Assembly: GCA_964532205.1 (NCBI GenBank) | Contig: CAZHGQ010000005.1 | Coordinates: 1,520 to 65,519, forward strand | DNA length: 64,000 nt | Source of the DNA: an uncultured Candidatus Saccharibacteria bacterium | GTDB taxonomy: Bacteria; Patescibacteriota; Minisyncoccia; Phycocordibacterales; JAKAEA01 | Direction of reading: 5' to 3' | In this document: piece after piece, positions 1-64,000 of the stretch | Layout: every line of letters starts with the position of its first letter | How positions within the stretch are numbered: position 1 is the first letter of the stretch | Notes under the pieces: generated by a model | What the model was told of the DNA's origin: nothing | What the model saw: only the letters and a program-made list of their open reading frames with translations | Database searches by the model: none | Translations under genes and position numbers: made by a program

Positions 1-66
1 TTCCCACGAGAACTTTCAGAAAAAGGTTTTCAGTCAGTTATTTCATTAGCTCCTGAAGTAGTATAA
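1..66 (+). CDS. rplN: ribosomal protein L14, C-terminal fragment (gene starts upstream of window)
   Basis: Frame 1 reads FPRELSEKGFQSVISLAPEVV* which matches the conserved L14 C-terminus. It lies directly upstream of L24, in spc-operon order. Confidence 0.6.
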   Translation, partial: FPRELSEKGFQSVISLAPEVV

Positions 67-71
67 ACGTT

Positions 72-290
72 ATGAATATCAAGAAAGGCGACAACATCAT
101 AGTGCTCTCGGGTAAGGACAAGGGCAAGAAAGGCCAGGTAGTTAAGGCATTTCCAAAACTCAACAAAGTAATTATTGAGGGTGTTAACATGCGCAAGCGC
201 CACAAGCGTTCAACACGCCAGGGTGCTAAGGGTACAATCGTCGACATTGCACATCCAATTGATGCTTCAAACGTCCGCAAAGATAAATAA
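72..290 (+). CDS. rplX: 50S ribosomal protein L24 (short form)
   Basis: The track ORF starts MNIKKGDNIIVLSGKDKGKKGQVVKAFPKLNKVIIEGVNM, a KOW-domain L24 signature. It sits between L14 and L5. Confidence 0.85.
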   Translation: MNIKKGDNIIVLSGKDKGKKGQVVKAFPKLNKVIIEGVNMRKRHKRSTRQGAKGTIVDIAHPIDASNVRKDK

Positions 291-291
291 C

Positions 292-831
292 ATGCAATCA
301 GTAAAAGAAAAAAATAATAAGTCATTCGAAAACTTGAAGTCTCAGTTGGGTTTCAAGAATAAGATGCAGGCACCTCGCTTGGTGAAAGTAATTGTTTCAT
401 CAGGTGTTGGTTCTATCAAAGACAAAAAGCGCATCGAGCTCATCAGCAAGCGTATTGCTGAAATCACTGGTCAGAAAGCTGCACCTCGCGGCGCTAAGCA
501 GTCCATCTCAAACTTCAAAACCCGTCAGGGTGATGTTGTTGGCTACCAGGTAACCCTCCGTGGTCAGCGCATGTATGATTTCCTCGATCGTTTGCTCAAT
601 GTGGCTTTGCCTCGTACTCGTGACTTCCGCGGTATTTCGGCTAAGTCTGTTGATGACGTGGGCAATTACAGCCTCGGCATCAAGGAACACACTGTGTTCC
701 CAGAGACAGCCGACGAAGATATCAAGGATGTTTTCGGGGTAGGGATTACGGTTGTAACCACGTCGAAAGACAAAAAGGTAACCAAAGCCTTCTTGGAATA
801 CCTTGGTTTTCCGTTCAAAAAGGCAGAATAG
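292..831 (+). CDS. rplE: 50S ribosomal protein L5
   Basis: An internal ATG at 292 directly after the L24 stop gives MQSVKEKNNKSFENLKSQLGFKNKMQAPRLVKVIVSSGVG, an L5-like N-terminus. The track ORF 175..831 is extended 5' through the L24 overlap. Confidence 0.9.
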   Translation: MQSVKEKNNKSFENLKSQLGFKNKMQAPRLVKVIVSSGVGSIKDKKRIELISKRIAEITGQKAAPRGAKQSISNFKTRQGDVVGYQVTLRGQRMYDFLDRLLNVALPRTRDFRGISAKSVDDVGNYSLGIKEHTVFPETADEDIKDVFGVGITVVTTSKDKKVTKAFLEYLGFPFKKAE

Positions 832-918
832 CCTTAGTTTTAGGAGGTTTTATTGACAGTGGCCATTCTTCCTGATAGGATAGGCCACGAGCTCCGCAAG
901 AGCTTTTTACTTATCATT

Positions 919-1104
919 ATGGCAAAAACATCAACAGTTGCACGATCAAAAAAGACACCGAAATTCGCCAGCCGGGTAGTTCGACGATGTTTTCGTTGTG
1001 GTCGTAAGCGCGGTTACATGCGTGAATTCGATATGTGCCGTATCTGCTTCCGCGAACTTGCCAATGAAGGTATGATCCCGGGTATTAAGAAGTCATCGTG
1101 GTAA
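919..1104 (+). CDS. rpsZ: 30S ribosomal protein S14, zinc-binding type Z (61 aa)
   Basis: MAKTSTVARSKKTPKFASRVVRRCFRCGRKRGYMREFDMCRICFRELA carries the C-x2-C...C-x2-C zinc ribbon of short-type S14. It sits between L5 and S8. Confidence 0.9.
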   Translation: MAKTSTVARSKKTPKFASRVVRRCFRCGRKRGYMREFDMCRICFRELANEGMIPGIKKSSW

Positions 1105-1107
1105 TTT

Positions 1108-1491
1108 ATGGATACAATTTCTGACCTCATCATCAATATTAAGAACGCCAGCGCTGTTGGTAAAGAAACCACAACCGTGCCGTATTCAAAGCTCAAGGAA
1201 TCGATCCTCGAAGTCTTGTCAGCTGAAGGTTTTATTGCGCCTTTCAAAAAAGCTAAGAAAGATGCACGCACATTGGAAATCGGTTTGGTCTACGATGAAT
1301 ATGGTCCTCGCGTTAAAGGTGTTGAACGTGTTTCAAAACTTTCAAAGCGTCTTTACAGCGATGTGAAGAGTTTGAAACCTGTTAAGAATGGTCATGGTCT
1401 CATGATCCTCACAACTCCAAAGGGTATCATGACTGATGCTCAGGCTCGCAAGGCTAATGTCGGTGGTGAGCTCTTGTTTAAAATCTGGTAA
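1108..1491 (+). CDS. rpsH: 30S ribosomal protein S8
   Basis: The 127-aa ORF starts MDTISDLIINIKNASAVGKE, which is S8-like, and sits in the spc-operon position. Confidence 0.9.
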   Translation: MDTISDLIINIKNASAVGKETTTVPYSKLKESILEVLSAEGFIAPFKKAKKDARTLEIGLVYDEYGPRVKGVERVSKLSKRLYSDVKSLKPVKNGHGLMILTTPKGIMTDAQARKANVGGELLFKIW

Positions 1492-1495
1492 TTAT

Positions 1496-2023
1496 ATGTC
1501 ACGAATTGGAAAAAAAATCATAGCGATCCCTGCTAAGACTGAAGTAGCTGTTTCAGGTTCTAAAGTCTCAGTAAAGGGTCCAAAGGGTGCTCTCGAACGC
1601 GAATTCAATTCGTTCGTGACTGTAGCTGTGGCTGACGGTAAGGTTACGGTGACTCCAAAGAATGAAGAGGCTAATGCTCTCTGGGGTTCAGTCGCTTCAC
1701 ATCTTGAAAACATGGTAGAAGGTGTTAACCAGTTGTTCGTTAAGAAATTGATCCTCGAAGGTATTGGCTATAAAGCTGATGTGCGTGGTACAGAATTGGT
1801 TATGGCTTTGGGTTACTCACACCCAGTTCACATGAAAATTCCAACTGGTCTCACAGTTACTTCAGATAAAGGCATTGTGACAATTTCAGGTATCGACAAA
1901 GATGCAGTTGGTCAATTTGCTGCCGAAATCCGCGCTTGGAAAAAGCCTGAACCTTACAAGGGTAAAGGTTTCCGATATGAAGACGAAGTTATTCGCCGCA
2001 AGCAGGGTAAGAAGTCTGTATAG
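1496..2023 (+). CDS. rplF: 50S ribosomal protein L6
   Basis: An ATG at 1496 gives MSRIGKKIIAIPAKTEVAVSGSKVSVKGPKG, an L6-like start. The track ORF 1436.. is a 5' extension that overlaps S8. Confidence 0.9.
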   Translation: MSRIGKKIIAIPAKTEVAVSGSKVSVKGPKGALEREFNSFVTVAVADGKVTVTPKNEEANALWGSVASHLENMVEGVNQLFVKKLILEGIGYKADVRGTELVMALGYSHPVHMKIPTGLTVTSDKGIVTISGIDKDAVGQFAAEIRAWKKPEPYKGKGFRYEDEVIRRKQGKKSV

Positions 2024-2026
2024 TAT

Positions 2027-2377
2027 ATGAAAACACGTAATCCAAAAACAGAAAAACGAGAACGACGTCATCGTCGAATCCGCGCTAAGGTTCGTGGTAC
2101 TTCTGACATGCCACGTCTTTCAGTCTATAAGTCAAACAAGTTCATCTATGCTCAGCTCATCAACGATGACGCCGGTGCAACACTTGCCCATGTCTCGACT
2201 GCCGCTGTTTCTGGAAAGGGTTTGGTAGAAAAGGCCAAGCAGGCTGGTGCAGCTTTGGCCAAACTGGCTAAGGCTAAGAACATTACAAAGGTTGTCTTTG
2301 ATCGCGGTGGTTTCATTTACACTGGTCGAATCAAGGCATTGGCAGATGGCGCTCGAGAGGGTGGTCTAACATTTTAA
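2027..2377 (+). CDS. rplR: 50S ribosomal protein L18
   Basis: The 116-aa basic protein with ...[25 protein letters not shown] is L18-like. Confidence 0.9.
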
Positions 2378-2382
2378 TATTT

Positions 2383-3000
2383 ATGGCAGAAGAAAACGTA
2401 CAACAGAAAACTCCAGCTCCAGCAGCACCTACAGCACCTCAGCACGCTGGCCCTCGCGCACCTCGTGGTGAATTCCGCAAGAATCCTCGCCGCGCTCCTC
2501 GTTCAGATGCCAAGGTTAAACCTGAATTCGATCAGAAAATTATCGACATTCGTCGTGTGACTCGTGTGGTTTCAGGTGGTCGCCGTTTCAGTTTCTCAGT
2601 TGCTCTTGTAGCCGGGGACAAGAAAGGTTCAGTTGGTGTCGGTATCGGTAAGGCAGGTGATACATCTCTTGCTATCGACAAGGCTTTGAAGAATGCAAAA
2701 AAGCATATGGTCAAAGTGCCTACCACAAAGGACATGTCAATTCCTTACGAAGTTACAGCTAAGTATGCCAGTGCTGTAGTGACTATGGCGCCAAATCCAG
2801 GCCGTGGAGTTGTGGCTGGTAGCTCAGTTCGTACTGTTATCGAATTAGCTGGTATCAAAAATATTGGTGCTAAGCTCCGCTCAGGTTCAAAGAATCGTCT
2901 CAACAATGCTCGTGTAGCGATTGCTGCTTTGAAACAGCTTACTCCTCACCGCCGTGTCCTACTCTCACGCCGAAACGCGTCAACGGTTGAAGCTAAATAA
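2383..3000 (+). CDS. rpsE: 30S ribosomal protein S5
   Basis: IDIRRVTRVVSGGRRFSFSVALVAGDKKGSVGVGIGKA matches the S5 dsRBD/S5 domain-2 signature. Confidence 0.9.
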   Translation: MAEENVQQKTPAPAAPTAPQHAGPRAPRGEFRKNPRRAPRSDAKVKPEFDQKIIDIRRVTRVVSGGRRFSFSVALVAGDKKGSVGVGIGKAGDTSLAIDKALKNAKKHMVKVPTTKDMSIPYEVTAKYASAVVTMAPNPGRGVVAGSSVRTVIELAGIKNIGAKLRSGSKNRLNNARVAIAALKQLTPHRRVLLSRRNASTVEAK

Positions 3001-3010
3001 TTGTAAAACC

Positions 3011-3454
3011 ATGCAGATCAATAATCTCAAAAGAAAAACACCTAATCGCAAGCGCATGATTGTCGCTCGTTGTGGTAAGAGTGGCAAGACAGCGGGCCGT
3101 GGTACGAAGGGTCAGAAGGCGCGTGCTGGTCACAAAATCCGTCCTGAACTTCGCGATATCATTAAGCGAATTCCAAAGATGCGTGGCCGTGGTAAAAATA
3201 GCAACGTATCATTTTACGAAAAGCCAGTTGTACTCAATCTCGATGCTATCGAATTACTCTTTGCTAATGGTGAGACAGTTTCTCGAACAACCCTTATTGA
3301 AAAAGGTCTTGTTTCAATGCGTAATGGTAAAGTGCCAGCCCTAAAGATTCTTGGGGATGGTACACTTACCAAGAAGGTCACAATTAAAGGCCTCCCAGTC
3401 TCACAGTCTGCTAAAGCCAAGATTGAAAAGGCAGGAGGAGTAATCAATGAATAA
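3011..3454 (+). CDS. rplO: 50S ribosomal protein L15
   Basis: An ATG at 3011 gives MQINNLKRKTPNRKRMIVARCGKSGKTAGRGTKGQKARAGH, an L15-like start. It lies only ~10 nt after the S5 stop, so no L30 gene lies between them. Confidence 0.85.
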   Translation: MQINNLKRKTPNRKRMIVARCGKSGKTAGRGTKGQKARAGHKIRPELRDIIKRIPKMRGRGKNSNVSFYEKPVVLNLDAIELLFANGETVSRTTLIEKGLVSMRNGKVPALKILGDGTLTKKVTIKGLPVSQSAKAKIEKAGGVINE

Positions 3455-4718
3455 ATTTTCAGAAAAACTTCGACTCATCCTTGCGGATCGGACTCTCGTT
3501 AAGCGAATTTTTATAACCATAGTTTTGCTCGTTGTCTTCCGACTTCTAGCAGCTATTCCTATTCCTGGTATTGATGCAATTCGCCTCAATCAGCTTTTTA
3601 GTGGCAACCAGTTCCTAGGCTTGCTCAACGTTTTCTCTGGTGGCGGTCTTTCAAACCTGTCGATCGTGATGCTCGGTGTTGGTCCATACATCACGTCAAC
3701 AATTATCATGCAGTTGTTGACGTTACTCTCACCACGTCTCAAGGCTATGTATCAGGAAGAAGGTCAGCTTGGCCGACGTAAGTTTGCTCAATACTCACGC
3801 ATGCTCTCTGTACCTCTGGCTATCTTGCAAGCTTTCGGTTTTCTTATTTTGTTCCAGAAGCAGGGTATTCTCGATCCACTTGGTTCATTTGAACTCATTC
3901 GAAATATTTTGATCGTGACTGCCGGTTCAATCTTCTTGATGTGGCTCGGTGAACGCATCAGCGAATTCGGTATTGGTAATGGCCTCTCGCTTATCATCTT
4001 CGGTGGTATCGTAGCTTCATTCCCACTTTCTGTTGGTCGCCAGATTTATTCATACGATCCATCACAGTTGCCAATGTATTTAGCAATCATTGCCGGTGCT
4101 ATTGTTGTTATCTATGCTGTGGTAGTTATCACTGAAGCTGAACGACCAATTCCCGTAACGTACGCCAAGCAGGTGAGGGGTAATAAAGTCTACGGTGGTG
4201 TTTCAACATATTTGCCATTACGACTCAACCAGGCCGGTGTGATCCCAATTATCTTTGCATTGTCTTTGATGCTTTTCCCTCAAGTTATCTTCGGTTTCTT
4301 GGCCCAGGTTAAGAATGCCACACTAGCCGCATGGGCTCTTAAGGGCGAGCAATTGCTGCAAAATCAGTGGGTCTACAATATTGCTTACTTCTTACTGGTA
4401 TTCGTCTTCACATACTTCTACACAGCGGTAACATTTGATCCAAACAGCATTTCAGAAAATTTGCAGAAGAATGGCGCTTTCATTCCAGGTGTGCGCCCAG
4501 GTCAGTCGACAGCCGCTCACATCTCACGAATTCTGACGCGCCTCACTGCGTTCGGCGCCCTCTTCCTGGCTATCATTGCTATCTTGCCGCTGGTTGTCCG
4601 AGCCACAACTGGTTTCACTTCGGTGGCGATCGGTGGTACTGCATTGCTCATCGTCGTCTCAGTGGTTATCGATTTGATCCGACGTACTGACGCTCAGATC
4701 TCGATGCGGGAGTATTAA
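3447..4718 (+). CDS. secY: preprotein translocase subunit SecY
   Basis: The 423-aa multi-TM protein is in the canonical position after L15 and overlaps the L15 stop by 8 nt (ATGAATAA). Confidence 0.95.
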   Translation: MNKFSEKLRLILADRTLVKRIFITIVLLVVFRLLAAIPIPGIDAIRLNQLFSGNQFLGLLNVFSGGGLSNLSIVMLGVGPYITSTIIMQLLTLLSPRLKAMYQEEGQLGRRKFAQYSRMLSVPLAILQAFGFLILFQKQGILDPLGSFELIRNILIVTAGSIFLMWLGERISEFGIGNGLSLIIFGGIVASFPLSVGRQIYSYDPSQLPMYLAIIAGAIVVIYAVVVITEAERPIPVTYAKQVRGNKVYGGVSTYLPLRLNQAGVIPIIFALSLMLFPQVIFGFLAQVKNATLAAWALKGEQLLQNQWVYNIAYFLLVFVFTYFYTAVTFDPNSISENLQKNGAFIPGVRPGQSTAAHISRILTRLTAFGALFLAIIAILPLVVRATTGFTSVAIGGTALLIVVSVVIDLIRRTDAQISMREY

Positions 4719-4735
4719 AATTTTGATTATAAAAA

Positions 4736-4768
4736 GAAAAACACCTCAACTTGTGGGGTGTTTTTTTG
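4736..4768. terminator. rho-independent terminator (bidirectional) after secY
   Basis: Hairpin ACACC..GGTGT followed by T7 at 4761-4767; the reverse complement has an A/T run on the other side. Confidence 0.6.
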
Positions 4769-4776
4769 TTTGAGAA

Positions 4777-5172
4777 CTAGAAATAATCTTGAACTGCATC
4801 GGTAAATTTTTTTGCTAGATTTTTTCCTTTGCTAGTGAGGGTAATAATGTGGGACCGAGCATCCTGCTTGCACATGGTACGAATAGCAAATCCCTTTTGG
4901 ATGAGTCGTCTGATATGTGTGCTCGCAGTATTGTGTGGAATCTCCAAGGTGTTGCACATCAACTTGACCCGGCACGAACCATCAAGATGGAAAACCAGCA
5001 ACAATATGACTGCCTCACGAAGTGATAGGCTGTGTTTTGTCGAAAGTAGCATAACGTCGGCCATTGTGCAGTAGAGAAGTTTTGCTTGCAACTGAGGATC
5101 CATAGCGTCTCCCAAAGAACGAGTCGTTAAATAAAACTTTGCAAACATTACCACGTATTTAGAAACATACAA
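4777..5172 (-). CDS. MarR-family winged-helix transcriptional regulator (putative)
   Basis: 131 aa; the central segment ...TASTHIRRLIQKGFAIRTMCKQDARSHIITLTSKGKNLAKKF resembles the MarR recognition helix plus wing. Confidence 0.55.
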   Translation of the reverse strand: MYVSKYVVMFAKFYLTTRSLGDAMDPQLQAKLLYCTMADVMLLSTKHSLSLREAVILLLVFHLDGSCRVKLMCNTLEIPHNTASTHIRRLIQKGFAIRTMCKQDARSHIITLTSKGKNLAKKFTDAVQDYF

Positions 5173-5223
5173 GTAGACGTAAAAAGCCGCTGGATGAAAT
5201 CCAGCGGCTTTGGTTTTTGGGTG

Positions 5224-5346
5224 TCAGCCACTTATTAACATTACACAGATTGCGAATACTACTAATGCTACTGCCAGTAGGCCGGCAATCAAAGCGTATT
5301 CGATAGTGTCACTGTTAATCCCACACCGTTTCCAGAAAGAACTCAT
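5224..5346 (-). CDS. Flp/Fap-family pilin-like micro-protein (40 aa)
   Basis: Not in the ORF track because it is under 60 aa. It reads MSSFWKRCGINSDTIEYALIAGLLAVALVVFAICVMLISG*. An RBS AAGGAGAA lies upstream, and the TIEYALIAGLLAVAL core is Flp-like. Confidence 0.45.
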   Translation of the reverse strand: MSSFWKRCGINSDTIEYALIAGLLAVALVVFAICVMLISG

Positions 5347-5366
5347 GTTTCTCCTTGTGTTCGTTG

Positions 5367-5531
5367 TTATCGATCGTTCTGTTGGATGGTCTGCGTAGAG
5401 TGCTGATTCAGGATTTTCCGACCTACGGTCAGATAAACCGCCAAAAGGGCAACGGCCACTAGGCCGAGAATCAGTGCGTACTCAAGGATTTCTCCTCCCC
5501 AGGGCCGCATCTTTGGACGGTAATTGGTCAT
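5367..5531 (-). CDS. Flp/Fap-family pilin (54 aa)
   Basis: It reads MTNYRPKMRPWGGEILEYALILGLVAVALLAVYLTVGRKILNQHSTQTIQQNDR*. The G-x4-EY motif (G/EILEY) followed by a hydrophobic helix is the Flp prepilin signature. An RBS AAGGAA lies upstream. Confidence 0.55.
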   Translation of the reverse strand: MTNYRPKMRPWGGEILEYALILGLVAVALLAVYLTVGRKILNQHSTQTIQQNDR

Positions 5532-5628
5532 AAGTTCCTTTCGTTTAGTCTGCTAGTATTATAGCATATATATAGCCTATGTGTCAAGGACTATAATAGG
5601 GCCTAAAAATAGGGTATTATGGCCATAT

Positions 5629-6219
5629 ATGAAACCTCAAACATTCATCTTTTTCGGTCGTTCAGGCTGTGGCAAAGGCACTCAAGCCCAGCTTATAATG
5701 GACCGTCTGCACAAGGCAGATCCTAGTCATAAAGTCATTTATATCGAGTCAGGTGCCAAATTACGTGAGTTTGCGGATGAGGTCGGCCTCTCAGCAGAAT
5801 TGACTCGCGATACCATGGCTAAAGGCGGTTTATTGCCTTCATTTATTCCAATCTGGATTTGGGCTAATACCTTCGTGCGTCACATGACGGGCGCTGAGCA
5901 CGTGGTCATGGATGGTCTGTCACGCCGTATTTATGAAGCGCCAGTTTTGGATGATGCGCTCAAGTTTTATAAGCGCGAGCAGCCGATTGTGATTTCTATG
6001 GAAGTTAGCCGCGACTGGTCGCGCAATCGGCTGCTCGCGCGTGGCCGAGCCGACGACAATAAGCAAGACATTGAAGAGCGCCTAAACTGGTACGATGAAA
6101 ATGTTTTGCCAACAATTGAATACTTTAAAACAAATCCGTACTACAAATTTATCAGCGTAAATGGCGAACAGTCTATAGAACAGGTTGCTGAAGAAATTAA
6201 AGCCAAAACCGGAATTTAA
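5629..6219 (+). CDS. adk: adenylate kinase-like nucleoside monophosphate kinase
   Basis: A start at MKPQTFIFFGRSGCGKGTQAQLI gives the P-loop GxxGxGKGTQ. It sits between secY and map as in the conserved spc/alpha region. Confidence 0.8.
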   Translation: MKPQTFIFFGRSGCGKGTQAQLIMDRLHKADPSHKVIYIESGAKLREFADEVGLSAELTRDTMAKGGLLPSFIPIWIWANTFVRHMTGAEHVVMDGLSRRIYEAPVLDDALKFYKREQPIVISMEVSRDWSRNRLLARGRADDNKQDIEERLNWYDENVLPTIEYFKTNPYYKFISVNGEQSIEQVAEEIKAKTGI

Positions 6220-6983
6220 TGGTTACGATTAAGACAAAAGAAGAAATTGAAATATTGCGTGAGGGCGGGAAGCGCCTGGCGCGGATTTTGGCCGCCGTCG
6301 CGGCTGAGGCTAAGGCGGGTGTATCTGCTGATGTCCTCGATAAGTTAGCTGAAAAACTCATCCGCGATGGCGGTGACACCCCAGCCTTTCTCGGTCACAA
6401 AGGCAAAACAGAAAAAGTGGGCTACCCAGCTTCATTGTGTGTATCAGTCAATGATGAAGTTGTGCATGGTTTGCCGCTTAAATCAAAAGTTTTTAAAGAT
6501 GGTGACGTAGTTGGTCTTGATCTCGGTCTTATTCACAAAGGCCTTTACACCGATCATGCTGTGACTGTTGCTATTGGCGATATTTCACCTGAGGTCAAGA
6601 CATTACTGGAAATGACCAAGAAAGCACTTAATGTTGGCATTAAAGCTGCAAAGCCCGGCAAGAAAACAGGTGATGTCGGCTGGGCGATAGAGCAAGCAGT
6701 GCGCGGTCATAACTACGGCATCATTGAAGAATTGTCTGGCCACGGCGTAGGTTATGCTGTGCACGAAGATCCGTTTGTGCCAAACTTTGGCGTCAAAAAT
6801 GAAGGTGTAGAGCTCAAGCCAGGTATGGTCATAGCCATTGAGCCAATGTTTACACTTGGCTCTGCGGATATTGAAATCGGCAAAGATGGTTATGCGTATC
6901 GTACCGTTGATGGTTCAATCGGTGCGCATTTTGAACATACGATTGTGATTACGGAAAAAGGTTCTGAAATTTTGACACAATAG
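6219..6983 (+). CDS. map: type I methionine aminopeptidase
   Basis: 254-aa protein with the MetAP-I metal ligands (D..D...H..E..E context: VGLDLG..., HGVGYAVHEDP, IAIEPMF). Confidence 0.95.
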   Translation: MVTIKTKEEIEILREGGKRLARILAAVAAEAKAGVSADVLDKLAEKLIRDGGDTPAFLGHKGKTEKVGYPASLCVSVNDEVVHGLPLKSKVFKDGDVVGLDLGLIHKGLYTDHAVTVAIGDISPEVKTLLEMTKKALNVGIKAAKPGKKTGDVGWAIEQAVRGHNYGIIEELSGHGVGYAVHEDPFVPNFGVKNEGVELKPGMVIAIEPMFTLGSADIEIGKDGYAYRTVDGSIGAHFEHTIVITEKGSEILTQ

Positions 6984-7026
6984 TAGGATCAAGATATATC
7001 AAAGCTGATATTGTTATAAAGAGAAA

Positions 7027-7061
7027 CCGGCAAGGTAGGCGACCTACCTTGCCGGTTTTTT
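7027..7061 (+). terminator. rho-independent terminator after map
   Basis: A 13-bp stem CCGGCAAGGTAGG/CCTACCTTGCCGG is followed by T6. Confidence 0.8.
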
Positions 7062-7179
7062 GCTACTATATCCAATCTGATATAAAGTTCGATGTTTGCC
7101 AGAACAGTCTCATACTTAGAGTATTTTCTATTGGCAATTTCATTTCGACTACCGCTCTTTAAAGCAATAAATTATAAAT

Positions 7180-7284
7180 ATATCGATTTGGATATAATGA
7201 CCAAAATCAGAAAAGTCGTGTGTCCGGACTTTATTTGAAAACACCTTTTTATATCAACAAAGATACCTATATCAAATTTGATAT
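7180..7284. promoter_or_regulatory. two ATATC-N6-GATAT palindromic operator-like sites upstream of the 7370 gene
   Basis: ATATCGATTTGGATAT at 7180-7195 and ATATCAAATTTGATAT at 7269-7284 (within the 20-bp perfect palindrome 7267-7286). A half-site ATATCAACAAAGATAC lies at 7251-7266. A -10 box TATAAT at 7356-7361 sits 8 nt before the ATG, so the mRNA may be leaderless. Confidence 0.55.
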
Positions 7285-7369
7285 AGTCAGCGCTCTGGAC
7301 AGGCTTACTAATTGTTTAATACAAATTATCCCTACGAACAGACATAGTACTGTTGTATAATGGCTCTAT

Positions 7370-10135
7370 ATGGAGCACGTGGCTTCGCATGCTGAACATT
7401 CTTTTACCAACCCTGATGAGGAGTTGGCCTATTTACGTGAACAGGTTGCTGTCCGGGAGCGCGAATTAGCCGCTCGTGGTGCGGAGGTTGTGAAGGATCA
7501 TGTCGTCTCTGACACGATTAAGGATTATAGTTATCGGCCAACAGGCAAAACACTTGATGCTGGCTTTGCTGAAAAGAAAACCGTTCTGGCTGAATTGGCT
7601 TTGAACTTGGCACCTGAGGCCCACGACACAAAAATTTCTGAACTAGCAGCAATGCTCACGGAAAAGGGTTTTAAAAATACCTTGGCAGTAGTGGAGGCCA
7701 TGAAAGATCCACATGTAGCCGATGACTTCCATCGTTTTTTGGTGCAGTTTGTGAAGAAGGGTCATGAAGTGCCGGGTCTGCCAATGAAGTCGGAAGTCTT
7801 TAGTGAACTTTCCATGACGCTGTATGAAGTTTCATTGCCGGCTGGTTCTGAGGCCGATAAACAAAAAGGTTTAAAGGAATTGGTTTCGGCCATGGAGCAG
7901 TTTTATGCCGGTATGTTGTCTTTGGGATCAGATAAGAGCGGTCGTTACTTTAGCTTGGAGATTGCCAACCCAAATCATAGCTCAGAATTTATCATTTATG
8001 TTTCCGTACCTGATGAGAAAAAAGATTTGTTCGAGAAGCAAATTCTTTCACTCTTTAGTAATGCCAAGATCAAAGAAGTTCCCGATGACTACAATATTTT
8101 TCATGAGGGTGGCACAACTGTTGGGGCGGTAGCACACTTGAAGAAACATCCGATTTTTCCAGTTAAAACATATGAGCAATTTGATCACGATCCATTTAAT
8201 GTTTTGGTCAATACATTTTCTAAGATCAAAAAAGATGGTGAGGGTGCAGCCGTGCAAGTGGTCTTTAGACCAAGTCAGCATGATTATTTAGACGAGTACA
8301 AAGTTAGTCTCAAAAAGATAAAGGAAGGGGAGTCGGTCGGTAAAGCCTTGCCAAAAACATTGACCAAAGAAATTCTTTCAAGCTTCGGTGAGTTTATTGT
8401 TGGCGTTAAAAAGAAAAAAGACGAAGAGAAAGACAAACCAAAGGTTATTGATGAAGCGGTCGTTAAGAATATTGAACATAAGATTTCGTCTCAGATTGCT
8501 GAGGTCAATATCCGTATTTTGGCTTCGGCGCCGGATGCTGGCGATGCTAACCGTATTCTCGACGACATTGCCTCAAGCTTCCATCAATTTGAAAACACAT
8601 CTGGCAATGGCATTGAATTCAAGCGACTTTCGGGTAGCAAGCTGGCAGCACTTGATCACGATTTTTCATATCGAGCCTTTACTAAAAGTGATTTGCTACC
8701 ATTATCATTTAAAGAATTAACCACCATCTTCCATTTTCCTGGCGCGACGGTAACGTCGTCACCTCAGCTCAAGCAGGCCAAGGCGGGTTCAGCTGCAGCG
8801 CCGCTCGATCTACCACAAGAGGGCACACTGCTTGGCGTGAACCGATTCCGCAACATTGAGACTAAAGTCTTTATGACCAAAGAAGATCGCTTGCGCCACT
8901 TCTACACAATAGGTCAGACCGGTACAGGTAAATCGACGCTGCTCAAAAATATGATCGCTCAGGACATCCTGCAGGGTGAGGGTGTATGCATGATCGATCC
9001 GCACGGCGTCGATATCTTGGATATTTTGGCTATGATCCCGAAAGAGCGTTACGAAGATGTGATTTACTTTGATCCGAGTTATACTGCCCGACCAATGGGT
9101 CTTAATATGCTCGAATATGATGCTCGCTATCCGGAGCAGAAGACATTCGTGGTTAACGAAATGCTCTCAATTTTCAATAAGTTGTTTGATATGAAGGTGG
9201 CTGGAGGGCCGATGTTTGAACAATATTTCCGAAATGCTGTGTTGCTGGCGATTGATGATCCGAATGATGGCGCGACATTGCTCGATATTTCCAAGATTTT
9301 GGCTAATAAGCCGTACCGCGAGCAGAAGTTGGCTAAATGTACCAATCCGATCGTGGTGCAGTTTTGGAAAGAAGTGGCCGACAAAGCCGGTGGTGAAGCG
9401 TCATTAGCCAACATCGTGCCGTACATCACCTCAAAGTTCGATGTCTTTTTGTCGAACGATATTATGCGACCAATTATTGCTCAGGAAAAATCCTCATTCA
9501 ATTTCCGCGAAGTCATGGATAATAAAAAGATTTTGCTGGTCAATTTGGCCAAGGGTCGTCTCGGAGATCTCAATGCCAACCTGATTGGTCTGATTTTGGT
9601 GGGTAAAATTTTGATGGCCGCGCTTTCGCGTGCTGACTCGATCGGCCAGGATTTACCACCGTTCTATTTGTATATTGATGAGTTCCAGAATGTCACTACA
9701 GATTCAATTGCCACAATTCTTTCCGAAGCACGTAAGTATAAATTGTCACTCAATGTGGCTCACCAATTTATCGCTCAGCTTGAAGAAAAGATTCGCGATG
9801 CGGTGTTTGGAAACGTAGGTTCATTGGCAGTCTTTAGGGTAGGGGCCGATGATGCTGAATACTTGGAAAAACAATTTTCACCTGTCTTTACTGCCAATGA
9901 CATAATTAATATTGAAAATCGTAATGCCTATGTGAAGATGCTCGTGCATGGGCGGCCGGCGGTGCCATTTAATATTGAGACATTGCCACCGCCGGCCGGC
10001 AAGAAAGAACACCTCGAGAAACTCAAAGAACTTTCATATTTAAAATTTGGTAAAGCGCGTTCACAGATTGAGTCGGTGATACATTCTAAATACAAAAAAG
10101 AGCCGCCAGTTGCTCCATTGACAAATACTAAATAA
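7370..10135 (+). CDS. 921-aa soluble P-loop NTPase; the C-terminal half is an FtsK/HerA / type-IV-coupling-protein (TraG/TraD/VirD4, AAA_10-like) ATPase; the N-terminal ~450 aa are unassigned
   Basis: Walker A is TIGQTGTGKSTLL and Walker B is FYLYIDEFQN. The downstream R-K-x5-L-x3-AHQ-x3-QL motif (RKYKLSLNVAHQFIAQL) is typical of conjugative VirD4/VirB4-type ATPases. No N-terminal TM helices are present. Confidence 0.6.
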   Translation: MEHVASHAEHSFTNPDEELAYLREQVAVRERELAARGAEVVKDHVVSDTIKDYSYRPTGKTLDAGFAEKKTVLAELALNLAPEAHDTKISELAAMLTEKGFKNTLAVVEAMKDPHVADDFHRFLVQFVKKGHEVPGLPMKSEVFSELSMTLYEVSLPAGSEADKQKGLKELVSAMEQFYAGMLSLGSDKSGRYFSLEIANPNHSSEFIIYVSVPDEKKDLFEKQILSLFSNAKIKEVPDDYNIFHEGGTTVGAVAHLKKHPIFPVKTYEQFDHDPFNVLVNTFSKIKKDGEGAAVQVVFRPSQHDYLDEYKVSLKKIKEGESVGKALPKTLTKEILSSFGEFIVGVKKKKDEEKDKPKVIDEAVVKNIEHKISSQIAEVNIRILASAPDAGDANRILDDIASSFHQFENTSGNGIEFKRLSGSKLAALDHDFSYRAFTKSDLLPLSFKELTTIFHFPGATVTSSPQLKQAKAGSAAAPLDLPQEGTLLGVNRFRNIETKVFMTKEDRLRHFYTIGQTGTGKSTLLKNMIAQDILQGEGVCMIDPHGVDILDILAMIPKERYEDVIYFDPSYTARPMGLNMLEYDARYPEQKTFVVNEMLSIFNKLFDMKVAGGPMFEQYFRNAVLLAIDDPNDGATLLDISKILANKPYREQKLAKCTNPIVVQFWKEVADKAGGEASLANIVPYITSKFDVFLSNDIMRPIIAQEKSSFNFREVMDNKKILLVNLAKGRLGDLNANLIGLILVGKILMAALSRADSIGQDLPPFYLYIDEFQNVTTDSIATILSEARKYKLSLNVAHQFIAQLEEKIRDAVFGNVGSLAVFRVGADDAEYLEKQFSPVFTANDIINIENRNAYVKMLVHGRPAVPFNIETLPPPAGKKEHLEKLKELSYLKFGKARSQIESVIHSKYKKEPPVAPLTNTK

Positions 10136-10174
10136 GTGCTATAATACTAGTGTTCTTTACAGAAAGGAGCAGAC

Positions 10175-10942
10175 GTGAAAAATCTGCTTGTTTGCTTGAT
10201 TTGTACCCTGCTTTGCAGCCAGGTATTGGCCGAGCAGAATGGAAACTTCCTGCTGGACTGCACGAAAACAAAGTCGGTCAGCGTTTCCACGGTGTACCGA
10301 TCCCAATATGTGCTTTCAAGTGGGGTTGTTTGCAAAGATGAAGGCGTCGTGCAAGCCGACCTCTTTGTTCAAATGAAGTCTGGTTTGACACTTGATTTGT
10401 GGGCTTCAGCGCCCATCGATGTCTCAGACTTCAACAAGGACTTCGGCACTGAACTCGACGGCACTGTTGGGTATACCAACAAGTTCGGCGACTATTGCAC
10501 CAGCTTTGGTCTGTCATTTTATGATATGAAAAAGGTTGGTACATTGTCCGGATCGGATTTGTTCTGCGCATACCTGGAAGTCTCCCGGGATTTCCTGGTA
10601 CGGCCGGATATCACCATCACGCCTTATCTGCGGTTGGAACTTGATTTCACCACAGATGGCACAGTCGGCAGCGATTTGTTGCCACAACTCGGTTCACGAG
10701 TGGCGTGGCACGCAAATGATCGTTTGACTGTGGTTGGCAAAGGCTATCTTCTCTATGATCCAGGTATGTTCGGTGCTGACACCGCGCTTATCGGGGGTGT
10801 TGAGGGGAAGCTGTGCTGGAAGCTCGCTGAACACGTATCGCTCGAGCTACCGTATCTGCGGGTTGTCGCGCCCTTGACTGATGTCTCAGACAATCGGGAT
10901 ACCGAGTTTGTCTGGGGCATAGGACTAACGTTTAGTTTCTAG
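10175..10942 (+). CDS. secreted beta-rich protein with an outer-membrane-protein-like C-terminus (ends ...VWGIGLTFSF)
   Basis: GTG start with RBS AAAGGAG and a signal peptide MKNLLVCLICTLLCSQVLA. The C-terminal aromatic Phe matches the beta-barrel OMP signature. The gene looks noticeably GC-richer than its flanks. Confidence 0.45.
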   Translation: MKNLLVCLICTLLCSQVLAEQNGNFLLDCTKTKSVSVSTVYRSQYVLSSGVVCKDEGVVQADLFVQMKSGLTLDLWASAPIDVSDFNKDFGTELDGTVGYTNKFGDYCTSFGLSFYDMKKVGTLSGSDLFCAYLEVSRDFLVRPDITITPYLRLELDFTTDGTVGSDLLPQLGSRVAWHANDRLTVVGKGYLLYDPGMFGADTALIGGVEGKLCWKLAEHVSLELPYLRVVAPLTDVSDNRDTEFVWGIGLTFSF

Positions 10943-11023
10943 ATCTTTTTACGAAGAGCGAATCGCTGTGCGATTCGCTCTTTTTTGTTTGCCAAAAATT
11001 TCTTGAAGGAGTACAGTGTGCTC

Positions 11024-11632
11024 ATGAAAACTCATGCAAAGACGGAACGTACACTCGTTATTATTAAACCCGACGGCATTCAGCGCTCGCTGATTGGCGA
11101 AATTATTAAGCGGTACGAACGGGCCGGTCTTAAATTGGCAGCCATGAAAATGGTGGTGCCAACCGGCGCTCAAGTGGTCAAACACTACACACTCGACCCA
11201 CAATGGCGTCGGGTAACAGGTGAGAAGACCATTAAAGGTTATTTGGATAAAGGTTTGACTCCACCAGTCAAAGATCCGCTTGAAGTTACGCGCATTTTAT
11301 TGGAAAAACTTCAAAGATATATGACTTCCGGTCCGGTCTTGGTCATGATTTGGCAGGGTGCCCATGCAGTTAAGATTGTTCGGAAGCTCACAGGTGGTAC
11401 GGAGCCGCTGATGAGCGATGTTGGTACGATCCGCGGCGACTACGTGCTCGATTCATATGAAATGTCAGATAGCGACGGTCGCTCAATTCGAAATTTGGTC
11501 CATGCTTCTGGCTCGGTCAAGGAAGCTGAGCAGGAAATCAAACACTGGTTCAAAAAAGGTGAAATTTACAACTACAGACTTGTTCAAGAACAGATTTTGT
11601 ACGATGTAAATATAGACGGCATTTTTGAGTAA
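11024..11632 (+). CDS. ndk: nucleoside diphosphate kinase with a C-terminal extension
   Basis: MKTHAKTERTLVIIKPDGIQRSLIGEIIKRYERAGLKLAAMKM and NLVHASGS are NDK motifs. At ~200 aa it is longer than the usual ~140 aa. Confidence 0.8.
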   Translation: MKTHAKTERTLVIIKPDGIQRSLIGEIIKRYERAGLKLAAMKMVVPTGAQVVKHYTLDPQWRRVTGEKTIKGYLDKGLTPPVKDPLEVTRILLEKLQRYMTSGPVLVMIWQGAHAVKIVRKLTGGTEPLMSDVGTIRGDYVLDSYEMSDSDGRSIRNLVHASGSVKEAEQEIKHWFKKGEIYNYRLVQEQILYDVNIDGIFE

Positions 11633-11842
11633 CTTATAATGATAGTAGGTCTCCTGTAATATTCCTTTAGATTAAAGGTATATTCAGGGAGTTCAACATC
11701 GAACGATTCCAATGCGAAGCGACGCACGTCAATTTACAGACGAATTGTTTCTGAGGGCACCCACCTAGCTTAAAACTAGGGAGAATATTCGGGGGACCAC
11801 TAAAGAACAGCCATCAGGCTGTTTTTTAGTTATAATAAATGT

Positions 11843-12226
11843 ATGAACGTCCGAACATCACTGTATGCTACACTCTTTTTGCTACTCATCGTGGCAATTT
11901 TGCATATCAGCGGTATTCGATTTTATTTTTATTGGCGTATTGGCTGGTATGATAAAGTCGTTCATGTGTTAGCTGGAGCAGCCGTAGTATTTTTTATGTA
12001 CTATGTTATTCGGTCGCTCGATATTTTTCCTCGCTCATATACGCTAGTATTGGCAATGATTGCGGCAATATTGATCGGTATTGGCTGGGAAATTTTCGAA
12101 ATCCAGAGCGGCTACACATCAGTACACAAGCTTGGTTATGCGTTTAGCACAATGGCTGATTTGTTATCTGATGTGATCGGTGGCACGGTGGCAGTTTTAT
12201 ACATTTTACAAAAACAACTTTCATGA
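11843..12226 (+). CDS. small integral membrane protein (4 predicted TM), unknown function
   Basis: The 127-aa hydrophobic ORF is followed by the next gene with an ATGA overlap. Confidence 0.45.
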   Translation: MNVRTSLYATLFLLLIVAILHISGIRFYFYWRIGWYDKVVHVLAGAAVVFFMYYVIRSLDIFPRSYTLVLAMIAAILIGIGWEIFEIQSGYTSVHKLGYAFSTMADLLSDVIGGTVAVLYILQKQLS

Positions 12227-13584
12227 AAGGTACCTTAACATTTGCTGGGGGAACGGGCACTGTGACTGGTGCTAATTTTTTGCTCGAAGTTCTCGATAAA
12301 AAGATTTTGATTGATTGTGGTATGGAGCAAGGCTCTGATTTTGCTGATGCCTCAAACCGCGAGGCGTTTCCGTATGAACCGAGTGAGATAGACATGCTGC
12401 TTGTGACTCATGCTCACATCGACCATATCGGCCGGATCCCAAAGCTTGTTAAAGAAGGTTTTAAGGGTGTGATTTACTCAAGTCCAGCCACATATGATTT
12501 ATCTAAATTGATGTTGCCTGACGCTGCGCGCTTACTCGAAGATGATGCACGACGCAAAGGGGTATTGCCGCTGTATGAACAAGCTGATGTCGCACCAGTA
12601 TTTACCAATTGGAAAACTATAAACTACTACGAAAATTTTGAATTGGCACCGGGCATTTCAGTATATCTGAAAGACTCAGGTCATATTCTAGGTGCGGTGA
12701 TGTATGAAATTACTATCAATGGCAGCAAGATTGTTTTCACAGGTGATTTGGGTAATTCGCCATCATTGTTTTTGCGTGATACCGATAAAATCACCGATGC
12801 CAAGTATATGGTTATGGAATCTGTCTATGGTGATCGTAACCATGAGTCAAAAGAGGTGCGTCAACAAAAGCTATCTGATGCTATTTTGGATACTATCAAG
12901 CGCAATCGCACGTTGATTATCCCAGCCTTTTCACTTGAGCGAACCCAGGATATTTTGTTTGAAATCAATGAATTGGTAGAGCGACAGCATATGCCGCATG
13001 TGCGGGTATTTATCGATTCGCCACTCGCGACGAACGTGACCGAAGTCTACCGACGATACACAAAAGATTTCAACGACCGTGCGCACCAACTCATCGCGAG
13101 CGGCGACGACATCTTCGATTTCAAAAAACTTAAATTCACCATGCAAAAGCATGAGTCCGATCGTATTGATCACCTCGATAATCCAAAAATTATTATGGCT
13201 GGCTCAGGCATGTCCAACGGTGGTCGTATTGTGAAGCATGAAAAATATTTTTTGCCCGATCCAAATGCTACATTGCTCTTGGTGGGTTACCAGTCTCTCG
13301 GTACACTGGGCCGACAGATTCAAGATGGCGCCAAGACCGTTATGATTGAGGGGGAGAAGGTCAAAATCAATGCCGAAGTTCGTACGATTTTGGGCTACTC
13401 GTCACATAAAGACTCTGAACACTTACTTGAATTTGCTGCCGACACCGCTGAATCAATCAAAACAATTTTCGTGGCCATGGGTGAACCAAAATCTGGATTG
13501 TTTCTGGTGCAACGACTCCGTGACTACTTAGGAGTTAATGCCACGTTTCCAAAGAAAGGGGATACAATCGAACTCGAGTTTTAA
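12223..13584 (+). CDS. MBL-fold beta-CASP RNA-metabolising hydrolase (RNase J-like)
   Basis: The HAHIDHIGRIP (HxHxDH) metallo-beta-lactamase motif with beta-CASP-type C-terminal motifs; 453 aa. Confidence 0.7.
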   Translation: MKGTLTFAGGTGTVTGANFLLEVLDKKILIDCGMEQGSDFADASNREAFPYEPSEIDMLLVTHAHIDHIGRIPKLVKEGFKGVIYSSPATYDLSKLMLPDAARLLEDDARRKGVLPLYEQADVAPVFTNWKTINYYENFELAPGISVYLKDSGHILGAVMYEITINGSKIVFTGDLGNSPSLFLRDTDKITDAKYMVMESVYGDRNHESKEVRQQKLSDAILDTIKRNRTLIIPAFSLERTQDILFEINELVERQHMPHVRVFIDSPLATNVTEVYRRYTKDFNDRAHQLIASGDDIFDFKKLKFTMQKHESDRIDHLDNPKIIMAGSGMSNGGRIVKHEKYFLPDPNATLLLVGYQSLGTLGRQIQDGAKTVMIEGEKVKINAEVRTILGYSSHKDSEHLLEFAADTAESIKTIFVAMGEPKSGLFLVQRLRDYLGVNATFPKKGDTIELEF

Positions 13585-13588
13585 AATA

Positions 13589-13616
13589 AAAAAACCGCCG
13601 AAGCGGTTTTTTTATT
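13589..13616. terminator. bidirectional rho-independent terminator between the RNase J-like gene and rplT
   Basis: AAAAAACCGCCGAAGCGGTTTTTTT, flanked by A-run and T-run. Confidence 0.8.
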
Positions 13617-13956
13617 TTGCTGAAGCAATGATTCGCTTGAAGCTTTCTGGGTTCTGAGCGGCGATCTGAGAGAGAACTTTACGATCGAGTGTGCTCTTTA
13701 CCTTTTTCAAATTACCAATGAATTTGCTGTATGAAACACCTTCTTTTTCCAAAGCGGCATTGATGCGAACATTCCAAACTCGGCGAGCCTCACCCTTCTT
13801 GTCGCGTCGGTGTGCGAAGGCGTAAGTACCGGCGTGTGAGATGGCTTCGTAAGCCTGTCGTTCCTTGGTACCACGACCAAAACGGTAGCCCTTAACCATT
13901 TTAAGGACATTGCGTCGTGTTTTTAATGCATTAACTCCTTTTTTTACTCGTGCCAT
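13612..13956 (-). CDS. rplT: 50S ribosomal protein L20
   Basis: MARVKKGVNALKTRRNVLKMVKGYRFGRGTKERQAYEAISHAGTYAFAHRR is L20-like. Confidence 0.9.
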   Translation of the reverse strand: MARVKKGVNALKTRRNVLKMVKGYRFGRGTKERQAYEAISHAGTYAFAHRRDKKGEARRVWNVRINAALEKEGVSYSKFIGNLKKVKSTLDRKVLSQIAAQNPESFKRIIASAK

Positions 13957-13967
13957 ATTATGTTTAA

Positions 13968-14159
13968 TTAAATTGAACTGGTTGCCAAGAATCGAGACTT
14001 AGCCTTGTTTTTCATGATCATGATCATGGTGCGATTGCGCTTCAACTGTGAACGACCACCTTCCTTGGCGTTGAAGTGATTTTGGCCTGCTTTACGCATA
14101 ACCAACTTTCCATTTTTAGTGACTTTGAGTCGCTTTGTGTATGATTTGTTTGTTTTCAT
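13968..14159 (-). CDS. rpmI: 50S ribosomal protein L35
   Basis: MKTNKSYTKRLKVTKNGKLVMRKAGQNHF is L35-like; the gene lies between infC and rplT. Confidence 0.85.
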   Translation of the reverse strand: MKTNKSYTKRLKVTKNGKLVMRKAGQNHFNAKEGGRSQLKRNRTMIMIMKNKAKSRFLATSSI

Positions 14160-14163
14160 TGTT

Positions 14164-14697
14164 TTAGGCTTTCTCGATTACTACGGTGAGGCCTTTCGGA
14201 CTCTTTTTAGGAGAATCGGCAATTCGATACTCTTCGCTGATGAGGTGGAGGATTCGCTCCATGCGCTCTTTTAAGAAGTTGAAGTCCATGTACTTTGATC
14301 GGCCGGTCAAGAATAATTCAATCTTGATGCGATGACCTTCTTTGAGCCATTCTGAAGCCTTTTTAGCTTTGAGGTTCAAATCGTGGTCACCAGTACCAAT
14401 TTTCACCTGAACGTTCTTGGTTTCGGTGGTCTTGGACTTGGCTTTGGCCGCCTTCAATTTCTTATTTTCAGTGTACTGAAATTTACCATAATCCATCAGT
14501 TTTGCAATGGGCGGAACGGCATTGGGTGAGATCTCAATGAGGTCAACACCGGCCGCATGAGCCTGCTGCAAGGCTTCGGTAAGGCTTAAAATACCAAGAT
14601 TTTCGCCATTTTCACCGATAACTCGCAATTCGCGAGCCTGGATCTGCTGATTTATACGTGTACGTTGAGTATTCAGAGTATGCGTGATTAATTGATA
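14164..14697 (-). CDS. infC: translation initiation factor IF-3 (5' end / start codon uncertain, probably non-AUG)
   Basis: The track ORF starts at a TTG (14628). The same frame stays open upstream as ...TQRTRINQQIQARELRVIGENGE, matching the IF3 N-terminus (RINGEIRAQEVRL in E. coli), back to a stop at 14704-14706. Candidate starts are ATT (14697), ATC (14688) and ATA (14655). Confidence 0.75.
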   Translation of the reverse strand, partial: YQLITHTLNTQRTRINQQIQARELRVIGENGENLGILSLTEALQQAHAAGVDLIEISPNAVPPIAKLMDYGKFQYTENKKLKAAKAKSKTTETKNVQVKIGTGDHDLNLKAKKASEWLKEGHRIKIELFLTGRSKYMDFNFLKERMERILHLISEEYRIADSPKKSPKGLTVVIEKA

Positions 14698-14753
14698 ATA
14701 TGGCTAGAAATATAGCACATTTTAGAATAGCTGGCAATAGAGAAACGAGGGAA

Positions 14754-16460
14754 TTATGAGCCGAATTTAATAGGCAGTTTATTGAGGACTTCAGGGCTAA
14801 GTAGAGCGGTCAGGAGCGTGGTGACAATGAGCCAAGCTGAAAGAAGGATAACAAAGCCAATGAGAACCATTTTGAACACATACTTGGCTCGAGTGGTTTT
14901 TGCAACATCACCAGCCGAGGTGAGATAGAGCCAGCCCGCGTAGGCAAATGATACTGCTGCTAGGGGAGCGGCGATAATGAAGAAGGCGTTGATAACATTT
15001 TTAACCAATCTAATGAAGGCATTGAAATCACAATCTGAAGCACCGTTACATGGAATTAGGCCACCGGCACCATGAGGGGTGATTGTTGGAGTTGGAGGTT
15101 GAGTGTAGCCACCCGATGAACCAGATGGCGTGCCTGTATACTGGTCGATAAAATCTTCTTTACACTGAGTGACATTTGTTGAGTCCTTACAATTTTCGGT
15201 TGCAATTACATCAACACAACTTGAAGGGTCGCTAGCATCAATACACATCATTAGAGGACCAGTATATTCACCTTGATTGATATCTGTGCGGTCGGTGCCC
15301 GTCGCATTGCTGTTGTCATCGCCGATGCCGCCACCTGTATAATCACCAATATCAATATCGCCGCCGCTACCACCGTCGTCGGTTGGATTGCCACCTCCAC
15401 CAGAATTACCACCAGTACCACCAGTCGAACCACCAGAATTACCACCATCGCCGCTGACACCACCACCCGCACCACCAGTAATTTTTTTGTATGTTGAATA
15501 GAAGGGTTCGTTAGCACTTGAGCCATCAGCTGTTCGTAAACCTGCTGGGCCGGCCATTGAATCTGGTCGGTATTTGCTTGGGTAATACCAAATACCCTGG
15601 ACGTAATTTTTTATACCATTATAGGCAATCGGCAATTGAGCCGCCCACTTTGCTTTATCGAAACTAAAATCGGTTTTATCTTTTCGATAGTGAACATTCC
15701 ACTCAGTCAGGAACATTGGTTTTGTGGAGCCAATGTTAGCGCGAGCTTGCTTGATGCGACTAATTTGTTGTTCGGCTGAATTTTCACCTGAGCCACCATA
15801 CGGGTGGAAACCGATAATATCAGCATATGAAGTTAGACCAGGTGTTTTCAAAGCATTGGCATCCCAAGAAACAGAACCACTAATAGTGATTTCACCAAGG
15901 GGGTGGAGGGCATCCCAGGCACCTTTTTGTAGAATATCAACATACTGTTTCATGGAGCCGCTCCAGTATGTACAGAGATTCGGTTCGTTGCCGATTTCCC
16001 AATAGTCAACTGCGCCATTTGCAGCTGCCGCAGCCTTTTTGAAATAATTATAGACTTGGTTGTAATTTGGGATTGGTACGGATTTTACACAACTACCATT
16101 AACTTTTTTGTTTTCAGTTGGTGTGAATACGACAACTGTTTTAATGCCTTCTGCCTGGAGTTTGCGCATATTACTGAATTCCGAAGAGGAAGGGGGATTA
16201 TCCCAATCACGAACCTCTTTCCAAATACGAGCACTGGTTAGGTTGAGACCTTTCAAAAACGAAGTGCTTATTGTTTCACTGGCCGTGACACCAAAAATGA
16301 AACCACCGGGTACCAAGGCAGACGCGGCAGTCTGGTTTATTGATTGCGATTTGGCGGTTTGTTGAAGATTTGAATTATTAAAATATAAAAAAAGTGTTGA
16401 GGCGAAGGTGATAACAACGAGAAAACCACCTAATGCATTCGCCAGAGAATGTTTATTCAT
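14754..16460 (-). CDS. secreted clan GH-A (GH5-like) glycoside hydrolase with a Gly-rich linker, a Cys-rich module and a C-terminal two-helix membrane anchor
   Basis: N-terminal TM/signal. It has the YWEIGNEPN (acid/base NEP) and FLTEWN (nucleophile TE) motifs. The linker reads GGAGGGVSGDGGNSGGSTGGTGGNSGGGG. The C-terminus AAPLAAVSFAYAGWLYL...MVLIGFVILLSAWLIV is a helix-loop-helix hydrophobic pair. Confidence 0.55.
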   Translation of the reverse strand: MNKHSLANALGGFLVVITFASTLFLYFNNSNLQQTAKSQSINQTAASALVPGGFIFGVTASETISTSFLKGLNLTSARIWKEVRDWDNPPSSSEFSNMRKLQAEGIKTVVVFTPTENKKVNGSCVKSVPIPNYNQVYNYFKKAAAAANGAVDYWEIGNEPNLCTYWSGSMKQYVDILQKGAWDALHPLGEITISGSVSWDANALKTPGLTSYADIIGFHPYGGSGENSAEQQISRIKQARANIGSTKPMFLTEWNVHYRKDKTDFSFDKAKWAAQLPIAYNGIKNYVQGIWYYPSKYRPDSMAGPAGLRTADGSSANEPFYSTYKKITGGAGGGVSGDGGNSGGSTGGTGGNSGGGGNPTDDGGSGGDIDIGDYTGGGIGDDNSNATGTDRTDINQGEYTGPLMMCIDASDPSSCVDVIATENCKDSTNVTQCKEDFIDQYTGTPSGSSGGYTQPPTPTITPHGAGGLIPCNGASDCDFNAFIRLVKNVINAFFIIAAPLAAVSFAYAGWLYLTSAGDVAKTTRAKYVFKMVLIGFVILLSAWLIVTTLLTALLSPEVLNKLPIKFGS

Positions 16461-16499
16461 GTGTACAGTATATCACTGGGTGTGGTGTATAATATCCAC

Positions 16500-16778
16500 A
16501 TGTCTGTTGAATTTGATGAGAATGACGGATCAGCTCAATTATCCACTGATCCATTACGTCAACCTAAACCCAGTTTTCTAATTCGTTTAGTTCTGAAATT
16601 TAGAATAGCCAAGAACGAATATGCTGCCAGAGCAATTCTGTTGATAACCGCCCTTATTTTTTTCGTTGGTTCCATAGTATTATTTGCAGTAAGTTCAATT
16701 AAGCCGCGAGTTATAGTGTTAGAACGTTCACAAGATCCAAACGCTTATAAAATTAGCCCAGACTCATTTACAAAATAA
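16500..16778 (+). CDS. small membrane protein (start uncertain; track ORF 16449..16778)
   Basis: One TM helix (AILLITALIFFVGSIVLFAV). Its stop overlaps the start of the downstream pilin-like gene (ATGA). Confidence 0.3.
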   Translation: MSVEFDENDGSAQLSTDPLRQPKPSFLIRLVLKFRIAKNEYAARAILLITALIFFVGSIVLFAVSSIKPRVIVLERSQDPNAYKISPDSFTK

Positions 16779-17572
16779 TGAAAGTCAATTTAAAAAAAGG
16801 TTTTACATTGGTTGAGATCATGGTCGTGGTTTCGATCATTAGCTTTATTAGTAGTATTCTTTCACTCAACCTGGCTCAAGCCAGAGCTAAGGCTCAGGAT
16901 ACAGTGCGTGTGGCTGATGTGCGCTCACTTAAAACTGCCGTAGCGGCATACAAATTGGATCATGATGGTTCAGCGCCACCGATGCCAGCCGGTGTTTCCG
17001 TACCAATTACAGATTCGAGTCCAAGTTTTGCTTCCACACTTGCTCCTTTGATTAGTGGTAAATATTTATCATCGCTACCAAGTGGTCAAGGTGTCTTTTA
17101 CTTTAATGCCGGGAAGGGTAGTGGTAATGAAGATGCAGTAGTTATTGGTACAACACTGAGCACTGTGCCACCATCTACGACTGGTACTGGCGGTACCTGC
17201 CGACCTTTCAATCAGGGTGGTAATAATATTGCTTCAAATTGTACCGTTAGTTACGGGTATATTACCTGTACACCACAACAAAATCAGAATCCAAATCCAG
17301 AATGTAACAATAGTGTTCCAAACAATGGTGATGGAAATCCACTCGATCAAGTTGCTCAGGAAGCTTGTTTATATGATCAGGAGTATGTGCAAAATTACGA
17401 CAGTGAAACACCGACCCAGTGTAATGACGGCATGGATAATGACAGCGATGGCAAAATAGATTACCCACTCGATACTGGCTGCGCTTCTATCAATGATAAT
17501 AATGAAACTGATGTTCCAGCGGCTTACTGCAGCAATTCAGTAGCTAATACTGACTATTGTCTATGTCTATAA
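16778..17572 (+). CDS. type IV pilin-like protein (prepilin class III signal) with a Cys-rich, Ca-binding-like C-terminus
   Basis: MKVNLKKGFTLVEIMVVVSIISFI carries the G/FTLVE prepilin peptidase site and an N-terminal hydrophobic helix. The C-terminal CNDGMDNDSDGKIDYPLDTGC resembles DGxDNDxDG Ca-binding motifs. Confidence 0.55.
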   Translation: MKVNLKKGFTLVEIMVVVSIISFISSILSLNLAQARAKAQDTVRVADVRSLKTAVAAYKLDHDGSAPPMPAGVSVPITDSSPSFASTLAPLISGKYLSSLPSGQGVFYFNAGKGSGNEDAVVIGTTLSTVPPSTTGTGGTCRPFNQGGNNIASNCTVSYGYITCTPQQNQNPNPECNNSVPNNGDGNPLDQVAQEACLYDQEYVQNYDSETPTQCNDGMDNDSDGKIDYPLDTGCASINDNNETDVPAAYCSNSVANTDYCLCL

Positions 17573-17584
17573 CATTTTAATCTC

Positions 17585-17803
17585 ATGAAAAAACATCTTA
17601 AACACCATATCCACAAACATCGCCAGCGTTCAGCTAAGGCGGAAGGGTTGCTGGTTGTGTTGACGGTAATTCTTTTCGCAGCTTCATTTGTGATCTTTTC
17701 GTACACCAATGTTTATATAAATTCACCTCAGCAAGGGAGATTGATGGATCCGAAGGTCTACAAACAGTTAACGGCTAAAAATTACGTGACACCACAAAAT
17801 TAA
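17585..17803 (+). CDS. small single-TM protein, unknown
   Basis: 72-aa ORF that starts His-rich and basic, then has a TM helix; it is followed directly by a terminator. Confidence 0.3.
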   Translation: MKKHLKHHIHKHRQRSAKAEGLLVVLTVILFAASFVIFSYTNVYINSPQQGRLMDPKVYKQLTAKNYVTPQN

Positions 17804-17809
17804 CTAAAA

Positions 17810-17836
17810 CCGCGCGGCGCAGCCGCGCGGTTTTTT
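17810..17836 (+). terminator. rho-independent terminator
   Basis: CCGCGCGGC GCA GCCGCGCGG followed by T6. Confidence 0.85.
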
Positions 17837-17909
17837 ATGTCCACAGCGGTTTACCTCTAAGCTAAGGTATAATTATAAGGTTAGATTATTGTCAATTTAT
17901 CATTAATCC

Positions 17910-20831
17910 ATGAGACAAAAATTAATTATTGGCCTCAGTATCGCAGTTGTGCTTTTTGTTGGTTTTATTACGACGTACACATTCAGTCTAAAGTTAAAAG
18001 AGGGCGCAGTGCCGTCATCGTCACTCACGGCGAGTGTTGCTGAAGCTCTACAACTTCAACTCAATGTTGGTTGGAGTCGTTTTTCACCACAAGGCGGTCA
18101 GAATGTGATCTATGTCTCAAGTTCACAAGGTAATGACAATAACGACGGTCTCTCTCAGTTAACCCCTGTCAAAACTCTGGCCAAAGGCCAGTCACTGATT
18201 CGCTCAAATCACAGTGACTGGATGGTCTTGCGGCGTGGCGATGTTTGGGATGAAAGTTTTGGCACGTGGACTCGCAGTGGTACGTCAGCCGATAACCCAG
18301 TCGTAATTTCAAGTTATGGCACAGGTCCACGTCCGCTGGTGAATGTTCGCAACGGTCAAAGCGCTTTGGCACTTAGAAATGCCGGCGTCAACAATTTTGC
18401 CATGATCGGTATTCACATTCGTTCTTATCAGGAAAAGAATAAAAAACAAGAGAAGGGTATTAGTTTGCCTGGTAATTACCAAAATATTTACCTTGATGAC
18501 ATGTTCATCGAAGGCTTTACTGGTAATGTTGTGACAGAAACCTGCGAGACGTGTGTGCGAAAAAATCTAGTCATCACTCACTCAATTATTGCCAATGCCT
18601 ATAACCCAGAGGGTAATGCCAGTGGTATTTTTATCACCTCAACAGATGGCATCAAAGTTGAAGACAGTATCTTCTATCATAATGGTTGGAATAACGGTAA
18701 TGTAAGTTATGATCCTACAGCGCGTAGAACTGCCGCAACAGAATTTAATCAAGGTCTCTATCTTTCACACAACAATACAGCCAATACAATCGTTCGTAAT
18801 AATGTTATTGCTGATACTGCCAATGGCGGTGTTTGGTTGCGTCGTGGTGGTTTGGCTGAAAACAACTTCTTTGTTCGCAATACTAACGCACTACTCGTGG
18901 CCATTGGTCCAAACACGGTGCGTAACAACGTTATTGTTGAGGGTGTAAATAATATTGATGGAAATAAGGTTGGTGGTATTGAAACTAAGCCAACAAATAC
19001 AGGTACAGTTTTTGAAAATAACTTGATTGTCAATTCTGCCAAAAACACCGGAAGTGGGTTTAAGGCCGTCGGGTCATTCGATTTCGGTTATGGTGAAGAC
19101 TATGCTAAATCATTGATTACTCGTTACAGTTTTACCTTTAAAAATAATACTATCTATAATGCTGGTGTTGGTCTAAATGTTGGTACTCGCTCTATTGCCG
19201 GTGGTGATATTTTGGGTAATATATTTATCGAAAAGCGAGATCAGGCGCCCGTACCGACTGGTTACGCACCGGTTGGTGCCTGTTCGGATCTTGGCGGCGG
19301 CGGTCTGCATTTAACCGTAGCTGGCAACACATTCTATTGTCCAAATTCAACAAACAAGTTCGTGATTACGAACGTACCGAAAACATTTAGCGAATATTCA
19401 ACTGCAGTCGGTGATACGACAAACCGTGAAGCGGATGTGACATTCGCTGATCCAAACCGCAGTATTAATAACTATGTTTCCGGTGGTTATGATGCATTCG
19501 TCCGAGGGTTACTGAATCAGTCGATAGATCGTTGGGATGAGAAATTCAGTGCCGCATCTCTTAATACATATTTCCGTGAAGCTTTTAAAACCAAATCAAA
19601 GACAGATAATCCGAAAGAGCCCGATGGTACAACTACACCACCGACTAAGCCTAGTTCAATTACCTTACTTACTCCAAACGGTGGTGAAACAATTTCAATT
19701 GGCGATACAGTGAATGTGACCTGGAAATCAACAGAACTTCCGGCTGACTCTACAGTTCGCATCTCACTCTATAAGGGTGTGGAATTGGTAAGTACTTTGG
19801 CCACGGTAACAAATAGCGGTAGTTATTCATGGCAAGTTGGCGAACGACCCGAGGGTTTTGATTACTCTATCCGCGTGACTTCGACTAAATCCGATATGCT
19901 GAAAGATAATAGCGACCGACCGTTCATGATAAATAAGTTGGCACCACCAGAAACAAAAATTACTGTTACATCACCAAACGGAAATGAAAACGTGACAGTT
20001 GGTAGTACTGTCAATATTACCTGGAGCTCACTGACATTTGATAAAGACGCTCATGTCCGAATTAGTTTGTACAAAGCTGGTGTACAAGTAAGTACTATTG
20101 TTGCTGACACATATAACTATGGTACATATACTTGGACTGTTGGGGATCGCGAAACAGCAAGTGATTACAAGATTCGAATCACTTCAATCTCAAAACCAAC
20201 TGTTTACGATGAGAGTGATTTAGTATTCACAATTACCAAACCATTACCGCCAAGTATTACAGTACAATCACCGAATGGTGGGGAAGCCTGGTCAATTGGT
20301 GATGCTGTCCAAATTCGTTGGTCAACAGTAAGTCTGCCTTCAACTGCTACTGTCAGAATTAGTTTGTACAAAGCTGGTGTACAGGTTTCAACTCTAGTTG
20401 ATAGCTATGCCAATGTCGGTGTCTTCAATTGGAACATTGCTGATCGCCCAACAGGCAGTGATTACACAGTACGTGTGACGTCGACATCTGACACAACTAT
20501 CAAGGATGAAAGTAATGCAACATTTACCATCAATCCCGCACCTCAGCCGTCGATCACTGTCACATCACCAAATGGTGGCGAAACAATTAAGATTGGCTCA
20601 ACCGTACCTATTAGCTGGACATCAACTCGAGTTTCAAACAATGTCCGTATTAGTTTGTACAAAAATGGTACATATGTAAAAACCATTGCTTCCGATGTGG
20701 CAAACAATGGTTCATACTCATGGACTGTTGGTAGTGAAACTGCAACGTCAGGTTATGCAATTCGCGTGACATCAAGTGCTGATGATCAGCTTCGTGATAT
20801 GAGTAATGGTACGTTTACCATTACGAAGTAG
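17910..20831 (+). CDS. large secreted right-handed beta-helix (pectate-lyase-fold-like) protein with 4 C-terminal ~100-aa tandem Kre9/KNH-like repeats
   Basis: N-terminal TM/signal. Repetitive NN(V/F)I...N turns (NNVIADTANGGVWLRRGG, NNFFVRNTNAL, NNVIVEGVNN) suggest a beta-helix. Four repeats carry I-T-(V/L)-x-S/T-PNGGE...W...VRISLYK...Y-W-VG...YxIRVTS. Confidence 0.55.
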   Translation: MRQKLIIGLSIAVVLFVGFITTYTFSLKLKEGAVPSSSLTASVAEALQLQLNVGWSRFSPQGGQNVIYVSSSQGNDNNDGLSQLTPVKTLAKGQSLIRSNHSDWMVLRRGDVWDESFGTWTRSGTSADNPVVISSYGTGPRPLVNVRNGQSALALRNAGVNNFAMIGIHIRSYQEKNKKQEKGISLPGNYQNIYLDDMFIEGFTGNVVTETCETCVRKNLVITHSIIANAYNPEGNASGIFITSTDGIKVEDSIFYHNGWNNGNVSYDPTARRTAATEFNQGLYLSHNNTANTIVRNNVIADTANGGVWLRRGGLAENNFFVRNTNALLVAIGPNTVRNNVIVEGVNNIDGNKVGGIETKPTNTGTVFENNLIVNSAKNTGSGFKAVGSFDFGYGEDYAKSLITRYSFTFKNNTIYNAGVGLNVGTRSIAGGDILGNIFIEKRDQAPVPTGYAPVGACSDLGGGGLHLTVAGNTFYCPNSTNKFVITNVPKTFSEYSTAVGDTTNREADVTFADPNRSINNYVSGGYDAFVRGLLNQSIDRWDEKFSAASLNTYFREAFKTKSKTDNPKEPDGTTTPPTKPSSITLLTPNGGETISIGDTVNVTWKSTELPADSTVRISLYKGVELVSTLATVTNSGSYSWQVGERPEGFDYSIRVTSTKSDMLKDNSDRPFMINKLAPPETKITVTSPNGNENVTVGSTVNITWSSLTFDKDAHVRISLYKAGVQVSTIVADTYNYGTYTWTVGDRETASDYKIRITSISKPTVYDESDLVFTITKPLPPSITVQSPNGGEAWSIGDAVQIRWSTVSLPSTATVRISLYKAGVQVSTLVDSYANVGVFNWNIADRPTGSDYTVRVTSTSDTTIKDESNATFTINPAPQPSITVTSPNGGETIKIGSTVPISWTSTRVSNNVRISLYKNGTYVKTIASDVANNGSYSWTVGSETATSGYAIRVTSSADDQLRDMSNGTFTITK
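19659..20828 (+). repeat. four tandem ~297-300-bp coding repeats
   Basis: Repeat units start at 19659, 19959, 20256 and 20553. The protein-level identity is clear; the units have diverged at the DNA level. Confidence 0.7.
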
Positions 20832-21326
20832 TTAAGAACTTTTAAAGCCATTTAGCAAAGCTTCGGCTTGGCTGGCTAAGTCCATAAAGCCCCCCATTTC
20901 TTGAATTGTGAGATGGCGGGGCTTTGTGTCTTTAATGCAAAACACACCTAAGGGTAATCCTGAGACTGAATCAATAAGAGCCATGCCAGCATAGAATCGA
21001 ATGTGAGGTTCCCCAGTCACGTAGGGGTTATTCTTGAATCGCTCATCAAGTAGGGTGTCTTCTACAACGAACACGTCTTCTGCAAGCATGGCGTAGCTAC
21101 AGAAAGCAATTTCACGCGGCCCTTCCTTATTTGAAATTCCCTGACACGACTTATACCACTCTCGATCTTTATCGATAATTGAGATTGTTGAAATTGGTAC
21201 ACTGAGGAGTTTTGTGGCTTGTGAGGTAATAGCGTCAAAACGCGGATCTTGTTTTGAGTCTAAAATACCTTTGGCATAAAGAGCCTTAAGGCGTTGTGAC
21301 TCATGCGGATGGAGTAGTGTTGTCAT
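20832..21326 (-). CDS. GAF domain protein
   Basis: Classic GAF consensus: DERFKNNPYVTGEPHIRFYAGMALIDSVSGLPLGVFCIKDTKPRHLT. It overlaps the upstream gene by 4 nt. Confidence 0.65.
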   Translation of the reverse strand: MTTLLHPHESQRLKALYAKGILDSKQDPRFDAITSQATKLLSVPISTISIIDKDREWYKSCQGISNKEGPREIAFCSYAMLAEDVFVVEDTLLDERFKNNPYVTGEPHIRFYAGMALIDSVSGLPLGVFCIKDTKPRHLTIQEMGGFMDLASQAEALLNGFKSS

Positions 21327-21835
21327 GTTTTTTTAGGATTATTAATAACTGTTTCAACTCCTACAAAAAAACGGATTTCGCCAGTAGTATCCAAGACAGG
21401 GGAAATTTGTAAAAGTGCGTCATATATTGTTCCGTCTTTATGTTTGTTTTTAACAGTAACTTTATACGATTCCTTTTTAACCTTTATGGTATGCCACAAA
21501 ACTTTGTAAAATTCTGGTGACATTTGTCCACCCCACAGTGACGGTTTTTGACCAATCACTTCTGAGAGGGAGTAGCCGGTTGTGCGCTCAACTGCGCCGT
21601 TGGTGTAAAGAATTACACCCTCTGGATTAGTTACAATAACTTGCTCATCCATTTTCTCGCACATGATATTGAGCGAGCCGCAGCGGGTGCATTTAATCTC
21701 AATAGCACCGTGACCTTGGTCTTTAGCCAAAAGTTTGCCGCATTTGGTGCAGCGAATATCAAGATCTTTTTGAGGAGTTGTCATCTTTGCTCTTTTTAGA
21801 GCTTCGTGAGCTTCTTGTTTTTGAGTATAACACAT
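21323..21835 (-). CDS. Mu Com-like zinc-ribbon fused to a PAS sensor domain
   Basis: The N-terminus IRCTKCGKLLAKDQGHGAIEIKCTRCGSLNIM closely parallels phage Mu Com (IRCKNCNKLLFKADSFDHIEIRCPRCKRHIIM). It is followed by a PAS-like segment QVIVTNPEGVILYTNGAVERTTGYSLSEVIGQ. Confidence 0.6.
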   Translation of the reverse strand: MCYTQKQEAHEALKRAKMTTPQKDLDIRCTKCGKLLAKDQGHGAIEIKCTRCGSLNIMCEKMDEQVIVTNPEGVILYTNGAVERTTGYSLSEVIGQKPSLWGGQMSPEFYKVLWHTIKVKKESYKVTVKNKHKDGTIYDALLQISPVLDTTGEIRFFVGVETVINNPKKT

Positions 21836-21854
21836 TGGTTATATATGCCTAGTT

Positions 21855-21913
21855 ACGCAACAGCTTTACTGTTGCGTATGTAAAACCCCGGCAGCGCGTA
21901 TGCGCTGCCGGGG
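21855..21913 (-). terminator. two hairpins; the 12-bp GC-rich stem at 21886-21913 acts as the terminator for the minus-strand gene 21920..22237
   Basis: CCCCGGCAGCGC GTAT GCGCTGCCGGGG, with a T-run on the minus strand. Confidence 0.65.
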
Positions 21914-21919
21914 TTGGTG

Positions 21920-22237
21920 TTAGGCCTCAATCCCGTAATTGTCCCAGTCATTCATCCGTTCCAAGTTTGTGGTGGTATCGTTGCGTTGAATTTTGTACGC
22001 ACCTTGGAACGATTTCTTGCCGACGAGATTCACTCTGATAAACAGAGCTTCAGTCTCGTGGACGGTATCGGTAAAGATCGAGATGTTGTGGATCTGGTAG
22101 AACTTTTTGGGTAACAAGTGTTCGTTGACCAAATTAGTAACGGCCATCCAGACCAGCTCGTCATGTTCTTTCAACGAATTGTCACGAATGACAGTAACAT
22201 CATGAAGCCAATCTTGTGGTGAGAGAAACTTGGGCAT
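21920..22237 (-). CDS. hypothetical protein (105 aa)
   Basis: The ORF ends at a terminator and has an RBS-like AAGGAGG upstream (from the reverse complement of 22240-22250); no recognisable motif. Confidence 0.4.
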   Translation of the reverse strand: MPKFLSPQDWLHDVTVIRDNSLKEHDELVWMAVTNLVNEHLLPKKFYQIHNISIFTDTVHETEALFIRVNLVGKKSFQGAYKIQRNDTTTNLERMNDWDNYGIEA

Positions 22238-22300
22238 ATTGCCTCCTTTAAAAGATAAAATCCTGGGCTATAGTAGCGCGTTTGATATACTTAGTCCAGT

Positions 22301-23134
22301 ATGAAAAACTCTAAGCAGGGAATAGCTCCATTATTAGTAATAGTCGTTGGTTTGGTAATTATTGGTGCGGGGTATTTATTTTTTCAAAAACAATCTCCTC
22401 AAAATGAAATTGAGAACGTGAAGAAATATTTTCCAGATGCGATCGGTAGTTTCACGCTCTATGGTCGTAATCCAGAAAAAATTCGAATGACTATTGAATG
22501 TGAAAAATTGCAAGATCACCCCGACTCAAAGGGTTCGGGTTTGCAAGGTGAAATTTGTGGCAGGTCAATAATTGGTGAATATCGTGACTCCAATACAAAC
22601 AAGGTTGTGTTTGTGCATTTAGCTCAATTTACATCGGGTAAGAGGGTGTATAAAGAATTTATTGAGAAGTCGGTAAAAAAAGATGTATTAAATGGCCAAA
22701 ATATTTTTCGAATTGAGCGCCCAGAAATTGGTTGGTTTCCAGCACAGACGTTTGGCGCAATAATTACCCAGGAAGGAGTAGTAAAAACTGAAGCCGATGG
22801 TGGTGAAAATATTGGATATAGTTACACAGGTGTCGCAACTGGCAATAATCCAGTGCTTAAATATTTTATTGAAAAGTATCCGCCAGGCACTTCTGATTCA
22901 GACAGCGATATACCTGAACGAGTACTCAGCAGTCTTATGTGTAAAGACAGCGATGATGGTTTGGATTACTACACCAAAGGTACCGTAAGGTGCCCTGGAT
23001 CAACATATACCGATTACTGCCAAGTAAATGACGTACCCAACACATTGATTGAATATGTTTCAAATGGTAATAGTGTCGGTACGCCATCATATGTTTGTCC
23101 AAATGGCTGTCGTGATGGTGCGTGTGTTAAATAA
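22301..23134 (+). CDS. secreted/anchored protein with a Cys-rich C-terminal module
   Basis: N-terminal TM MKNSKQGIAPLLVIVVGLVIIGAGYLFF; the C-terminus holds 8 Cys within ~60 aa. Confidence 0.45.
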   Translation: MKNSKQGIAPLLVIVVGLVIIGAGYLFFQKQSPQNEIENVKKYFPDAIGSFTLYGRNPEKIRMTIECEKLQDHPDSKGSGLQGEICGRSIIGEYRDSNTNKVVFVHLAQFTSGKRVYKEFIEKSVKKDVLNGQNIFRIERPEIGWFPAQTFGAIITQEGVVKTEADGGENIGYSYTGVATGNNPVLKYFIEKYPPGTSDSDSDIPERVLSSLMCKDSDDGLDYYTKGTVRCPGSTYTDYCQVNDVPNTLIEYVSNGNSVGTPSYVCPNGCRDGACVK

Positions 23135-23140
23135 TTTTTG

Positions 23141-23527
23141 TGGAGATGGCGGGAATCGAACCCGCGTGCATGAGGTGTTCTTAGATATATCTACAGCGTC
23201 TAGTTTATCTCTTTGACCAAAGTCAATTTAAGTTAGTCGGATATGGGATAAACAAAATTTCCGAAAAACCGATTCTCATTTAGTTCGGCAGAAACAGAGA
23301 ACAGAAGCTGCCTAACCTGGCTTGATTACACCGGGACTAAACGCACCAGATTTGCGCTTAGGCGATGTCGCTTAGGCTAAAGCGTAAGCGAATTGAAAGT
23401 TCTTACTTGAAAAGTAAGGTGACTTTACAGAAGATTTTGCACTTCAGATTTCCGTCAGATTTAAGAGTTAACGGTGCTCTACGTTGCATAGATAAGATAC
23501 GGACTCATGTCTAGGCCGATCATCCCC
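23141..23527 (-). ncRNA. ssrA: tmRNA (transfer-messenger RNA)
   Basis: On the minus strand the 5' end is GGGGAUGAUCGGCC and the 3' end is GGUUCGAUUCCCGCCAUCUCCA, giving a tRNA-Ala-like acceptor/T-arm. An internal tag frame reads ...QFAYALA followed by UAA. It lies immediately downstream of smpB. Confidence 0.8.
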
Positions 23528-23580
23528 AGTATGTTTTCAATCGTTTTGTTTTTGTGTAGGCCACGGGTATATATGTGGTG

Positions 23581-23625
23581 GCAACCTCGCAAAAGTGACA
23601 ACTTTTTTGTCACTTTTGCGAGGTT
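23581..23625. other. perfect 20-bp inverted repeat (hairpin, 5-nt loop) between smpB and ssrA
   Basis: CAACCTCGCAAAAGTGACAA cTTTT TTGTCACTTTTGCGAGGTTG. Confidence 0.7.
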
Positions 23626-23711
23626 GCGAAAAGGTGTCTGCCAAACCTACAGCAAAATAATGCAGATTAAAAAAATACTACGAATGATCGAAACTAACAC
23701 GTATTCAATTT

Positions 23712-24149
23712 TCAACGATCTGTGAATTCGCGGCGAACATCACGCTCGACATCTCTCTTCTTAATAGACTCGCGTTTGTCGAATTTCTTTTTGCCGCGAA
23801 CGGTAGCAATTTCTACCTTAATGTGACGCCCTTTATTATACACTAAAAGTGGCACTATTGTCAAACCTTGTTCATGGCCAACTAGAGCCTTAATTTCGGC
23901 TTTTGTTAAAAGCAGTTTACGTGGGCGTAAAGGATCGGATTCGGGACCGTTATTTTGCTGGTAGGGTGAAACATACATGTTTTGCAGCCAGACTTGTGTG
24001 CCTTCGACTATAATATATGAGCCATCGAGCGAACCTTGACCAGCACGAATAGACTTGACCTCGGTGCCGGTCAATTCGATGCCGGCTTCGTAACGGTTAA
24101 GTATTTCGTAGTTAAAAGTAGCTTTGCGGTTGTGAATCAGGGTACTCAT
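23712..24149 (-). CDS. smpB: SsrA-binding protein SmpB
   Basis: MSTLIHNRKATFNYEILNRYEAGIELTGTEVKSIR is the SmpB signature; the track ORF is extended 5' to 24197. Confidence 0.9.
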   Translation of the reverse strand: MSTLIHNRKATFNYEILNRYEAGIELTGTEVKSIRAGQGSLDGSYIIVEGTQVWLQNMYVSPYQQNNGPESDPLRPRKLLLTKAEIKALVGHEQGLTIVPLLVYNKGRHIKVEIATVRGKKKFDKRESIKKRDVERDVRREFTDR

Positions 24150-24217
24150 GCGTCTATCATAGCAAATAGGGGAAATTAATGTATAATAACACTTCAATTA
24201 ACCATTAACGTAATATT

Positions 24218-26131
24218 ATGAACGAACCTCAGTTAAAGAGCCCAAAACCGGCCCCTCAGAAAGGTGGTCAGTTCGCGCGAAACCTGATTTTGGGCATATT
24301 TATATTGCTTATTTTGGCTAGCCTCTACTCAGTTATTGTTGATGGTCGAAGTAAAACGACTGAGATCTCAATTTCTCAATTAGCCTCTGATATTTCGGCT
24401 GGTAAGGTGGTGAGTGTGACGGTCAGTGGTACGGATTTGGAAGTTCACTACGATACCAAGGGTGAAGTGGTTAAAAAAGCCAAAAAAGAAACTGAAACAT
24501 CGTTGACAGATACGTTGGTGAATTATGGTGTGACACCGGCTCAGCTTTCGAAGGTGGCAATTGGTGTACAAGGGGATTCTGGTTTTAGTTACTGGTTATC
24601 CAATTTATTGTTGCCGATAATTTTGCCACTTATTTTGATTATTGTGATTGCTTGGTTCATTACTCGACAGGTACGCGGGGCTGGTATGCAAGCTTTTACC
24701 TTCGGTCAATCGAAAGCCCGCATTATTTCGCCTGACGATAAAAAACAGCGCGTGACGTTTAAGGATGTGGCGGGCGCTAAGGAGGCGAAAGAGGAACTAG
24801 CCGAGATCGTGGATTTTTTGCGCAACCCAAAGAAGTTTTTGGAAATTGGCGCCCGCATTCCAAAAGGTATTTTGCTCATGGGTGCGCCGGGTACTGGTAA
24901 AACACTGCTCGCTCGAGCGGTTGCCGGTGAAGCTCAGGTGGCATTCTTCTCAATTTCAGGTTCTGAATTCGTAGAAATGTTCGTGGGTGTCGGCGCTTCA
25001 CGTGTGCGCGATCTGTTTAAATTAGCTAAACAAGCAGCACCAGCCATTATTTTCGTTGATGAAATTGATGCTGTGGGTCGTGTACGTGGTACTGGTGTTG
25101 GTGGTGGTAATGATGAACGTGAACAAACGCTCAATCAGATTCTGGTAGAAATGGATGGTTTTGAACCAAATGAAAAAGTGATCGTTATGGCTGCAACTAA
25201 CCGTCCTGATGTTCTTGACCCAGCCTTGCTTCGTCCAGGCCGCTTTGACCGTCGTGTAACTATTGATCCGCCAGATCGCCACGATCGCGAAGAAATTTTG
25301 AAAATACACGCTCGAGAAAAACCATTTGCTGAAGATGTGAATTTGTCAGTTATTGCTGAGCGCACACCTGGTTTTTCTGGTGCTGATTTGTACTCACTTA
25401 TGAATGAAGGTGCAATCTTGGCAGCTCGGGAAAATCGCAAAAAGGTTTCGCAGTATGACCTTATTCGCTCAATTGAAAAAGTAATGCTCGGACCAGAACG
25501 TCGCAGTCATATTTTGAGCAAGAAGGAAAAAGAGGTCACGGCTTATCATGAAGCTGGTCACGCTTTGGTGGCGTCAGTTTTGGCAAATGCTGATCCGGTT
25601 CATAAAATCTCGATCATCTCTCGTGGTCGCGCGGCTGGTTATACATTGAAGTTACCGCTTGAAGATCGAAAATTGCAAACCAAAAAAGAATTTTTGGATG
25701 ATATAGCTATGAGTTTGGGTGGTTATGTGACTGAAAAGATGGTCTTTGGTGATGTGACAACTGGTCCGTCAAATGACCTGCAGGTTTCAACGGCTATGGC
25801 TCGTAGCATGGTCGCTCGTTACGGTATGTCTGAAAAACTTGGTGCCATGGCTTTTGAAGGTGATGGTGGCCGTGGGGCTTTCGGTGGTCGGGCTATCGAA
25901 GGTAAAGAGTACTCAGAAAAAACCGGCAATGACATTGATGATGAGGTTTCGCGCATTATGACTGAAGCTTATAAGCGGGCTGAAGAGGCAATTACTACTC
26001 ATCGTGGTCTGTTGGATGTCATTGCTAAACGTCTCATTGAAGTTGAAACTATTGAACGTGAAGAATTTGATAAAATTCTGGTTGCTCACGGTATTCAATT
26101 AAAAAAGAAATCGGAGGTTGAAACGTCTTAG
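24218..26131 (+). CDS. ftsH: ATP-dependent zinc metalloprotease FtsH
   Basis: N-terminal TM, an AAA Walker [22 protein letters not shown], and the HEAGHAL zinc motif. Confidence 0.95.
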
Positions 26132-26153
26132 CAAACAGAGTATAGTGATCGCT

Positions 26154-26471
26154 ATGGAAACAAAAAATCCATCAGAAACAAATCAGTTCGATACTCACCA
26201 TATTCAGGGTAAGATTGAATTGATCGAAAAAGGTTTACCAATTGATATTTCCGAAGAAGAATTGCGTGCCTTAGAAGATTCGCTGCGTGGAGCGCGAAGT
26301 TTTTACTTGGACATCTTAACACCATTGCAAACTGCGATGGAGAAGGGAGATACAAGCGTTGAGGCTGATTACGTAGAGGAAAGCAAGAACTTAACAGCCG
26401 TGGAGGTGGCCTTGAGAAAGATTGACGAATTTCGTTCGCTACATTGGAAGCAGATTAAGAATGCGGCTTAG
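26154..26471 (+). CDS. hypothetical protein (start uncertain; track ORF from 26118)
   Basis: Acidic ~105-aa ORF that overlaps the ftsH end; a terminator follows. Confidence 0.35.
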   Translation: METKNPSETNQFDTHHIQGKIELIEKGLPIDISEEELRALEDSLRGARSFYLDILTPLQTAMEKGDTSVEADYVEESKNLTAVEVALRKIDEFRSLHWKQIKNAA

Positions 26472-26488
26472 GTAGTGAGAGAGTGTAA

Positions 26489-26518
26489 CCGCGCGTCCCT
26501 TCGGGACGCGCGGTTTTT
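26489..26518 (+). terminator. rho-independent terminator
   Basis: CCGCGCGTCCC TTCG GGGACGCGCGG followed by T5. Confidence 0.85.
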
Positions 26519-26562
26519 GATTGCTTAAAGGGCCTCATTGCAGTATAAATACGTATATCCAC

Positions 26563-26637
26563 GCGCCCGTAGCTCAGTTGGTAGAGCAGCCGTCTTATAC
26601 ACGGCCGGTCCATGGTTCGAGTCCATGCGGGCGCACA
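26563..26637 (+). tRNA. tRNA-Ile (anticodon UAU)
   Basis: Cloverleaf: acceptor GCGCCCG/CGGGCGC, D-arm TAGCTCAGTTGGTAGAGCA, anticodon stem GCCGT/ACGGC with loop CTTATAC (U33, TAT, A37), and T-arm CATGG TTCGAGT CCATG. Confidence 0.8.
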
Positions 26638-26685
26638 ATATTCCATCTGTTACCTCAAAAGACCCCGGGCCGTAGTATATATGTT

Positions 26686-28116
26686 ATGAAGAAAATATAT
26701 ACATTTGTTATTATAGCGGCCTTGCTTTTTAGCTCGCCTCTAGTCTTAGCTCAATCAGATCATTCAACCACATCGTCAAATCGAAGTGCTTTTTGTTTCG
26801 CCTTGACCCGTGGTTTAAAAATCGGTGTTCGTGGACAGGAAGTGTTGTTACTTCAGCGTTATTTGAACTCTGACAACGACACTCGCATTGCTGCGTTCGG
26901 TGCAGGTTCACCAGGTAATGAAACTGAATATTTTGGTCCGGCCACTGCTCGGGCAGTTTCAAAGTTTCAGGAAAAATATCGCGATGAAATTTTGACACCG
27001 ATTGGTTTGCGATACGGTACAGGTACATTTAGCCATGGTTCGTGGAAAAAATTAGTTAAGTTGTTACGTTGTGACGATGGTGGCAATCAACCACCTGTAG
27101 TGGCAAATAGAATTACTGCTATTTCTCCAAGCTTAGGCGCAGTTGGTACACAGGTTTCTATCACCGTCTCAAAGCTCAGTACTCTCAAAGGGATTACATT
27201 CGGTAACGGTGTCATCTATCCTTCAAATATTTCTGTCTCACGAGCCATTGAAAGCGGAAGTGCAATTCTAACATTCAATGTGCCAGAGTACATCACTCCA
27301 ACTCCGGCTTCATGTTTGAACGCAACTCCAGCATGTATGGTTCCGCAAATTGCTCAAATTGTGACACCGGGTAATTACTCAGTCTCTGTTGTTACGTCTG
27401 ATGGTACAAGTAATGCAGTTACATTCACTGTCACAAACGGTACAACAAATAATGATTACAAAGTTCTCTCACCGAGTGCTAATGAAAACTGGGTGAAGGG
27501 TACAACTCGAACTATTCGTTGGCAGTCACCAAATGTAACATACATTCAGGCGCCTCGATTCAATATTTACCTTGCTCCAATTGAATATTGCACCACAAAT
27601 AGCTTTGGTATTTGTACGACTGCTGTAAAGCCCTACACTATAGCGCAAAATGTTATTGGTTCAGCTGGCCTCTCAACATACGATTGGAATGTGGGCTCAA
27701 CTATTGAAAATGCCAATGTATCAAATGGTCTGTATCAGGTGCGAGTATGTACACAGGGTGATGGTCAGTGTTTCAACAGTGAAACATTCAACATTTCATC
27801 TAATGCAACAAACAAAGCCCCGGTAATTAATGGCATTGATACACCAACAACAGTTCGGGTTGGTCAAAATGCAACCTGGACTATCCGAGCTTCAGATCCA
27901 GAAAATCAATCACTCTCATACTATGTAGTTTGGGGTGATGAGAATATCGGTTCAATGTATGCTTCGGCGAGTGTGCCTCCAGCATCGGCTTATGTTCAGA
28001 GTACAACATTTACTCACACATACAATTATGTCGGTAACTTCACACCAAAATTCTATGTGAAGGATGCACAGGGTAATGTGGCTTGGGTCTCTGCTAATGT
28101 TCAGGTCACACAATAA
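26686..28116 (+). CDS. secreted protein: peptidoglycan-binding (PG_binding_1-like) domain plus Ig/Kre9-like beta domains
   Basis: The true start is likely MKKIYTFVIIAALLFSSPLVLAQ (signal peptide); the track ORF is extended 5' across the tRNA. LLLQRYLNSDNDTRIAAFGAGSPGNETEYFGPATARAVSKFQEKY resembles the PG-binding repeat. A Kre9-like segment is VLSPSANENWVKGTTRTIRW...YDWNVG...LYQVRV. Confidence 0.55.
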   Translation: MKKIYTFVIIAALLFSSPLVLAQSDHSTTSSNRSAFCFALTRGLKIGVRGQEVLLLQRYLNSDNDTRIAAFGAGSPGNETEYFGPATARAVSKFQEKYRDEILTPIGLRYGTGTFSHGSWKKLVKLLRCDDGGNQPPVVANRITAISPSLGAVGTQVSITVSKLSTLKGITFGNGVIYPSNISVSRAIESGSAILTFNVPEYITPTPASCLNATPACMVPQIAQIVTPGNYSVSVVTSDGTSNAVTFTVTNGTTNNDYKVLSPSANENWVKGTTRTIRWQSPNVTYIQAPRFNIYLAPIEYCTTNSFGICTTAVKPYTIAQNVIGSAGLSTYDWNVGSTIENANVSNGLYQVRVCTQGDGQCFNSETFNISSNATNKAPVINGIDTPTTVRVGQNATWTIRASDPENQSLSYYVVWGDENIGSMYASASVPPASAYVQSTTFTHTYNYVGNFTPKFYVKDAQGNVAWVSANVQVTQ

Positions 28117-28129
28117 TTATTAAATAGCG

Positions 28130-30286
28130 TTACTCAAAATGAATCTCCTCCGTTTCGGTGGAGATTTGTTGTATCAGGAGTGGATGATTGGTGAGTTCTG
28201 GGTCGTGAGTTAACATGTCGCGAGCTTCATTACGAGCCGCTTCAACCATCTTAATGTTCTTAAGTGCTTCCATGGCTACGTCAGAGATGCCCCATTGTTT
28301 ACGGCCATAGAGTTCGCCGGAACCACGGAGCTGTAAATCGAATTCAGAAAGTTCAAAACCATTCTTAGCAGTCTTAAGTGCATTGAGGCGATCAAGTGAT
28401 TTTTGAGACTTGGTTTCAGAAAAGACAAAGCAGTAGGCTTGATGGTTTGAGCGAATGACACGACCGCGGAGTTGGTGAAGCTGAGACAGACCAAAGCGCT
28501 CGGCACCTTCCAGAAGAATGAGTGTAGCGTTCGGCACATTCACGCCGACTTCGACGAGGGAAGTGGCGACAAGAATAGTGATTCGGCCAGTGGCAAAAGC
28601 ATTCATGATCGATTCCTTTTCTGTTGGTTTCATTTTGCTGTGCAGAATACCAATCTCGTATTCTGGAAAAATGTCTTTTTTGAGACGCTTAGCTTCTTCT
28701 TTTACTGATTTAGCATTGAGTGACAATTCTTTTTCTGGATCTGGTTCGTCGATGCGAGGGCAGATGACGTAGGCTTGGCGGCCGGCCGCTAGTTCGCTGC
28801 GAACTTTTTCGTAGGTGACATCACGTTGGTTGGGTTTAATGATTTCCGTAATGATCGGTTTGCGGCCGGCCGGCATCTCATCAAGCAATGTCAAATCCAA
28901 ATCACCATACACCGTTAAAGCTAGGGTGCGGGGAATCGGTGTGGCAGTCATGGAAAGGAGGTGCGGCATGAATTCGTTTTTTCTCACCAATGCCGCACGT
29001 TGATTTGTGCCGAAGCGGTGTTGCTCATCGATAATGACATAGGCCAAATGTTTGAACCTCACATTTTTTTGAATCAAAGAATGCGTACCGATAACGATTG
29101 GGATCTCGCCATTGGCTACCCATTTTAAAAGTTGGGTGCGAGAAATGTCAGTGTAGCCACCCGGATTTACTTTTGAAGGAAATTTTTTGCAGCCTGATGA
29201 GGTAATGAGAGCGACTGATATACCAGCGTGTTTGAAATATTTAATGAATGATTCGAAATGTTGCTTAGCTAAAATTTCTGTTGGACACATATAGGCGACT
29301 TGTAAGGTGCCAAAATGTTGTCCCTTCGGTCGTGTGGTAACCGTAGCAAAAGCTGTTGTTGCCGCCACCGCTGTTTTACCGGAACCCACATCACCTTCAA
29401 GTAGGCGGGACATTGGCCGACCTGTTTTAAAATCGTTCAAAATCTGCTCAATTGCTCGATGTTGGGCATTTGTTTCTTTGAAAGGGAAACGTTCCGTAAA
29501 CTTTTGAATTTCTGCTTCAGTTTTTTCAATAACAAAGGCCGGATTTTGCTCCAATTCACGACGTTCTTTTTGTTTACGCAATTGAATCAAAAAAACTTCT
29601 TCAAAAGCAAAACGTTTGCGTGCCATGTCCGCATCGCTAAGCTTTTTAGGGGTGTGAATCCAAATTAAAGCTGTCTTCAAGCTAGGTAAACTATATTTTT
29701 TCAAAATCTCTTCGGGAATTGGATCGGTGATTTCATCCAGTAAGCCGCTACCAAATATTTTTTGCAGGGCATGGTAAATCCACTTTGAGCTGATGCTTTT
29801 TGTTTCAGGATAAATCGGCAACGATAAAATTTCCTGACCACCTTCGGTAAATAGGGAAGCGCCACCAGCTATTGGCATTTTGTCGATGCGTTCGAATTCC
29901 GGATTTGTAATATAGAGACCAGCTTTATTTTGTGAGATACGGCCGGTAAATTTGGCTGATGTGCCAGCCTGAATCATTTTGGCAATGTATGGCTGGTGAA
30001 ACCAAACAGCTTTGATTTTACCAGTATTATCTTCGATGGTGGCGCTGGCCATGGCGATTTTTGTGCGAAAACCTTTACCGAGTTTAATACCCTCAATGCG
30101 ACCATATATTGAAACCGTGTCGCCGGATACAACATCAGCAATATTTACAATTGAGGCCGAGTCACCATACCGATTAGGAAAATAGAAAAGGAGATCACGA
30201 ACTTTTTTCAAACCCAGACGTTTTAAACCAGACTTTTGTTCAGCTGTCAGGCGAAAGATTTTATCAAGAGTGATGGAGGGATCCAT
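28130..30286 (-). CDS. recG: ATP-dependent DNA helicase RecG
   Basis: 718 aa with an N-terminal wedge/OB region and the SF2 helicase motifs (GDVGSGKT, DEQHRFG, and others). Confidence 0.9.
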   Translation of the reverse strand: MDPSITLDKIFRLTAEQKSGLKRLGLKKVRDLLFYFPNRYGDSASIVNIADVVSGDTVSIYGRIEGIKLGKGFRTKIAMASATIEDNTGKIKAVWFHQPYIAKMIQAGTSAKFTGRISQNKAGLYITNPEFERIDKMPIAGGASLFTEGGQEILSLPIYPETKSISSKWIYHALQKIFGSGLLDEITDPIPEEILKKYSLPSLKTALIWIHTPKKLSDADMARKRFAFEEVFLIQLRKQKERRELEQNPAFVIEKTEAEIQKFTERFPFKETNAQHRAIEQILNDFKTGRPMSRLLEGDVGSGKTAVAATTAFATVTTRPKGQHFGTLQVAYMCPTEILAKQHFESFIKYFKHAGISVALITSSGCKKFPSKVNPGGYTDISRTQLLKWVANGEIPIVIGTHSLIQKNVRFKHLAYVIIDEQHRFGTNQRAALVRKNEFMPHLLSMTATPIPRTLALTVYGDLDLTLLDEMPAGRKPIITEIIKPNQRDVTYEKVRSELAAGRQAYVICPRIDEPDPEKELSLNAKSVKEEAKRLKKDIFPEYEIGILHSKMKPTEKESIMNAFATGRITILVATSLVEVGVNVPNATLILLEGAERFGLSQLHQLRGRVIRSNHQAYCFVFSETKSQKSLDRLNALKTAKNGFELSEFDLQLRGSGELYGRKQWGISDVAMEALKNIKMVEAARNEARDMLTHDPELTNHPLLIQQISTETEEIHFE

Positions 30287-30306
30287 GAGGCAATTATACT
30301 CGTTTT

Positions 30307-31107
30307 CTAGATCAAAAATACTTGACCTTTTTGTTTAATGAAGCCTTCTTTTTGCAGAGCTGATAAATTCATGTCGATTTTATCTTTATCAACGGTAATC
30401 AGCCTTTTGCGTAGTTGAGCAGCTGTTGCTGAAGTCTGTTGAAGCTCTTTTAAAATCATGGAACGAACTTCACGATTTGAACCTTTGAAAGGTGTCTGTT
30501 TAATGTAATGGCGACTTTTAGTATTGAGATTGCCGATGGTTTTTTTGAGCATTACGCCATAATCCATTAACGCGTAATACCACTCACGCGGATTTTCTGT
30601 ATCTAATGTTTCTTTAACACGTTTTAAAATATCTTTGTCATGCACGCTGTGTTTGTCATTGAAAAAGAAATGAATAAAAACAGTTCGGATATTGGTTTCG
30701 ATAATGGGGAAGGGTTGGTTGTAGGCAAAAGCCATGATTGCCCCGGCAGTATATGGACCAATGCCAGGCAATTCTAAAATTTCTTCGTATGTCTTTGGAA
30801 ATCGGCCGTGATACTTTTTTACTACAACCTCGGCAGTTTTTTTCAAAGCCAAAGCCCGGCGGTTGTAGCCTAAGCCTTGCCACTCTTGTAATACATCTGC
30901 CACTGGTGCGGCGGCTAGCTGTTCAACGTTCGGAAATTTTTTAAGCCACGAATCATATTTATTGACGACCCGGGCAGTCTGAGTTTGCTGCAACATGATT
31001 TCCGAAACCAAGACCCTATAGGGATTTTTAGTTTTTCGCCAGGCAAACGGTCGCTTATTTGCTCGGTAATATGAATATATAGTATTTACAAAGTCAGCTT
31101 TTTTCAT
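30307..31107 (-). CDS. HhH-GPD superfamily DNA glycosylase (Nth/MutY-like, no Fe-S cysteines seen)
   Basis: LELPGIGPYTAGAIMAFAYNQP is the HhH-GPD helix-hairpin-helix motif. The C-terminal ~70 aa lack the Cys4 cluster. Confidence 0.7.
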   Translation of the reverse strand: MKKADFVNTIYSYYRANKRPFAWRKTKNPYRVLVSEIMLQQTQTARVVNKYDSWLKKFPNVEQLAAAPVADVLQEWQGLGYNRRALALKKTAEVVVKKYHGRFPKTYEEILELPGIGPYTAGAIMAFAYNQPFPIIETNIRTVFIHFFFNDKHSVHDKDILKRVKETLDTENPREWYYALMDYGVMLKKTIGNLNTKSRHYIKQTPFKGSNREVRSMILKELQQTSATAAQLRKRLITVDKDKIDMNLSALQKEGFIKQKGQVFLI

Positions 31108-31204
31108 TCTGTCATTTTTTCCACACGGTTTCGTCTATAGCGTATATGATATACTACTTGAGTAAAAATTATAAATTGTAGTATATCGATTAAATCAAAA
31201 TTCT

Positions 31205-31300
31205 ATGGAGGCAGAACAAAACACCCAAGCTTCAGTCAAACAACCATTTGTTTGTCCAACCGATCCGGCAGAATTAGCTCAGTGCGACAGCTGTCAGTAG
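31205..31300 (+). CDS. 31-aa Cys-containing micro-protein with its own promoter-like A/T box and terminator
   Basis: MEAEQNTQASVKQPFVCPTDPAELAQCDSCQ* is not in the ORF track. A strong terminator starts 5 nt after the stop. Confidence 0.4.
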   Translation: MEAEQNTQASVKQPFVCPTDPAELAQCDSCQ

Positions 31301-31304
31301 AAAA

Positions 31305-31328
31305 GGCCACCCCCACGGGTGGTTTTTT
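31305..31328 (+). terminator. rho-independent terminator
   Basis: GGCCACCC CCAC GGGTGG followed by T6. Confidence 0.8.
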
Positions 31329-31432
31329 GTTGCTCTTGAAAAGGATTAATATGTGTGGTATTCTCACCGCCAGATATTGGTTTTAACTGTTGTGCGACAG
31401 TGAGCCAATAAACTGTTTGCTACGGAGGTAGT

Positions 31433-31741
31433 ATGTCAGTACGGATATGGCTACGAATCGTCATGGTCGTTGCTTGCGCTGCCTTTATGATCCCTGCATT
31501 AGTTGCTTCGGCTGGCTCGGCGCCACCCTCGGGTCGATACTCATGTGGGGTCGATAATCCAAGCTCGACCCAGTGCGCGCGAATGACGTCGAATTCACCC
31601 CTCGACTGCACGTCGACCATTAACGTCAAAACCGGCGCGGTAACCTATGCCTGCACGGTGCGTCAGCCACCAAAGAAAAATGGTGGCACGATGGCTTTTG
31701 AGGTGATCCGGCGGACTGATTTTGTTTACTCCCAGCAGTAG
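31433..31741 (+). CDS. small secreted 6-Cys protein
   Basis: Signal peptide MSVRIWLRIVMVVACAAFMIPALVASA. The mature ~75 aa carry 6 Cys; a terminator follows. Confidence 0.5.
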   Translation: MSVRIWLRIVMVVACAAFMIPALVASAGSAPPSGRYSCGVDNPSSTQCARMTSNSPLDCTSTINVKTGAVTYACTVRQPPKKNGGTMAFEVIRRTDFVYSQQ

Positions 31742-31756
31742 CGCGGCGTCCAGCGT

Positions 31757-31790
31757 AAAAGGCTGTCACCTTCGGTGACAGCCTTTTCTC
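31757..31790 (+). terminator. rho-independent terminator
   Basis: GGCTGTCACC TTCG GGTGACAGCC followed by TTTT. Confidence 0.85.
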
Positions 31791-31879
31791 ATGCCAATCC
31801 TACTATTGCGTAACACCAATATTTGTGGTATATTTTTAATAGGGTCCTTTGACATTTTACTTCTTGAAAGGAGATCGAT

Positions 31880-32725
31880 ATGAAGCGCGCAACACGCATG
31901 TGTACTATTGTCGCGGTGTTTCTTATCGCTACAACAGTCATGGCTGTGATTCGATATGTTCGAACGCCGCCAACACCGCATGGTCTGACGACTGTGCAGG
32001 TTGAAGGTTTCACTGCTCAAAACGAAGATACTGACAGTATCTTCAAAACGTTCTCGTTTGTGCCGATCACCGACGATCCGCAGGTGATTGAGTCGTTGGT
32101 GTTCCAAGCGGCTCGCAAAGAAATTTTCGAGCGGCAACAACAACGTTCTCTGTTATCAGAGCCTGACTTGCGTGATGCTTGTCGGGTTCTGGCCTGTGCC
32201 ATCACCAGCGATGCTGGCCGATCACGTCAGGATATGGAAAAAGATTTGGCCTATGCCAAACCTTTACCCATTCCAGTTTCGTTGGGTGAAAAGCTCGACA
32301 AACTGACGCCGGCCGAACAGTTCAAAGAATGTTTTGACCGAAAGCTGATTGAGAACCCACGACTTGTCGGTGTGTGTCTTAATGCACCAACGCAGTGTGT
32401 GATGTTTGTTGATCAGTGTGAGGTTTCGGCAGATTTGGCCCGCGGCTTTGCTCAAGTGAAAAGTCCGCCAGGTTTTTATCTGACGGAAACAATTTGTAGT
32501 CCGGCGTACGTGTTTCATCACGACCCGGATTACAAACAAATCGTGGACATGCCAATCCAAGTTCGCAGTCTAAGTTGCAGTATCCCAGTCAAAGACCAGG
32601 AAGGGAATATGTATCCGCTCAATCTGACGGTGTACAAAAGCCCAATCAATGGTCGCTGGTGGCTGCACCGAGCCTGGCGCACGGTGAACATGAAGGTTCA
32701 GGACTTCTGGCCGATTATTTTTTAG
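31880..32725 (+). CDS. secreted/anchored Cys-rich protein, unknown function
   Basis: N-terminal TM MCTIVAVFLIATTVMAVI; 10 Cys in total; no recognisable domain. Confidence 0.45.
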   Translation: MKRATRMCTIVAVFLIATTVMAVIRYVRTPPTPHGLTTVQVEGFTAQNEDTDSIFKTFSFVPITDDPQVIESLVFQAARKEIFERQQQRSLLSEPDLRDACRVLACAITSDAGRSRQDMEKDLAYAKPLPIPVSLGEKLDKLTPAEQFKECFDRKLIENPRLVGVCLNAPTQCVMFVDQCEVSADLARGFAQVKSPPGFYLTETICSPAYVFHHDPDYKQIVDMPIQVRSLSCSIPVKDQEGNMYPLNLTVYKSPINGRWWLHRAWRTVNMKVQDFWPIIF

Positions 32726-32736
32726 CTGGAGGTGCC

Positions 32737-33195
32737 ATGAAACGGAGTTTGCTCAATAGCGGTGTGCCACTGTTCGTGGTAGTACTGTTCGTGATTACAG
32801 GTTGTGCCAAAATCTTCAACATGTCCGAATTTAGGCATGACACTGACCAGTTTTGGTTGATGCCAACCTGGCTTCGAACATTGTTGCCGTTAATCGTGCC
32901 GGTCGCTGAAATCTGGGTGGCTTGTTTGATTCTACTACCAGTTACTCGACGGCCGGCCATGATGTGTGCGGGTCTGATGTTTATCGTGTTTGCCGGATAT
33001 CACATCTGGAACATCAAATACGGTACGGCAGCGTGTCATTGTTTGGGTGGTAATGTCTGGCTCGGGCTTTCCAAAAAAACTGCCGGCCTGTACATGATTG
33101 CCTTCAACGTGATGGCGTTGTGGTTGATTATGGAATGGTTGCTTGCACAACGAAAGGAGTTGTATGAAAAGGCTACGAGCATTCACGCTTGTTGA
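32737..33195 (+). CDS. MauE/DoxX-like 4-TM membrane protein (thiol-redox-associated family, tentative)
   Basis: An ATG at 32737 follows a good GGAGG RBS. The 152 aa form four hydrophobic helices with a CHCLGG motif in the last loop/helix. The track ORF is extended 5'. Confidence 0.45.
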   Translation: MKRSLLNSGVPLFVVVLFVITGCAKIFNMSEFRHDTDQFWLMPTWLRTLLPLIVPVAEIWVACLILLPVTRRPAMMCAGLMFIVFAGYHIWNIKYGTAACHCLGGNVWLGLSKKTAGLYMIAFNVMALWLIMEWLLAQRKELYEKATSIHAC

Positions 33196-34000
33196 GTTGC
33201 TGGTGGCCATCGGCATTATCAGCATACTCATTTCGATTTTGGTGCCGACGACAGTTTCGGCTCGTCGCCGAGCTCAACGCGCTGGTTGCTTGAGTAACTT
33301 GCGGCAAATTGCCCAGCTCGCTAATACATATGCCAGCCACAACAAGGGTCACTTGCCGGTGAATTCGATTTTGTTCAACACGCCCTCGAATCAGATCAAG
33401 GAAGATCTGTTGCCACCGCCATTCTTTATTTGTGTAGTGCAACAGGCGGCGGCCAAAGATCAGCTGGCATCACCAGCACCATGGCATTCAGTTATTGAAA
33501 AGAATGTTAAGGCTGCGCAAATTCTGCGTTGTCCGGCCGATTCTGTTCAAATGATTGAAGGTGGTGAAGGAGCCCTGGCTCGCTACTTTGTTTCGTTAAA
33601 CAATAGCGAATACCTGTGGTCGAATTCCCAGTGGTATATCGGTTCGAGTTACGTGCTCAACGGCGGCTTTGTGAATGAAAGCCGAGACCCGCGATTTCAA
33701 CATCGTTGGTACGGCAGCAATCCGGCCAAAGTGAAACGCTCATCAACAATGGTTCTGGCCGGTGATAGCTTTGTCAGCAAAGCGATGCAGATGTATTGGA
33801 CGCCTGAGCTGTTCAATTCGGCGACTACCATGACCTTGCTCGATGTTTATGAGGCGAATGACAATACGCTGTCGAATTTTCGATTGCGTAATCCATTCGA
33901 TGAACGACATCAGGGTATGGTCAACATTGTGTTCGTTGATGGTCATGCTGAAGCAATTGCAGTGAAAGATCTCAAGTGGTGCGATCTGCTGCAGAAGTAA
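33164..34000 (+). CDS. prepilin-type N-terminal cleavage/methylation domain protein with a C-terminal H-X9-DG (DUF1559) domain
   Basis: MKRLRAFTLVELLVAIGIISILISIL is a class-III signal. CLSNLRQIAQLANTYASHNKGHLP matches the DUF1559 head. The C-terminal HQGMVNIVFVDGHAE is His, then 9 residues, then DG. Confidence 0.7.
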   Translation: MKRLRAFTLVELLVAIGIISILISILVPTTVSARRRAQRAGCLSNLRQIAQLANTYASHNKGHLPVNSILFNTPSNQIKEDLLPPPFFICVVQQAAAKDQLASPAPWHSVIEKNVKAAQILRCPADSVQMIEGGEGALARYFVSLNNSEYLWSNSQWYIGSSYVLNGGFVNESRDPRFQHRWYGSNPAKVKRSSTMVLAGDSFVSKAMQMYWTPELFNSATTMTLLDVYEANDNTLSNFRLRNPFDERHQGMVNIVFVDGHAEAIAVKDLKWCDLLQK

Positions 34001-34019
34001 ATGTTTGTTCTATTTAAAA

Positions 34020-34047
34020 GCCCCGACGCTACGCGTCGGGGCTTTTT
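34020..34047 (+). terminator. rho-independent terminator
   Basis: GCCCCGACGC TAC GCGTCGGGGC followed by T5. Confidence 0.85.
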
Positions 34048-34053
34048 GTGTGC

Positions 34054-34341
34054 TCAAGGTGCTTGGTGTCCTTTCTTTCCATCGACGTAGTTCTGAAGTT
34101 TCCATTCTTCGACAGCATTACGGAATGCGTGTCGCAGACGTGACAGATTGGCCTCGTAATTTGGTGCCGCTTCGTCCTGGAAAACCTCCATATAGTCGGC
34201 ATAAATCTCCTGGACTTTAGGTGACATTTTAGCCACCCGTTGGGCCACGGTTAGCGACCGATCATCTTCGTCGTCTGGAACGGTATTGGGGATGGATTCG
34301 GGCACAAATCCTCCTTGGTACGAATTTACAAATCGACCCAT
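34054..34341 (-). CDS. hypothetical acidic protein (95 aa)
   Basis: ORF only; no convincing RBS. Confidence 0.3.
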   Translation of the reverse strand: MGRFVNSYQGGFVPESIPNTVPDDEDDRSLTVAQRVAKMSPKVQEIYADYMEVFQDEAAPNYEANLSRLRHAFRNAVEEWKLQNYVDGKKGHQAP

Positions 34342-34397
34342 ACAGCACGGGTCTTCTGAAGGAGACTATATACTATATATACAAGAGTATCAATGTG

Positions 34398-34486
34398 CGG
34401 AGACGCAGGGATTCGAACCCTGGAAGCCGTTTAAAGGGCTTACCTCGTTAGCAGTGAGGCGCTTTCGACCACTCAGCCACGTCTCC
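34398..34486 (-). tRNA. tRNA-Ser (anticodon GCU)
   Basis: The minus strand reads GGAGACGTGGCTGAGTGGTCGAAAGCGCCTCACTGCTAACGAGG...long variable arm...GGGTTCGAATCCCTGCGTCTCCG. The anticodon loop CUGCUAA gives GCU. Confidence 0.85.
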
Positions 34487-34540
34487 GTGGGTTTCAACTT
34501 ATCATATTTTTTTAAATTCGGCGAGCGTATAATATAACAT

Positions 34541-34972
34541 ATGCACCACGTCGCCATCATGAACAAATCCTGGCATTTGATTGAGAAAATTCTCAGCGGT
34601 GAAAAAACGATTGAATCACGCTGGTATGCTGCGCGTCGGTCACCGTGGAATATGGTAAAGGCTGGCGACACAATTTATTTTAAAAATTCGGGTGAAGATA
34701 TAACTGCGACTGCTAAGGTAAAAGCGGTGGAGCAATTTGAAATATCATCTTTGAAAGAGGTAAGGGATATAATAAAAAAATACGGTCAAGAAATTTGTTT
34801 GGTGAATACCACACCTGAAATGTGGGGCAAAATAGTTAAATACTGTGTATTAATGTGGTTGATTGAGCCGCGTGAACTGAAACCATTCGCTATTACCAAG
34901 AAGGGGTTTGGTAGTGCCGCAGCTTGGTTGAGTGTTTCCAATATTAATAAAATAAAAATGAGATATAATTAA
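34541..34972 (+). CDS. ASCH (PUA-like) domain protein
   Basis: LSGEKTIESRW matches the ASCH GxKxxExR motif; 143 aa. Confidence 0.55.
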   Translation: MHHVAIMNKSWHLIEKILSGEKTIESRWYAARRSPWNMVKAGDTIYFKNSGEDITATAKVKAVEQFEISSLKEVRDIIKKYGQEICLVNTTPEMWGKIVKYCVLMWLIEPRELKPFAITKKGFGSAAAWLSVSNINKIKMRYN

Positions 34973-34975
34973 GGT

Positions 34976-35707
34976 ATGAATCTAACATCAGACACAAAAT
35001 CATCGCTCGGTTTTATTATTAGTATCGGCCTCGTCATCAGCGCCATTATTTTTGGCAGCTTCTATTATCTTGCTCAAACCTCAACATCAAACAACTCTTT
35101 GTCAGTCACTGGCTCAGCAAAAGTTCACGTCACATCAGATCAGGCTAAATTGGTAGTTGGCATTGTGCACACAGTTCCCGTCAGTGGTTTGTCTGGTGGA
35201 TATGCTTCTGTGGCAAAAGATTTGGCAGCAACAAAAGCTCTGTTAACTCAGCAGGGTATTGAGACAAAAGATATTGTGGAAAGTCCGGTCTTAATGAATC
35301 AGGTGTATGATTCAAATAGTTCGGCTGAGACACGCTATGATTTGCGCCAGACTGTGACACTGCAATCAAATGATGTGCAAAAGTTAACAAACATTTCAAA
35401 GAAAATTCCTAGTTTGGCTTCTCAGGGTGCAATTGTTTCAATTCAGTCTTTAGAGTATTACTATTCTAAACTGCCTGATTTGCGAGTTTCATTATTGGGT
35501 GAAGCGATCAAGGATGCTAAGGCTCGAGCCGAAGAAATTGCTAAGGGTACAGGTCGTCATGTGGGCACTGTTCGATCGGCTTCGACTGGTGTAGTGCAGG
35601 TTCTACCATTAAATTCTGTTGATATTTCTGATTATGGTACATACGATACCTCAAGCATTGAAAAAGAGATTATGGTTACGACCAAAGCGACATTCGGACT
35701 AAAATAA
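34976..35707 (+). CDS. SIMPL/DUF541-like secreted protein (tentative)
   Basis: N-terminal TM; VTGSAKVHVTSDQAKLVVGI...YSKLPDLRVSLLGEAIKDAKARAEEIAK resembles BP26/SIMPL organisation. Confidence 0.5.
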   Translation: MNLTSDTKSSLGFIISIGLVISAIIFGSFYYLAQTSTSNNSLSVTGSAKVHVTSDQAKLVVGIVHTVPVSGLSGGYASVAKDLAATKALLTQQGIETKDIVESPVLMNQVYDSNSSAETRYDLRQTVTLQSNDVQKLTNISKKIPSLASQGAIVSIQSLEYYYSKLPDLRVSLLGEAIKDAKARAEEIAKGTGRHVGTVRSASTGVVQVLPLNSVDISDYGTYDTSSIEKEIMVTTKATFGLK

Positions 35708-35719
35708 AAAGATAAAAAA

Positions 35720-35750
35720 GGCCCCCGAGCGCGTAGCGCTCGGGGGTTTT
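35720..35750. terminator. bidirectional rho-independent terminator
   Basis: GCCCCCGAGCGC GTA GCGCTCGGGGG followed by TTTT, with an A-run upstream. Confidence 0.85.
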
Positions 35751-35780
35751 ATCTGCCATGTACCGACCGGACACGACAGA

Positions 35781-36023
35781 CTAGCGGGGTAGTTCGTCAA
35801 TAACAACGTCTGATAGGGCCATGCCGCGCTCAGCGAAGTAATGTTCGTAGGACTTTTGGTCGGAAAAGATCTTGGTAGTAACACTACTACCGCTCATGAA
35901 GCCGGCGATGATCTGGGCTTCCGGGTGGGCTTGGCGTTGAGTCTGAATTTCTGTCTCAATGCATTTAAGCAGTGGGGCAGGAATTTCTTTGGTATAACCC
36001 GGAATCAATTGCATGATAGGCAT
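35781..36023 (-). CDS. hypothetical protein (80 aa)
   Basis: ORF only. Confidence 0.3.
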   Translation of the reverse strand: MPIMQLIPGYTKEIPAPLLKCIETEIQTQRQAHPEAQIIAGFMSGSSVTTKIFSDQKSYEHYFAERGMALSDVVIDELPR

Positions 36024-36069
36024 CGTTCCTCCATGTTAAACAACTGATCATTAGCTTAACACTATTTTA

Positions 36070-36717
36070 TTAATGAGCAAGGGTGAAGGCTAAGATTGCC
36101 TTGGCTCCAACTTGTTGTAAGGTGTGCCTGGCTTCGTTGATAGTGCTGCCGGTGGTGGTCACATCATCAAGTAAGATTATATTTTTATATTTTAATTTTT
36201 CTGGGTTACTTATCTCAAAACAATTTTTAAGATTAATCAGGCGTTCGGCCCGATTGAGTGTAGTTTGTGGTACGGTGTGTCTGGTTTTGAGTAAACAGTC
36301 TGTACAGACAGTCAGATGATTGTCGAGTTTAGCAATTTCTGTTGCTAAGATTTCTGACTGATTCCAACCGCGTTCTTTGAAACGTTCTTTGGAAATGGGT
36401 AAGGGGATGATTAGAAAATCATGAAGTAGGAGATTGTGACTAATAAGATGTTCAGTAATTGTGTCGTAGAGGGCATGGGCCAGCAGGCGGCCGATCGTGG
36501 TGTCACCGTGATATTTAAGTTGCCACACGGCCGCCTGCACCAGTTCATCTTTATAAGCAAATCGGCTGATGATACCGGGAATTTGTTCCTTGGCCGGCTG
36601 GGCTAGATGCAGAAATTCGGCCAGACTCATATCGGCCAGCCGACCCACTGTCTCATCGGGCGGAAATAGCCAATCCAACCAACTGTGGAGCGCTTTGTTT
36701 ACAACATTCATGCCCAA
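36070..36717 (-). CDS. comFC: ComF family phosphoribosyltransferase-domain protein
   Basis: The C-terminal PRTase motif IILLDDVTTTGSTINEARHTLQQVGA, on a ~215-aa protein, is typical of ComFC. It lies divergent from pilM. Confidence 0.75.
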   Translation of the reverse strand: MGMNVVNKALHSWLDWLFPPDETVGRLADMSLAEFLHLAQPAKEQIPGIISRFAYKDELVQAAVWQLKYHGDTTIGRLLAHALYDTITEHLISHNLLLHDFLIIPLPISKERFKERGWNQSEILATEIAKLDNHLTVCTDCLLKTRHTVPQTTLNRAERLINLKNCFEISNPEKLKYKNIILLDDVTTTGSTINEARHTLQQVGAKAILAFTLAH

Positions 36718-36800
36718 GTTTAGATCGCTGTGTATGAATTCCTGATCAAAACCGTTTAAATAGATTGTCGTTTAGGTAATATGATATAATAACCAACAAT

Positions 36801-37910
36801 ATGGGCATTCTTAGCAATCTTTTTACCAAGAAATCTGGCAGCGTCGTTGGCGTTGATATCGGCTCATCATCTATTAAAGTTGTGCAGCTCGCTCGCCTAG
36901 GTGGTAAAGCTGTCCTTGAAACATACGGCGAGCTCGCCTTAGGTACATACGGCGGCGTTGAAATTGGCCGCTCAACAAATTTAACTCCTGAAAAAATTGC
37001 TGAGGCACTTAAAGATGTCATGCGTGAATCAAAAATCACGACAACAAACGCTGGTTTCGCTATTCCATTCGGCGCCAGTTTGATCACGGCTATGGATATG
37101 CCAGCTGTTTCAGACAAGCAACTCGAACAGATGATTCCAATCGAAGCCCGCAAATATATTCCGGTACCGATTACCGAAGTCACTCTAGACTGGTCTGTGG
37201 TGCCCAAGACTGCTTCAAAACCGATTGATTTTTCAAGCGATGAAAAACAAACCGATCAGGGCGACAAGGTTGAAGTCATGATGGTGGCCATTCATAATGA
37301 TGTGCTCAATAAATTTCAGACCATTGTTCAACAAAGTGGTGTCAACGCTTCATTTTTTGAAATCGAAATCTTTAGCACGATTCGATCTGTGCTCGATCCT
37401 GAACTTGAAACTCAGATGATTGTTGATCTCGGAGCAGCAACAACCAAGCTGTATATTGTTGAGCAGGGAATTATCCGCACCTCACACATTGTAAATCGTG
37501 GCTCACAGGACATTACCTTAGCTCTTTCTAAGGCTCTAAACATTACCGTGGAAACCGCTGAGGCTTATAAGCGCGATCTGACTCAAGTGCCTGACGATCA
37601 GAAAGAAAACTTTGCTCAAATCGCTAACATTAGCCTCGATTTTATCTTTTCCGAGGTTAAACGTATCCTGCAGAACTATCAGAAGAAATATAATAAGGAT
37701 ATTCCAAAAGTTATCATGGTGGGTGGTGGTGCCCGACTCAACGGCGTGCTAAAAATCGCCGAAAATCATCTTGAAACACAAATTGTACTCGGTGATCCAT
37801 TCGAAAAGACTGAAGCCCCAGCTTTTTTGGAAGAAGTTCTTAAAAATACCGGCCCAGAATTCACGGTAGCCATGGGTACAGCCCTGCGAAAACTTCAAGA
37901 AATGAATTAA
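36801..37910 (+). CDS. pilM: type IV pilus assembly protein PilM (actin-like ATPase fold)
   Basis: SVVGVDIGSSSIKVVQLAR...; 369 aa; first gene of the pilus locus. Confidence 0.85.
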   Translation: MGILSNLFTKKSGSVVGVDIGSSSIKVVQLARLGGKAVLETYGELALGTYGGVEIGRSTNLTPEKIAEALKDVMRESKITTTNAGFAIPFGASLITAMDMPAVSDKQLEQMIPIEARKYIPVPITEVTLDWSVVPKTASKPIDFSSDEKQTDQGDKVEVMMVAIHNDVLNKFQTIVQQSGVNASFFEIEIFSTIRSVLDPELETQMIVDLGAATTKLYIVEQGIIRTSHIVNRGSQDITLALSKALNITVETAEAYKRDLTQVPDDQKENFAQIANISLDFIFSEVKRILQNYQKKYNKDIPKVIMVGGGARLNGVLKIAENHLETQIVLGDPFEKTEAPAFLEEVLKNTGPEFTVAMGTALRKLQEMN

Positions 37911-37960
37911 GTGGAAAACTTATTGCGCGCTTTACAAAATGATGTGCTAAAATAAGGGGA

Positions 37961-38653
37961 ATGGAGAATAAGTTTCAAACGTCGTTCATTCCACAAAAGC
38001 CGCTCACTCAGACTTTCAGTCAACCGCCTCGTACCACCAACTTCTTTACGCTGGTTTCTACCATCATATTTATCACTATTTTAGCCTTATGTGGCGGTGT
38101 TTTCGGTTATCAGAAATATTTGCAAAATCAAAATGCTAATTTTGCTGAGCAGCTGCGCAAAATTACGGCCGAATTCCAACCTAGTTTCTTGTCAGAAATG
38201 ACGCGTTTAGATAATCGTTTGGTCTCAACCAAAACCTTACTCGCTAATCACTTGGCAGTTTCCAAATTCTTTGATTTCTTGAGCAAAAATACCTTGAAAA
38301 ATGTCCGTTTCTCAAGTTTTTCATATGTCTCTGACGGTACAAAGATTACAGTTTCAATGAAGGGGCAGGCTAATGGTTTTGCGGCGGTGGCTTTGCAATC
38401 TATGGCCTTCGGTACGGCCGATAATCTCAAGGTGTTACGTAACCCAACCATTGGTGATCTCAATCTCGATGCTTCAGGCAATGTTTCATTCGGTTTTGCT
38501 ACGTATATTCAGCCAAACTCAATGTTGTATCGCAGTGCGTTAGTCCCTGCACCTGTTGTTCCAGCTGCGACAATTGCTCCTGGTACAACAACAGCTTCAA
38601 CTACACCGTCACAAACAGCAAGTACAACATCGACAACAACCAAAAAACGCTAA
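37961..38653 (+). CDS. pilN: PilN-like bitopic pilus assembly protein
   Basis: A single TM after ~30 aa, a coiled/periplasmic domain, and a Thr/Ser-rich tail; position after pilM. Confidence 0.55.
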   Translation: MENKFQTSFIPQKPLTQTFSQPPRTTNFFTLVSTIIFITILALCGGVFGYQKYLQNQNANFAEQLRKITAEFQPSFLSEMTRLDNRLVSTKTLLANHLAVSKFFDFLSKNTLKNVRFSSFSYVSDGTKITVSMKGQANGFAAVALQSMAFGTADNLKVLRNPTIGDLNLDASGNVSFGFATYIQPNSMLYRSALVPAPVVPAATIAPGTTTASTTPSQTASTTSTTTKKR

Positions 38654-38654
38654 T

Positions 38655-39194
38655 ATGAAATTTCTAACCCCACTCATTCTCATAGGTCTTTCTGTCGCAG
38701 CGTTTTTCTTCTATATTAATCCGACCTACACCAATATTGGCGCCCTGCGAAAAGATAATGCTCAATATAAAGAGGCTTTGGCCAATGCTCAAGTTGCTCA
38801 GGAACACTGGAATCAATTGCGTTCACGATATGATAGTTTGACCGGTGATCAGTTGATTCGTTTGAAGAAGTTTATGCCGGATAAAGTTGATACGATTAAA
38901 TTAGCAGTAGATTTGAATGCTGTTGCTGAAAAATATGGTAAGGGTGTACGCAACATTAAATTTGCTGATGCACTTGAGCCAGCTGGTGATGTCGGATCAG
39001 GCGGTAAGCCATATGGTACAACAGCCGTTAGTTACGATGTGACCATGACGTATGACAATTTCCTTCGATATTTAAAAGATTTGGAACAGAGTTTGCAATT
39101 TATTGATATTACAAACATTGGTTTCCAGCCGGCGTCGACAGCTGATGCGACATACAACTTTACTCTGACCCTTAAGACCTATTGGTTAAAATAA
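38655..39194 (+). CDS. pilO: PilO-like pilus assembly protein
   Basis: An ATG at 38655 follows the pilN stop. It gives MKFLTPLILIGLSVAAFFFY (TM) and then a coiled-coil. The track ORF is extended 5'. Confidence 0.55.
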   Translation: MKFLTPLILIGLSVAAFFFYINPTYTNIGALRKDNAQYKEALANAQVAQEHWNQLRSRYDSLTGDQLIRLKKFMPDKVDTIKLAVDLNAVAEKYGKGVRNIKFADALEPAGDVGSGGKPYGTTAVSYDVTMTYDNFLRYLKDLEQSLQFIDITNIGFQPASTADATYNFTLTLKTYWLK

Positions 39195-39195
39195 T

Positions 39196-39546
39196 ATGCC
39201 ACGTAAATCATACAAAGGAACAGTTTTCACTATCGTTGCTTTACTTATTGCTGCGGCTATTGGTTATGACACCGTAGTTGGTCCACCTGCATCAGCTCAA
39301 AACTTAGAGACGACAGATGTTAATGCGGCTGAAACTGGTGTGGTCAGTCAGCAATTCACCGATTTACTCAATCGGATTCAAGCGCTCAATCTCGATACAA
39401 GTATCCTTAATGATCCAGCTTTTGCCAGCTTGACTGATTATTCAGTTACGTTGGTACCGGTTGAGTCAGGTCGTCCTAATCCTTTCGCGCCACTTAGTTC
39501 TGCTGCACAATCTACCCAAACTACAAACACACCTAAGGGGCGATAA
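39196..39546 (+). CDS. small bitopic pilus-locus protein (PilP-position), unknown
   Basis: TM FTIVALLIAAAIGY followed by a Thr/Ser-rich tail. Confidence 0.4.
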   Translation: MPRKSYKGTVFTIVALLIAAAIGYDTVVGPPASAQNLETTDVNAAETGVVSQQFTDLLNRIQALNLDTSILNDPAFASLTDYSVTLVPVESGRPNPFAPLSSAAQSTQTTNTPKGR

Positions 39547-39552
39547 TTTTTC

Positions 39553-41292
39553 ATGACATTACTTGAGGCCCTGGTACAACAAAATATTTTGACTGCCAAA
39601 GAGGCAGCCAATGTTCAGAAGGAAATGAACGATACCGGCCAAACGGTTGAGACTATTTTGGCTGCCAAGGGTATTGATGCACAGGATGTGCTCAAAGTTA
39701 AAGGCTCATTGTTTGAAGTGCCAACAAAACATGTAGCAGCAGATGATGTGCCGTATAGTGTTTTGGAATATATTCCCGAAGAATCTGCTAAACATTATCG
39801 TTTTGTACCGCTCGGTGTTAAAGATGGTGTGCTCGAGGTTGGTGTGGTTGATCCTGACAGTATTGAAGCCCGCGATGCACTCAACTTTATCTCTTCGAAA
39901 ATTGGTTTACCATACAAAATTTTCTTAATCTCTGAAGCTGATTTTGAAAAAATTCTCGGCGTTTATCAAGGTCTGTCTGGTGAAGTGACCAAGGCGCTCG
40001 ATGAATTGGAAACAGAATTGAAACCCGATGCGATTTTAGCGCAAGACGAAGAGAAGGAGGAGCGGGAGGGGAATGATGTTACTGATAAAATCAAAACGGA
40101 AGCTAAAATTGTTGAGGATGCACCAGTTACAAAAATTGTGGCCACTGTTTTGCGATACGCTGCTGAAGGTAATGCCTCCGACATTCACATTGAACATATG
40201 CGTGACAATGTGCGCGTGCGTTTCCGCGTTGACGGTGTTTTGAATACAAGCTTGGTTTTACCGATTAAAGTTCATTCGGCTTTGACTGCCCGTATTAAAA
40301 TTTTGTCGAATATGCGTCTCGACGAAAAACGTAAGCCACAAGACGGTCGTTTTTCGGCAAAAATTGATGGTCGTAAAATCGACTTCCGTGTCTCAACATT
40401 CCCAACGTATTATGGCGAAAAAATCGTTATGCGTATTCTCGATCAGGAAAAGGGTGTAAAGGAATTGACGGAGATGGGTCTGACGGCTGAGGGGGTAGAG
40501 CGCATTAAAAAGGCCATCACTAAGCCATATGGCATGATTTTGATTTCTGGTCCAACTGGTTCCGGTAAAACGACCACATTGTATTCTATGCTTAACTTGG
40601 TTGACCGAGAAAAGAAGAACGTGCTTTCACTTGAAGATCCTATTGAATACAACATTGATGGTGTGAGTCAGTCACAAGTGCGTCCGGAAATTGGTTATAC
40701 CTTTGCCACGGGTTTGCGTACGACCTTGCGTCAAGACCCGAACGTTATCATGGTCGGCGAGATCCGAGATAAAGAAACAGCGCAGCTTGCTGTGCAAGCT
40801 GCGCTGACTGGTCACTTGGTGCTCTCCACTATCCACACCAACAACGCTGTAGGTGTCATTCCACGTCTAATTGATATGGGTATCGATCCGTACCTGATTG
40901 CACCCACACTTGTTTTGGCCATGGCTCAGCGTCTTTCTGCGACACTGTGTCCTGATGGTGGTAAAGATGTGCCGGTAGAAGGCAGTCTCGAGCTCATTAT
41001 TGAAAAACAATTCGCTGATTTACCTGAAGAATTTCGTAAGAATATTAAAATTCCAAAAACCGTTAAGGAAATTGCACCAACACCTGATTGTCCAACAGGC
41101 ACCCGTGGTCGTATTGCTGTCTTCGAAATGTTTGAAATTGATAAGGAAGTTGAGCATGCAATTTTAACCAATCCAACTGAGTTGGAAATTAACAAGATTT
41201 TGCGCAAAAAAGGTATGTTGACTATGCGTGAAGATGCCATGCTTAAGGCTTTCAAAGGCCAGATTCCATTCGAAGAGGTTAACAAATTATAG
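39553..41292 (+). CDS. pilB: type IV pilus assembly ATPase PilB (GspE family)
   Basis: Walker A ISGPTGSGKTTTLYSML, Asp/His boxes and a tetracysteine-like CPDGG...CPTGTRGR. Confidence 0.9.
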   Translation: MTLLEALVQQNILTAKEAANVQKEMNDTGQTVETILAAKGIDAQDVLKVKGSLFEVPTKHVAADDVPYSVLEYIPEESAKHYRFVPLGVKDGVLEVGVVDPDSIEARDALNFISSKIGLPYKIFLISEADFEKILGVYQGLSGEVTKALDELETELKPDAILAQDEEKEEREGNDVTDKIKTEAKIVEDAPVTKIVATVLRYAAEGNASDIHIEHMRDNVRVRFRVDGVLNTSLVLPIKVHSALTARIKILSNMRLDEKRKPQDGRFSAKIDGRKIDFRVSTFPTYYGEKIVMRILDQEKGVKELTEMGLTAEGVERIKKAITKPYGMILISGPTGSGKTTTLYSMLNLVDREKKNVLSLEDPIEYNIDGVSQSQVRPEIGYTFATGLRTTLRQDPNVIMVGEIRDKETAQLAVQAALTGHLVLSTIHTNNAVGVIPRLIDMGIDPYLIAPTLVLAMAQRLSATLCPDGGKDVPVEGSLELIIEKQFADLPEEFRKNIKIPKTVKEIAPTPDCPTGTRGRIAVFEMFEIDKEVEHAILTNPTELEINKILRKKGMLTMREDAMLKAFKGQIPFEEVNKL

Positions 41293-41310
41293 TGTGATAT
41301 ACTAAACCAT

Positions 41311-41709
41311 ATGGAACAAAAACCGTTATACAAAGTAATGTTGGTTGATGACGACTCGTTTCTCTTGAATATGTATTCGCTTAAGTTTACTAAAGCGAAT
41401 TGTGAGGTTAATGCCTGCCAAACTTCGGCTGATGCCCTAAAAAAGCTCAAGGAAGGCTACCAACCTGACATTATTATTTTGGATATCATCATGCCAGGTA
41501 TGGATGGTTTACAGTTGTTGGAAGAAATTCGTAAAGAAAAATTGGCGCCAGGTGCGACAGTGGTCATGCTAACAAATCAGAGTGACACGAATGATATCGA
41601 AAAGGCCAAGAAACTTAATATTAACGGTTACATAGTCAAAGCTACGACAATTCCGTCAGAAGTTATTGATGATGTGACAAAGATTCATAAACAAGCAAAA
41701 GGGTCATGA
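41311..41709 (+). CDS. CheY-like response regulator receiver domain (stand-alone)
   Basis: KVMLVDDDSF...DIIILDIIMPGMDGLQLL...VVMLTNQ...KATT has the receiver-domain D/D/T/K pattern. Confidence 0.8.
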   Translation: MEQKPLYKVMLVDDDSFLLNMYSLKFTKANCEVNACQTSADALKKLKEGYQPDIIILDIIMPGMDGLQLLEEIRKEKLAPGATVVMLTNQSDTNDIEKAKKLNINGYIVKATTIPSEVIDDVTKIHKQAKGS

Positions 41710-42773
41710 GTACAGACTACAAAAAGTTACTTGATGAGTTAGTGGAGATCATAGTTAAAGAAGGTGGTTCAGATTTACACCTCGGTCAAGGCCGTACACC
41801 GTATATTCGCGTGGCCGGTTTTTTGATTCCTTTGGTAAAAATGTCCGTATTGTCCTCAAATGATATGTACGGTTTGATTGACCATTTGATGACGCCGGAA
41901 AATAAGCAGATTTTTATTACTCAAAAAGAAATCGATTTTTCATTTGGTCATGCGAGCGGCGCACGTTTCCGTGGTAATGGTTATTTCCGACAGGGTATGC
42001 CCTCGATCGCTTTACGTCTTGTGCCAAAACACATTAAGACACTCGAAGAATTAAATTTGCCGACAATTTTGGAAAGTTTTACCCGCAAGAATCAAGGTTT
42101 CTTCTTGGTGGTCGGCCCAGTGGGTCATGGCAAATCAACAACATTGGCTTCGATGATTGACCTTATCAACTCTGATCGTCTCGAACACATCATCACTATT
42201 GAAGATCCGGTTGAGTATATTTACGAACCGAAGAAATCAATTATCGATCAGCGTGAAGTGCGCATGGATACCAAAGATTTCCATACCGGTCTTACAGAAA
42301 TGTTGCGTCAGGACATCAATGTGGCGTTGATTGGTGAAATGCGTGATTTGGAAACAATTTCAACTGCTGTAACTGCTGCGGAAACTGGCCACTTGGTCTT
42401 TTCAACGCTCCATACCAACAATGCTGCTCAGACCATTGAACGTGTCATTGACTCATTCCCAGCGGATCAGCAAGGTCAAATTCGTATGCAATTGGCGGGT
42501 AGCCTGACCGGCATTTTCTCACAGCGTCTTATCCCACGAGTTTCAGGCGGTCTAGTGCCAGCGTATGAATTGTTGATCAATAACAGTGCTGTTTCAAACT
42601 TGATTCGTGAACGCCGCACACACGAAATTCAGACGGTGATCGAAACAAGTTCTCAGCAGGGTATGATCGATATGAACCGATCTTTGGCCGAGCTTGTACG
42701 TTCAGGTGAAATTACTATTGAGAATGCTTATCGCTTCTCATTAAATCCAAAGATTTTGGAAAAACTGATTTAG
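41706..42773 (+). CDS. pilT: twitching-motility / pilus retraction ATPase PilT
   Basis: VVGPVGHGKSTTLASMI Walker A; 355 aa; GspE-family core without the N1 domain. Confidence 0.9.
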   Translation: MSTDYKKLLDELVEIIVKEGGSDLHLGQGRTPYIRVAGFLIPLVKMSVLSSNDMYGLIDHLMTPENKQIFITQKEIDFSFGHASGARFRGNGYFRQGMPSIALRLVPKHIKTLEELNLPTILESFTRKNQGFFLVVGPVGHGKSTTLASMIDLINSDRLEHIITIEDPVEYIYEPKKSIIDQREVRMDTKDFHTGLTEMLRQDINVALIGEMRDLETISTAVTAAETGHLVFSTLHTNNAAQTIERVIDSFPADQQGQIRMQLAGSLTGIFSQRLIPRVSGGLVPAYELLINNSAVSNLIRERRTHEIQTVIETSSQQGMIDMNRSLAELVRSGEITIENAYRFSLNPKILEKLI

Positions 42774-42774
42774 T

Positions 42775-43983
42775 ATGCTTTTTAATTACAAAGCCATTGA
42801 TAATACCGGGGTTGAACGAGAAGGTAGTATCGAAGCCCTCAACGTTGATATTGCTATTAATTCGTTGCAACGCCGTGGCCTGATTATTTCAACCATTAAA
42901 TCACCGGACGAACAGTCATCTGTTTTCAAGAAAAATATTTCTTTCCTCAGTCGCGTTTCAAATAAAGATGTTGTCATCTTGTCCCGTCAGATGGCGATTT
43001 TGTTCGAAGCTCAAGTTTCAGCATTACGTATTTTCCGCTTACTCGGCTCGGAAACAGAAAATCCAGAATTGCGAAAGAGTTTGTTGCAGGTTTCAGATGA
43101 TTTGCAGGGCGGTAGTTCAATTTCCAAAGCTTTGGAAAAACACCCAAAAATTTTCAGTTCGTTTTACGTCAACATGGTGAAATCCGGTGAAGAGTCGGGT
43201 AAACTTGATCAGATTTTCGCATACTTGGCTGACTATTTGGAACGCTCATATACTGTGACTACCAAAGCTCGCAATGCCTTGATCTACCCAGCCTTTGTCA
43301 TTGCCACATTCATTGGTGTGATGGTTTTGATGTTTACCATGGTTATTCCGAAAATCAGCGCAATTATCATCCAATCGGGCCAGGAAATGCCGATTTATAC
43401 CAAGATTGTGGTGGCGATTTCAGCTATTTTGGTTAATTACGGTCTCTATGTAATTATTGCGCTGGTTATTGGTAGTTTCTTTTTGATAAAATTCATTCGT
43501 ACACCCTCAGGTAAGCACTCATTTGATCAGTTTAAGATCGCTGTGCCGTATATCGGTAATTTGTACCGTAAACTCTACCTGTCACGTATTGCCGACAACA
43601 TGAACACTATGCTTATTTCCGGTATCCCAATGATTAAATCTTTGGAAATTACATCTTCAATTGTCGGTAACGATGTCTTTAAGGAAATTTTGGATCAAGC
43701 GCTTATCTCAGTGCGTGGCGGTAGCTCACTTTCAGATTCATTGCTCCAGCACCCAGAAATTCCGGGCATTATGATTCAAATGATGAAAGTCGGTGAGGAA
43801 ACAGGTGAACTTGGTAATATTTTGAAAACAATGTCGCGGTTCTATCAGGGTGAAGTGGTCAACGCTGTTGATACACTTGTCGGCCTCATCGAACCTATTA
43901 TGATCGTGGTACTTGGTGTCGGTGTTGGTATTCTCCTCGCTTCAGTGCTTGTACCTATCTACAATCTCGCAAGCTCATTCTAA
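42775..43983 (+). CDS. pilC: type IV pilus platform protein PilC (GspF family)
   Basis: 402 aa with three TMs and a duplicated GspF domain. Confidence 0.9.
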   Translation: MLFNYKAIDNTGVEREGSIEALNVDIAINSLQRRGLIISTIKSPDEQSSVFKKNISFLSRVSNKDVVILSRQMAILFEAQVSALRIFRLLGSETENPELRKSLLQVSDDLQGGSSISKALEKHPKIFSSFYVNMVKSGEESGKLDQIFAYLADYLERSYTVTTKARNALIYPAFVIATFIGVMVLMFTMVIPKISAIIIQSGQEMPIYTKIVVAISAILVNYGLYVIIALVIGSFFLIKFIRTPSGKHSFDQFKIAVPYIGNLYRKLYLSRIADNMNTMLISGIPMIKSLEITSSIVGNDVFKEILDQALISVRGGSSLSDSLLQHPEIPGIMIQMMKVGEETGELGNILKTMSRFYQGEVVNAVDTLVGLIEPIMIVVLGVGVGILLASVLVPIYNLASSF

Positions 43984-44129
43984 GGCCTTATTTAGGCACT
44001 TATCCACAACGTAAATATTGCGGAGTGCTTAAGTGGTATATAATTAAGCATATCGATTTAAAGCGGCCCGTCTCGCTCGAGAGATCAGGGACGAGTCGAT
44101 TAAATAAGTTAATTATTAATAGTAAAAAA

Positions 44130-44603
44130 ATGCGTAATACAAAACGAGGTTTCACACTCATCGAATTGTTGGTTGTGATTGCCATCATCGGTATCTTGTC
44201 AGCTATCGTCCTTGCATCTTTGAACACCGCCCGCTCAAAAGCAGGTGATGCTCGAGTTCAGGGTCAGCTTTCAAATATGCGATCAGCCGCAGAAGTTTAC
44301 TACGCAAGTAGTACTTCATACGGTACATTCGCTTCAGCAGCTTGTCCTACAACAGGTGGTGCAGCAAATGGCAGCAACATTTTCGTTGATACAACTTCAG
44401 GCGGTTATGGTATCGTAAGTACTTTGACAGCCGCTGGCGCAACAGTAACAAACTGTTATGCTAACGGTGCAAGTGGTTGGGCAGCTGCAGCCAGCCTGCC
44501 TTCAACATCAGGCGTGTACTGGTGTGTTGACTCAACAGGTAAGTCAGCAAAGGTAACCGGCACACTTACAGCAACAACTCTTACATCATCTCTCTGTCCG
44601 TAA
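44130..44603 (+). CDS. pilA: type IV major pilin (PilA-like)
   Basis: MRNTKRGFTLIELLVVIAIIGILSAIVLASL is a class-III signal with G/FTLIE; the C-terminal Cys pair forms the D-region; a terminator follows. Confidence 0.8.
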   Translation: MRNTKRGFTLIELLVVIAIIGILSAIVLASLNTARSKAGDARVQGQLSNMRSAAEVYYASSTSYGTFASAACPTTGGAANGSNIFVDTTSGGYGIVSTLTAAGATVTNCYANGASGWAAAASLPSTSGVYWCVDSTGKSAKVTGTLTATTLTSSLCP

Positions 44604-44623
44604 TCTGAGTGTTGTCTAAACAA

Positions 44624-44648
44624 AAAACCACCGCAAGGTGGTTTTTTG
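44624..44648 (+). terminator. rho-independent terminator after pilA
   Basis: CCACC GCAA GGTGG followed by T6. Confidence 0.8.
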
Positions 44649-44676
44649 TTACATGTATACATGATAGAATAAACCA

Positions 44677-45318
44677 ATGAAATCCTACAAAAAAGGCTTC
44701 ACGCTCATTGAACTATTAGTCGTAATTTTTATTATCGGTATTCTCTCCGCATTTATTATCATCAATGTTCAGGCTGCTCGCATGCGCAGCTTAGATCGTG
44801 CCGTTCAGTCAAACGTTGATTCAGTTCGAGCTCGAGCTGAAATTCTTTACGATAAAGACGGTGCAGACAACTATTCAGCTATATGTACAGATGATCAGAT
44901 CAAAAAAAGTTTGCAGCAAGCTCTCAATAGTGCCAAAAGTTCTGATGCGCCGAGTTCGCATTGTATAACAGGTACTGATAATTCTGGTGTGGCCTATTAC
45001 GTGGCTTGGGTGCCATTGGCGACGGCTGGTTTCTGGTGTGTTGATAATCGACGTACTTCAAGTGCCTATACTTCAACAACAGCTGTACCAACATCAGCTT
45101 CAACACAGTGCCCAACAACAGGTCAGACAACATTGGGTAATACTGGGGGTAGTAATGGTAACAATGGAAACACAGGTGGTCTTGGCGGTACGCGAGGTAA
45201 TTGGGATCAACAAATAGGTGATGAAAACATTCGTGAAATTGAGGAGGGTTCAATAAATGAAATTGAATTTCGAAATGTAGACTCCAATCTTCAGCAACAG
45301 GAATTTGAATCATTCTAA
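44677..45318 (+). CDS. type IV pilin-like protein with a Gly/Asn-rich C-terminal low-complexity tail
   Basis: MKSYKKGFTLIELLVVIFIIGILSAFII is a prepilin N-terminus. The tail reads GNTGGSNGNNGNTGGLGG. Confidence 0.7.
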   Translation: MKSYKKGFTLIELLVVIFIIGILSAFIIINVQAARMRSLDRAVQSNVDSVRARAEILYDKDGADNYSAICTDDQIKKSLQQALNSAKSSDAPSSHCITGTDNSGVAYYVAWVPLATAGFWCVDNRRTSSAYTSTTAVPTSASTQCPTTGQTTLGNTGGSNGNNGNTGGLGGTRGNWDQQIGDENIREIEEGSINEIEFRNVDSNLQQQEFESF

Positions 45319-45754
45319 TATGAAACGAGGTTTTACAATTGTTGAATTATTGATCGTGGTGGCCATCATTGGAATTATGGTTTCCATACTTTTAGTCCGT
45401 GGCGACACGGCTAAAGCCCGATCTCGCGACGCTCGACGTGTGGCTGATATTAGTCAGCTTCAATCGGCGCTTGAGGGTTATTTTGAGGGTGAGACGAAAA
45501 TTACTCAATCAAGTTCAACGACTATCACACCAAAATATCCAGCTACTCTTTCAAGTTTGGCGCCAAATTATATTGGCGTTATTCTAACAGATCCCGCTGA
45601 CAGCTCGGCGTACGGGTATCTTAAAATTTCTGATGAATCATATTGTTTAGGTGCAAAACTCGAGAAGGGTATACAGATTTCAGCTGGCACAATGCCAAGC
45701 TGTGATAATGGCGGCACATTCGATACGACATACAATTACCGAGTTAAACGCTAA
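45305..45754 (+). CDS. type IV pilin-like protein
   Basis: MKRGFTIVELLIVVAIIGIMVSILLV is a prepilin N-terminus. Confidence 0.7.
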   Translation: MNHSNMKRGFTIVELLIVVAIIGIMVSILLVRGDTAKARSRDARRVADISQLQSALEGYFEGETKITQSSSTTITPKYPATLSSLAPNYIGVILTDPADSSAYGYLKISDESYCLGAKLEKGIQISAGTMPSCDNGGTFDTTYNYRVKR

Positions 45755-46596
45755 TGACAATTATTCTGGCCACATTCTTTTTATTTCTCGGCATTGCCAT
45801 TGGTAGTTTTCTTAATGTAGTGATTTTGCGCTACAACACTGGCCTGTCATTTGCTGAAGGTCGCTCGGTTTGTTTCTCGTGTGGCAAGTCATTGCAATGG
45901 TATGAATTGATTCCGGTTATTAGCTATGTCTTTCAGGCTGGACGCTGTCGGGGTTGTCGTTCAAAAATCTCAATGCAGTACCCGGCTGTTGAACTAACTA
46001 CCGGTGTTTTATTTTTGGCTCTATTTGCCAAAATAAATCCTCAAACATTACCTGAACTAGGGTATTTGTTTTATATGCTCGTGATCTGGTCATTGCTGAT
46101 TGTAATTGCTGTGTATGATCTGCGTCACAAAATAATTCCCGATGGTATTGTGTATACATTTGCGGCATTGAGCTTTGGGCAACTCTTTTTTACACCCGAG
46201 AAATTTGTTATGCCGGGACTATGGGTACTTTTAGCCGGTCCGCTTATTGCGGCTCCATTTTTCTTGCTGTGGCTTGTCTCAAAGGGGACGTGGATGGGTC
46301 TTGGAGACGCAAAATTGGCCCTAGGCATCGGTTGGTTGTTGGGCCCAGTATTTGGTGCTTCGGCCATAATTCTAAGCTTCTGGCTCGGGGCAATCGTTGG
46401 TATTGCACTTTTGCTTCTTAAATATCTTTCACGACTTGGTTTTTTTCACAGAATCGCATTGTTCTTCGGTGCAACAACGATTATAATTAAGAGTGAACTA
46501 CCATTTGCGCCGTTTTTGATACTCGGCATGCTTATTGTTTACTTCTGCCGCCTTGATGTAACTGGTCTTTCATTATTGCTTTATGGCACGTTATAA
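45754..46596 (+). CDS. pilD: prepilin peptidase (A24 family) PilD
   Basis: A zinc-binding CFSCGKSLQWYELIPVISYVFQAGRCRGCRSKIS tetracysteine and a multi-TM aspartyl peptidase core. Confidence 0.85.
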   Translation: MTIILATFFLFLGIAIGSFLNVVILRYNTGLSFAEGRSVCFSCGKSLQWYELIPVISYVFQAGRCRGCRSKISMQYPAVELTTGVLFLALFAKINPQTLPELGYLFYMLVIWSLLIVIAVYDLRHKIIPDGIVYTFAALSFGQLFFTPEKFVMPGLWVLLAGPLIAAPFFLLWLVSKGTWMGLGDAKLALGIGWLLGPVFGASAIILSFWLGAIVGIALLLLKYLSRLGFFHRIALFFGATTIIIKSELPFAPFLILGMLIVYFCRLDVTGLSLLLYGTL

Positions 46597-47155
46597 AAAA
46601 GGTTTTACATTAATTGAAATGATGATCGTATTGGGTATTTTTGTGCTCATCACGACGTTACTCCTCTCAAATCAGAAAAAATTCGGAACAAATATTGAAG
46701 TTACAAACTTGGCCTACGATGTAGCGCTTTCAATTCGTCAGACGCAAACATATGGTTTGGCGGTTAAAAACTCTGGCTTAGCCACGGCAGATTTTACCAG
46801 TGCGTACGGTATTCATTTTGATAGTTCAACACCTAGTCAGTATATTATTTTCTTTGATCGGCTTGATCCGAATAATGGTACTCGAAATTATGTTATGGAT
46901 AGCGGTGAGGAGTCAGAAATTTACACCCTAAGAAATGGTTTTACGATTTCTGATTTATGTGCTGGCACATGTGGTTTGCAGAAAATGGATGTTGTGTTTG
47001 TTCGACCAAATCCTGAGGCACATATTACGTATACAAATGGCGGACAAACATTTTCGGCTACAGATGTTTATATGAAAGTTAGATCACCGCAAGGTAAAAT
47101 AAAATGGATTCGAGTTTTAAAGAGTGGTCAAATATCAGTTGAAGACAATCAATGA
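46583..47155 (+). CDS. minor pilin / pseudopilin
   Basis: MARYKKGFTLIEMMIVLGIFVLITTLLL is a prepilin N-terminus. Confidence 0.65.
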   Translation: MARYKKGFTLIEMMIVLGIFVLITTLLLSNQKKFGTNIEVTNLAYDVALSIRQTQTYGLAVKNSGLATADFTSAYGIHFDSSTPSQYIIFFDRLDPNNGTRNYVMDSGEESEIYTLRNGFTISDLCAGTCGLQKMDVVFVRPNPEAHITYTNGGQTFSATDVYMKVRSPQGKIKWIRVLKSGQISVEDNQ

Positions 47156-47697
47156 GGAACAAACGCTTACAACACGGCTTCAGTTTGGTAGAGATTATGG
47201 TCTCAGTTGGTATTTTTGCCTTTGTGGTTACAGCTGGTTTGGGCGCGGTTTTGGGCATTGTTGATGCCAATCAGAAAGCTCAGTCATTAAATTCTGTCAT
47301 GTCGAACCTCAACACGGCCTTGGAAGACATGGCCCGCAATATTCGTACGGGTTCGAATTATACGGCGACCGGTGCCGCGTGCGGCAGTGGGGCCACGGGC
47401 ATTCAGTTCACGCCGCAAAGCGGCACCGGTAGTGTCATCTACCAACTCAACAGCACAACGCATCGTTTAGAGGTGAATACGTCTGCTGATCCGGTCGGTA
47501 TTTTTACACCCATCACCGCCCCTGAGGTTTCTATTGACTCACTGTGTTTTTATTTTTATGGCAATGGTCAACCAAAGGCGGTGTTAACCATGAAGGGTCA
47601 TGTGCAGGCTCGAACTACTTCAGCTACGACGTTTTATTTGCAGACCACAATGTCCCAGCGCTTATTACCATCAGAAGAACCAGCTAAAGAATTTTAA
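47152..47697 (+). CDS. minor pilin / pseudopilin
   Basis: QHGFSLVEIMVSVGIFAFVVTAGL is a prepilin N-terminus. Confidence 0.65.
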   Translation: MRNKRLQHGFSLVEIMVSVGIFAFVVTAGLGAVLGIVDANQKAQSLNSVMSNLNTALEDMARNIRTGSNYTATGAACGSGATGIQFTPQSGTGSVIYQLNSTTHRLEVNTSADPVGIFTPITAPEVSIDSLCFYFYGNGQPKAVLTMKGHVQARTTSATTFYLQTTMSQRLLPSEEPAKEF

Positions 47698-48227
47698 TGA
47701 AATACTTACGTACAAAAGGTTTTACGCTTGTTGAGACGCTGGTTGCGATTCTGATTTTGTCGATTGCTATTGCGGCTGCTATGACGGCAGTTCAAGTTGG
47801 TTTGCAGTCTTCGTACTTTGCTCGAGACCAGATCGTGGCCTTCTATTTAGGTGAAGAGGCAATAGAGAATGTGCGTAATATCCGCGATCAGAATTGGAAT
47901 AGTAATCAGCCAGATTGGCTGAATGGTATGGATATTTGTATGGGCACGGGTGTGACATGTAAAATTGACGCTTCAAAAGCGGTGGCTACACTTGAAACGT
48001 GTAGCGGTACAACATGCCGATTAAGTTTTAATAAAGATACACAGCTGTATTCGCACGAGACAGTTGGTGGTAATATTGTCGCCTCAAAATTTACCCGCAC
48101 AATCCATATCGATCAGGTAACAGACGATAATATTTTAGTCACAGTCGTCGTGAGCTGGAATTCAGGCACATTTACCAATCGCTCACTGACATTTAAAGAG
48201 GAATTGTATAATTGGAATGGAAATTAA
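47697..48227 (+). CDS. minor pilin / pseudopilin (PilV/GspI-like)
   Basis: TKGFTLVETLVAILILSIAIAAAM is a prepilin N-terminus. Confidence 0.65.
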   Translation: MKYLRTKGFTLVETLVAILILSIAIAAAMTAVQVGLQSSYFARDQIVAFYLGEEAIENVRNIRDQNWNSNQPDWLNGMDICMGTGVTCKIDASKAVATLETCSGTTCRLSFNKDTQLYSHETVGGNIVASKFTRTIHIDQVTDDNILVTVVVSWNSGTFTNRSLTFKEELYNWNGN

Positions 48228-49572
48228 TATGAAAACACAACGCGGATTCACACTTTTGTTTGCTGTCGTGGCCACCAGTTTGCTGATGGGGGTTACGCTT
48301 GGCATTCTCAATTTAACAACTAAGCAGCTCATTCTTTCGTCGGTTGGCCGTGACTCACAATTGGCTTTTTACGCTGCAGATAGCGGTGCCGAATGTGCCC
48401 GCTACTGGGATTTGCGTAGCAATGCCTTCACACCGGATGCTACCACAACGATTCATTGCAATGGTCAGGACTTTATTGTCGGCGGTTCAGCGACCACACA
48501 ATTTACTTACAAACTCAGTCCATCCGATGCACAGTCAGCAGAGGTGACTGTGGTCGCTACTCGAAATGGTGCGACGGGTGTAACCACAATTCGTTCATAT
48601 GGTCACAATGTGCCCGTCAGTACAAATAATCCACGTATTGTTGAACGAGCGGTAAAAATTGATTATACCCGTTCACCAGACCCATCAAAGAGTTTGTCGT
48701 GTGCACCAGCCAATCAGACAGTTCAAAGAGGAGGTGTGGCCAATTTCACAGCTAATCTGATTCCTAATGACAGTAGTGCGCAGTATGCCTGGACAGTCAG
48801 TGGTGGTTTGCCGGGTGGCGGACCAAGCAAAAACTTCAGTGCGCAATTTTCTTCAAACGGTACATATACAGTGACTGTCGCTACGGGTTCTCTGACTGCT
48901 CAATGTACAGTCAATGTAACCGATGATGGTGGTGGAGGTGGTGATCCGGGTGACAACTGTACACCAAATTCTGATTTCGTGTTAGCACTCGACGGTTCGG
49001 GTAGTATCATGGGTTGGGGTGGTGTGCCACGATATTGGGAAACGGTTAAACAAAACGGTGTGAGTTTGATCGATGGTATCGGTAAGGTTGGATCTATGCG
49101 GTTTGGTGCTGAATGGTTCAATAGTGAAACTCATGAGTTGTGGTACGTAACATCAGATTTGAATCAAGTCAAAGCCCGAATTACGAATAACGCCAATCCA
49201 CCAGCCAACAGTGCCACAAACATTGGTTTGGCTGTTGATCATGCGGTTAGTTTATTGCAGGCAGCTAGTGGCTCACACCCAAAGGCAATCATTGCTATCA
49301 CGGACGGCGTGCCTCACATTGAAGGTATGACTGAGGCTCAGGCTAAAGCCGACTCAATTGCCAAAGCGCAAACAGCTAAAAATGCTGGTATTAAAGTTTT
49401 TACTATTGGTCTGCTCAAACAGGGTGATTCGGGATATGACAGCGCCAAGGAATTCCTCCAGTCTGTTTCATCGGGTACTGGTTACTTCTACAACACCAAC
49501 GATTACAATCCAAATGACCCAGCTGACGGCCTCAATAAAGTTGTCGCCGCACTCAGTTGTCCAACGAACTAA
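48217..49572 (+). CDS. pilin-like N-terminus fused to an Ig-like domain and a von Willebrand factor A (vWA) domain (putative pilus tip adhesin, PilX/PilY1-like role)
   Basis: QRGFTLLFAVVATSLLMGV is a pseudopilin-like N-terminus. DFVLALDGSGSIMGWGG is the MIDAS DxSxS motif of vWA; T...D residues lie further on. Confidence 0.6.
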   Translation: MEINMKTQRGFTLLFAVVATSLLMGVTLGILNLTTKQLILSSVGRDSQLAFYAADSGAECARYWDLRSNAFTPDATTTIHCNGQDFIVGGSATTQFTYKLSPSDAQSAEVTVVATRNGATGVTTIRSYGHNVPVSTNNPRIVERAVKIDYTRSPDPSKSLSCAPANQTVQRGGVANFTANLIPNDSSAQYAWTVSGGLPGGGPSKNFSAQFSSNGTYTVTVATGSLTAQCTVNVTDDGGGGGDPGDNCTPNSDFVLALDGSGSIMGWGGVPRYWETVKQNGVSLIDGIGKVGSMRFGAEWFNSETHELWYVTSDLNQVKARITNNANPPANSATNIGLAVDHAVSLLQAASGSHPKAIIAITDGVPHIEGMTEAQAKADSIAKAQTAKNAGIKVFTIGLLKQGDSGYDSAKEFLQSVSSGTGYFYNTNDYNPNDPADGLNKVVAALSCPTN

Positions 49573-49582
49573 ATCGGTGTAA

Positions 49583-51589
<2,007 letters not shown>

Positions 51590-51607
51590 TTAGGCTATAG
51601 TAACACT

Positions 51608-51889
51608 ATGATTACACAGGAAGACATAAAGAAATTGGCGGCTTTGGCCCGCATAAAACTCTCCGATGAGGAGGTGGTTGGTCTACAGAAAGATATGCAA
51701 AATATCTTGGGTTTTGTGACACAAATTCAACAAGCTTCTGGTTCACTGAAAGAGGGAGACAAAGAACGAGTACGCAATGTGTGGCGTGATGATATTAATC
51801 CACACGAAACAGGAGTGAATACTGAAACACTATTAGCTGAAGCCCCAGACCGTAAGGCTGATTGTGTGCGCGTAAAGAATATTTTATGA
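51608..51889 (+). CDS. gatC: Asp/Glu-tRNA amidotransferase subunit C
   Basis: 93 aa; ...LAALARIKLSDEEV...; immediately precedes and overlaps gatA. Confidence 0.8.
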   Translation: MITQEDIKKLAALARIKLSDEEVVGLQKDMQNILGFVTQIQQASGSLKEGDKERVRNVWRDDINPHETGVNTETLLAEAPDRKADCVRVKNIL

Positions 51890-53304
51890 TTGATGTAACG
51901 ACCTTAACAATTGAAACAGCTTCAAAGGCTCTGGCTGCCGGTGAATTTACAGCAGTTGAATTGGCCGAAACCTATTTGAAGGTTATCAAAGAAAAAAATA
52001 CTGAGCTTAATGCCTATCTAGAAGTCTATGATGATGTGATTGAACAAGCTAAGGTGGCAGATGCGCGTATCAAAGCCGGTCAGGCGACAGCTCTCACCGG
52101 TATCCCTTTTTCAATTAAAGATAATATTTTAATTAAAGGCAAAATTGCTTCATCGGCCTCAAAGATGCTCGAGAACTATCGTGCTACATATGACGCAACA
52201 GTGATTGTTAAGTTGAAGGAAGCGGGTGCAATTTTCTTAGGTCGCACCAACATGGATGAATTTGCCATGGGCGGTTCTACTGAAAACTCGGCGTTTGGTG
52301 TGGTCAAGAATCCACATGATGTGGGCCGGGTAGCTGGCGGATCGAGCGGTGGTGCAGCTTCAGCGCTGGCAGCAGATATGTGTTTGGCATCACTTGGCTC
52401 GGATACTGGTGGCTCGATCCGCCAGCCAGCTAGCCTCTGTGGCGTCGTCGGTTTGAAACCAACATACGGCGCCGTGTCTCGTTCGGGCGTCATGGCTATG
52501 GCCTCATCGCTCGACCAGATTGGTCCATTGGCTAAAACAGTGGATGATGCCGCGCTCATTTTTAATACCATTAAAGGTAAAGATATTTTGGATGCCACAA
52601 GCACGGACGTTCCACTTCAAACAGAAGACAAGAAATTAAAAATCGGTGTGCCATACGAACTCATGAAAGAGGGCGTTGATGAAGATGTCCGCAAAAACTT
52701 TGATGAAATGGTAGAGGGTTTGAAAAAGCAAGGTTATGAAATTGTTGATATCAAATTACCAAACGCTAAATATTCATTAGCAGCCTACTATGTCATTATG
52801 CCGGCTGAAGTTTCATCAAACTTGGCCCGTTTTGATGGTGTAAAGTACGGTTTTCACAAAGATGGTGAAAATTTATTGGGTGATTATTTGGAAACTCGCC
52901 ACGCTGGTTTTGGTAAAGAAGCTCGCCGACGAATTATGTTAGGCACATATGTCCTCTCCACAGGATACTATGATGCGTATTATAATAAAGCTAATACCGT
53001 CCGACGATTAATTGCTCAGGATTACGAACAGGCTTTCGAAACTGTCGATGCAATCCTCACGCCAACCTCACCAGTACCCGCATTTAAAATTGGTGAACGT
53101 TCAGAGGATCCGATTGCTATGTACTTGGCCGACATTTTCACTGTTTCTGCCAACCTGACAAGCTTGCCAGCCTTGTCTGTACCGTCCGGCTTTGCCGAGC
53201 GGGCAGGTAAGTCACTGCCGCTTGGTCTGCAATTCACCGCGCCGTATGGTAGAGAAGATCGATTGTTCAAGCTCGGCAAAGCCGTCGAATCAATTCGCTC
53301 TTAA
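51862..53304 (+). CDS. gatA: Asp/Glu-tRNA amidotransferase subunit A (amidase signature)
   Basis: GGSSGGAASALAADMCLASLGSDTGGSIRQPAS is the amidase-signature Ser-cisSer-Lys region; 480 aa. Confidence 0.9.
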   Translation: MCARKEYFMIDVTTLTIETASKALAAGEFTAVELAETYLKVIKEKNTELNAYLEVYDDVIEQAKVADARIKAGQATALTGIPFSIKDNILIKGKIASSASKMLENYRATYDATVIVKLKEAGAIFLGRTNMDEFAMGGSTENSAFGVVKNPHDVGRVAGGSSGGAASALAADMCLASLGSDTGGSIRQPASLCGVVGLKPTYGAVSRSGVMAMASSLDQIGPLAKTVDDAALIFNTIKGKDILDATSTDVPLQTEDKKLKIGVPYELMKEGVDEDVRKNFDEMVEGLKKQGYEIVDIKLPNAKYSLAAYYVIMPAEVSSNLARFDGVKYGFHKDGENLLGDYLETRHAGFGKEARRRIMLGTYVLSTGYYDAYYNKANTVRRLIAQDYEQAFETVDAILTPTSPVPAFKIGERSEDPIAMYLADIFTVSANLTSLPALSVPSGFAERAGKSLPLGLQFTAPYGREDRLFKLGKAVESIRS

Positions 53305-53307
53305 ACT

Positions 53308-53976
53308 ATGGCAGAAGAAATCCAAGAACAACCTCCAATAGACTACAACGACAGACTGCGTGCTCGCACGATTGAAATTATCCTTCTCATTTTACTTGTG
53401 CTGTTTTTGGCCAATAATTTTCGACCGTACTTTACTGGTCAGTCGCCAGTCAGCATTCAGCAGGCCATTATGAATTATTTGGTTGCGCATGGCTGGTGGG
53501 AAGCTATCAGAAAGTTCGCAATTTGGTACATTGTCCTGGCCAACATTCTGTCTCTCTTTTTCTTGGCCGGTATTGTTTACTGTGCTGTGCGCGTGCGCCA
53601 AATTGCTGATGAGTGGTATAAACGACTTCATCCAGAAGCTCCGGAACTTGAAGAGAAACCAAAGAATGAAAAATGGGAGCGTGTCGTGGCTCATGCCAGC
53701 TCAGCCAATCCAAGTGACTGGCGCTTGGCGATTCTGGAATCAGATATTATTCTTTCCGACCTACTCGATCATCTCAATTACATTGGTGACACCATTAGTG
53801 AAAAATTAAAGAAAGTAAATCCGGGTGATATGCTGACGCTCAACAACGCCTGGGAAGCTCACAAGATCCGAAATGCCATTGCTCACGAAGGTTCTGACTT
53901 TATGCTTACTCAACGTGAATCACAACGGGTGATTGGTCTCTACGAAACCGTCTTTCGTGAGTTTGACTACATTTAG
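53308..53976 (+). CDS. hypothetical membrane protein (2 TM)
   Basis: ORF with two hydrophobic helices; no motif recognised. Confidence 0.4.
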   Translation: MAEEIQEQPPIDYNDRLRARTIEIILLILLVLFLANNFRPYFTGQSPVSIQQAIMNYLVAHGWWEAIRKFAIWYIVLANILSLFFLAGIVYCAVRVRQIADEWYKRLHPEAPELEEKPKNEKWERVVAHASSANPSDWRLAILESDIILSDLLDHLNYIGDTISEKLKKVNPGDMLTLNNAWEAHKIRNAIAHEGSDFMLTQRESQRVIGLYETVFREFDYI

Positions 53977-54021
53977 TTTGCTGGTATAATAACCACCACT
54001 ACTGTCTTATTTCCGCTATAT

Positions 54022-54095
54022 AGCGGGGTGGTGGACCGGTTACCACGTCAGGCTCATAACCTGAAAAAGGAGGTTCAATTCCTCCCCCCGCAACA
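54022..54095 (+). tRNA. initiator tRNA-fMet (anticodon CAU)
   Basis: It aligns position-by-position with E. coli tRNA-fMet: (A)GCGGGG UG GUGG ACCGGUUA CCAC G UCAGG CUCAUAA CCUGA AAAAG GGAGG UUCAAUU CCUCC CCCCGCA A. The 1:72 pair is unpaired (A x A); the CUCAUAACC anticodon loop matches. Confidence 0.7.
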
Positions 54096-54103
54096 TCGAT
54101 GCA

Positions 54104-54137
54104 AAGAAAAAGAGCGACTCGTAAACGAGTCGCTCTT
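54104..54137. terminator. bidirectional hairpin terminator
   Basis: AGAGCGACTCG TAAA CGAGTCGCTCT with an A-run 5' and a T-containing tract 3'. Confidence 0.6.
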
Positions 54138-54154
54138 TGCGTGCTGGTGTGCTG

Positions 54155-54445
54155 TTAAGCGACACGCAGCATGGCGTACTTGAGGGGCAGGGCACGGTGG
54201 CGCCGGTGTTCGTTGTTCCGGTGCCAGCTGGGCCGCTCGCGCACATCATCGGGGTCCGGGGTGGTGCGCCGCATGCTCACCTTGGCCGGAGCCTGGTGAA
54301 TGGCATTGTCCGCCCGGTCGAAGCGCTGCTTCGGGCCGAGATTGCGCTGGGGGACAGTGATGAATTTGTGTTCAACGTCTACGAAAGGCGTGCAAACACT
54401 ATTTGAGTTTCCGAGATAGCGTCGGGTAAGTCGGGTCATGATCAT
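54155..54445 (-). CDS. hypothetical protein encoded on a strikingly GC-rich (~60% by eye) segment
   Basis: 96-aa ORF with a strong RBS (AGGAGATGATCATG). It ends at the hairpin terminator. Its composition differs from the surrounding genes. Confidence 0.35.
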   Translation of the reverse strand: MIMTRLTRRYLGNSNSVCTPFVDVEHKFITVPQRNLGPKQRFDRADNAIHQAPAKVSMRRTTPDPDDVRERPSWHRNNEHRRHRALPLKYAMLRVA

Positions 54446-54593
54446 CTCCTAAATTCTTCCTGTGCCACTGGCTCCATGCCAAATGGTCTGCTAGTATTAT
54501 ATCACAATATATGATAAAGTCAAGTATAGAAAAAAGCCTTATATGATATAGTAAAACCCGCTTTTTTCGGATAGAATAGAACGGACCAATTAT

Positions 54594-54666
54594 GTCAGGA
54601 TAGCTCAGTCGGTAGAGCACGGGACTCATAAGCCCGGGGTCGTGGGTTCGATCCCCACTCCTGACA
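54594..54666 (+). tRNA. tRNA-Met (elongator, anticodon CAU; Ile2/lysidine type not excluded)
   Basis: GTCAGGA TA GCTC AGTCGGTA GAGC A CGGGA CTCATAA GCCCG GGGTC GTGGG TTCGATC CCCAC TCCTGAC A. The G1-C72 pair and the anticodon stem are not initiator-like. Confidence 0.8.
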
Positions 54667-55079
54667 CATTTTTTTATTGACATCTAAGTAGGGTAGGCGT
54701 AGCATTTAAAAAAGATCGCACATGTAGTACAGGAACTATGTGTGGGCATGATCTAGTTCATTTCTTTTGGGAGAGTAGTATGGGCAGGAATCCATCTACA
54801 CACCGGGCAGGTCAGACAGACGGTCTCGTTTTCGGACAGGCCACCACTGTTGACCAACATCGTAAGGGGCAACACAAAGGAGTGGTTCGTGACCCATGTG
54901 TCACTAAGCAGCAACGGCGGGACCGCAAGTTGGTCCACCAGTTTCTGGTGACTCCTCTGACGTTTCTAACTCATTACTGACGCGGAGCGTCGGGTATGCA
55001 CAAATAAGGGTCGCGCTTCGCGCGACCCTTCATCGTCTGTTGCCCGACCCAAAAAAATCTGTTAGAGTACCATCACCAT

Positions 55080-55157
55080 GCGGTCATAGCTCAACTTGGT
55101 TAGAGCACTCGCCTGTCACGCGAGAGGTTGCCGGTTCAAGTCCGGTTGGCCGCGCCA
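55080..55157 (+). tRNA. tRNA-Asp (anticodon GUC), CCA encoded
   Basis: GCGGTCA TA GCTC AACTTGGTTA GAGC A CTCGC CTGTCAC GCGAG AGGTT GCCGG TTCAAGT CCGGT TGGCCGC G CCA. Confidence 0.9.
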
Positions 55158-55199
55158 GTTATTCCTTTTCTATATAAAGAGGTTTGAGATAATAGGGAT

Positions 55200-55520
55200 A
55201 TGAAAAAGTATTTTACATATCTAGTGTTCTCATACATCACCGCGTTAATTTTTGAAACCATTGCCAATACCATTGGCGACGGTCAGCTCTTTAAAAGTCC
55301 AAATGCCGTTGTCTTCTTTTTGGTTTGGTATGGTTTGCTCTACACTGTTTTGTATCTTATTTGCCGTGGTCGGCCGCTGTTGGTGCCGGTTATTGTGCTA
55401 GCGATTCTTGGTTCGGTGGCAGAAATTATTGTCTTTAAGCGTTCTAATTTAATTGTTGATCCAATCATATACGCTATCATGGGCTTCTTACCATTTTGGG
55501 CTTTGCGGAAAGTTTCATAA
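55200..55520 (+). CDS. small 3-TM membrane protein
   Basis: Hydrophobic 106-aa ORF; a hairpin terminator GAACCCTACTCGGGGTAGGGTTC follows at 55527-55549. Confidence 0.45.
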   Translation: MKKYFTYLVFSYITALIFETIANTIGDGQLFKSPNAVVFFLVWYGLLYTVLYLICRGRPLLVPVIVLAILGSVAEIIVFKRSNLIVDPIIYAIMGFLPFWALRKVS

Positions 55521-55772
55521 TGAAAGAACCCTACTCGGGGTAGGGTTCTGTGGTGCTCTCAAAAATTAATTTGCGAGCTTTTTCACGGGCATAGGGTGTA
55601 ACGAAGGTCCGATCAACAATATTCCACAAGCGCTGGCGTTCATCCACTGGCGTGTTGAGGATAAGATTGATGCACGAAGCCTCACTGGCTTCAATTTTTA
55701 CGCGGCCACGAGCTGGTTGATGAGTCATATACAATCCTCCCGTTAAACTAAGGGAACTATAAGAAATTTTAA

Positions 55773-56372
55773 TTATTTGCGCAAGATGATGGTGAAGTCG
55801 TGCTGGAGGTAGTCGGTGCGGAGGGTGGCGTGGGGCGTAAGCGTTTGGCCAAAAGCTAGCACTTCCTCGGGAGCGTATGTCGCAAATTCAGAGTCATCGA
55901 TGTGGTTGCCACGGCGCAGCATATTAAACGCTATGCCCTTGGTGCACAGTTCAAACATCCGGCGGATCATGTCGAAATAGAAATGTTGGTAGTTTTCAAT
56001 TTTGAAACTCAAAGCACCTGAAGCGACAACGTAGTCAAAGTGCTGGTTAATATCAAAGACGGTAGTTTGTTTAAATGTCAGGTCGGGGAAGTGTTGAGTT
56101 GCCAATTCAATAAATTCCGGAACGATGTCGATGCCTACGTATTGTACGCTTTTACCGTGGCGAGCTAAAAAGGCGTATAAATCGCCAAGGCCGCAGCCGA
56201 CATCGAGGACGGAGGAATTATTTTCAATAAGCGGCTCGATGATGCTAAAGCGGAGTTCCTGATTGTGGCGGTCTGTCCAATGAACGGCGCTGGCACTTTG
56301 GGGGCCATAATACTCTAAGGCTTCTTGATAAAACGCATGTAACCGGTTGTAATCGTGTTCGTTGAGCTGCAT
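55773..56372 (-). CDS. class I SAM-dependent methyltransferase
   Basis: VLDVGCGLGDLYAFLARHG is motif I of the Rossmann-fold MTases. Confidence 0.7.
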   Translation of the reverse strand: MQLNEHDYNRLHAFYQEALEYYGPQSASAVHWTDRHNQELRFSIIEPLIENNSSVLDVGCGLGDLYAFLARHGKSVQYVGIDIVPEFIELATQHFPDLTFKQTTVFDINQHFDYVVASGALSFKIENYQHFYFDMIRRMFELCTKGIAFNMLRRGNHIDDSEFATYAPEEVLAFGQTLTPHATLRTDYLQHDFTIILRK

Positions 56373-56411
56373 TGATCAATTATACCTGATATATTAGTAT
56401 GGATTCACGCT

Positions 56412-56484
56412 GCCATTGTAGCTCAGTTGGTAGAGCACTCCATTGGTAATGGGGAGGTCACCGGTTCAATCCCGGTCAATGGCT
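56412..56484 (+). tRNA. tRNA-Thr (anticodon GGU)
   Basis: GCCATTG TA GCTC AGTTGGTA GAGC A CTCCA TTGGTAA TGGGG AGGTC ACCGG TTCAATC CCGGT CAATGGC T. Confidence 0.9.
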
Positions 56485-56535
56485 CATTGATTATTTTTAT
56501 AAATGTGACAGACTTACTTATATAATACAAACTAT

Positions 56536-57435
56536 ATGGAACCAAACACACAACCACAGCCAGTAGAAGCACCAGTCGTTATCCCGCCATTGCCACCAGT
56601 TGGCGAGATTATTAGCCGCACATTCTCTCTCTTTAAGCGAAAGTGGGGCGCACTTTTTCCGTTGCTGGCAATCATGTTCATTGCCTCAGTACTTAATACA
56701 GCATCCGGTTACATTAAGGGCGGAGCTGGTTCAATTTTAGTTGGTATCATTTTTGTAGCCTACCTTGTCATTACGTATTTAACCTCGGTAGCTTTGATTA
56801 TGGCTTACAACGATGAGGAGGTTAAGCCGGTTGTTGATTATTATCAACGTGCCATCGACATCATCATTCCGTACTCGTGGGTTGTCGTCGCTGTGATTTT
56901 GGCTGTAATTGGTGGTATGGTTTTTCTCATCATTCCGGGTTTACTGTTAGCATTCTTTTTGACATACGCTTCATACGCTTTCTTGCTTGAAGGTAAAACA
57001 AAGATTGACGCTTTGGTTACGAGTTTTGAGTATGTAAAGGAAGCGTTCTGGGGTATTCTCTGGCGAGACATTGTCTTTGGTTTATTGGCTTGGTTAATTA
57101 TGTTCGGTGTTGGTATCTTGGCGGCAATTCCGACTGTCTTGCAATCTGGTGGCGTGAATCATTTGGTTAACGCTATTCGAGCAGGGGACACAAGTGGTTT
57201 ATTCTTAGGTCAAATCATTCATCAAATGGGTACCGTCTTTATTGCTACACCCCTCGGTATTGCCTTTGTCTACACTATGTACAACGCTCTCCGCGCTCGC
57301 CGCTCTGTATTTACGACCGAATCATCGACTGCCGCTTCACTCATTAAAATTGCTATCTACATTGGTGCCGCTATTCTCATCGTTGGCTTCATCATCTCCA
57401 TGGTCTACTTGTCTCGCTTTGCGATGACGCGCTAG
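56536..57435 (+). CDS. polytopic membrane protein (~6 TM), unknown function
   Basis: 299-aa hydrophobic ORF. Confidence 0.45.
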   Translation: MEPNTQPQPVEAPVVIPPLPPVGEIISRTFSLFKRKWGALFPLLAIMFIASVLNTASGYIKGGAGSILVGIIFVAYLVITYLTSVALIMAYNDEEVKPVVDYYQRAIDIIIPYSWVVVAVILAVIGGMVFLIIPGLLLAFFLTYASYAFLLEGKTKIDALVTSFEYVKEAFWGILWRDIVFGLLAWLIMFGVGILAAIPTVLQSGGVNHLVNAIRAGDTSGLFLGQIIHQMGTVFIATPLGIAFVYTMYNALRARRSVFTTESSTAASLIKIAIYIGAAILIVGFIISMVYLSRFAMTR

Positions 57436-57451
57436 GCAAAGGCCTAGTTAA

Positions 57452-57524
57452 GCCACCTTAGCTCAGTTGGTAGAGCACAGCTTTCGTAAAGCTGGGGTCC
57501 CGAGTTCGATCCTCGGAGGTGGCT
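57452..57524 (+). tRNA. tRNA-Thr (anticodon CGU)
   Basis: GCCACCT TA GCTC AGTTGGTA GAGC A CAGCT TTCGTAA AGCTG GGGTC CCGAG TTCGATC CTCGG AGGTGGC T. Confidence 0.9.
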
Positions 57525-57682
57525 CTTGCTTTTTCTGATAGTTATGTTATTTTACAGATAGAGCAGGTGGGGTCACAATTATCAAATCAATGATGCTTTG
57601 ATCTCCTTCCTGAGGTGGCCGTCGTACGTAAAAGTAGACGGTCGCCTTTTTTATTGGTTAGATTTTTTGTTATACTGGCCCC

Positions 57683-58558
57683 ATGAATAAAGAGCAGATC
57701 GAAGCGCGTATCGCGGAAATTGAAGCGGCTATGAATGCGGCTGATTTTTGGTCTGACAAAAATGCGGCTCAGGCTATGATTCGTGAACTGCAGGATTTAA
57801 AAGTGGCACGTGAGGGTGGTGGCAAATATGACAAAGGTGGGGCGGTCATCACAATTTTTTCCGGTGCTGGCGGTGATGATGCTGAAGATTTTTCTTCGAT
57901 TTTGTTTAGCATGTATCGCAAGTATATTGAAAGCCGCGGCTGGTCGTGGGCCATTGTGCATCAGAATGAAAATGATCATGGCGGCTATCGTAACCTAACA
58001 TTTGAAGTTGATGGCAAGGGTGTGTACGGTGATTTAAAGAATGAGTCAGGCGTGCATCGCTTGGTCCGCATTTCACCGTTTAATGCCAAGCAGCTTCGCC
58101 ACACTTCATTTTCTATGGTGGAAGTCATTCCGAAATTTGAAAAGATGGAGGAGATTGAGATTAAACCCGATGACATTGTGGTGGAATTTGCTAAAGCTGG
58201 CGGCCCGGGCGGGCAGAATGTAAATAAGCGTGAGACGGCGGTGCGTATCGTCCATAAGCCGACAAATTTGTCGGTGCATGTAACATCTGAACGTTCGCAG
58301 GCTCAGAATAAAGAAAAAGGCTTGCAAATTTTGAAAGGTAAATTGTTTAAGTTGGCCGAGGAGCAACGCATTGCCAAAGAGAAGGGTATGCAGATTTCGA
58401 AAACCACAGATATTGAATGGGGCAATCAGATTCGCTCGTATGTCTTTCATCCATACAAAATGATTAAGGATCACCGTACTGATGTGGAGGTGCGTGATAT
58501 CGACAAAGTGCTCGATGGTGGTCTCGATGACTTTATCGCCGCCGAAAAAAGTCTCTAA
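57683..58558 (+). CDS. prfB: peptide chain release factor 2 (short N-terminus, no programmed frameshift seen)
   Basis: SPF tripeptide (RISPFNAKQLRHTSFS) and GGQ (AGGPGGQNVNK) motifs; 291 aa in one continuous frame. Confidence 0.85.
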   Translation: MNKEQIEARIAEIEAAMNAADFWSDKNAAQAMIRELQDLKVAREGGGKYDKGGAVITIFSGAGGDDAEDFSSILFSMYRKYIESRGWSWAIVHQNENDHGGYRNLTFEVDGKGVYGDLKNESGVHRLVRISPFNAKQLRHTSFSMVEVIPKFEKMEEIEIKPDDIVVEFAKAGGPGGQNVNKRETAVRIVHKPTNLSVHVTSERSQAQNKEKGLQILKGKLFKLAEEQRIAKEKGMQISKTTDIEWGNQIRSYVFHPYKMIKDHRTDVEVRDIDKVLDGGLDDFIAAEKSL

Positions 58559-58628
58559 GTAAAAGAAACCTCTAAGTAAAAATTTCAGAAATTGAGTGTT
58601 CACATAAAAAGCACGAAATCATCAAAAG

Positions 58629-58813
58629 ATATCAATTAAGATATTTTTGTATGCATTTAGCTTGATTTAAAGCCTTATTTTGAGGTTTTTGCTCAGCGGG
58701 GGTAGGCTGACAACTTTTCTTGATTTTGCCACTATATCTATTTTGATATTTGCCACTTGTTATTACCTATAAGAAATATATGCAAAAGGATATTTTTATA
58801 TCACTTTTGATAT
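58629..58813. promoter_or_regulatory. three ATATC-N6-GATAT palindromic sites upstream of the XRE regulator gene, two of them nested in a larger inverted repeat
   Basis: ATATCAATTAAGATAT at 58629-58644, ATATCTATTTTGATAT at 58734-58749, and ATATCACTTTTGATAT at 58798-58813. The outer arms GCCACTATATC (58728-58738) and GATATAGTGGC (58809-58819) are exact reverse complements. Confidence 0.55.
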
Positions 58814-58920
58814 AGTGGCGAAAAACTCAAAAGTAACATGAAAAAGGAAGAGCAAAAGTTATCAATTTTTCTTTACCTGCTTTTCATCAGAATTTTAACG
58901 CTGTGTCTTATACTTTGCCC

Positions 58921-59331
58921 ATGACACACTTTATCAAACAGAAAGATGTTTTTGGTGACCCACTTTCCGATAATGCAACCTTCTCTGAAGCCTGGCACAA
59001 AAAGAATAAGACGTATTATATTCCTGATCATAAGAGTGGTGGTCAAAAGGGCAATGAAGAGCGAAATCGCAAAGACAAGAAGCAAATTCTTCAATGGAAA
59101 TGCCGCCGCGCCGCGCGGCGGCACACTGCATTTCTGATTTTGCACACCCGGCTTGTCAAAAAGCTAACGCAAAAACAACTGGCCGACCTCGTTGGCACAC
59201 AGCAGGGCAATATTGCCAGAATAGAACGTGGGCGGGCGGTACCGTCGTTGGAATTTCTGCTAAAAATGGCGGCGGTGCTGGACACGAAGCTTCTACTGCC
59301 GACATTTGCATTTTTGCGGCCAAAGGCATAA
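58921..59331 (+). CDS. XRE-family (Cro/C1-type HTH) transcriptional regulator; possibly leaderless
   Basis: LTQKQLADLVGTQQGNIARIERGRAVPSLEFLLKMAAVL is an HTH_XRE. The ATG at 58921 lies 8 nt after the -10-like TATACT at 58908-58913. The track ORF starts at a GTG at 58903. Confidence 0.65.
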   Translation: MTHFIKQKDVFGDPLSDNATFSEAWHKKNKTYYIPDHKSGGQKGNEERNRKDKKQILQWKCRRAARRHTAFLILHTRLVKKLTQKQLADLVGTQQGNIARIERGRAVPSLEFLLKMAAVLDTKLLLPTFAFLRPKA

Positions 59332-59415
59332 TCTAGGGGCAGATATTTCTGATCATTCTTTGTTTGTTTGATTCCTCACAACGTTAATTACTCACAACCC
59401 TTGAAAGGGGGTATT

Positions 59416-59718
59416 ATGCATATTAACGGTGAACATATTCGTGTGCTCCCACCGTGCGAAAAGCACCTGAAGGATACGCTCAAGCAGTACGATGCCAAGC
59501 TTCAAGAGTGCGAGTCTCTGACGCTGACGAATGACCTAAAGCTCATGCTGTTTGTGCGGCGGGAGCTCATCAGTCGTTTGCTCGACCAGCGCGACCTGGA
59601 AAAAGTTGCTAGTGAACATGCGCTCTGGAACCGGGTCAAGGAAGAAATCACCATGGACCAATTCAAGCCGGTCTTTGATCGGGCCTGGTTCCGGATCCAT
59701 GAGCATGCCACGCCGTAG
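59416..59718 (+). CDS. hypothetical protein (start uncertain; track ORF from 59368)
   Basis: ORF only; it lies downstream of the XRE gene. Confidence 0.3.
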   Translation: MHINGEHIRVLPPCEKHLKDTLKQYDAKLQECESLTLTNDLKLMLFVRRELISRLLDQRDLEKVASEHALWNRVKEEITMDQFKPVFDRAWFRIHEHATP

Positions 59719-59845
59719 CTTAAGCCAGTCGTGGTGAGAAAGCGCCTTATTTAAGGCGCTTTTCTTGTGGTTGAGACATGTGTGCGGGTGTGATATGTCT
59801 GTGGGTTGCAATATCGACGAAAGAGTCTACAATAGAAAGAACGGT

Positions 59846-60526
59846 ATGATTTATTTTGATAATGTTTCCAAAGTTTACCCAGATACTTCTGTAGCTCTAG
59901 ATAAAGTCAGCTTTACCATCGAACCCAATGAATTCGTCTCTGTCGTCGGCCACTCAGGCGCCGGCAAATCAACGCTGCTTAAAATGATTTTGGCCGAAGA
60001 AAAACCGACCGAAGGCACGGTCTTTTTTCAATCAACACCCATTCACGAACTCCGCCGCAACGAAATCAACCAATTCCGCCGCCGCATCGGTACTATTTTC
60101 CAAGACTTCCGACTCTTACCAAACAAAACTGCCTACGAAAACATTGCTTTTGCCATGGAAGTGGCTGGCAAGACAGATGAGGAGATTGAATCTGATGTAC
60201 CGCACGTCCTCGAACTCGTCGACCTCGGTCGCAAGATGTGGAGTTTTCCGCATCAGCTTTCGGGCGGTGAAAAGCAGCGCGTGGCAATTGCTCGAGCTAT
60301 TGTGAATCATCCAGACATTATTATTGCCGACGAACCGACCGGTAACCTTGACCCGATCAATACGTATGAAATTGTGCAGATCCTGAAAAAAATTAATGAC
60401 CTCGGTACAACGGTGGTGCTGACCACGCACAATAAAGGTGTGATTGATTCCTTGGGTCGCCGCGTTATTACATTAGAAAACGGCCGCATTGTTCGCGATG
60501 ATAAGTCGGGCCGCTATATTTTATAA
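59846..60526 (+). CDS. ftsE: cell-division ABC transporter ATP-binding protein FtsE
   Basis: MIYFDNVSKVYPD..., Walker A GHSGAGKST, the LSGGEKQRVAIARAI signature and Walker B IIIADEPTGNLD. Confidence 0.9.
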   Translation: MIYFDNVSKVYPDTSVALDKVSFTIEPNEFVSVVGHSGAGKSTLLKMILAEEKPTEGTVFFQSTPIHELRRNEINQFRRRIGTIFQDFRLLPNKTAYENIAFAMEVAGKTDEEIESDVPHVLELVDLGRKMWSFPHQLSGGEKQRVAIARAIVNHPDIIIADEPTGNLDPINTYEIVQILKKINDLGTTVVLTTHNKGVIDSLGRRVITLENGRIVRDDKSGRYIL

Positions 60527-60529
60527 TTT

Positions 60530-61456
60530 ATGTTGTGGACTAATACAAAACGAGTTATTCGAGCCGGTTTCGTCAATTTCTGGCGAAATGGCTTTGTGTC
60601 TATCGCTTCGATTTTAGTGATGGTGATTACACTCCTGTTCCTTGGCTCTGTTATTTTTACCGGTGTCTTACTCAAGACTACCTTGCAACAAGTGCAGGAT
60701 AAAGTTGATATTAATGTGTACTTTGTAACGAATGCTCAGGAAAATGACATTCTTTCAATTAAAAAATCCCTCGAGGGTCTGCCTGAAGTAGCCACAGTTA
60801 CATACACGACCCGCGAACAAGCTTTGGCGGAATTTAAAGCTCGCCACGAAAATGATCAGTTTACGATGCAGGCTTTGGATGAACTCAATGACAATCCACT
60901 TGGGGCAGTGCTCAATGTCAAAGCTAAGCAGCCGTCACAGTACGCTGGCATTGCCGACTTCTTGCAGCAGAAGAGTATTTCACAGCGTGATGGTTTGCCC
61001 ATTATCGACAAGATCAACTATCAGCAGAATAAAATTGCTATCGATAAACTCACTAAAATTATTTCTGTTGGCCAACGCTTGGGCTTCATCATTGTGCTCA
61101 TTTTGGTGGCTATGTCGATCATGATTACCTTCAATACCATTCGTCTGACCATTTACATCTCACGTGATGAAATTGCGGTCATGCGCTTGGTGGGTGCCAG
61201 CTCAAAATTTGTGCGTGGCCCATTCGTAATTGTGGGTATTATGTACGGCGCCTTTTCTGCCATTTTAGCCATGCTGATCTTCTACCCAGCGGCGTACTAC
61301 CTGGGACGTTACACTAAGGACTTTTTTGAAACAATTAATATCTATTCGTACTACATTCAGAATTTCGGTCAGATCTTCCTGCTGCTCTTGGGCGCAGGGG
61401 TGGTCATCGGGGCGATTTCAAGTTATTTAGCAGTACGGCGATATTTAATTGTTTAA
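60530..61456 (+). CDS. ftsX: cell-division permease FtsX
   Basis: 4-TM FtsX topology with a large first extracellular loop; immediately after ftsE. Confidence 0.85.
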   Translation: MLWTNTKRVIRAGFVNFWRNGFVSIASILVMVITLLFLGSVIFTGVLLKTTLQQVQDKVDINVYFVTNAQENDILSIKKSLEGLPEVATVTYTTREQALAEFKARHENDQFTMQALDELNDNPLGAVLNVKAKQPSQYAGIADFLQQKSISQRDGLPIIDKINYQQNKIAIDKLTKIISVGQRLGFIIVLILVAMSIMITFNTIRLTIYISRDEIAVMRLVGASSKFVRGPFVIVGIMYGAFSAILAMLIFYPAAYYLGRYTKDFFETINIYSYYIQNFGQIFLLLLGAGVVIGAISSYLAVRRYLIV

Positions 61457-61457
61457 C

Positions 61458-63194
61458 ATGAAGAAAAATCACAAATTCATTTTCGTCATTGGCGGAGTAA
61501 TGTCTGGCGTCGGCAAAGGCATCACCACCTCATCTATCGGCAAACTTCTCGTCGCAAAAGGTTTAAGGGTCAATCCAATCAAGATTGACCCTTATCTTAA
61601 TGTCGATGCTGGTACGATGAATCCGACTGAGCACGGCGAAGTTTTTGTGCTCGACTCTGGCCTCGAGACCGATCAAGACATGGGCAATTATGAACGCTTT
61701 TTGGAAATGGATTTGGCGCCTGAAGACTACATGACCAGCGGTTTGATTTACAAAACAGTCATCGACCGCGAACGAAATCTTGGCTACAAAGGTAAATGTG
61801 TCGAAGCCATTCCGCACATCACTCAAGAAATCACCAAACGCATTTTGGCCTCAGCCGAGAAAAACCAGTCCGACATCACACTTGTGGAAATTGGTGGCAC
61901 CATCGGTGACTTCCAGAATGCTATGTTTATCGAAGCCGCACGTATCCTCAAACTTAAACGTCCTCGCGACGTTATTTTTATGCTCGTGAGCTACCTGCCG
62001 GTGCCATCAAAGATTGGCGAAATGAAGACCAAACCAACTCAGACTGCCGTGCGCATGCTCAATGCCAATGGTATTCAGCCGGATTTTTTGATTGCTCGCT
62101 CAGCTGTGCCACTTGATCATAAGCGCAAAGAGAAACTTTCAATTTCATGTAATGTCTTTGAGCATCGCGTTATTTCAGCGCCTGACATTGAAAGTATTTA
62201 TGATGTGCCGCTCAATTTTGAAAAAGACAAACTAGCAGATGCTATTTTCGAAGCGCTCAATATTAAAAAGCGTAAGACCGGTGGTTTGGAACAATGGAAG
62301 AAATTTGTCAGCAAATCAAAACATCCAAAGAAGCAGTTGAATGTGGCAGTTGTAGGTAAATATTTTGAAACAGGGGACTTTGTGCTTTCAGATGCCTATG
62401 TCTCGGTCATTGAAGCTATTAAATTTTCGGCTTTTCATCAAAATGCTAAAGCCAATTTACACTGGCTTGATTCTGTCGAATTTGAAAAACATCCGTCCAA
62501 GGTTCGTGAGCTCTCGCAGTATGATGGTGTGATCGTGCCTGGCGGCTTCGGCGAACGCGGTATCGAAGGCAATATCAATGTCATTCGTTATTGTCGGGAA
62601 AACAAAATTCCATACTTTGGCCTGTGCTATGGCATGCAACTTATGGTTATTGAATACGCTCGTCACAAAACCAATCTCACCAATGCACACACGGCTGAAA
62701 TAAATCCCGAAGCCAAGCATGTGGTCATCGACATTATGCCGGATCAGAAGAAACATTTGGCCATGGGAAATTACGGCGCTTCAATGCGGCTCGGGGCCTA
62801 CCCAGCCTACCTAAAGAAGGGGACCGTGGCCCGAGCCGCCTACGGTAAAGAATTGGTATCCGAACGTCACCGCCACCGCTACGAAGTCTCACCACACTAC
62901 ATAAAGGAAATAGAAAATTCGGGCCTGGTATTCTCTGGCACATCACCTGACGGCCGCTTAATGGAAATTGCTGAATTGCCGCAGTCCGAACACCCATTCT
63001 TCCTCGGTACTCAATTTCACCCAGAATTTAAGGCTCGACCGCTGCATCCGCACCCACTGTTTTCCGCTTTTATCAAGGCAGCCATTACCTGCGCTAAGCC
63101 GGTACCCACGAAATTCACGCCGGAAATTGCTAAAAAGGAAACCCTCTCTAAACTGCCAACAGCCACCACAGTAGCCAAATCGAGCTTGAAATAA
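61458..63194 (+). CDS. pyrG: CTP synthase
   Basis: MKKNHKFIFVIGGVMSGVGKGITTSSIGKLL is the synthetase N-terminus. The C-terminal class-I glutamine amidotransferase has GLCYGMQ and the H/E dyad. Confidence 0.95.
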   Translation: MKKNHKFIFVIGGVMSGVGKGITTSSIGKLLVAKGLRVNPIKIDPYLNVDAGTMNPTEHGEVFVLDSGLETDQDMGNYERFLEMDLAPEDYMTSGLIYKTVIDRERNLGYKGKCVEAIPHITQEITKRILASAEKNQSDITLVEIGGTIGDFQNAMFIEAARILKLKRPRDVIFMLVSYLPVPSKIGEMKTKPTQTAVRMLNANGIQPDFLIARSAVPLDHKRKEKLSISCNVFEHRVISAPDIESIYDVPLNFEKDKLADAIFEALNIKKRKTGGLEQWKKFVSKSKHPKKQLNVAVVGKYFETGDFVLSDAYVSVIEAIKFSAFHQNAKANLHWLDSVEFEKHPSKVRELSQYDGVIVPGGFGERGIEGNINVIRYCRENKIPYFGLCYGMQLMVIEYARHKTNLTNAHTAEINPEAKHVVIDIMPDQKKHLAMGNYGASMRLGAYPAYLKKGTVARAAYGKELVSERHRHRYEVSPHYIKEIENSGLVFSGTSPDGRLMEIAELPQSEHPFFLGTQFHPEFKARPLHPHPLFSAFIKAAITCAKPVPTKFTPEIAKKETLSKLPTATTVAKSSLK

Positions 63195-63224
63195 AGTCGT
63201 TTTTGCAGTATGGTATATGGACAT

Positions 63225-63295
63225 TGCGGGATCGTCTAATGGTAGGACAGGCGACTCTGGATCGTCTAATCTAGGTTCGAGTCCTAGTCCCGCAG
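63225..63295 (+). tRNA. tRNA-Gln (anticodon CUG)
   Basis: TGCGGGA/TCCCGCA acceptor with the U1-A72 pair typical of bacterial tRNA-Gln; anticodon loop CTCTGGA; T-arm CTAGG TTCGAGT CCTAG. Confidence 0.8.
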
Positions 63296-63377
63296 CAGTC
63301 ATAATCTAATCTCAATATCAAGCTTATTGGAGTAAATAAGCTATAATATTGCTATTAAGATTAATGCTCCAAATATA

Positions 63378-64000
63378 ATGTTTGAACAATCCTTTAAGAA
63401 TATCGATAGAATACTTAGAAATGATAATGCGGGCGGGGCGATGGACTATATTGAGCAAACATCATGGATTATATTTCTAAAATACCTTGACGATCTTGAG
63501 ATAGAAAGAGAAAAAGCGGCAAAACTTTTAGGTAAGAAATATCAATTTATTATTGATAAACAATTTAGGTGGGCTTCATGGGCATACCCTCTGGATGGTA
63601 ACAATAAATTGAATCATAATTTAGCACTTACTGGTGCTGATTTACAATCTTTTGTCGATGAGCAACTTTTTCCATATCTTAAAAAATTTAGGTCTGAAAA
63701 TCCGAATTCAATTGAATATAAGATTGGTGAAATATTTAGTGAGCTTAAAAATAAGATAAAAAGTGGATATGCACTTCGTGAAATTCTCGATATTGTCAAT
63801 GGTCTGCACTTCCAATCAAGTAAAGAAAAACACGAGCTTTCTCATTTATATGAAAGTAAAATCGCTGAAATGGGTAACGCTGGACGTGATGGTGGACAAT
63901 ATTACACCCCCCGTCCTCTCATTCGTTCAATTGTTAAATTAGTAGATCCAAAGATTGGAGAAACTGTATACGATGGTGCCTGTGGATCTGCTGGCTTTCT
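63378..64000 (+). CDS. hsdM: type I restriction-modification system methyltransferase subunit HsdM, N-terminal part (runs off the window end)
   Basis: An ATG at 63378 gives MFEQSFKNIDRILRNDNAGGAMDYIEQTSWIIFLKYLDD (HsdM N-domain) ... GQYYTPRPLIRSIVKLVDPKIGETVYDGACGSAGF, the N6-adenine MTase motif I (DPACGSGGF-like). It is absent from the ORF track because no stop falls inside the window. The segment is very AT-rich. Confidence 0.75.
   Translation, partial: MFEQSFKNIDRILRNDNAGGAMDYIEQTSWIIFLKYLDDLEIEREKAAKLLGKKYQFIIDKQFRWASWAYPLDGNNKLNHNLALTGADLQSFVDEQLFPYLKKFRSENPNSIEYKIGEIFSELKNKIKSGYALREILDIVNGLHFQSSKEKHELSHLYESKIAEMGNAGRDGGQYYTPRPLIRSIVKLVDPKIGETVYDGACGSAGF

Follow-up and report, generated by a model that had tools for sequence, protein, structure and literature searches.

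A Com-Type Zinc Ribbon Joined to a PAS Domain in Patescibacteria: Probably a Signal-Controlled RNA Switch Protein

Introduction

For decades the zinc finger Com has, to our knowledge, counted as no more than an oddity of phages that controls one gene. In bacteriophage Mu, it acts as an activator by opening the translation-inhibition structure of mom (PMC6483171). A gene in which a ribbon of this type precedes a PAS sensor domain, here called Com-PAS, raises the question of what such a finger reads in a cell and under the control of which signal. This gene is found in a stretch of 64,000 nucleotides, all of which is referred to as the window. A preliminary description of the locus had suggested that the protein regulates translation by binding RNA under the control of a ligand or of redox state, and had not recognised its architecture as a described one. 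Indeed, no description of a Com-PAS fusion was found in the literature on PF10122 or Com together with PAS or Patescibacteria, so that the claim of novelty stands for the literature searched.

As far as can be judged from sequence comparison, Com-PAS probably belongs to a hitherto undescribed kind of RNA switch protein that is under the control of a signal. The reading preferred here, to which a probability of about 60% is assigned, is that of a PAS-gated, Com-type RNA-binding regulator which would act by antitermination or by unmasking of the ribosome-binding site.

The Com-PAS and GAF Genes

The longest open reading frame of Com-PAS in the list for the window extends over 21323..21835 on the minus strand and encodes 170 amino acids. 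Translation almost certainly starts at the second Met (ATG 21784-21782), because the first ATG (21835) is situated upstream of an extended -10 box, homologues have lengths of 145-160 aa, and MTTPQKD is the N-terminus of P0001, a relative with 95% identity. The coding sequence is accordingly placed at 21323..21784 (minus strand) with a product of 153 aa. The stand-alone GAF gene (164 aa, 20832..21326, minus strand) has a start which overlaps the Com-PAS stop (ATGA, 21323-21326), and the two-gene unit with an ATGA overlap is thus as originally described.

The surroundings of Com-PAS in the window include ftsH, smpB, and tmRNA; no phage genes are present among these neighbours, and the context is chromosomal. 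The majority of the Com-PAS family occurs in metagenome-assembled genomes (MAGs) of Patescibacteria. The Com-PAS/GAF region contains no tandem repeats. A terminator-like hairpin of the upstream 105-aa gene (CCCCGGCAGCGC-ATAC-GCGCUGCCGGGG-UUUU, 21882..21913, minus strand) was read from the sequence; it is kept in the 95% relative L134 and sets this gene apart from the Com-PAS unit. It was not called by the terminator scan, as its T run consists of only 4 T.

The Com-Type Zinc Ribbon

The N-terminal part of Com-PAS is a Cys4 zinc ribbon of Com type (RCTKCGKLLAK...EIKCTRCGSLN; 21665..21760, minus strand), defined by PF10122 and by alignment with Mu Com. In Pfam, Zn_ribbon_Com (PF10122) scores 31.5 bits against a gathering cutoff of 22.9 over residues 26-57 of the 170-aa frame. 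When Mu Com is aligned directly (the query being 100% identical to AF083977), 16 of 32 residues (50%) are identical without a gap, with a pairwise E of 1e-8. Membership in the Com family is therefore established in silico, as had been claimed. The alternatives that a Com match might be lacking or that another ribbon family might fit better are not borne out, since PF10122 is the sole zinc-ribbon family above its own Pfam cutoff for Com-PAS. Two details of the preliminary description have to be corrected: a parallel with Com "almost residue by residue" is an overstatement at 16/32 identities, and the peptide quoted as the first 45 residues corresponds to residues 27-58 of the 170-aa frame.

In an alignment of 26 homologues, the Cys and the KLL/EIK positions are nearly invariant, and precomputed annotations assign PF10122 to 25 of 29 close homologues. 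At least one of the genes without it is a short call, namely, the 143-aa PAS gene of L142, located by the GAF gene P0043, which begins within the ribbon. The ribbon is modelled by AlphaFold with a pLDDT of only ~60. No Com chain was present among the matches of a PDB search; the ribbons of eS27 and of RNA polymerase subunit P gave sub-threshold matches only. No structure of a Com-RNA complex had been reported as of 2019 (PMC6483171).

Beyond the homologous ribbon, the two proteins differ in several respects. Classical Com is a phage-encoded protein of ~60 aa found by a mom-type gene, whereas Com-PAS, with its 153 aa, is cellular, occurs mostly in Patescibacteria MAGs, and, in the window, has no phage genes nearby. 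The disordered C-terminal tail of Mu Com is replaced by the PAS sensor domain. A search of a phage collection with Mu Com returned 26 records, the named ones of which are annotated Com and Mom.

The PAS Domain

The PAS domain, of a subfamily marked by the motif PSLWGGQM, is encoded at 21356..21658 (minus strand). PF00989 is matched above its gathering score with 54.4 bits over residues 60-160 of the 170-aa frame, and the AlphaFold model of the domain has a pLDDT above 90 throughout. Among solved structures, the FAD-PAS domains of NifL (2gj3; E 2e-19, TM 0.86) and MmoS (3ewk; E 5e-20) come closest, and the assignment of a PAS domain is thereby confirmed by both profile and fold.

In NifL and LOV domains, the stretch NESIL or NCRFLQ contacts the flavin. 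Com-PAS shares with NifL, MmoS, and LOV domains the Trp of "Y..LW" and the Asn of "V.N.(R/K)KD". It has, however, an invariant GxKPSLWGGQM in place of the flavin-contacting stretch (GKNESIL in NifL, GRNCRFLQ in LOV) and Glu where LOV domains have Gln in the last strand, and there is no photoactive Cys.

The Leader Element and Its Conservation

The leader of Com-PAS contains a putative Com-type RNA site, GA-AGCU-C-AC-GA-AGCU-C (21799..21814, minus strand; as a 16-nt RNA, GAAGCUCACGAAGCUC), which forms a 4-bp stem with the loop C-AC-GA. It starts 9 nt after an extended -10 element, TGT-TATACT (TGTTATACT; 21824..21832, minus strand), which was found by promoter scan and is kept in L134, and ends 14 nt before the ATG. 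Given its distance from the -10 element, the site is expected at the 5' end of the mRNA. Its pattern has a single exact match in the window and none in 100 shuffles (0/100). A covariance model matches 21793-21820 with 31.3 bits and E 9e-7, the runner-up in the window having E 0.68, and the sequence of the site is identical in L134. Rfam holds no known family at this leader. A second hairpin upstream of the promoter (21877-21855) was considered as an operator and rejected because it is not conserved in L134.

The same element, generalised as GA-N4-C-N2-3-GA-N4'-C with N4 and N4' paired and a length of 16-17 nt, is present in all 31 distinct Com-PAS loci examined (27 of a first set and the later L134, L142, L143, and L144). 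The search for a structured RNA target which the preliminary description had proposed has thus yielded a conserved hairpin, both in the window leader and in every distinct locus examined. All the elements are on the sense strand next to Com-PAS, located before Com-PAS, before the next gene, or before both. The genes 3' of them are diverse and include GAF genes, histidine kinases, pilB or pilus operons, and a giant surface protein.

The flanking zones of Com-PAS, 8.6 kb in all, contain 30 strict matches as compared to 33 in 2.41 Mb of background; 0.12 were expected (Poisson P ~5e-61), and shuffled zones gave a mean of 0.05. When pairing was not required in the search, 32 of 40 zone matches nevertheless showed complete pairing; among 3151 background matches, the share was 2.7%. 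Covariation is seen at all four stem pairs (AGCU/AGCU, GAUC/GAUC, GACU/AGUC, AGCC/GGCU, GGUC/GACC, CUAU/AUAG, and G.U cases), with statistics that are partly circular because several sites were gathered with a regular expression requiring pairing, a point which the search without a pairing requirement addresses. The reading of the element as a pure direct repeat (GAAGCTC-N2-GAAGCTC), possibly a tandem DNA operator, was dropped because of cores which are not identical but complementary, such as GACT/AGTC, AGCC/GGCT, and GGTC/GACC.

An extended -10 box precedes 19 of 33 sites by 7-28 nt, as compared to 4.7% of control windows, and these sites are therefore likely to lie at the 5' end of their mRNA. 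Other sites occupy short intercistronic spacers with no promoter.

Comparison with the RNA Site of Mu Com

Many small PF10122 proteins are named "Com family DNA-binding transcriptional regulator" by NCBI. This agrees with an alternative in which the ribbon binds double-stranded DNA, the element is an operator past the transcription start, and Com-PAS is a ligand-gated transcriptional repressor. Most sites are indeed found 7-11 nt after a -10 box, which is a classic operator position, and the 4-nt cores are inverted repeats, which are also used by dimeric DNA binders. However, the element as a whole is not palindromic: its GA...C flanks are direct repeats and only the cores are complementary, as expected of a hairpin with specific unpaired bases. 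Moreover, G.U occurs at five stem positions over four sites, which in DNA would be half-site mismatches, as against one A.C. Every site is on the sense strand, and several are located in promoter-less intercistronic spacers and overlap terminators.

The comparison with the phage site also speaks for RNA. The native Mu mom site is the 19-mer GA-AUGC-C-UGC-GA-GCAU-C, and SELEX-derived RNAs have been divided into binders of Com (RNA I and RNA II) and weak or non-binders (RNA IA and IB) (PMC6483171). The element pattern fits the native 19-mer, RNA I, and RNA II and does not fit RNA IA or IB, so that both systems have in common a 4-bp stem with the loop C-N2-3-GA. A covariance model built from the Patescibacteria sites alone places the known Com site at rank 1 in the Mu com-mom locus, although the match itself is weak, at 7.8 bits and with an E of 0.44 for the 1.6 kb searched. 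Since the element matches a biochemically defined Com RNA site (PMC6483171), binding to a DNA operator appears quite improbable. RNA binding by Com-PAS is instead suggested by the homology of the ribbon together with the cis-element.

The Element and the Ribbon

It may also be supposed that the ribbon serves only for structure or for contacts with proteins, the leader being read by another factor or acting as a protein-independent attenuator that travels with the operon. Zinc ribbons are versatile, the ribbon model is of low confidence, and two-component genes are often found near Com-PAS (receivers in L004, L005, L010, and L144; kinases in L004, L020, and L021). Against this, these nearby receivers have no output domain, and the genes 3' of the element are very different from one another. 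The element follows the ribbon rather than the PAS domain or the neighbours: around members of the PAS subfamily without a ribbon (74 loci, ~690 kb), no covariance-model site was detected at E<0.1. Pattern matches near ribbon-less short PAS genes (L057, L063, L113, L119, and L120; GACGTTCTTCGAAATGC and GAAATTC..GAAATTC) were set aside as chance; in L063, both are part of the protein-coding region of a conserved gene resembling that of alanyl-tRNA synthetase.

Element and ribbon also change together. In a ribbon subgroup with the signature LL[T/A]EG...I[E/D]IRC, GU takes the place of GA in seven of seven sites. This was predicted from L005 and L010 and confirmed on the newly fetched L143 and L144. 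The switch probably arose only once, within a single clade. If the proposed recognition is true, it would amount to a simple code in which GA versus GU is tied to a few ribbon residues. Because the change from GA to GU affects all the sites of a genome and coincides with a change of the ribbon, a merely structural role of the latter is very improbable, and the preferred reading remains that the ribbon itself would contact the hairpin. That this contact would be specific and zinc-dependent has indirect support in the joint change.

Alternative Pairings and Proposed Mechanism

The 5' arm of a terminator-like hairpin overlaps 15 of the 33 sites, about half, as compared to 7.8% in controls. In L001, L007, L009, L020, L021, and L074, among others, the start codon or the Shine-Dalgarno (SD) sequence is predicted to pair with the site. 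There is no terminator at the window site. The minimum-free-energy fold of the window leader contains a tentative alternative hairpin, GCUCU-aaaa-AGAGC (21789..21802, minus strand), in which the 3' half of the site is paired and an SD-like AAGAG right before the ATG is masked. This fold is weak (-7 kcal/mol, z -1.3), and one arm of the hairpin is mutated in L134, so that it is not conserved.

Based on these pairings, the following mechanism is proposed. The Com-type ribbon would recognise the GA-N4-C-N2-3-GA-N4'-C hairpin with which the transcript of its own operon begins; in relatives, the leader of the next gene carries this hairpin as well. The 4-bp hairpin would be weak alone, its 3' half being able to pair downstream instead and so to form an intrinsic terminator or a hairpin over the ribosome-binding site or start codon. 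When bound, Com-PAS would stabilise the "on" fold of the RNA in the way that Mu Com acts on mom, where the site is just upstream of, and overlaps, the inhibitory hairpin, a placement that is predicted for Com-PAS sites too. PAS domains usually dimerise and the site has two GA half-motifs, so that a PAS dimer could present two ribbons. The affinity for RNA would be set by the signal sensed through the PAS domain; on the basis of the most similar structures, this signal may be flavin or redox.

Many RNA-binding proteins of bacteria repress their own synthesis by occupying the leader of their mRNA. Com-PAS might accordingly be a translational autorepressor which, bound to the hairpin 14 nt ahead of the ATG, blocks 30S loading and so limits the output of the Com-PAS/GAF operon through negative feedback, at any rate at terminator-less loci such as that of the window. 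The position of the window site, the lack of a terminator there, and the weakness and poor conservation of its competitor hairpin are in keeping with this. On the other hand, the clear alternative structures have an anti-terminator or anti-sequestor geometry, in which the 3' half of the site is common to the terminator or start-codon hairpin, and Mu Com is an activator (PMC6483171). Autorepression is thus regarded as unlikely, and activation by Com-PAS would be the more probable sign.

The putative targets of Com-PAS are its own leader and neighbouring cellular genes, whereas that of Mu Com is a DNA-modification gene. The coupling of about half of the sites to terminators implies transcription attenuation, which is not known for Com. 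Because of this coupling, attenuation of transcription is given no less weight in the mechanism than control of translation. Of the translational regulator initially proposed, the binding of RNA is retained as the preferred reading, while a purely translational action is not. In a broader reading, Com-PAS would constitute an unrecognised Patescibacteria family of ligand- or redox-gated riboregulators of about 150 aa whose zinc ribbon reads a 16-17 nt hairpin and which switch the termination or translation initiation of their own operon and of signalling, pilus, and surface-protein genes; we hold this at slightly better than even odds.

Relation to ANTAR Regulators

The nearest known logic is that of ANTAR proteins (NasR, AmiR, EutV, and the PAS-ANTAR-LOV receptor PAL), in which a sensor domain is joined to a small RNA-binding module. 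ANTAR sensor domains are PAS/LOV, GAF, or receiver domains, and the RNA recognised consists of two hexaloop hairpins. In both cases, binding of a leader hairpin prevents a terminator or an RBS-masking structure, although for Com-PAS this is proposed. The structure of PAL (6hmj) ranks 35 among the structural neighbours of the Com-PAS PAS domain. The RNA-binding modules are unrelated, a three-helix coiled coil in ANTAR and a Cys4 zinc ribbon in Com-PAS, and the two hexaloop hairpins of ANTAR differ from the one 4-bp hairpin with GA motifs described here. The ANTAR domain PF03861 had no Pfam match at E up to 1.

If the preferred reading is true, Com-PAS would be a zinc-finger counterpart of ANTAR and a second, independent solution to the same problem, and the Com finger would be a module of general use for recognising RNA, which cells have connected to a sensor. 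The family offers a defined protein/RNA pair of very small size (153 aa and 16 nt, respectively). Its dozens of natural variants, the stem covariation, and the switch from GA to GU provide material for understanding how Com reads RNA. It may also serve as a starting point for small ligand-controlled RNA switches, that is, a compact natural part for synthetic use if the mechanism is true. In Patescibacteria (CPR), where gene regulation is almost unexplored, the Com-PAS circuit is among the few concrete and testable ones.

The GAF Protein

The GAF domain named in the preliminary description is well supported: PF01590 is matched in Pfam with 39.3 bits against a cutoff of 22.4, and the closest solved structure is the GAF domain of a diguanylate cyclase (4zmu, which we take to be PA2771/Dcsbis of P. 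aeruginosa), aligned over the full length with E 4e-26. Unlike the latter, the GAF protein of the window is a stand-alone protein of 164 aa without an output domain.

A GAF orthologue is found directly 3' of Com-PAS in 17 of 27 tabulated distinct loci; of the four loci fetched later, L143 and L142 have it too. Stand-alone GAF relatives far outnumber Com-PAS and are also found without it; for this reason, it is more probable that GAF is an output under regulation than a partner which Com-PAS requires. As an obligatory partner it was rejected, as the distant relatives P0119 and P0104 adjoin neither Com-PAS nor a site. GAF would instead be the regulated product; in the window, its translation is coupled to that of Com-PAS, and in many relatives it has a site and terminator of its own. 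In L004, a GAF domain of the type present in the window is located at the head of a GAF-PAS-histidine kinase.

Com-PAS and GAF Genes

Both genes lie on the minus strand of the window, the longest open reading frame (ORF) of Com-PAS, a Com-type zinc ribbon joined to a PAS domain, at 21323..21835 (170 aa) and that of the stand-alone GAF protein at 20832..21326 (164 aa). The two ORFs overlap by ATGA, as in the coupled two-gene operon of the preliminary description. In Pfam, Zn_ribbon_Com (PF10122) covers residues 26-57 of the 170-aa ORF with 31.5 bits against a cutoff of 22.9, PAS (PF00989) covers residues 60-160 with 54.4 bits, and GAF (PF01590) matches the 164-aa protein with 39.3 bits. All three exceed their gathering scores, which confirms the proposed fusion of a Com-like ribbon to PAS beside a separate GAF protein; no other zinc-ribbon family in Pfam reaches its own cutoff on Com-PAS. 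The ribbon aligns without gaps to Com of phage Mu, the translational activator of mom (16/32 identities, E 1e-8; the Mu Com query is 100% identical to record AF083977).

The true start of Com-PAS is almost certainly the second Met (ATG 21784), giving 153 aa. The first ATG lies upstream of a likely extended -10 box (TGT-TATACT, 21832-21824), homologues measure 145-160 aa, and a 95% relative begins MTTPQKD. Over 21784-21835, the longest ORF takes in the leader RNA element described below. The opposite gene-caller error occurs at a relative's locus, L142, where the start is placed inside the ribbon; the Com domain is thereby hidden from annotation and the fusion is undercounted.

Family and Genomic Neighbours

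A search of 5.8 billion proteins returned 29 close Com-PAS relatives, 25 of which are annotated with the Com plus PAS architecture; the sources call them nothing more specific than "PAS domain S-box protein" or the like. Scans of genomes and metagenomes recovered 132 loci of the PAS subfamily with invariant PSLWGGQM. The fusion, for which a search in other genomes had been proposed, is present as ribbon-bearing genes in 27 distinct loci including the window, and the ribbon-less members are mostly long histidine kinases. All results are computational, and the loci are mostly metagenome-assembled genome (MAG) or metagenome contigs, viewed over about 6 kb around each locus. By title, most genome records are MAGs of Patescibacteria (Saccharibacteria, Magasanikbacteria, Taylorbacteria, and Paceibacterota), and several TPA records are titled Gammaproteobacteria, Bdellovibrionales, or Pseudomonadales (labels as in titles).

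A stand-alone GAF orthologue lies immediately downstream of Com-PAS in 17 of the 27 loci. Further neighbours are PAS-histidine kinases and receiver-only response regulators (L020, L021), a GAF-PAS-kinase operon (L004), a receiver upstream with pilB/pilC/pilin genes downstream (L005, L010), pilins (L001), and giant surface proteins encoded on the same strand after Com-PAS (L016, L018). A split form is found at L132 (1618-1842 and 2019-2198), where a separate Com-like ribbon protein of 71-74 aa (FRCETCKKLLFKG...VEVKCRGCG) lies ~180 nt upstream of a WGGQM-type PAS gene; the leader element pattern is not seen in this short contig.

The Conserved Leader Element

A structured RNA target had been suggested as something to look for, and a conserved paired element is indeed present in Com-PAS leaders, including that of the window. 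The sequence GAAGCTC-N2-3-GAAGCTC recurs upstream of Com-PAS in most loci (window copy, 21814-21799). Its variants reveal the actual constraint as GA-N4-C-N2-3-GA-N4'-C, with N4' complementary to N4. The stems seen are AGCU/AGCU, GAUC/GAUC, GACU/AGUC, AGCC/GGCU, GGUC/GACC, and CUAU/AUAG, with G.U pairs at four loci (L006, L075, L076, L082), and the element stands on the sense strand at all sites. The strict pattern occurs 30 times in the zones beside Com-PAS genes, which total 8.6 kb, and 33 times in 2.41 Mb of other sequence (expectation in the zones 0.12, P about 5e-61; shuffled zones, mean 0.05). When pairing is not required, the whole stem still pairs in 32 of the 40 matches within the zones, against 2.7% of the 3151 background matches; pairing thus belongs to the element itself rather than being imposed by the search. 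Across 32 aligned sites, each of the four stem pairs covaries, with 33 double-change cells against 8.7 after shuffling (0/500 shuffles match this value, a test that is partly circular as several sites were collected with a pairing-requiring regex), and pairing falls to 16-48% in slid registers.

Within the 64-kb window, a covariance model of the element has a single significant match (31.3 bits, E 9e-7). Over 937 kb of loci, all matches at E<0.1 fall within Com-PAS loci, and none fall in the roughly 690 kb surrounding PAS-subfamily members that lack the ribbon. Four loci fetched later and unused for motif definition (L134, L142, L143, L144) all carry the element. No Rfam family matches the window leader. 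At L136 (2960-2990), a TGATATAAT box followed by GAAGGCTCTCGAATCTG lies upstream of a GAF gene without a neighbouring Com-PAS; the sequence is element-like but does not fit, and could be a degenerate remnant or a chance resemblance.

Predicted Recognition by the Com Ribbon

SELEX with the Com finger of H. sputorum selected a bipartite motif, GAG(N)2CC, two copies of which surround a stem of 3-4 bp; the Com target was given as CC(N)2-3GAG within a hairpin loop, and Com binding protects the GA dinucleotide (Nowacka et al. 2019, PMC6483171). The native Mu site, GAAUGCCUGCGAGCAUCCC, adjoins and partly overlaps the translation-inhibition structure (PMC6483171). This site can be parsed as GA-AUGC-C-UGC-GA-GCAU-C, the architecture of the Com-PAS element. 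The regex, derived solely from Patescibacteria leaders, matches the Mu 19-mer and the binding oligonucleotides RNA I and RNA II of that study (chance about 4e-5 per oligonucleotide), and does not match RNA IA, which binds more weakly, or RNA IB, which binds little. Applied to the 1.6 kb of the Mu com-mom locus, the covariance model places the established site at the top of its hits, although the score is weak (7.8 bits, E 0.44).

The ribbon and the site also change together. In L005 and L010, GU replaces GA in both halves of all sites, and the ribbons form a subgroup with LL[T/A]EG, one residue fewer between the knuckles, and I[E/D]IRC. GU sites were predicted for further subgroup members before the loci of two of these proteins, P0020 and P0012, were fetched; each contains two GU-type sites and no GA-type site. 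In total, GU is found in 4/4 subgroup loci (7 sites) and GA in 27/27 other loci. The change was probably a single evolutionary event. Nevertheless, all sites of a genome switched along with the ribbon, as predicted for a common trans-acting reader.

By sequence and by target RNA, Com-PAS is a non-classical member of the Com family. It differs from classical Com in being cellular, sensor-fused, predicted to be autoregulatory, and often terminator-coupled. Its logic resembles that of sensor-ANTAR antiterminators and of PAL, an RNA-binding LOV receptor, whereas its RNA-binding module is unrelated. The literature search turned up no account of either the fusion or the leader element, in keeping with the earlier remark that the architecture was not recognised as described. 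The system is directly testable with the 153-aa protein and a 16-nt RNA.

Site Position and Competing Structures

Of 33 sites, 19 follow an extended -10 box (TGnTAnnnT) at a distance of 40 nt or less, usually 7-11 nt (control, 4.7%), and lie at the extreme 5' end of the transcript. Other sites occupy short spacers, devoid of a promoter, that separate Com-PAS from the following gene. In minimum-free-energy folds, the 3' half of the site usually pairs with sequence further downstream, in a competing structure that displaces the short site hairpin. The competitor is a terminator-like hairpin with a T run, its 5' arm beginning within the site, at 15/33 sites (control, 7.8%), with clear overlaps at L002, L008, L004-1306, L005, L010, L013, L014, L077, and downstream in L143/L144. 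It covers the start codon or the Shine-Dalgarno sequence (SD) at L001, L007, L009, L020, L021, and L074.

Element and terminator also precede genes other than GAF. These are a multi-gene operon with two receiver proteins, ending with a GAF-PAS-histidine kinase and Com-PAS (L004, 1306-1345), the pilB/pilC/pilin type IV pilus cluster (L005, 6451-6497; L010, 6453-6497), and a further non-GAF gene (L144, 2030-2075), which points tentatively to a regulon comprising signalling and surface genes. The predicted arrangement of site and competitor has the geometry of an anti-terminator or anti-sequestor and resembles the way in which Com acts against the inhibitory hairpin of mom. Activation by Com-PAS in this manner is proposed as a working model, resting on predicted structures.

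The window has a single site, 9 nt past the -10 box and 14 nt ahead of the ATG, with no terminator at the site, and GAF is translationally coupled to Com-PAS. A predicted 5-bp alternative hairpin (GCUCU/AGAGC) would mask an SD-like AAGAG; however, the leader folds only weakly (-7 kcal/mol, z -1.3). In L134, the locus of the 95% relative, one arm of this hairpin is mutated, and site and promoter are identical. Good evidence supports the predicted autoregulation via the window leader, but not a particular sign of regulation at this locus. A perfect 9-bp inverted repeat, ACGCAACAG-TAAAG-CTGTTGCGT (21855-21877), between the terminator of the upstream gene and the Com-PAS promoter, is probably non-functional, as it is degenerate in L134.

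Sensor Domains and Possible Role of GAF

Model confidence is high for PAS (pLDDT >90) and about 60 for the ribbon. Among solved structures, the FAD-PAS domains of NifL and MmoS are closest to PAS, with LOV domains next; PAL is also among the neighbours. Some flavin-pocket residues are retained; since the central motif differs, a flavin or redox signal is only a guess. The invariant PSLWGGQM...F...W motif (L001-L132) is common to many long Patescibacteria histidine kinases, which suggests one common ligand or cofactor for the whole set of these sensors.

The GAF protein of the window falls in the same subfamily as the GAF domain of the diguanylate cyclase 4zmu, and stand-alone relatives form at least 199 clusters. 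Among the more distant of these inspected, none has Com-PAS or a site nearby. It is thus more plausible that GAF is a frequent regulated output, and possibly a second sensor, than that it is an obligatory subunit.

Chromosomal Surroundings

Com-PAS lies in ordinary chromosome, with tmRNA, smpB, ftsH, tRNAs, and a convergent gene for a 973-aa secreted or surface protein (17910-20831). Kre9/KNH-like Ig domains (PF10342, 104.6 bits), four to five in tandem, make up the C-terminal half of this protein; the N-terminal half looks, by eye, like a right-handed beta-helix. The TAG of its gene, ending at 20831, abuts the TAA of GAF (minus strand, 20832-20834) with zero intergenic bases (20829-20834) and no terminator between the stops. 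Upstream of the operon, ORFs of 105 aa (21920-22237) and 277 aa (22301-23134) have no match in Pfam or NCBIfam, the latter having a hydrophobic N-terminal segment and a Cys-rich C-terminus. At 23138-24197, tmRNA (94.9 bits) adjoins a smpB-like ORF with ftsH divergent, a compact trans-translation and quality-control cluster.

Follow-up and report, generated by a model that had tools for sequence, protein, structure and literature searches.

A GC-rich block lies between a MutY-like glycosylase gene (positions 30307-31107) and the 3′-end of a host tRNA-Ser(GCU) gene (34397-34486, minus strand) in a contig of an uncultured Candidatus Saccharibacteria bacterium [CAZHGQ010000005.1]. It raises the question of what its genes encode, and whether they belong to the ordinary gene complement of the host. 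The whole 64,000 nucleotide stretch analysed is referred to as the window, and features are on the forward strand of the window unless stated.

Extent and composition of the block

The original prediction, made from the sequence alone, judged the block GC-richer than its flanks by eye, and the calculated values agree. The GC content is 0.483 across 31140-34396 and 0.436 in the remaining window. The coding block at 31433-34000, which carries four co-oriented genes designated A, B, C and D, has a GC content of 0.494 (versus 0.437), the highest among all segments of the same size (z = +3.1). GC3 in the four genes is 0.51-0.59, compared with 0.412 ± 0.048 in 21 host genes. The tetranucleotide distance also reaches its maximum here, in the 3 kb segment starting at 31501 (z = 2.95), but nearby host segments are already at up to z = 2.7. 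Hence, the sliding GC profile peaks at the block while the tetranucleotide signal is weak.

A GC-rich hairpin and T-run at 31301-31328, terminator-like on both strands, marks the GC-rich block on its left side. The right edge of the cassette is marked by a bidirectional terminator with a perfect 14 bp stem (34016-34046), common to gene D and a convergent 95 aa acidic ORF (34054-34341, minus strand) with its own promoter-like site at 34393-34365. The glycosylase gene and the tRNA 3′-end had been correctly named as neighbours, but this ORF sits between the block and the tRNA gene. It fills a variable slot between MutY and tRNA-Ser where relatives have unrelated small genes, has no significant family match, is unlike its positional counterpart in L001, and is missing from the other cassette loci described below. 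It is thus outside the conserved cassette.

No integrase, transposase, att repeat or tRNA-derived direct repeat was found at this locus. The adjacency of tRNA-Ser(GCU) and MutY is also seen in relatives without the cassette and is ancestral in this lineage. Integration targeted to the tRNA gene is therefore not supported.

Upstream of gene A, a 31 aa ORF with three Cys (MEAEQNTQASVKQPFVCPTDPAELAQCDSCQ, 31205-31300) had been predicted to have its own promoter and terminator. The Cys residues and the terminator (31301-31328) are present, but there is no Shine-Dalgarno sequence upstream and a scan detected no promoter. Family searches gave no match, nor did Rfam in this stretch, and none of the other five cassette loci has a counterpart 5′ of gene A. 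This ORF is a doubtful gene and also lies outside the conserved cassette.

Distribution of the cassette

The gene B family has six representatives in 1.84 billion proteins searched, and all six sit next to genes for a MauE-like protein, a prepilin of the DUF1559 family and a small protein with four Cys. The loci compared were the window, L081, L082, L087, L091 and L093, and in each of them genes B, C and D are approximately 10 nt apart or overlapping. In L093, gene A is on the opposite side and the opposite strand, with the linkage kept. Sequence comparison indicates that A-B-C-D is a rare conserved four-gene cassette found in a few of the ultra-small Patescibacteria. The co-occurrence of MauE-like and H-X9-DG genes, proposed as a synteny to look for, extends to these five further genomes or contigs. 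Neither PADLOC nor PHROG gave an assignment for the cassette, and no literature connecting MauE with pilins was found, in line with the earlier view that this set of genes fits no system described so far.

The flanks of the cassette differ across all six loci. Four relatives of the window (L001, L004, L062 and L039) retain the order FtsH-RecG-MutY-tRNA-Ser-ComF-PilM, with RecG 63-71% identical, and the cassette is not in the MutY-tRNA-Ser-ComF interval of any of them. The proposal that the block is an accessory module is supported by its distinct composition, by this absence, and by its occurrence elsewhere, at unrelated sites in the five further genomes or contigs. However, a recent import from Planctomycetes is not supported. 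The nearest non-cassette DUF1559 proteins to gene D are just 26-34% identical, and the cassette proteins have diverged between copies to roughly the extent seen for housekeeping proteins of the hosts. Between L081 and L093, where the cassette is within the same broad RuvA-MurE-Fpg-S20 neighbourhood, identities are 38% for RuvA, 51% for MurE and 43% for Fpg, compared with 43% for D, 39% for B and 47% for C. As GC is elevated in five of the six cassettes, in hosts of differing GC, this feature may be inherent in the genes and need not signal a recent acquisition.

Chromosomal genes of the ordinary kind surround the cassette in the window and in four other loci (L081, L082, L091 and L093), with no prophage genes among them. 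In the L087/L097 copy, the GC content of the cassette equals that of its surroundings. The 31 kb available there includes 45 co-oriented small ORFs, nearly all without a Pfam match and a few with weak PHROG matches, and no terminase, capsid or portal gene was seen in it. The contig looks phage- or mobile-element-like.

Gene A and its signals

Gene A (31433-31741) predicts a 102 aa secreted protein with a signal peptide and a cleavage-type site (VASA/GS), and GGAGG is located 5 nt 5′ of the ATG. The core motif YSCGxD-x6-C-x10-C-x14-C precedes a patch of basic residues and a tail of variable sequence. The earlier description as a secreted 6-Cys protein with its own terminator stands except for the count, as there are five Cys, one in the signal peptide and four that follow it and are invariant across homologues. 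No match was found in Pfam, NCBIfam, PHROG or PDB.

A promoter-like site (TTGAAA-17-TATTCT with an upstream TG) is at 31336-31364. Its extended -10 motif, TNTGGTAYWNT (31354-31364), is kept 5′ of gene A in 5 of the 6 loci and occurs only 3 times in the 64 kb window, two of these being the sites before genes A and B. The motif is cassette-specific rather than host-wide, and within the window it is nearly confined to the cassette. The 5′ leader includes a two-part hairpin (31375-31410) with an outer stem, a 5′ bulge and an inner stem at 31386-31401. Downstream, an intrinsic terminator with a perfect 14 bp stem and T-run (31757-31787) has a strong equivalent in all six loci, and the terminators claimed for the 31 aa ORF and for gene A are both confirmed. 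Having its own promoter and its own terminator, gene A probably specifies the most abundant product of the cassette.

Genes B and C

Genes B, C and D follow a second promoter-like site (31806-31834; TTGCGT-17-TATATT) with the extended -10 TGTGGTATATT, which alignment shows to be kept in five of the six loci. Approximately 10 nt 3′ of this -10 is a conserved box, GTCCTTTGACA (31844-31854; consensus GTYCTYTGACR), also found in 5/6 loci and with a single exact match in the window. The box could be an operator or a 5′-UTR element.

Gene B (31880-32725) predicts a 281 aa bitopic membrane protein. Its N-terminal transmembrane (TM) helix (approximately residues 2-27) is joined through a linker to a helical region, after which comes a C-terminal alpha+beta domain resembling NTF2-like/cystatin-like domains. 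The protein had been described as secreted and as having 10 Cys. However, there are nine, none of which is invariant among homologues, and the N-terminus resembles a membrane anchor and is not obviously a cleaved signal peptide.

Gene C (32737-33195) predicts a 152 aa MauE-like membrane protein (PF07291, 60.9 bits; cut-off 27) and includes the CHCLGG motif, both as originally predicted. C100-x-C102-[L/F]-G is invariant and located in a loop between hydrophobic segments 3 and 4. Glu58 in TM2 is also invariant, and a Lys is present in TM1 in five of the six copies. MauE has been shown to form disulfides in the manner of DsbB, with a CXC as its active site; MauE proteins replace DsbB in E. coli, mutation of the CXC abolishes activity, and MauE is thought to act via a thioredoxin-fold partner of the DsbA/MauD type (bioRxiv 10.64898/2026.03.05.709764, 2026 preprint). 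This agrees with the earlier link between a membrane thiol-redox protein of this type and exported Cys proteins. Gene C resembles the reported MauE proteins in the CxC[L/F]G loop, the TM2 Glu and the TM1 Lys, but the central residue of its CxC is His or Ser where Gly or Ala is usual, and cassette copies often have Leu in place of the conserved Phe (bioRxiv 10.64898/2026.03.05.709764). From these sequence features, gene C is predicted to encode a DsbB-like enzyme that probably makes the disulfides of the exported proteins of the cassette. No thioredoxin-fold partner of the DsbA/MauD type is encoded in the cassette. Patescibacteria are generally described as being without quinone biosynthesis or respiratory chains, which leaves the electron acceptor for a DsbB-like gene C product unexplained.

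There are precedents for a dedicated membrane thiol oxidase that is encoded with, or needed for, its substrate. The membrane thiol oxidase BdbB is encoded in the prophage-borne sublancin operon (PMC6391423), and BdbDC works on the competence pilin ComGC (PMC10246001, citing Meima et al. 2002).

Gene D and the host type IV pilus cluster

Gene D (33164-34000) overlaps gene C by 32 nt and predicts a 278 aa type IV pilin-like protein of the DUF1559/H-X9-DG family. This classification had been anticipated and is supported by PF07596 (33.9 bits; cut-off 23.3), PF07963 (27.3 bits; cut-off 21.2) and the H249-X9-D259-G260 motif, though TIGR04294, at 15.1, misses its cut-off of 19. The prepilin leader is MKRLRA/FTLVELL, and PDB sequence matches are located on the pilin alpha-1 helix. 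Cys42 and Cys123 are invariant in the cassettes and at least 90% conserved among 54 DUF1559 relatives. Of the four cassette proteins, that of gene D is the most conserved (41-53% identity).

The host type IV pilus cluster (36801-48227) includes PilM, two unassigned genes, PilB, a response regulator, PilT, PilC, pilins and the prepilin peptidase PilD (45754-46596). It starts 2.8 kb from the cassette, placing the pilus machinery about 3-14 kb downstream; in L081 and L093, the cassette is ~8-9 kb from PilM and from a T2SSE ATPase, respectively. The cluster includes three pilins with 4, 4 and 2 Cys, all with Gly at -1, and three further N_methyl minor pilins. Gene D has Ala at -1 in five of the six cassettes. 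A functional connection, in which this cluster would process gene D, is suggested. Given the Cys in the host pilins, the cell may already have a general disulfide system, or gene C may serve these pilins.

Possible functions of the cassette

We favour, with about even confidence, the interpretation that the block is a self-contained, horizontally mobile A-B-C-D cassette that supplies the cell with an additional type IV pilin-like surface protein and with the factors for its folding. The observations behind it are the gene families, the invariant residues, the strict linkage of all four genes in six independent contexts, promoters and terminators that are conserved between loci, a syntenic site without the cassette in relatives and the presence of host pilus machinery. 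The distribution of conserved Cys, with four in A, two in D and none in B, alongside a MauE-type C, points to C as the oxidase of A and D. The outward-facing CxC loop of C would introduce disulfides into the co-encoded exported proteins, joining Cys42 to Cys123 in D and forming two bonds in A. The leader of D would be cut by host PilD, and mature D may join, or be primed onto, the host type IV filament, or stay in the membrane as an anchored pseudopilin. Polymerisation is conjectural, and the -1 Ala, where host pilins have Gly, argues against D in the filament. Gene A, expressed from a promoter of its own and closed by its own terminator, would specify a small protein secreted through Sec. Gene B, with an anchored NTF2-like ectodomain, may have no catalytic activity and serve as a scaffold or docking site for A, D or both. 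Counting against this interpretation are the missing thioredoxin-fold partner and unusual CxC residues of C, the lack of quinone biosynthesis and respiratory chains described for Patescibacteria, the Cys in the host pilins, the lack of an integrase, transposase or att repeat, and the housekeeping-like divergence and possibly intrinsic GC elevation of the cassette.

Alternatively, A may be a sublancin-like payload, an abundant mini-protein exported by Sec that acts as a toxin, bacteriocin-like or signalling factor with two disulfides, with C its dedicated oxidase and B and D having roles in immunity, release or display. The separate promoter, structured leader and ubiquitous strong terminator of A are what would be expected of a strongly expressed structural gene with accessory genes behind it, and its four invariant Cys and basic patch fit, as do the pairing of a Cys peptide with BdbB in the SPbeta sublancin operon, also on a mobile element (PMC6391423), and the one cassette copy on a phage- or mobile-element-like contig. 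However, A begins with an ordinary signal peptide, not a leader, and is similar to no bacteriocin family, the locus has no ABC/C39 exporter, modification enzyme or recognisable immunity gene, and the best-conserved member, pilin-fold D, is without a role in known bacteriocin loci. We regard this explanation as unlikely. The original suggestion of a RiPP or Cys-peptide bacteriocin cluster, with the 31 aa ORF as precursor, is very improbable. This terminator-ended ORF with three Cys is immediately upstream, and a thiol-redox membrane protein is encoded, but the ORF has no Shine-Dalgarno sequence and is missing from the other five cassettes. There is no conserved leader precursor and no rSAM, YcaO, LanM, cyclodehydratase or peptidase at the locus, and defence and bacteriocin models gave no match.

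It is quite unlikely that the genes are an old, vertically inherited type IV pilus operon, with the MauE-like protein a general DsbB equivalent for Cys-containing pilins and the island produced by local rearrangement or loss in relatives. The Cys in host pilins, the pilus genes nearby in three loci, the housekeeping-like divergence between copies, the RuvA-MurE-Fpg-S20 neighbourhood common to L081 and L093 and the possibly intrinsic GC elevation are consistent with it. Type IV pili are widespread in Patescibacteria. A gene B family of just six members contrasts with this, and the four syntenic relatives lacking the cassette at this site, the different immediate flanks in every locus, the copy in phage-like DNA made up of ORFans and the cassette-specific promoter motif also argue against such an operon. 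A phage or mobile-element moron, from a source using type IV pili as receptor, with D a decoy or capping pilin that, along with its helpers, blocks superinfection or alters pilus dynamics, is improbable. The setting of the L087/L097 copy would suit a moron, pilin-like genes occur on IMG/VR viral contigs, and the N-terminus of D weakly matches several phage protein families, including a 'pilin' moron family. However, no phage hallmark gene was seen in the 31 kb available, IMG/VR searches with B or D found no relative of the cassette, the 80 viral loci retrieved using D contain no match to A, B or C, and the other five loci are in ordinary chromosomal settings.

For the interpretation favoured here, a mobile cassette adding a pilin-like surface protein and its folding partners to the host, the biological role would most plausibly lie in adhering to a host or partner cell or in interacting with it.

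Gene content and base composition of the block

Between MutY and tRNA-Ser(GCU) (34397-34486, minus strand, with its 3′ end towards the block), the window includes a 31-aa ORF with 3 Cys (31205-31300), gene A (102-aa ORF, 31433-31741), gene B (281-aa ORF, 31880-32725), gene C, which predicts a MauE-like protein of 152 aa and starts at 32737 as placed by homologues, and gene D, the prepilin ORF (33164-34000). All of the ORFs named in the original prediction are present and the feature is real and was described largely accurately, except that a 95-aa ORF on the minus strand between gene D and tRNA-Ser (34054-34341) had been missed. The 102-aa and 281-aa proteins do include several Cys residues, at 5 (one of them in the signal peptide) and 9 rather than the 6 and 10 first counted.

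The impression that the block is a GC-rich island was borne out, with a GC content of 0.483 for 31140-34396 and 0.436 for the rest of the window. At 0.494, the GC content of the coding block alone (31433-34000) is the highest of all windows of the same size (z = 3.1), and GC3 for genes A to D is 0.51-0.59, compared with 0.412 +/- 0.048 for 21 host genes. The tetranucleotide profile also peaks here (z = 2.95), but this signal is weaker because host DNA nearby reaches z = 2.7. Profile searches recovered MauE (PF07291, 60.9 bits against a cut-off of 27, E = 2e-16) for gene C and, for gene D, PF07596 (33.9 bits, cut-off 23.3) and PF07963 (27.3 bits, cut-off 21.2). The H-X9-DG assignment holds for the literal motif, which is present, and not for the TIGR04294 model, which scored 15.1, under its cut-off of 19. 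No Rfam family matched the 31108-31432 spacer or the rest of the block, and neither PADLOC nor PHROGs gave an assignment.

The 31-aa ORF runs straight into a strong hairpin terminator (31205-31328 region) and lies just outside the conserved cassette. It has no ribosome-binding site, whereas genes A and B are preceded by GGAGG and AGGAG, and may represent a small RNA, a remnant or a lineage-specific micro-gene.

Conservation of the four-gene cassette

An exhaustive HMMER search of 1.84 billion representatives with the 281-aa query found only six members of the gene B family, which was not reached by a word-indexed homologue search, where B retrieved only itself. Each locus was looked up, and all six members are encoded in one A-B-C-D arrangement. 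In L093, one of the five loci fetched for comparison, gene A is shifted downstream and on the opposite strand, yet is adjacent to the cassette. Across the loci the predicted proteins are 90-127 aa (A), ~245-310 aa (B), 148-175 aa (C) and 277-296 aa (D), and identities to the window copy are 29-38%, 22-41%, 24-38% and 41-53%, respectively. The immediate neighbourhoods of the six copies are all different, and all four reading frames are intact in every copy. We read the intact frames, given this divergence and the different neighbours, as evidence that selection acts on the four genes together. In the five other cassette loci, neither the 31-aa Cys peptide nor the 95-aa ORF has a counterpart.

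Exact look-ups of the window proteins led to no other contig, and at 90% identity every host protein is a singleton. Scans of metagenomes and of IMG/VR with B gave no matches, and those with D retrieved only generic DUF1559 or pilin N-termini, with none of A, B or C close by, as was also the case for all 80 metagenome loci found with D.

Genes A and B are two previously unseen families. The alignment of gene A homologues predicts a signal peptide with an AxA-type site, followed by a core, YSCGxD-x6-C-x10-C-x14-C, that includes four invariant Cys, then a basic patch and a variable tail. B has a hydrophobic N-terminal helix and, in the alignment, no invariant Cys. Neither has sequence relatives among solved structures in the PDB, and B has no match in BFVD. 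The cassette brings these two families together with MauE, which was characterised recently, and with DUF1559, which is large and unexplained.

Regulatory sequences

A strong intrinsic terminator follows gene A in all six loci, in line with the terminator first proposed for this gene. Five of the six loci have an extended -10 element, TNTGGTAYWNT, upstream of gene A, and five likewise have it upstream of gene B; it has three matches in the 64-kb window, two of which are the sites upstream of A (31354-31364) and B (31824-31834). Downstream of the B promoter is a further box, GTCCTTTGACA (31844-31854; consensus GTYCTYTGACR), that is also kept in five of the six loci. Both the extended -10 and the GTYCTYTGACR box are conserved in the DNA, while the proteins are only ~40% identical.

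The 5′ leader of gene A (31375-31410) folds into a two-part hairpin, made up of an outer stem of 7-10 bp, a 5′ bulge of 2-4 nt and an inner stem of 5-8 bp, and a matching hairpin is formed from different sequences in all six copies (equivalents at ~8094-8132 in L081, ~9600-9641 in L087 and ~9416-9453 in L091). The z-scores are -2.6 or lower in four of the six. These are six individual folds, as the MAFFT alignments were too poor for RNAalifold covariation, and the recurrence of one fold from differing sequences suggests a conserved RNA structure in the gene A leader.

Gene C and the MauE family

A MauE hit is recorded for the gene C homologues in all five other cassette loci. C has four hydrophobic segments with a CxC motif between segments 3 and 4 that is invariant in the six sequences (C100 and C102 in the window), and under the positive-inside rule this loop would face outward. 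The motif is followed by Phe in one copy and Leu in four, the residue being deleted in the other, and then by a conserved Gly. Glu58 in segment 2 is invariant, and segment 1 has a Lys in five of the six copies.

According to a March 2026 preprint (bioRxiv 10.64898/2026.03.05.709764), MauE proteins of two phyla replace DsbB in E. coli in motility and PhoA assays. Their active site is a CXC in the TM3-TM4 loop, with a conserved Phe-Gly directly after it, and the predicted quinone site is lined by conserved Lys (TM1) and Glu (TM2) residues; in ~8% of the family, MauE is fused to a thioredoxin-fold domain. Gene C fits this description in most respects: it passes the PF07291 cut-off and has the four segments and the CxC loop, with agreement that is partial over the [L/F]-G, TM2 Glu and TM1 Lys positions taken together. 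However, the central residue of the CxC is His or Ser in C rather than Gly or Ala, Leu is often found where the family has its conserved Phe, and C sits inside a pilin operon, whereas the characterised enzymes are stand-alone generalists. A fused or adjacent thioredoxin-fold partner (DsbA/MauD) is frequent in the MauE family though not universal, but none is found near C, with no thioredoxin-like domain in A, B, D or the nine neighbouring proteins scanned. The host lineage of C is generally considered quinone-free. The C subfamily is so divergent that a profile search with the MauE alignment found cassette members only and did not place it within MauE.

In the mau methylamine dehydrogenase cluster, where MauE and MauD mature the Cys-rich MauA light chain, MauE is also encoded beside a small exported protein that needs multiple disulfides to function. 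However, gene A is unrelated to MauA, and identification of the block as a mau cluster was rejected, as Pfam and NCBIfam revealed no MauA, MauB, MauD or MauG domain in the block or its neighbours.

Gene D, the DUF1559 family and the host pilus

Gene D predicts a prepilin (TIGR02532, 21.3 against a cut-off of 16.3) in which F+1 and E+5 are invariant, with the long alpha-1 helix packed on a beta-sheet that characterises the type IV pilin fold. The PF07596 match spans residues 39-272. H249-X9-D259-G260 is invariant across the cassettes, as are C42 and C123, which also reach at least 90% conservation among 54 wider DUF1559 relatives.

The prepilin motif, domain match and Cys pair of D are those of the DUF1559/H-X9-DG family (PF07596, TIGR04294) of Planctomycetota and other PVC lineages, as is the literal H-X9-DG motif, for which the TIGR04294 score falls short. 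However, the nearest relatives outside the cassette are only 26-34% identical to D; those with a name belong to Kiritimatiellia, Tepidisphaerales and similar PVC lineages. They form large paralogous families, and none of the non-cassette DUF1559 proteins examined has a MauE neighbour (one, P0012, lies between a LacI regulator and an ABC transporter), whereas D is single-copy in a Patescibacteria genome and locked to three partners.

A complete host type IV pilus system (PilM, PilB, PilT and PilC) is encoded 2.8-14 kb downstream of the cassette, and the cluster includes a PilD prepilin peptidase (45754-46596) and six pilin-like proteins (44025-45754 and 46583-48227), the first three of which have 4, 4 and 2 Cys. 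As this system is encoded in the window, D could be processed by the host. The -1 residue is Ala in D in five of the six cassettes and Gly in the host pilins.

Genetic context of the cassette

The order FtsH-RecG-MutY-tRNA-Ser(GCU)-...-ComF-PilM is common to the window and four syntenic loci reached through the neighbouring MutY (L001, L004, L062 and L039), in which RecG is 63-71% and FtsH 78-83% identical to the window proteins. The closest syntenic relatives of the window are labelled Parcubacteria, Patescibacteria and Paceibacterota, and one cassette carrier, L091 (GCA_035438625.1), is annotated as Candidatus Paceibacterota. The cassette is absent at this site from all four syntenic loci, where the gap from MutY to the tRNA is 0.5-1.1 kb and holds unrelated small ORFs. 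The location of tRNA-Ser beside MutY is ancestral.

The entire MutY-ComF interval (31108-36069) is variable relative to the syntenic relatives, with only tRNA-Ser(GCU) in common. Genes for an ASCH protein (34541-34972), a SIMPL/DUF541 protein (34976-35707) and an 80-aa ORF (35781-36023), as well as the 95-aa ORF, are without counterpart in L001, L004 and L062, and the 95-aa ORF is not homologous to its positional counterpart in L001. The interval looks like a hotspot of gene turnover. In L001 (9235-9322) and L039 (744-833), ARAGORN predicts a further Ser-type tRNA, whose anticodon (ACU) is unusual, beside tRNA-Ser(GCU), and there is none in the window. Further upstream in the window, tmRNA (23138-23527, minus strand) directly adjoins SmpB (23712-24197, minus strand), followed by FtsH (24218-26131) and tRNA-Ile(UAU) (26563-26636), and L001 shares this grouping of tmRNA, FtsH and tRNA-Ile. 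A GAF-domain protein (20832-21326) adjoins a 170-aa PAS-domain protein (21323-21835) with an N-terminal Mu Com-like zinc ribbon (PF10122).

The block resembles tRNA-associated islands in being located 3′ of a tRNA, with atypical composition, and missing from relatives at the site. It differs in that no ORF between 31108 and 34396 has an integrase or transposase domain, a search with 8-nt seeds revealed no direct repeat of the tRNA 3′ end (the local-alignment score of the left flank is no better than that of control regions), and a host-type variable ORF separates the tRNA from the cassette. Together with the ancestral adjacency of the tRNA and MutY, the missing integrase and tRNA-derived repeat count against a classical tRNA island.

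GC is elevated in five of the six cassette copies, in hosts of differing GC, and may consequently be intrinsic to the cassette genes. Where divergence can be compared, that of the cassette is similar to that of its hosts: between L081 and L093, RuvA, MurE and Fpg are 38, 51 and 43% identical, and D, B and C are 43, 39 and 47% identical. Both points count against recent import, as does the low identity (26-34%) of the closest DUF1559 proteins found outside the cassette. The original prediction of horizontal acquisition is partly upheld: the cassette is accessory, absent at this site from the syntenic relatives and equipped with its own regulatory DNA, but recent import and a classical tRNA island are not supported. 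We conclude that the cassette is an accessory, relocatable module.

The copy in the 76-kb contig SRR28493910_12890, which was retrieved in two stretches (L087 1-20840 and L097 1-21248), lies within ~31 kb of 45 co-oriented small ORFs. These are tightly packed and almost all without Pfam hits, and the GC of the cassette equals that of its surroundings. Weak matches there include NUDIX, an Rv2179c-like exonuclease, nucleoside deoxyribosyltransferase, SpoU, BubE and a ribosomal L12-like protein. No phage hallmark genes were seen in the 31 kb, and PHROG matches are only weak; the region looks like a large phage or other mobile element. Methionine sulfoxide reductase genes, another class of protein-oxidation repair, are near the cassette in two of the six loci, with MsrA and MsrB directly upstream in L082 (7046-7973) and MsrB ~1.2 kb upstream in L081 (6569-6970), which could be a coincidence.

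Proposed function and alternatives

The cassette would combine a substrate-linked disulfide oxidase with type IV pilin accessory genes, and the most economical reading is a self-contained module for oxidative folding and display. C would oxidise the exported co-encoded proteins that have invariant Cys pairs, A and D. D would be a pilin-type protein and a client of the host pilus machinery, B may act as a non-catalytic membrane scaffold, and A would be the abundant component, secreted or surface-associated. The disulfide system envisaged in the original prediction survives in the MauE-type C and the exported Cys proteins A and D, and not in the role given to the 31-aa peptide.

Precedents for substrate-linked oxidases are BdbB, in the prophage-borne sublancin operon (PMC6391423), and BdbDC, which acts on the ComGC pseudopilin (PMC10246001). 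In B. subtilis, a monoderm, the type IV pilin-like ComGC needs a membrane thiol-disulfide oxidoreductase pair for its intramolecular disulfide. However, BdbC is a DsbB homologue rather than a MauE protein, is encoded outside the pilin operon and has the thioredoxin-like BdbD as its partner, and ComGC is a small major pilin whereas D is a 278-aa DUF1559 protein. The SPbeta sublancin operon (sunA-sunT-bdbA-sunS-bdbB) is likewise on a mobile element and combines a small, highly expressed secreted Cys product with its own membrane oxidase, but it is without a pilin and has a leader peptide, an ABC/peptidase exporter, a glycosyltransferase and an immunity gene, all four of which are lacking in the cassette.

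The RiPP or bacteriocin interpretation put forward originally is not supported, as searches of Pfam, NCBIfam, PHROGs and PADLOC revealed no conserved precursor, modification enzyme, leader peptidase/ABC exporter or immunity protein. The 31-aa ORF was rejected as a precursor for want of conservation in the five other cassettes, and gene A because it predicts a Sec signal peptide and not a leader. A could still be a secreted effector with B, C and D as helpers; its own promoter and terminator and the sublancin parallel are consistent with this, its ordinary signal peptide and the presence of the pilin-type D count against it, and we regard this explanation as unlikely. Another alternative is that C oxidises the host's own Cys-rich pilins as a general enzyme. 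The Cys in the first three host pilins indicate that this Patescibacteria cell would require disulfides to be formed outside the cytoplasm whether or not it had the cassette; the rarity of the family, the differing flanks and the absence of the cassette at this site from the syntenic relatives stand on the other side, and a housekeeping role is judged unlikely. Least probable of these three is a phage moron that modifies pili, which finds a parallel in the setting of the SRR28493910_12890 copy, where no phage hallmark genes were seen in 31 kb, and is considered very unlikely.

Returning to the folding and display module, we tentatively raise the possibility that it is a portable, 'fold-it-yourself' surface module moving between Patescibacteria, possibly on phage-like elements, and made up of a PVC-type pilin, a new secreted two-disulfide mini-protein, a new NTF2-like anchor and a private MauE oxidase. 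If so, cells without a general (quinone-linked) Dsb system would be able to attach to host cells by disulfide-bonded adhesins displayed on their type IV filaments, control of expression would lie with promoters borne on the cassette and a previously undescribed structured 5′ leader, and the MauE enzyme would work with neither a thioredoxin-fold partner nor an endogenous quinone.

Implications

The immediate reach of the finding is narrow: only six copies of these very rare families are known, and what the cassette does is inferred. Only in 2026 did MauE become known as a general disulfide-forming enzyme, and the cassette is a natural case in which MauE is hard-wired to a few candidate substrates, a pilin with 2 conserved Cys and a mini-protein with 4. 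With so small a candidate set, substrate specificity, partner requirement and electron acceptor become directly testable. To our knowledge, DUF1559 is one of the largest paralogous expansions in Planctomycetes that still lack an explanation, and the family has no known function; a single-copy member that has three partners and belongs to a minimal genome offers a much simpler way into the family. Type IV pili have a central place in the episymbiotic lifestyle of Patescibacteria, and a mobile cassette supplying a new pilin-type protein would offer a means of diversifying host attachment.
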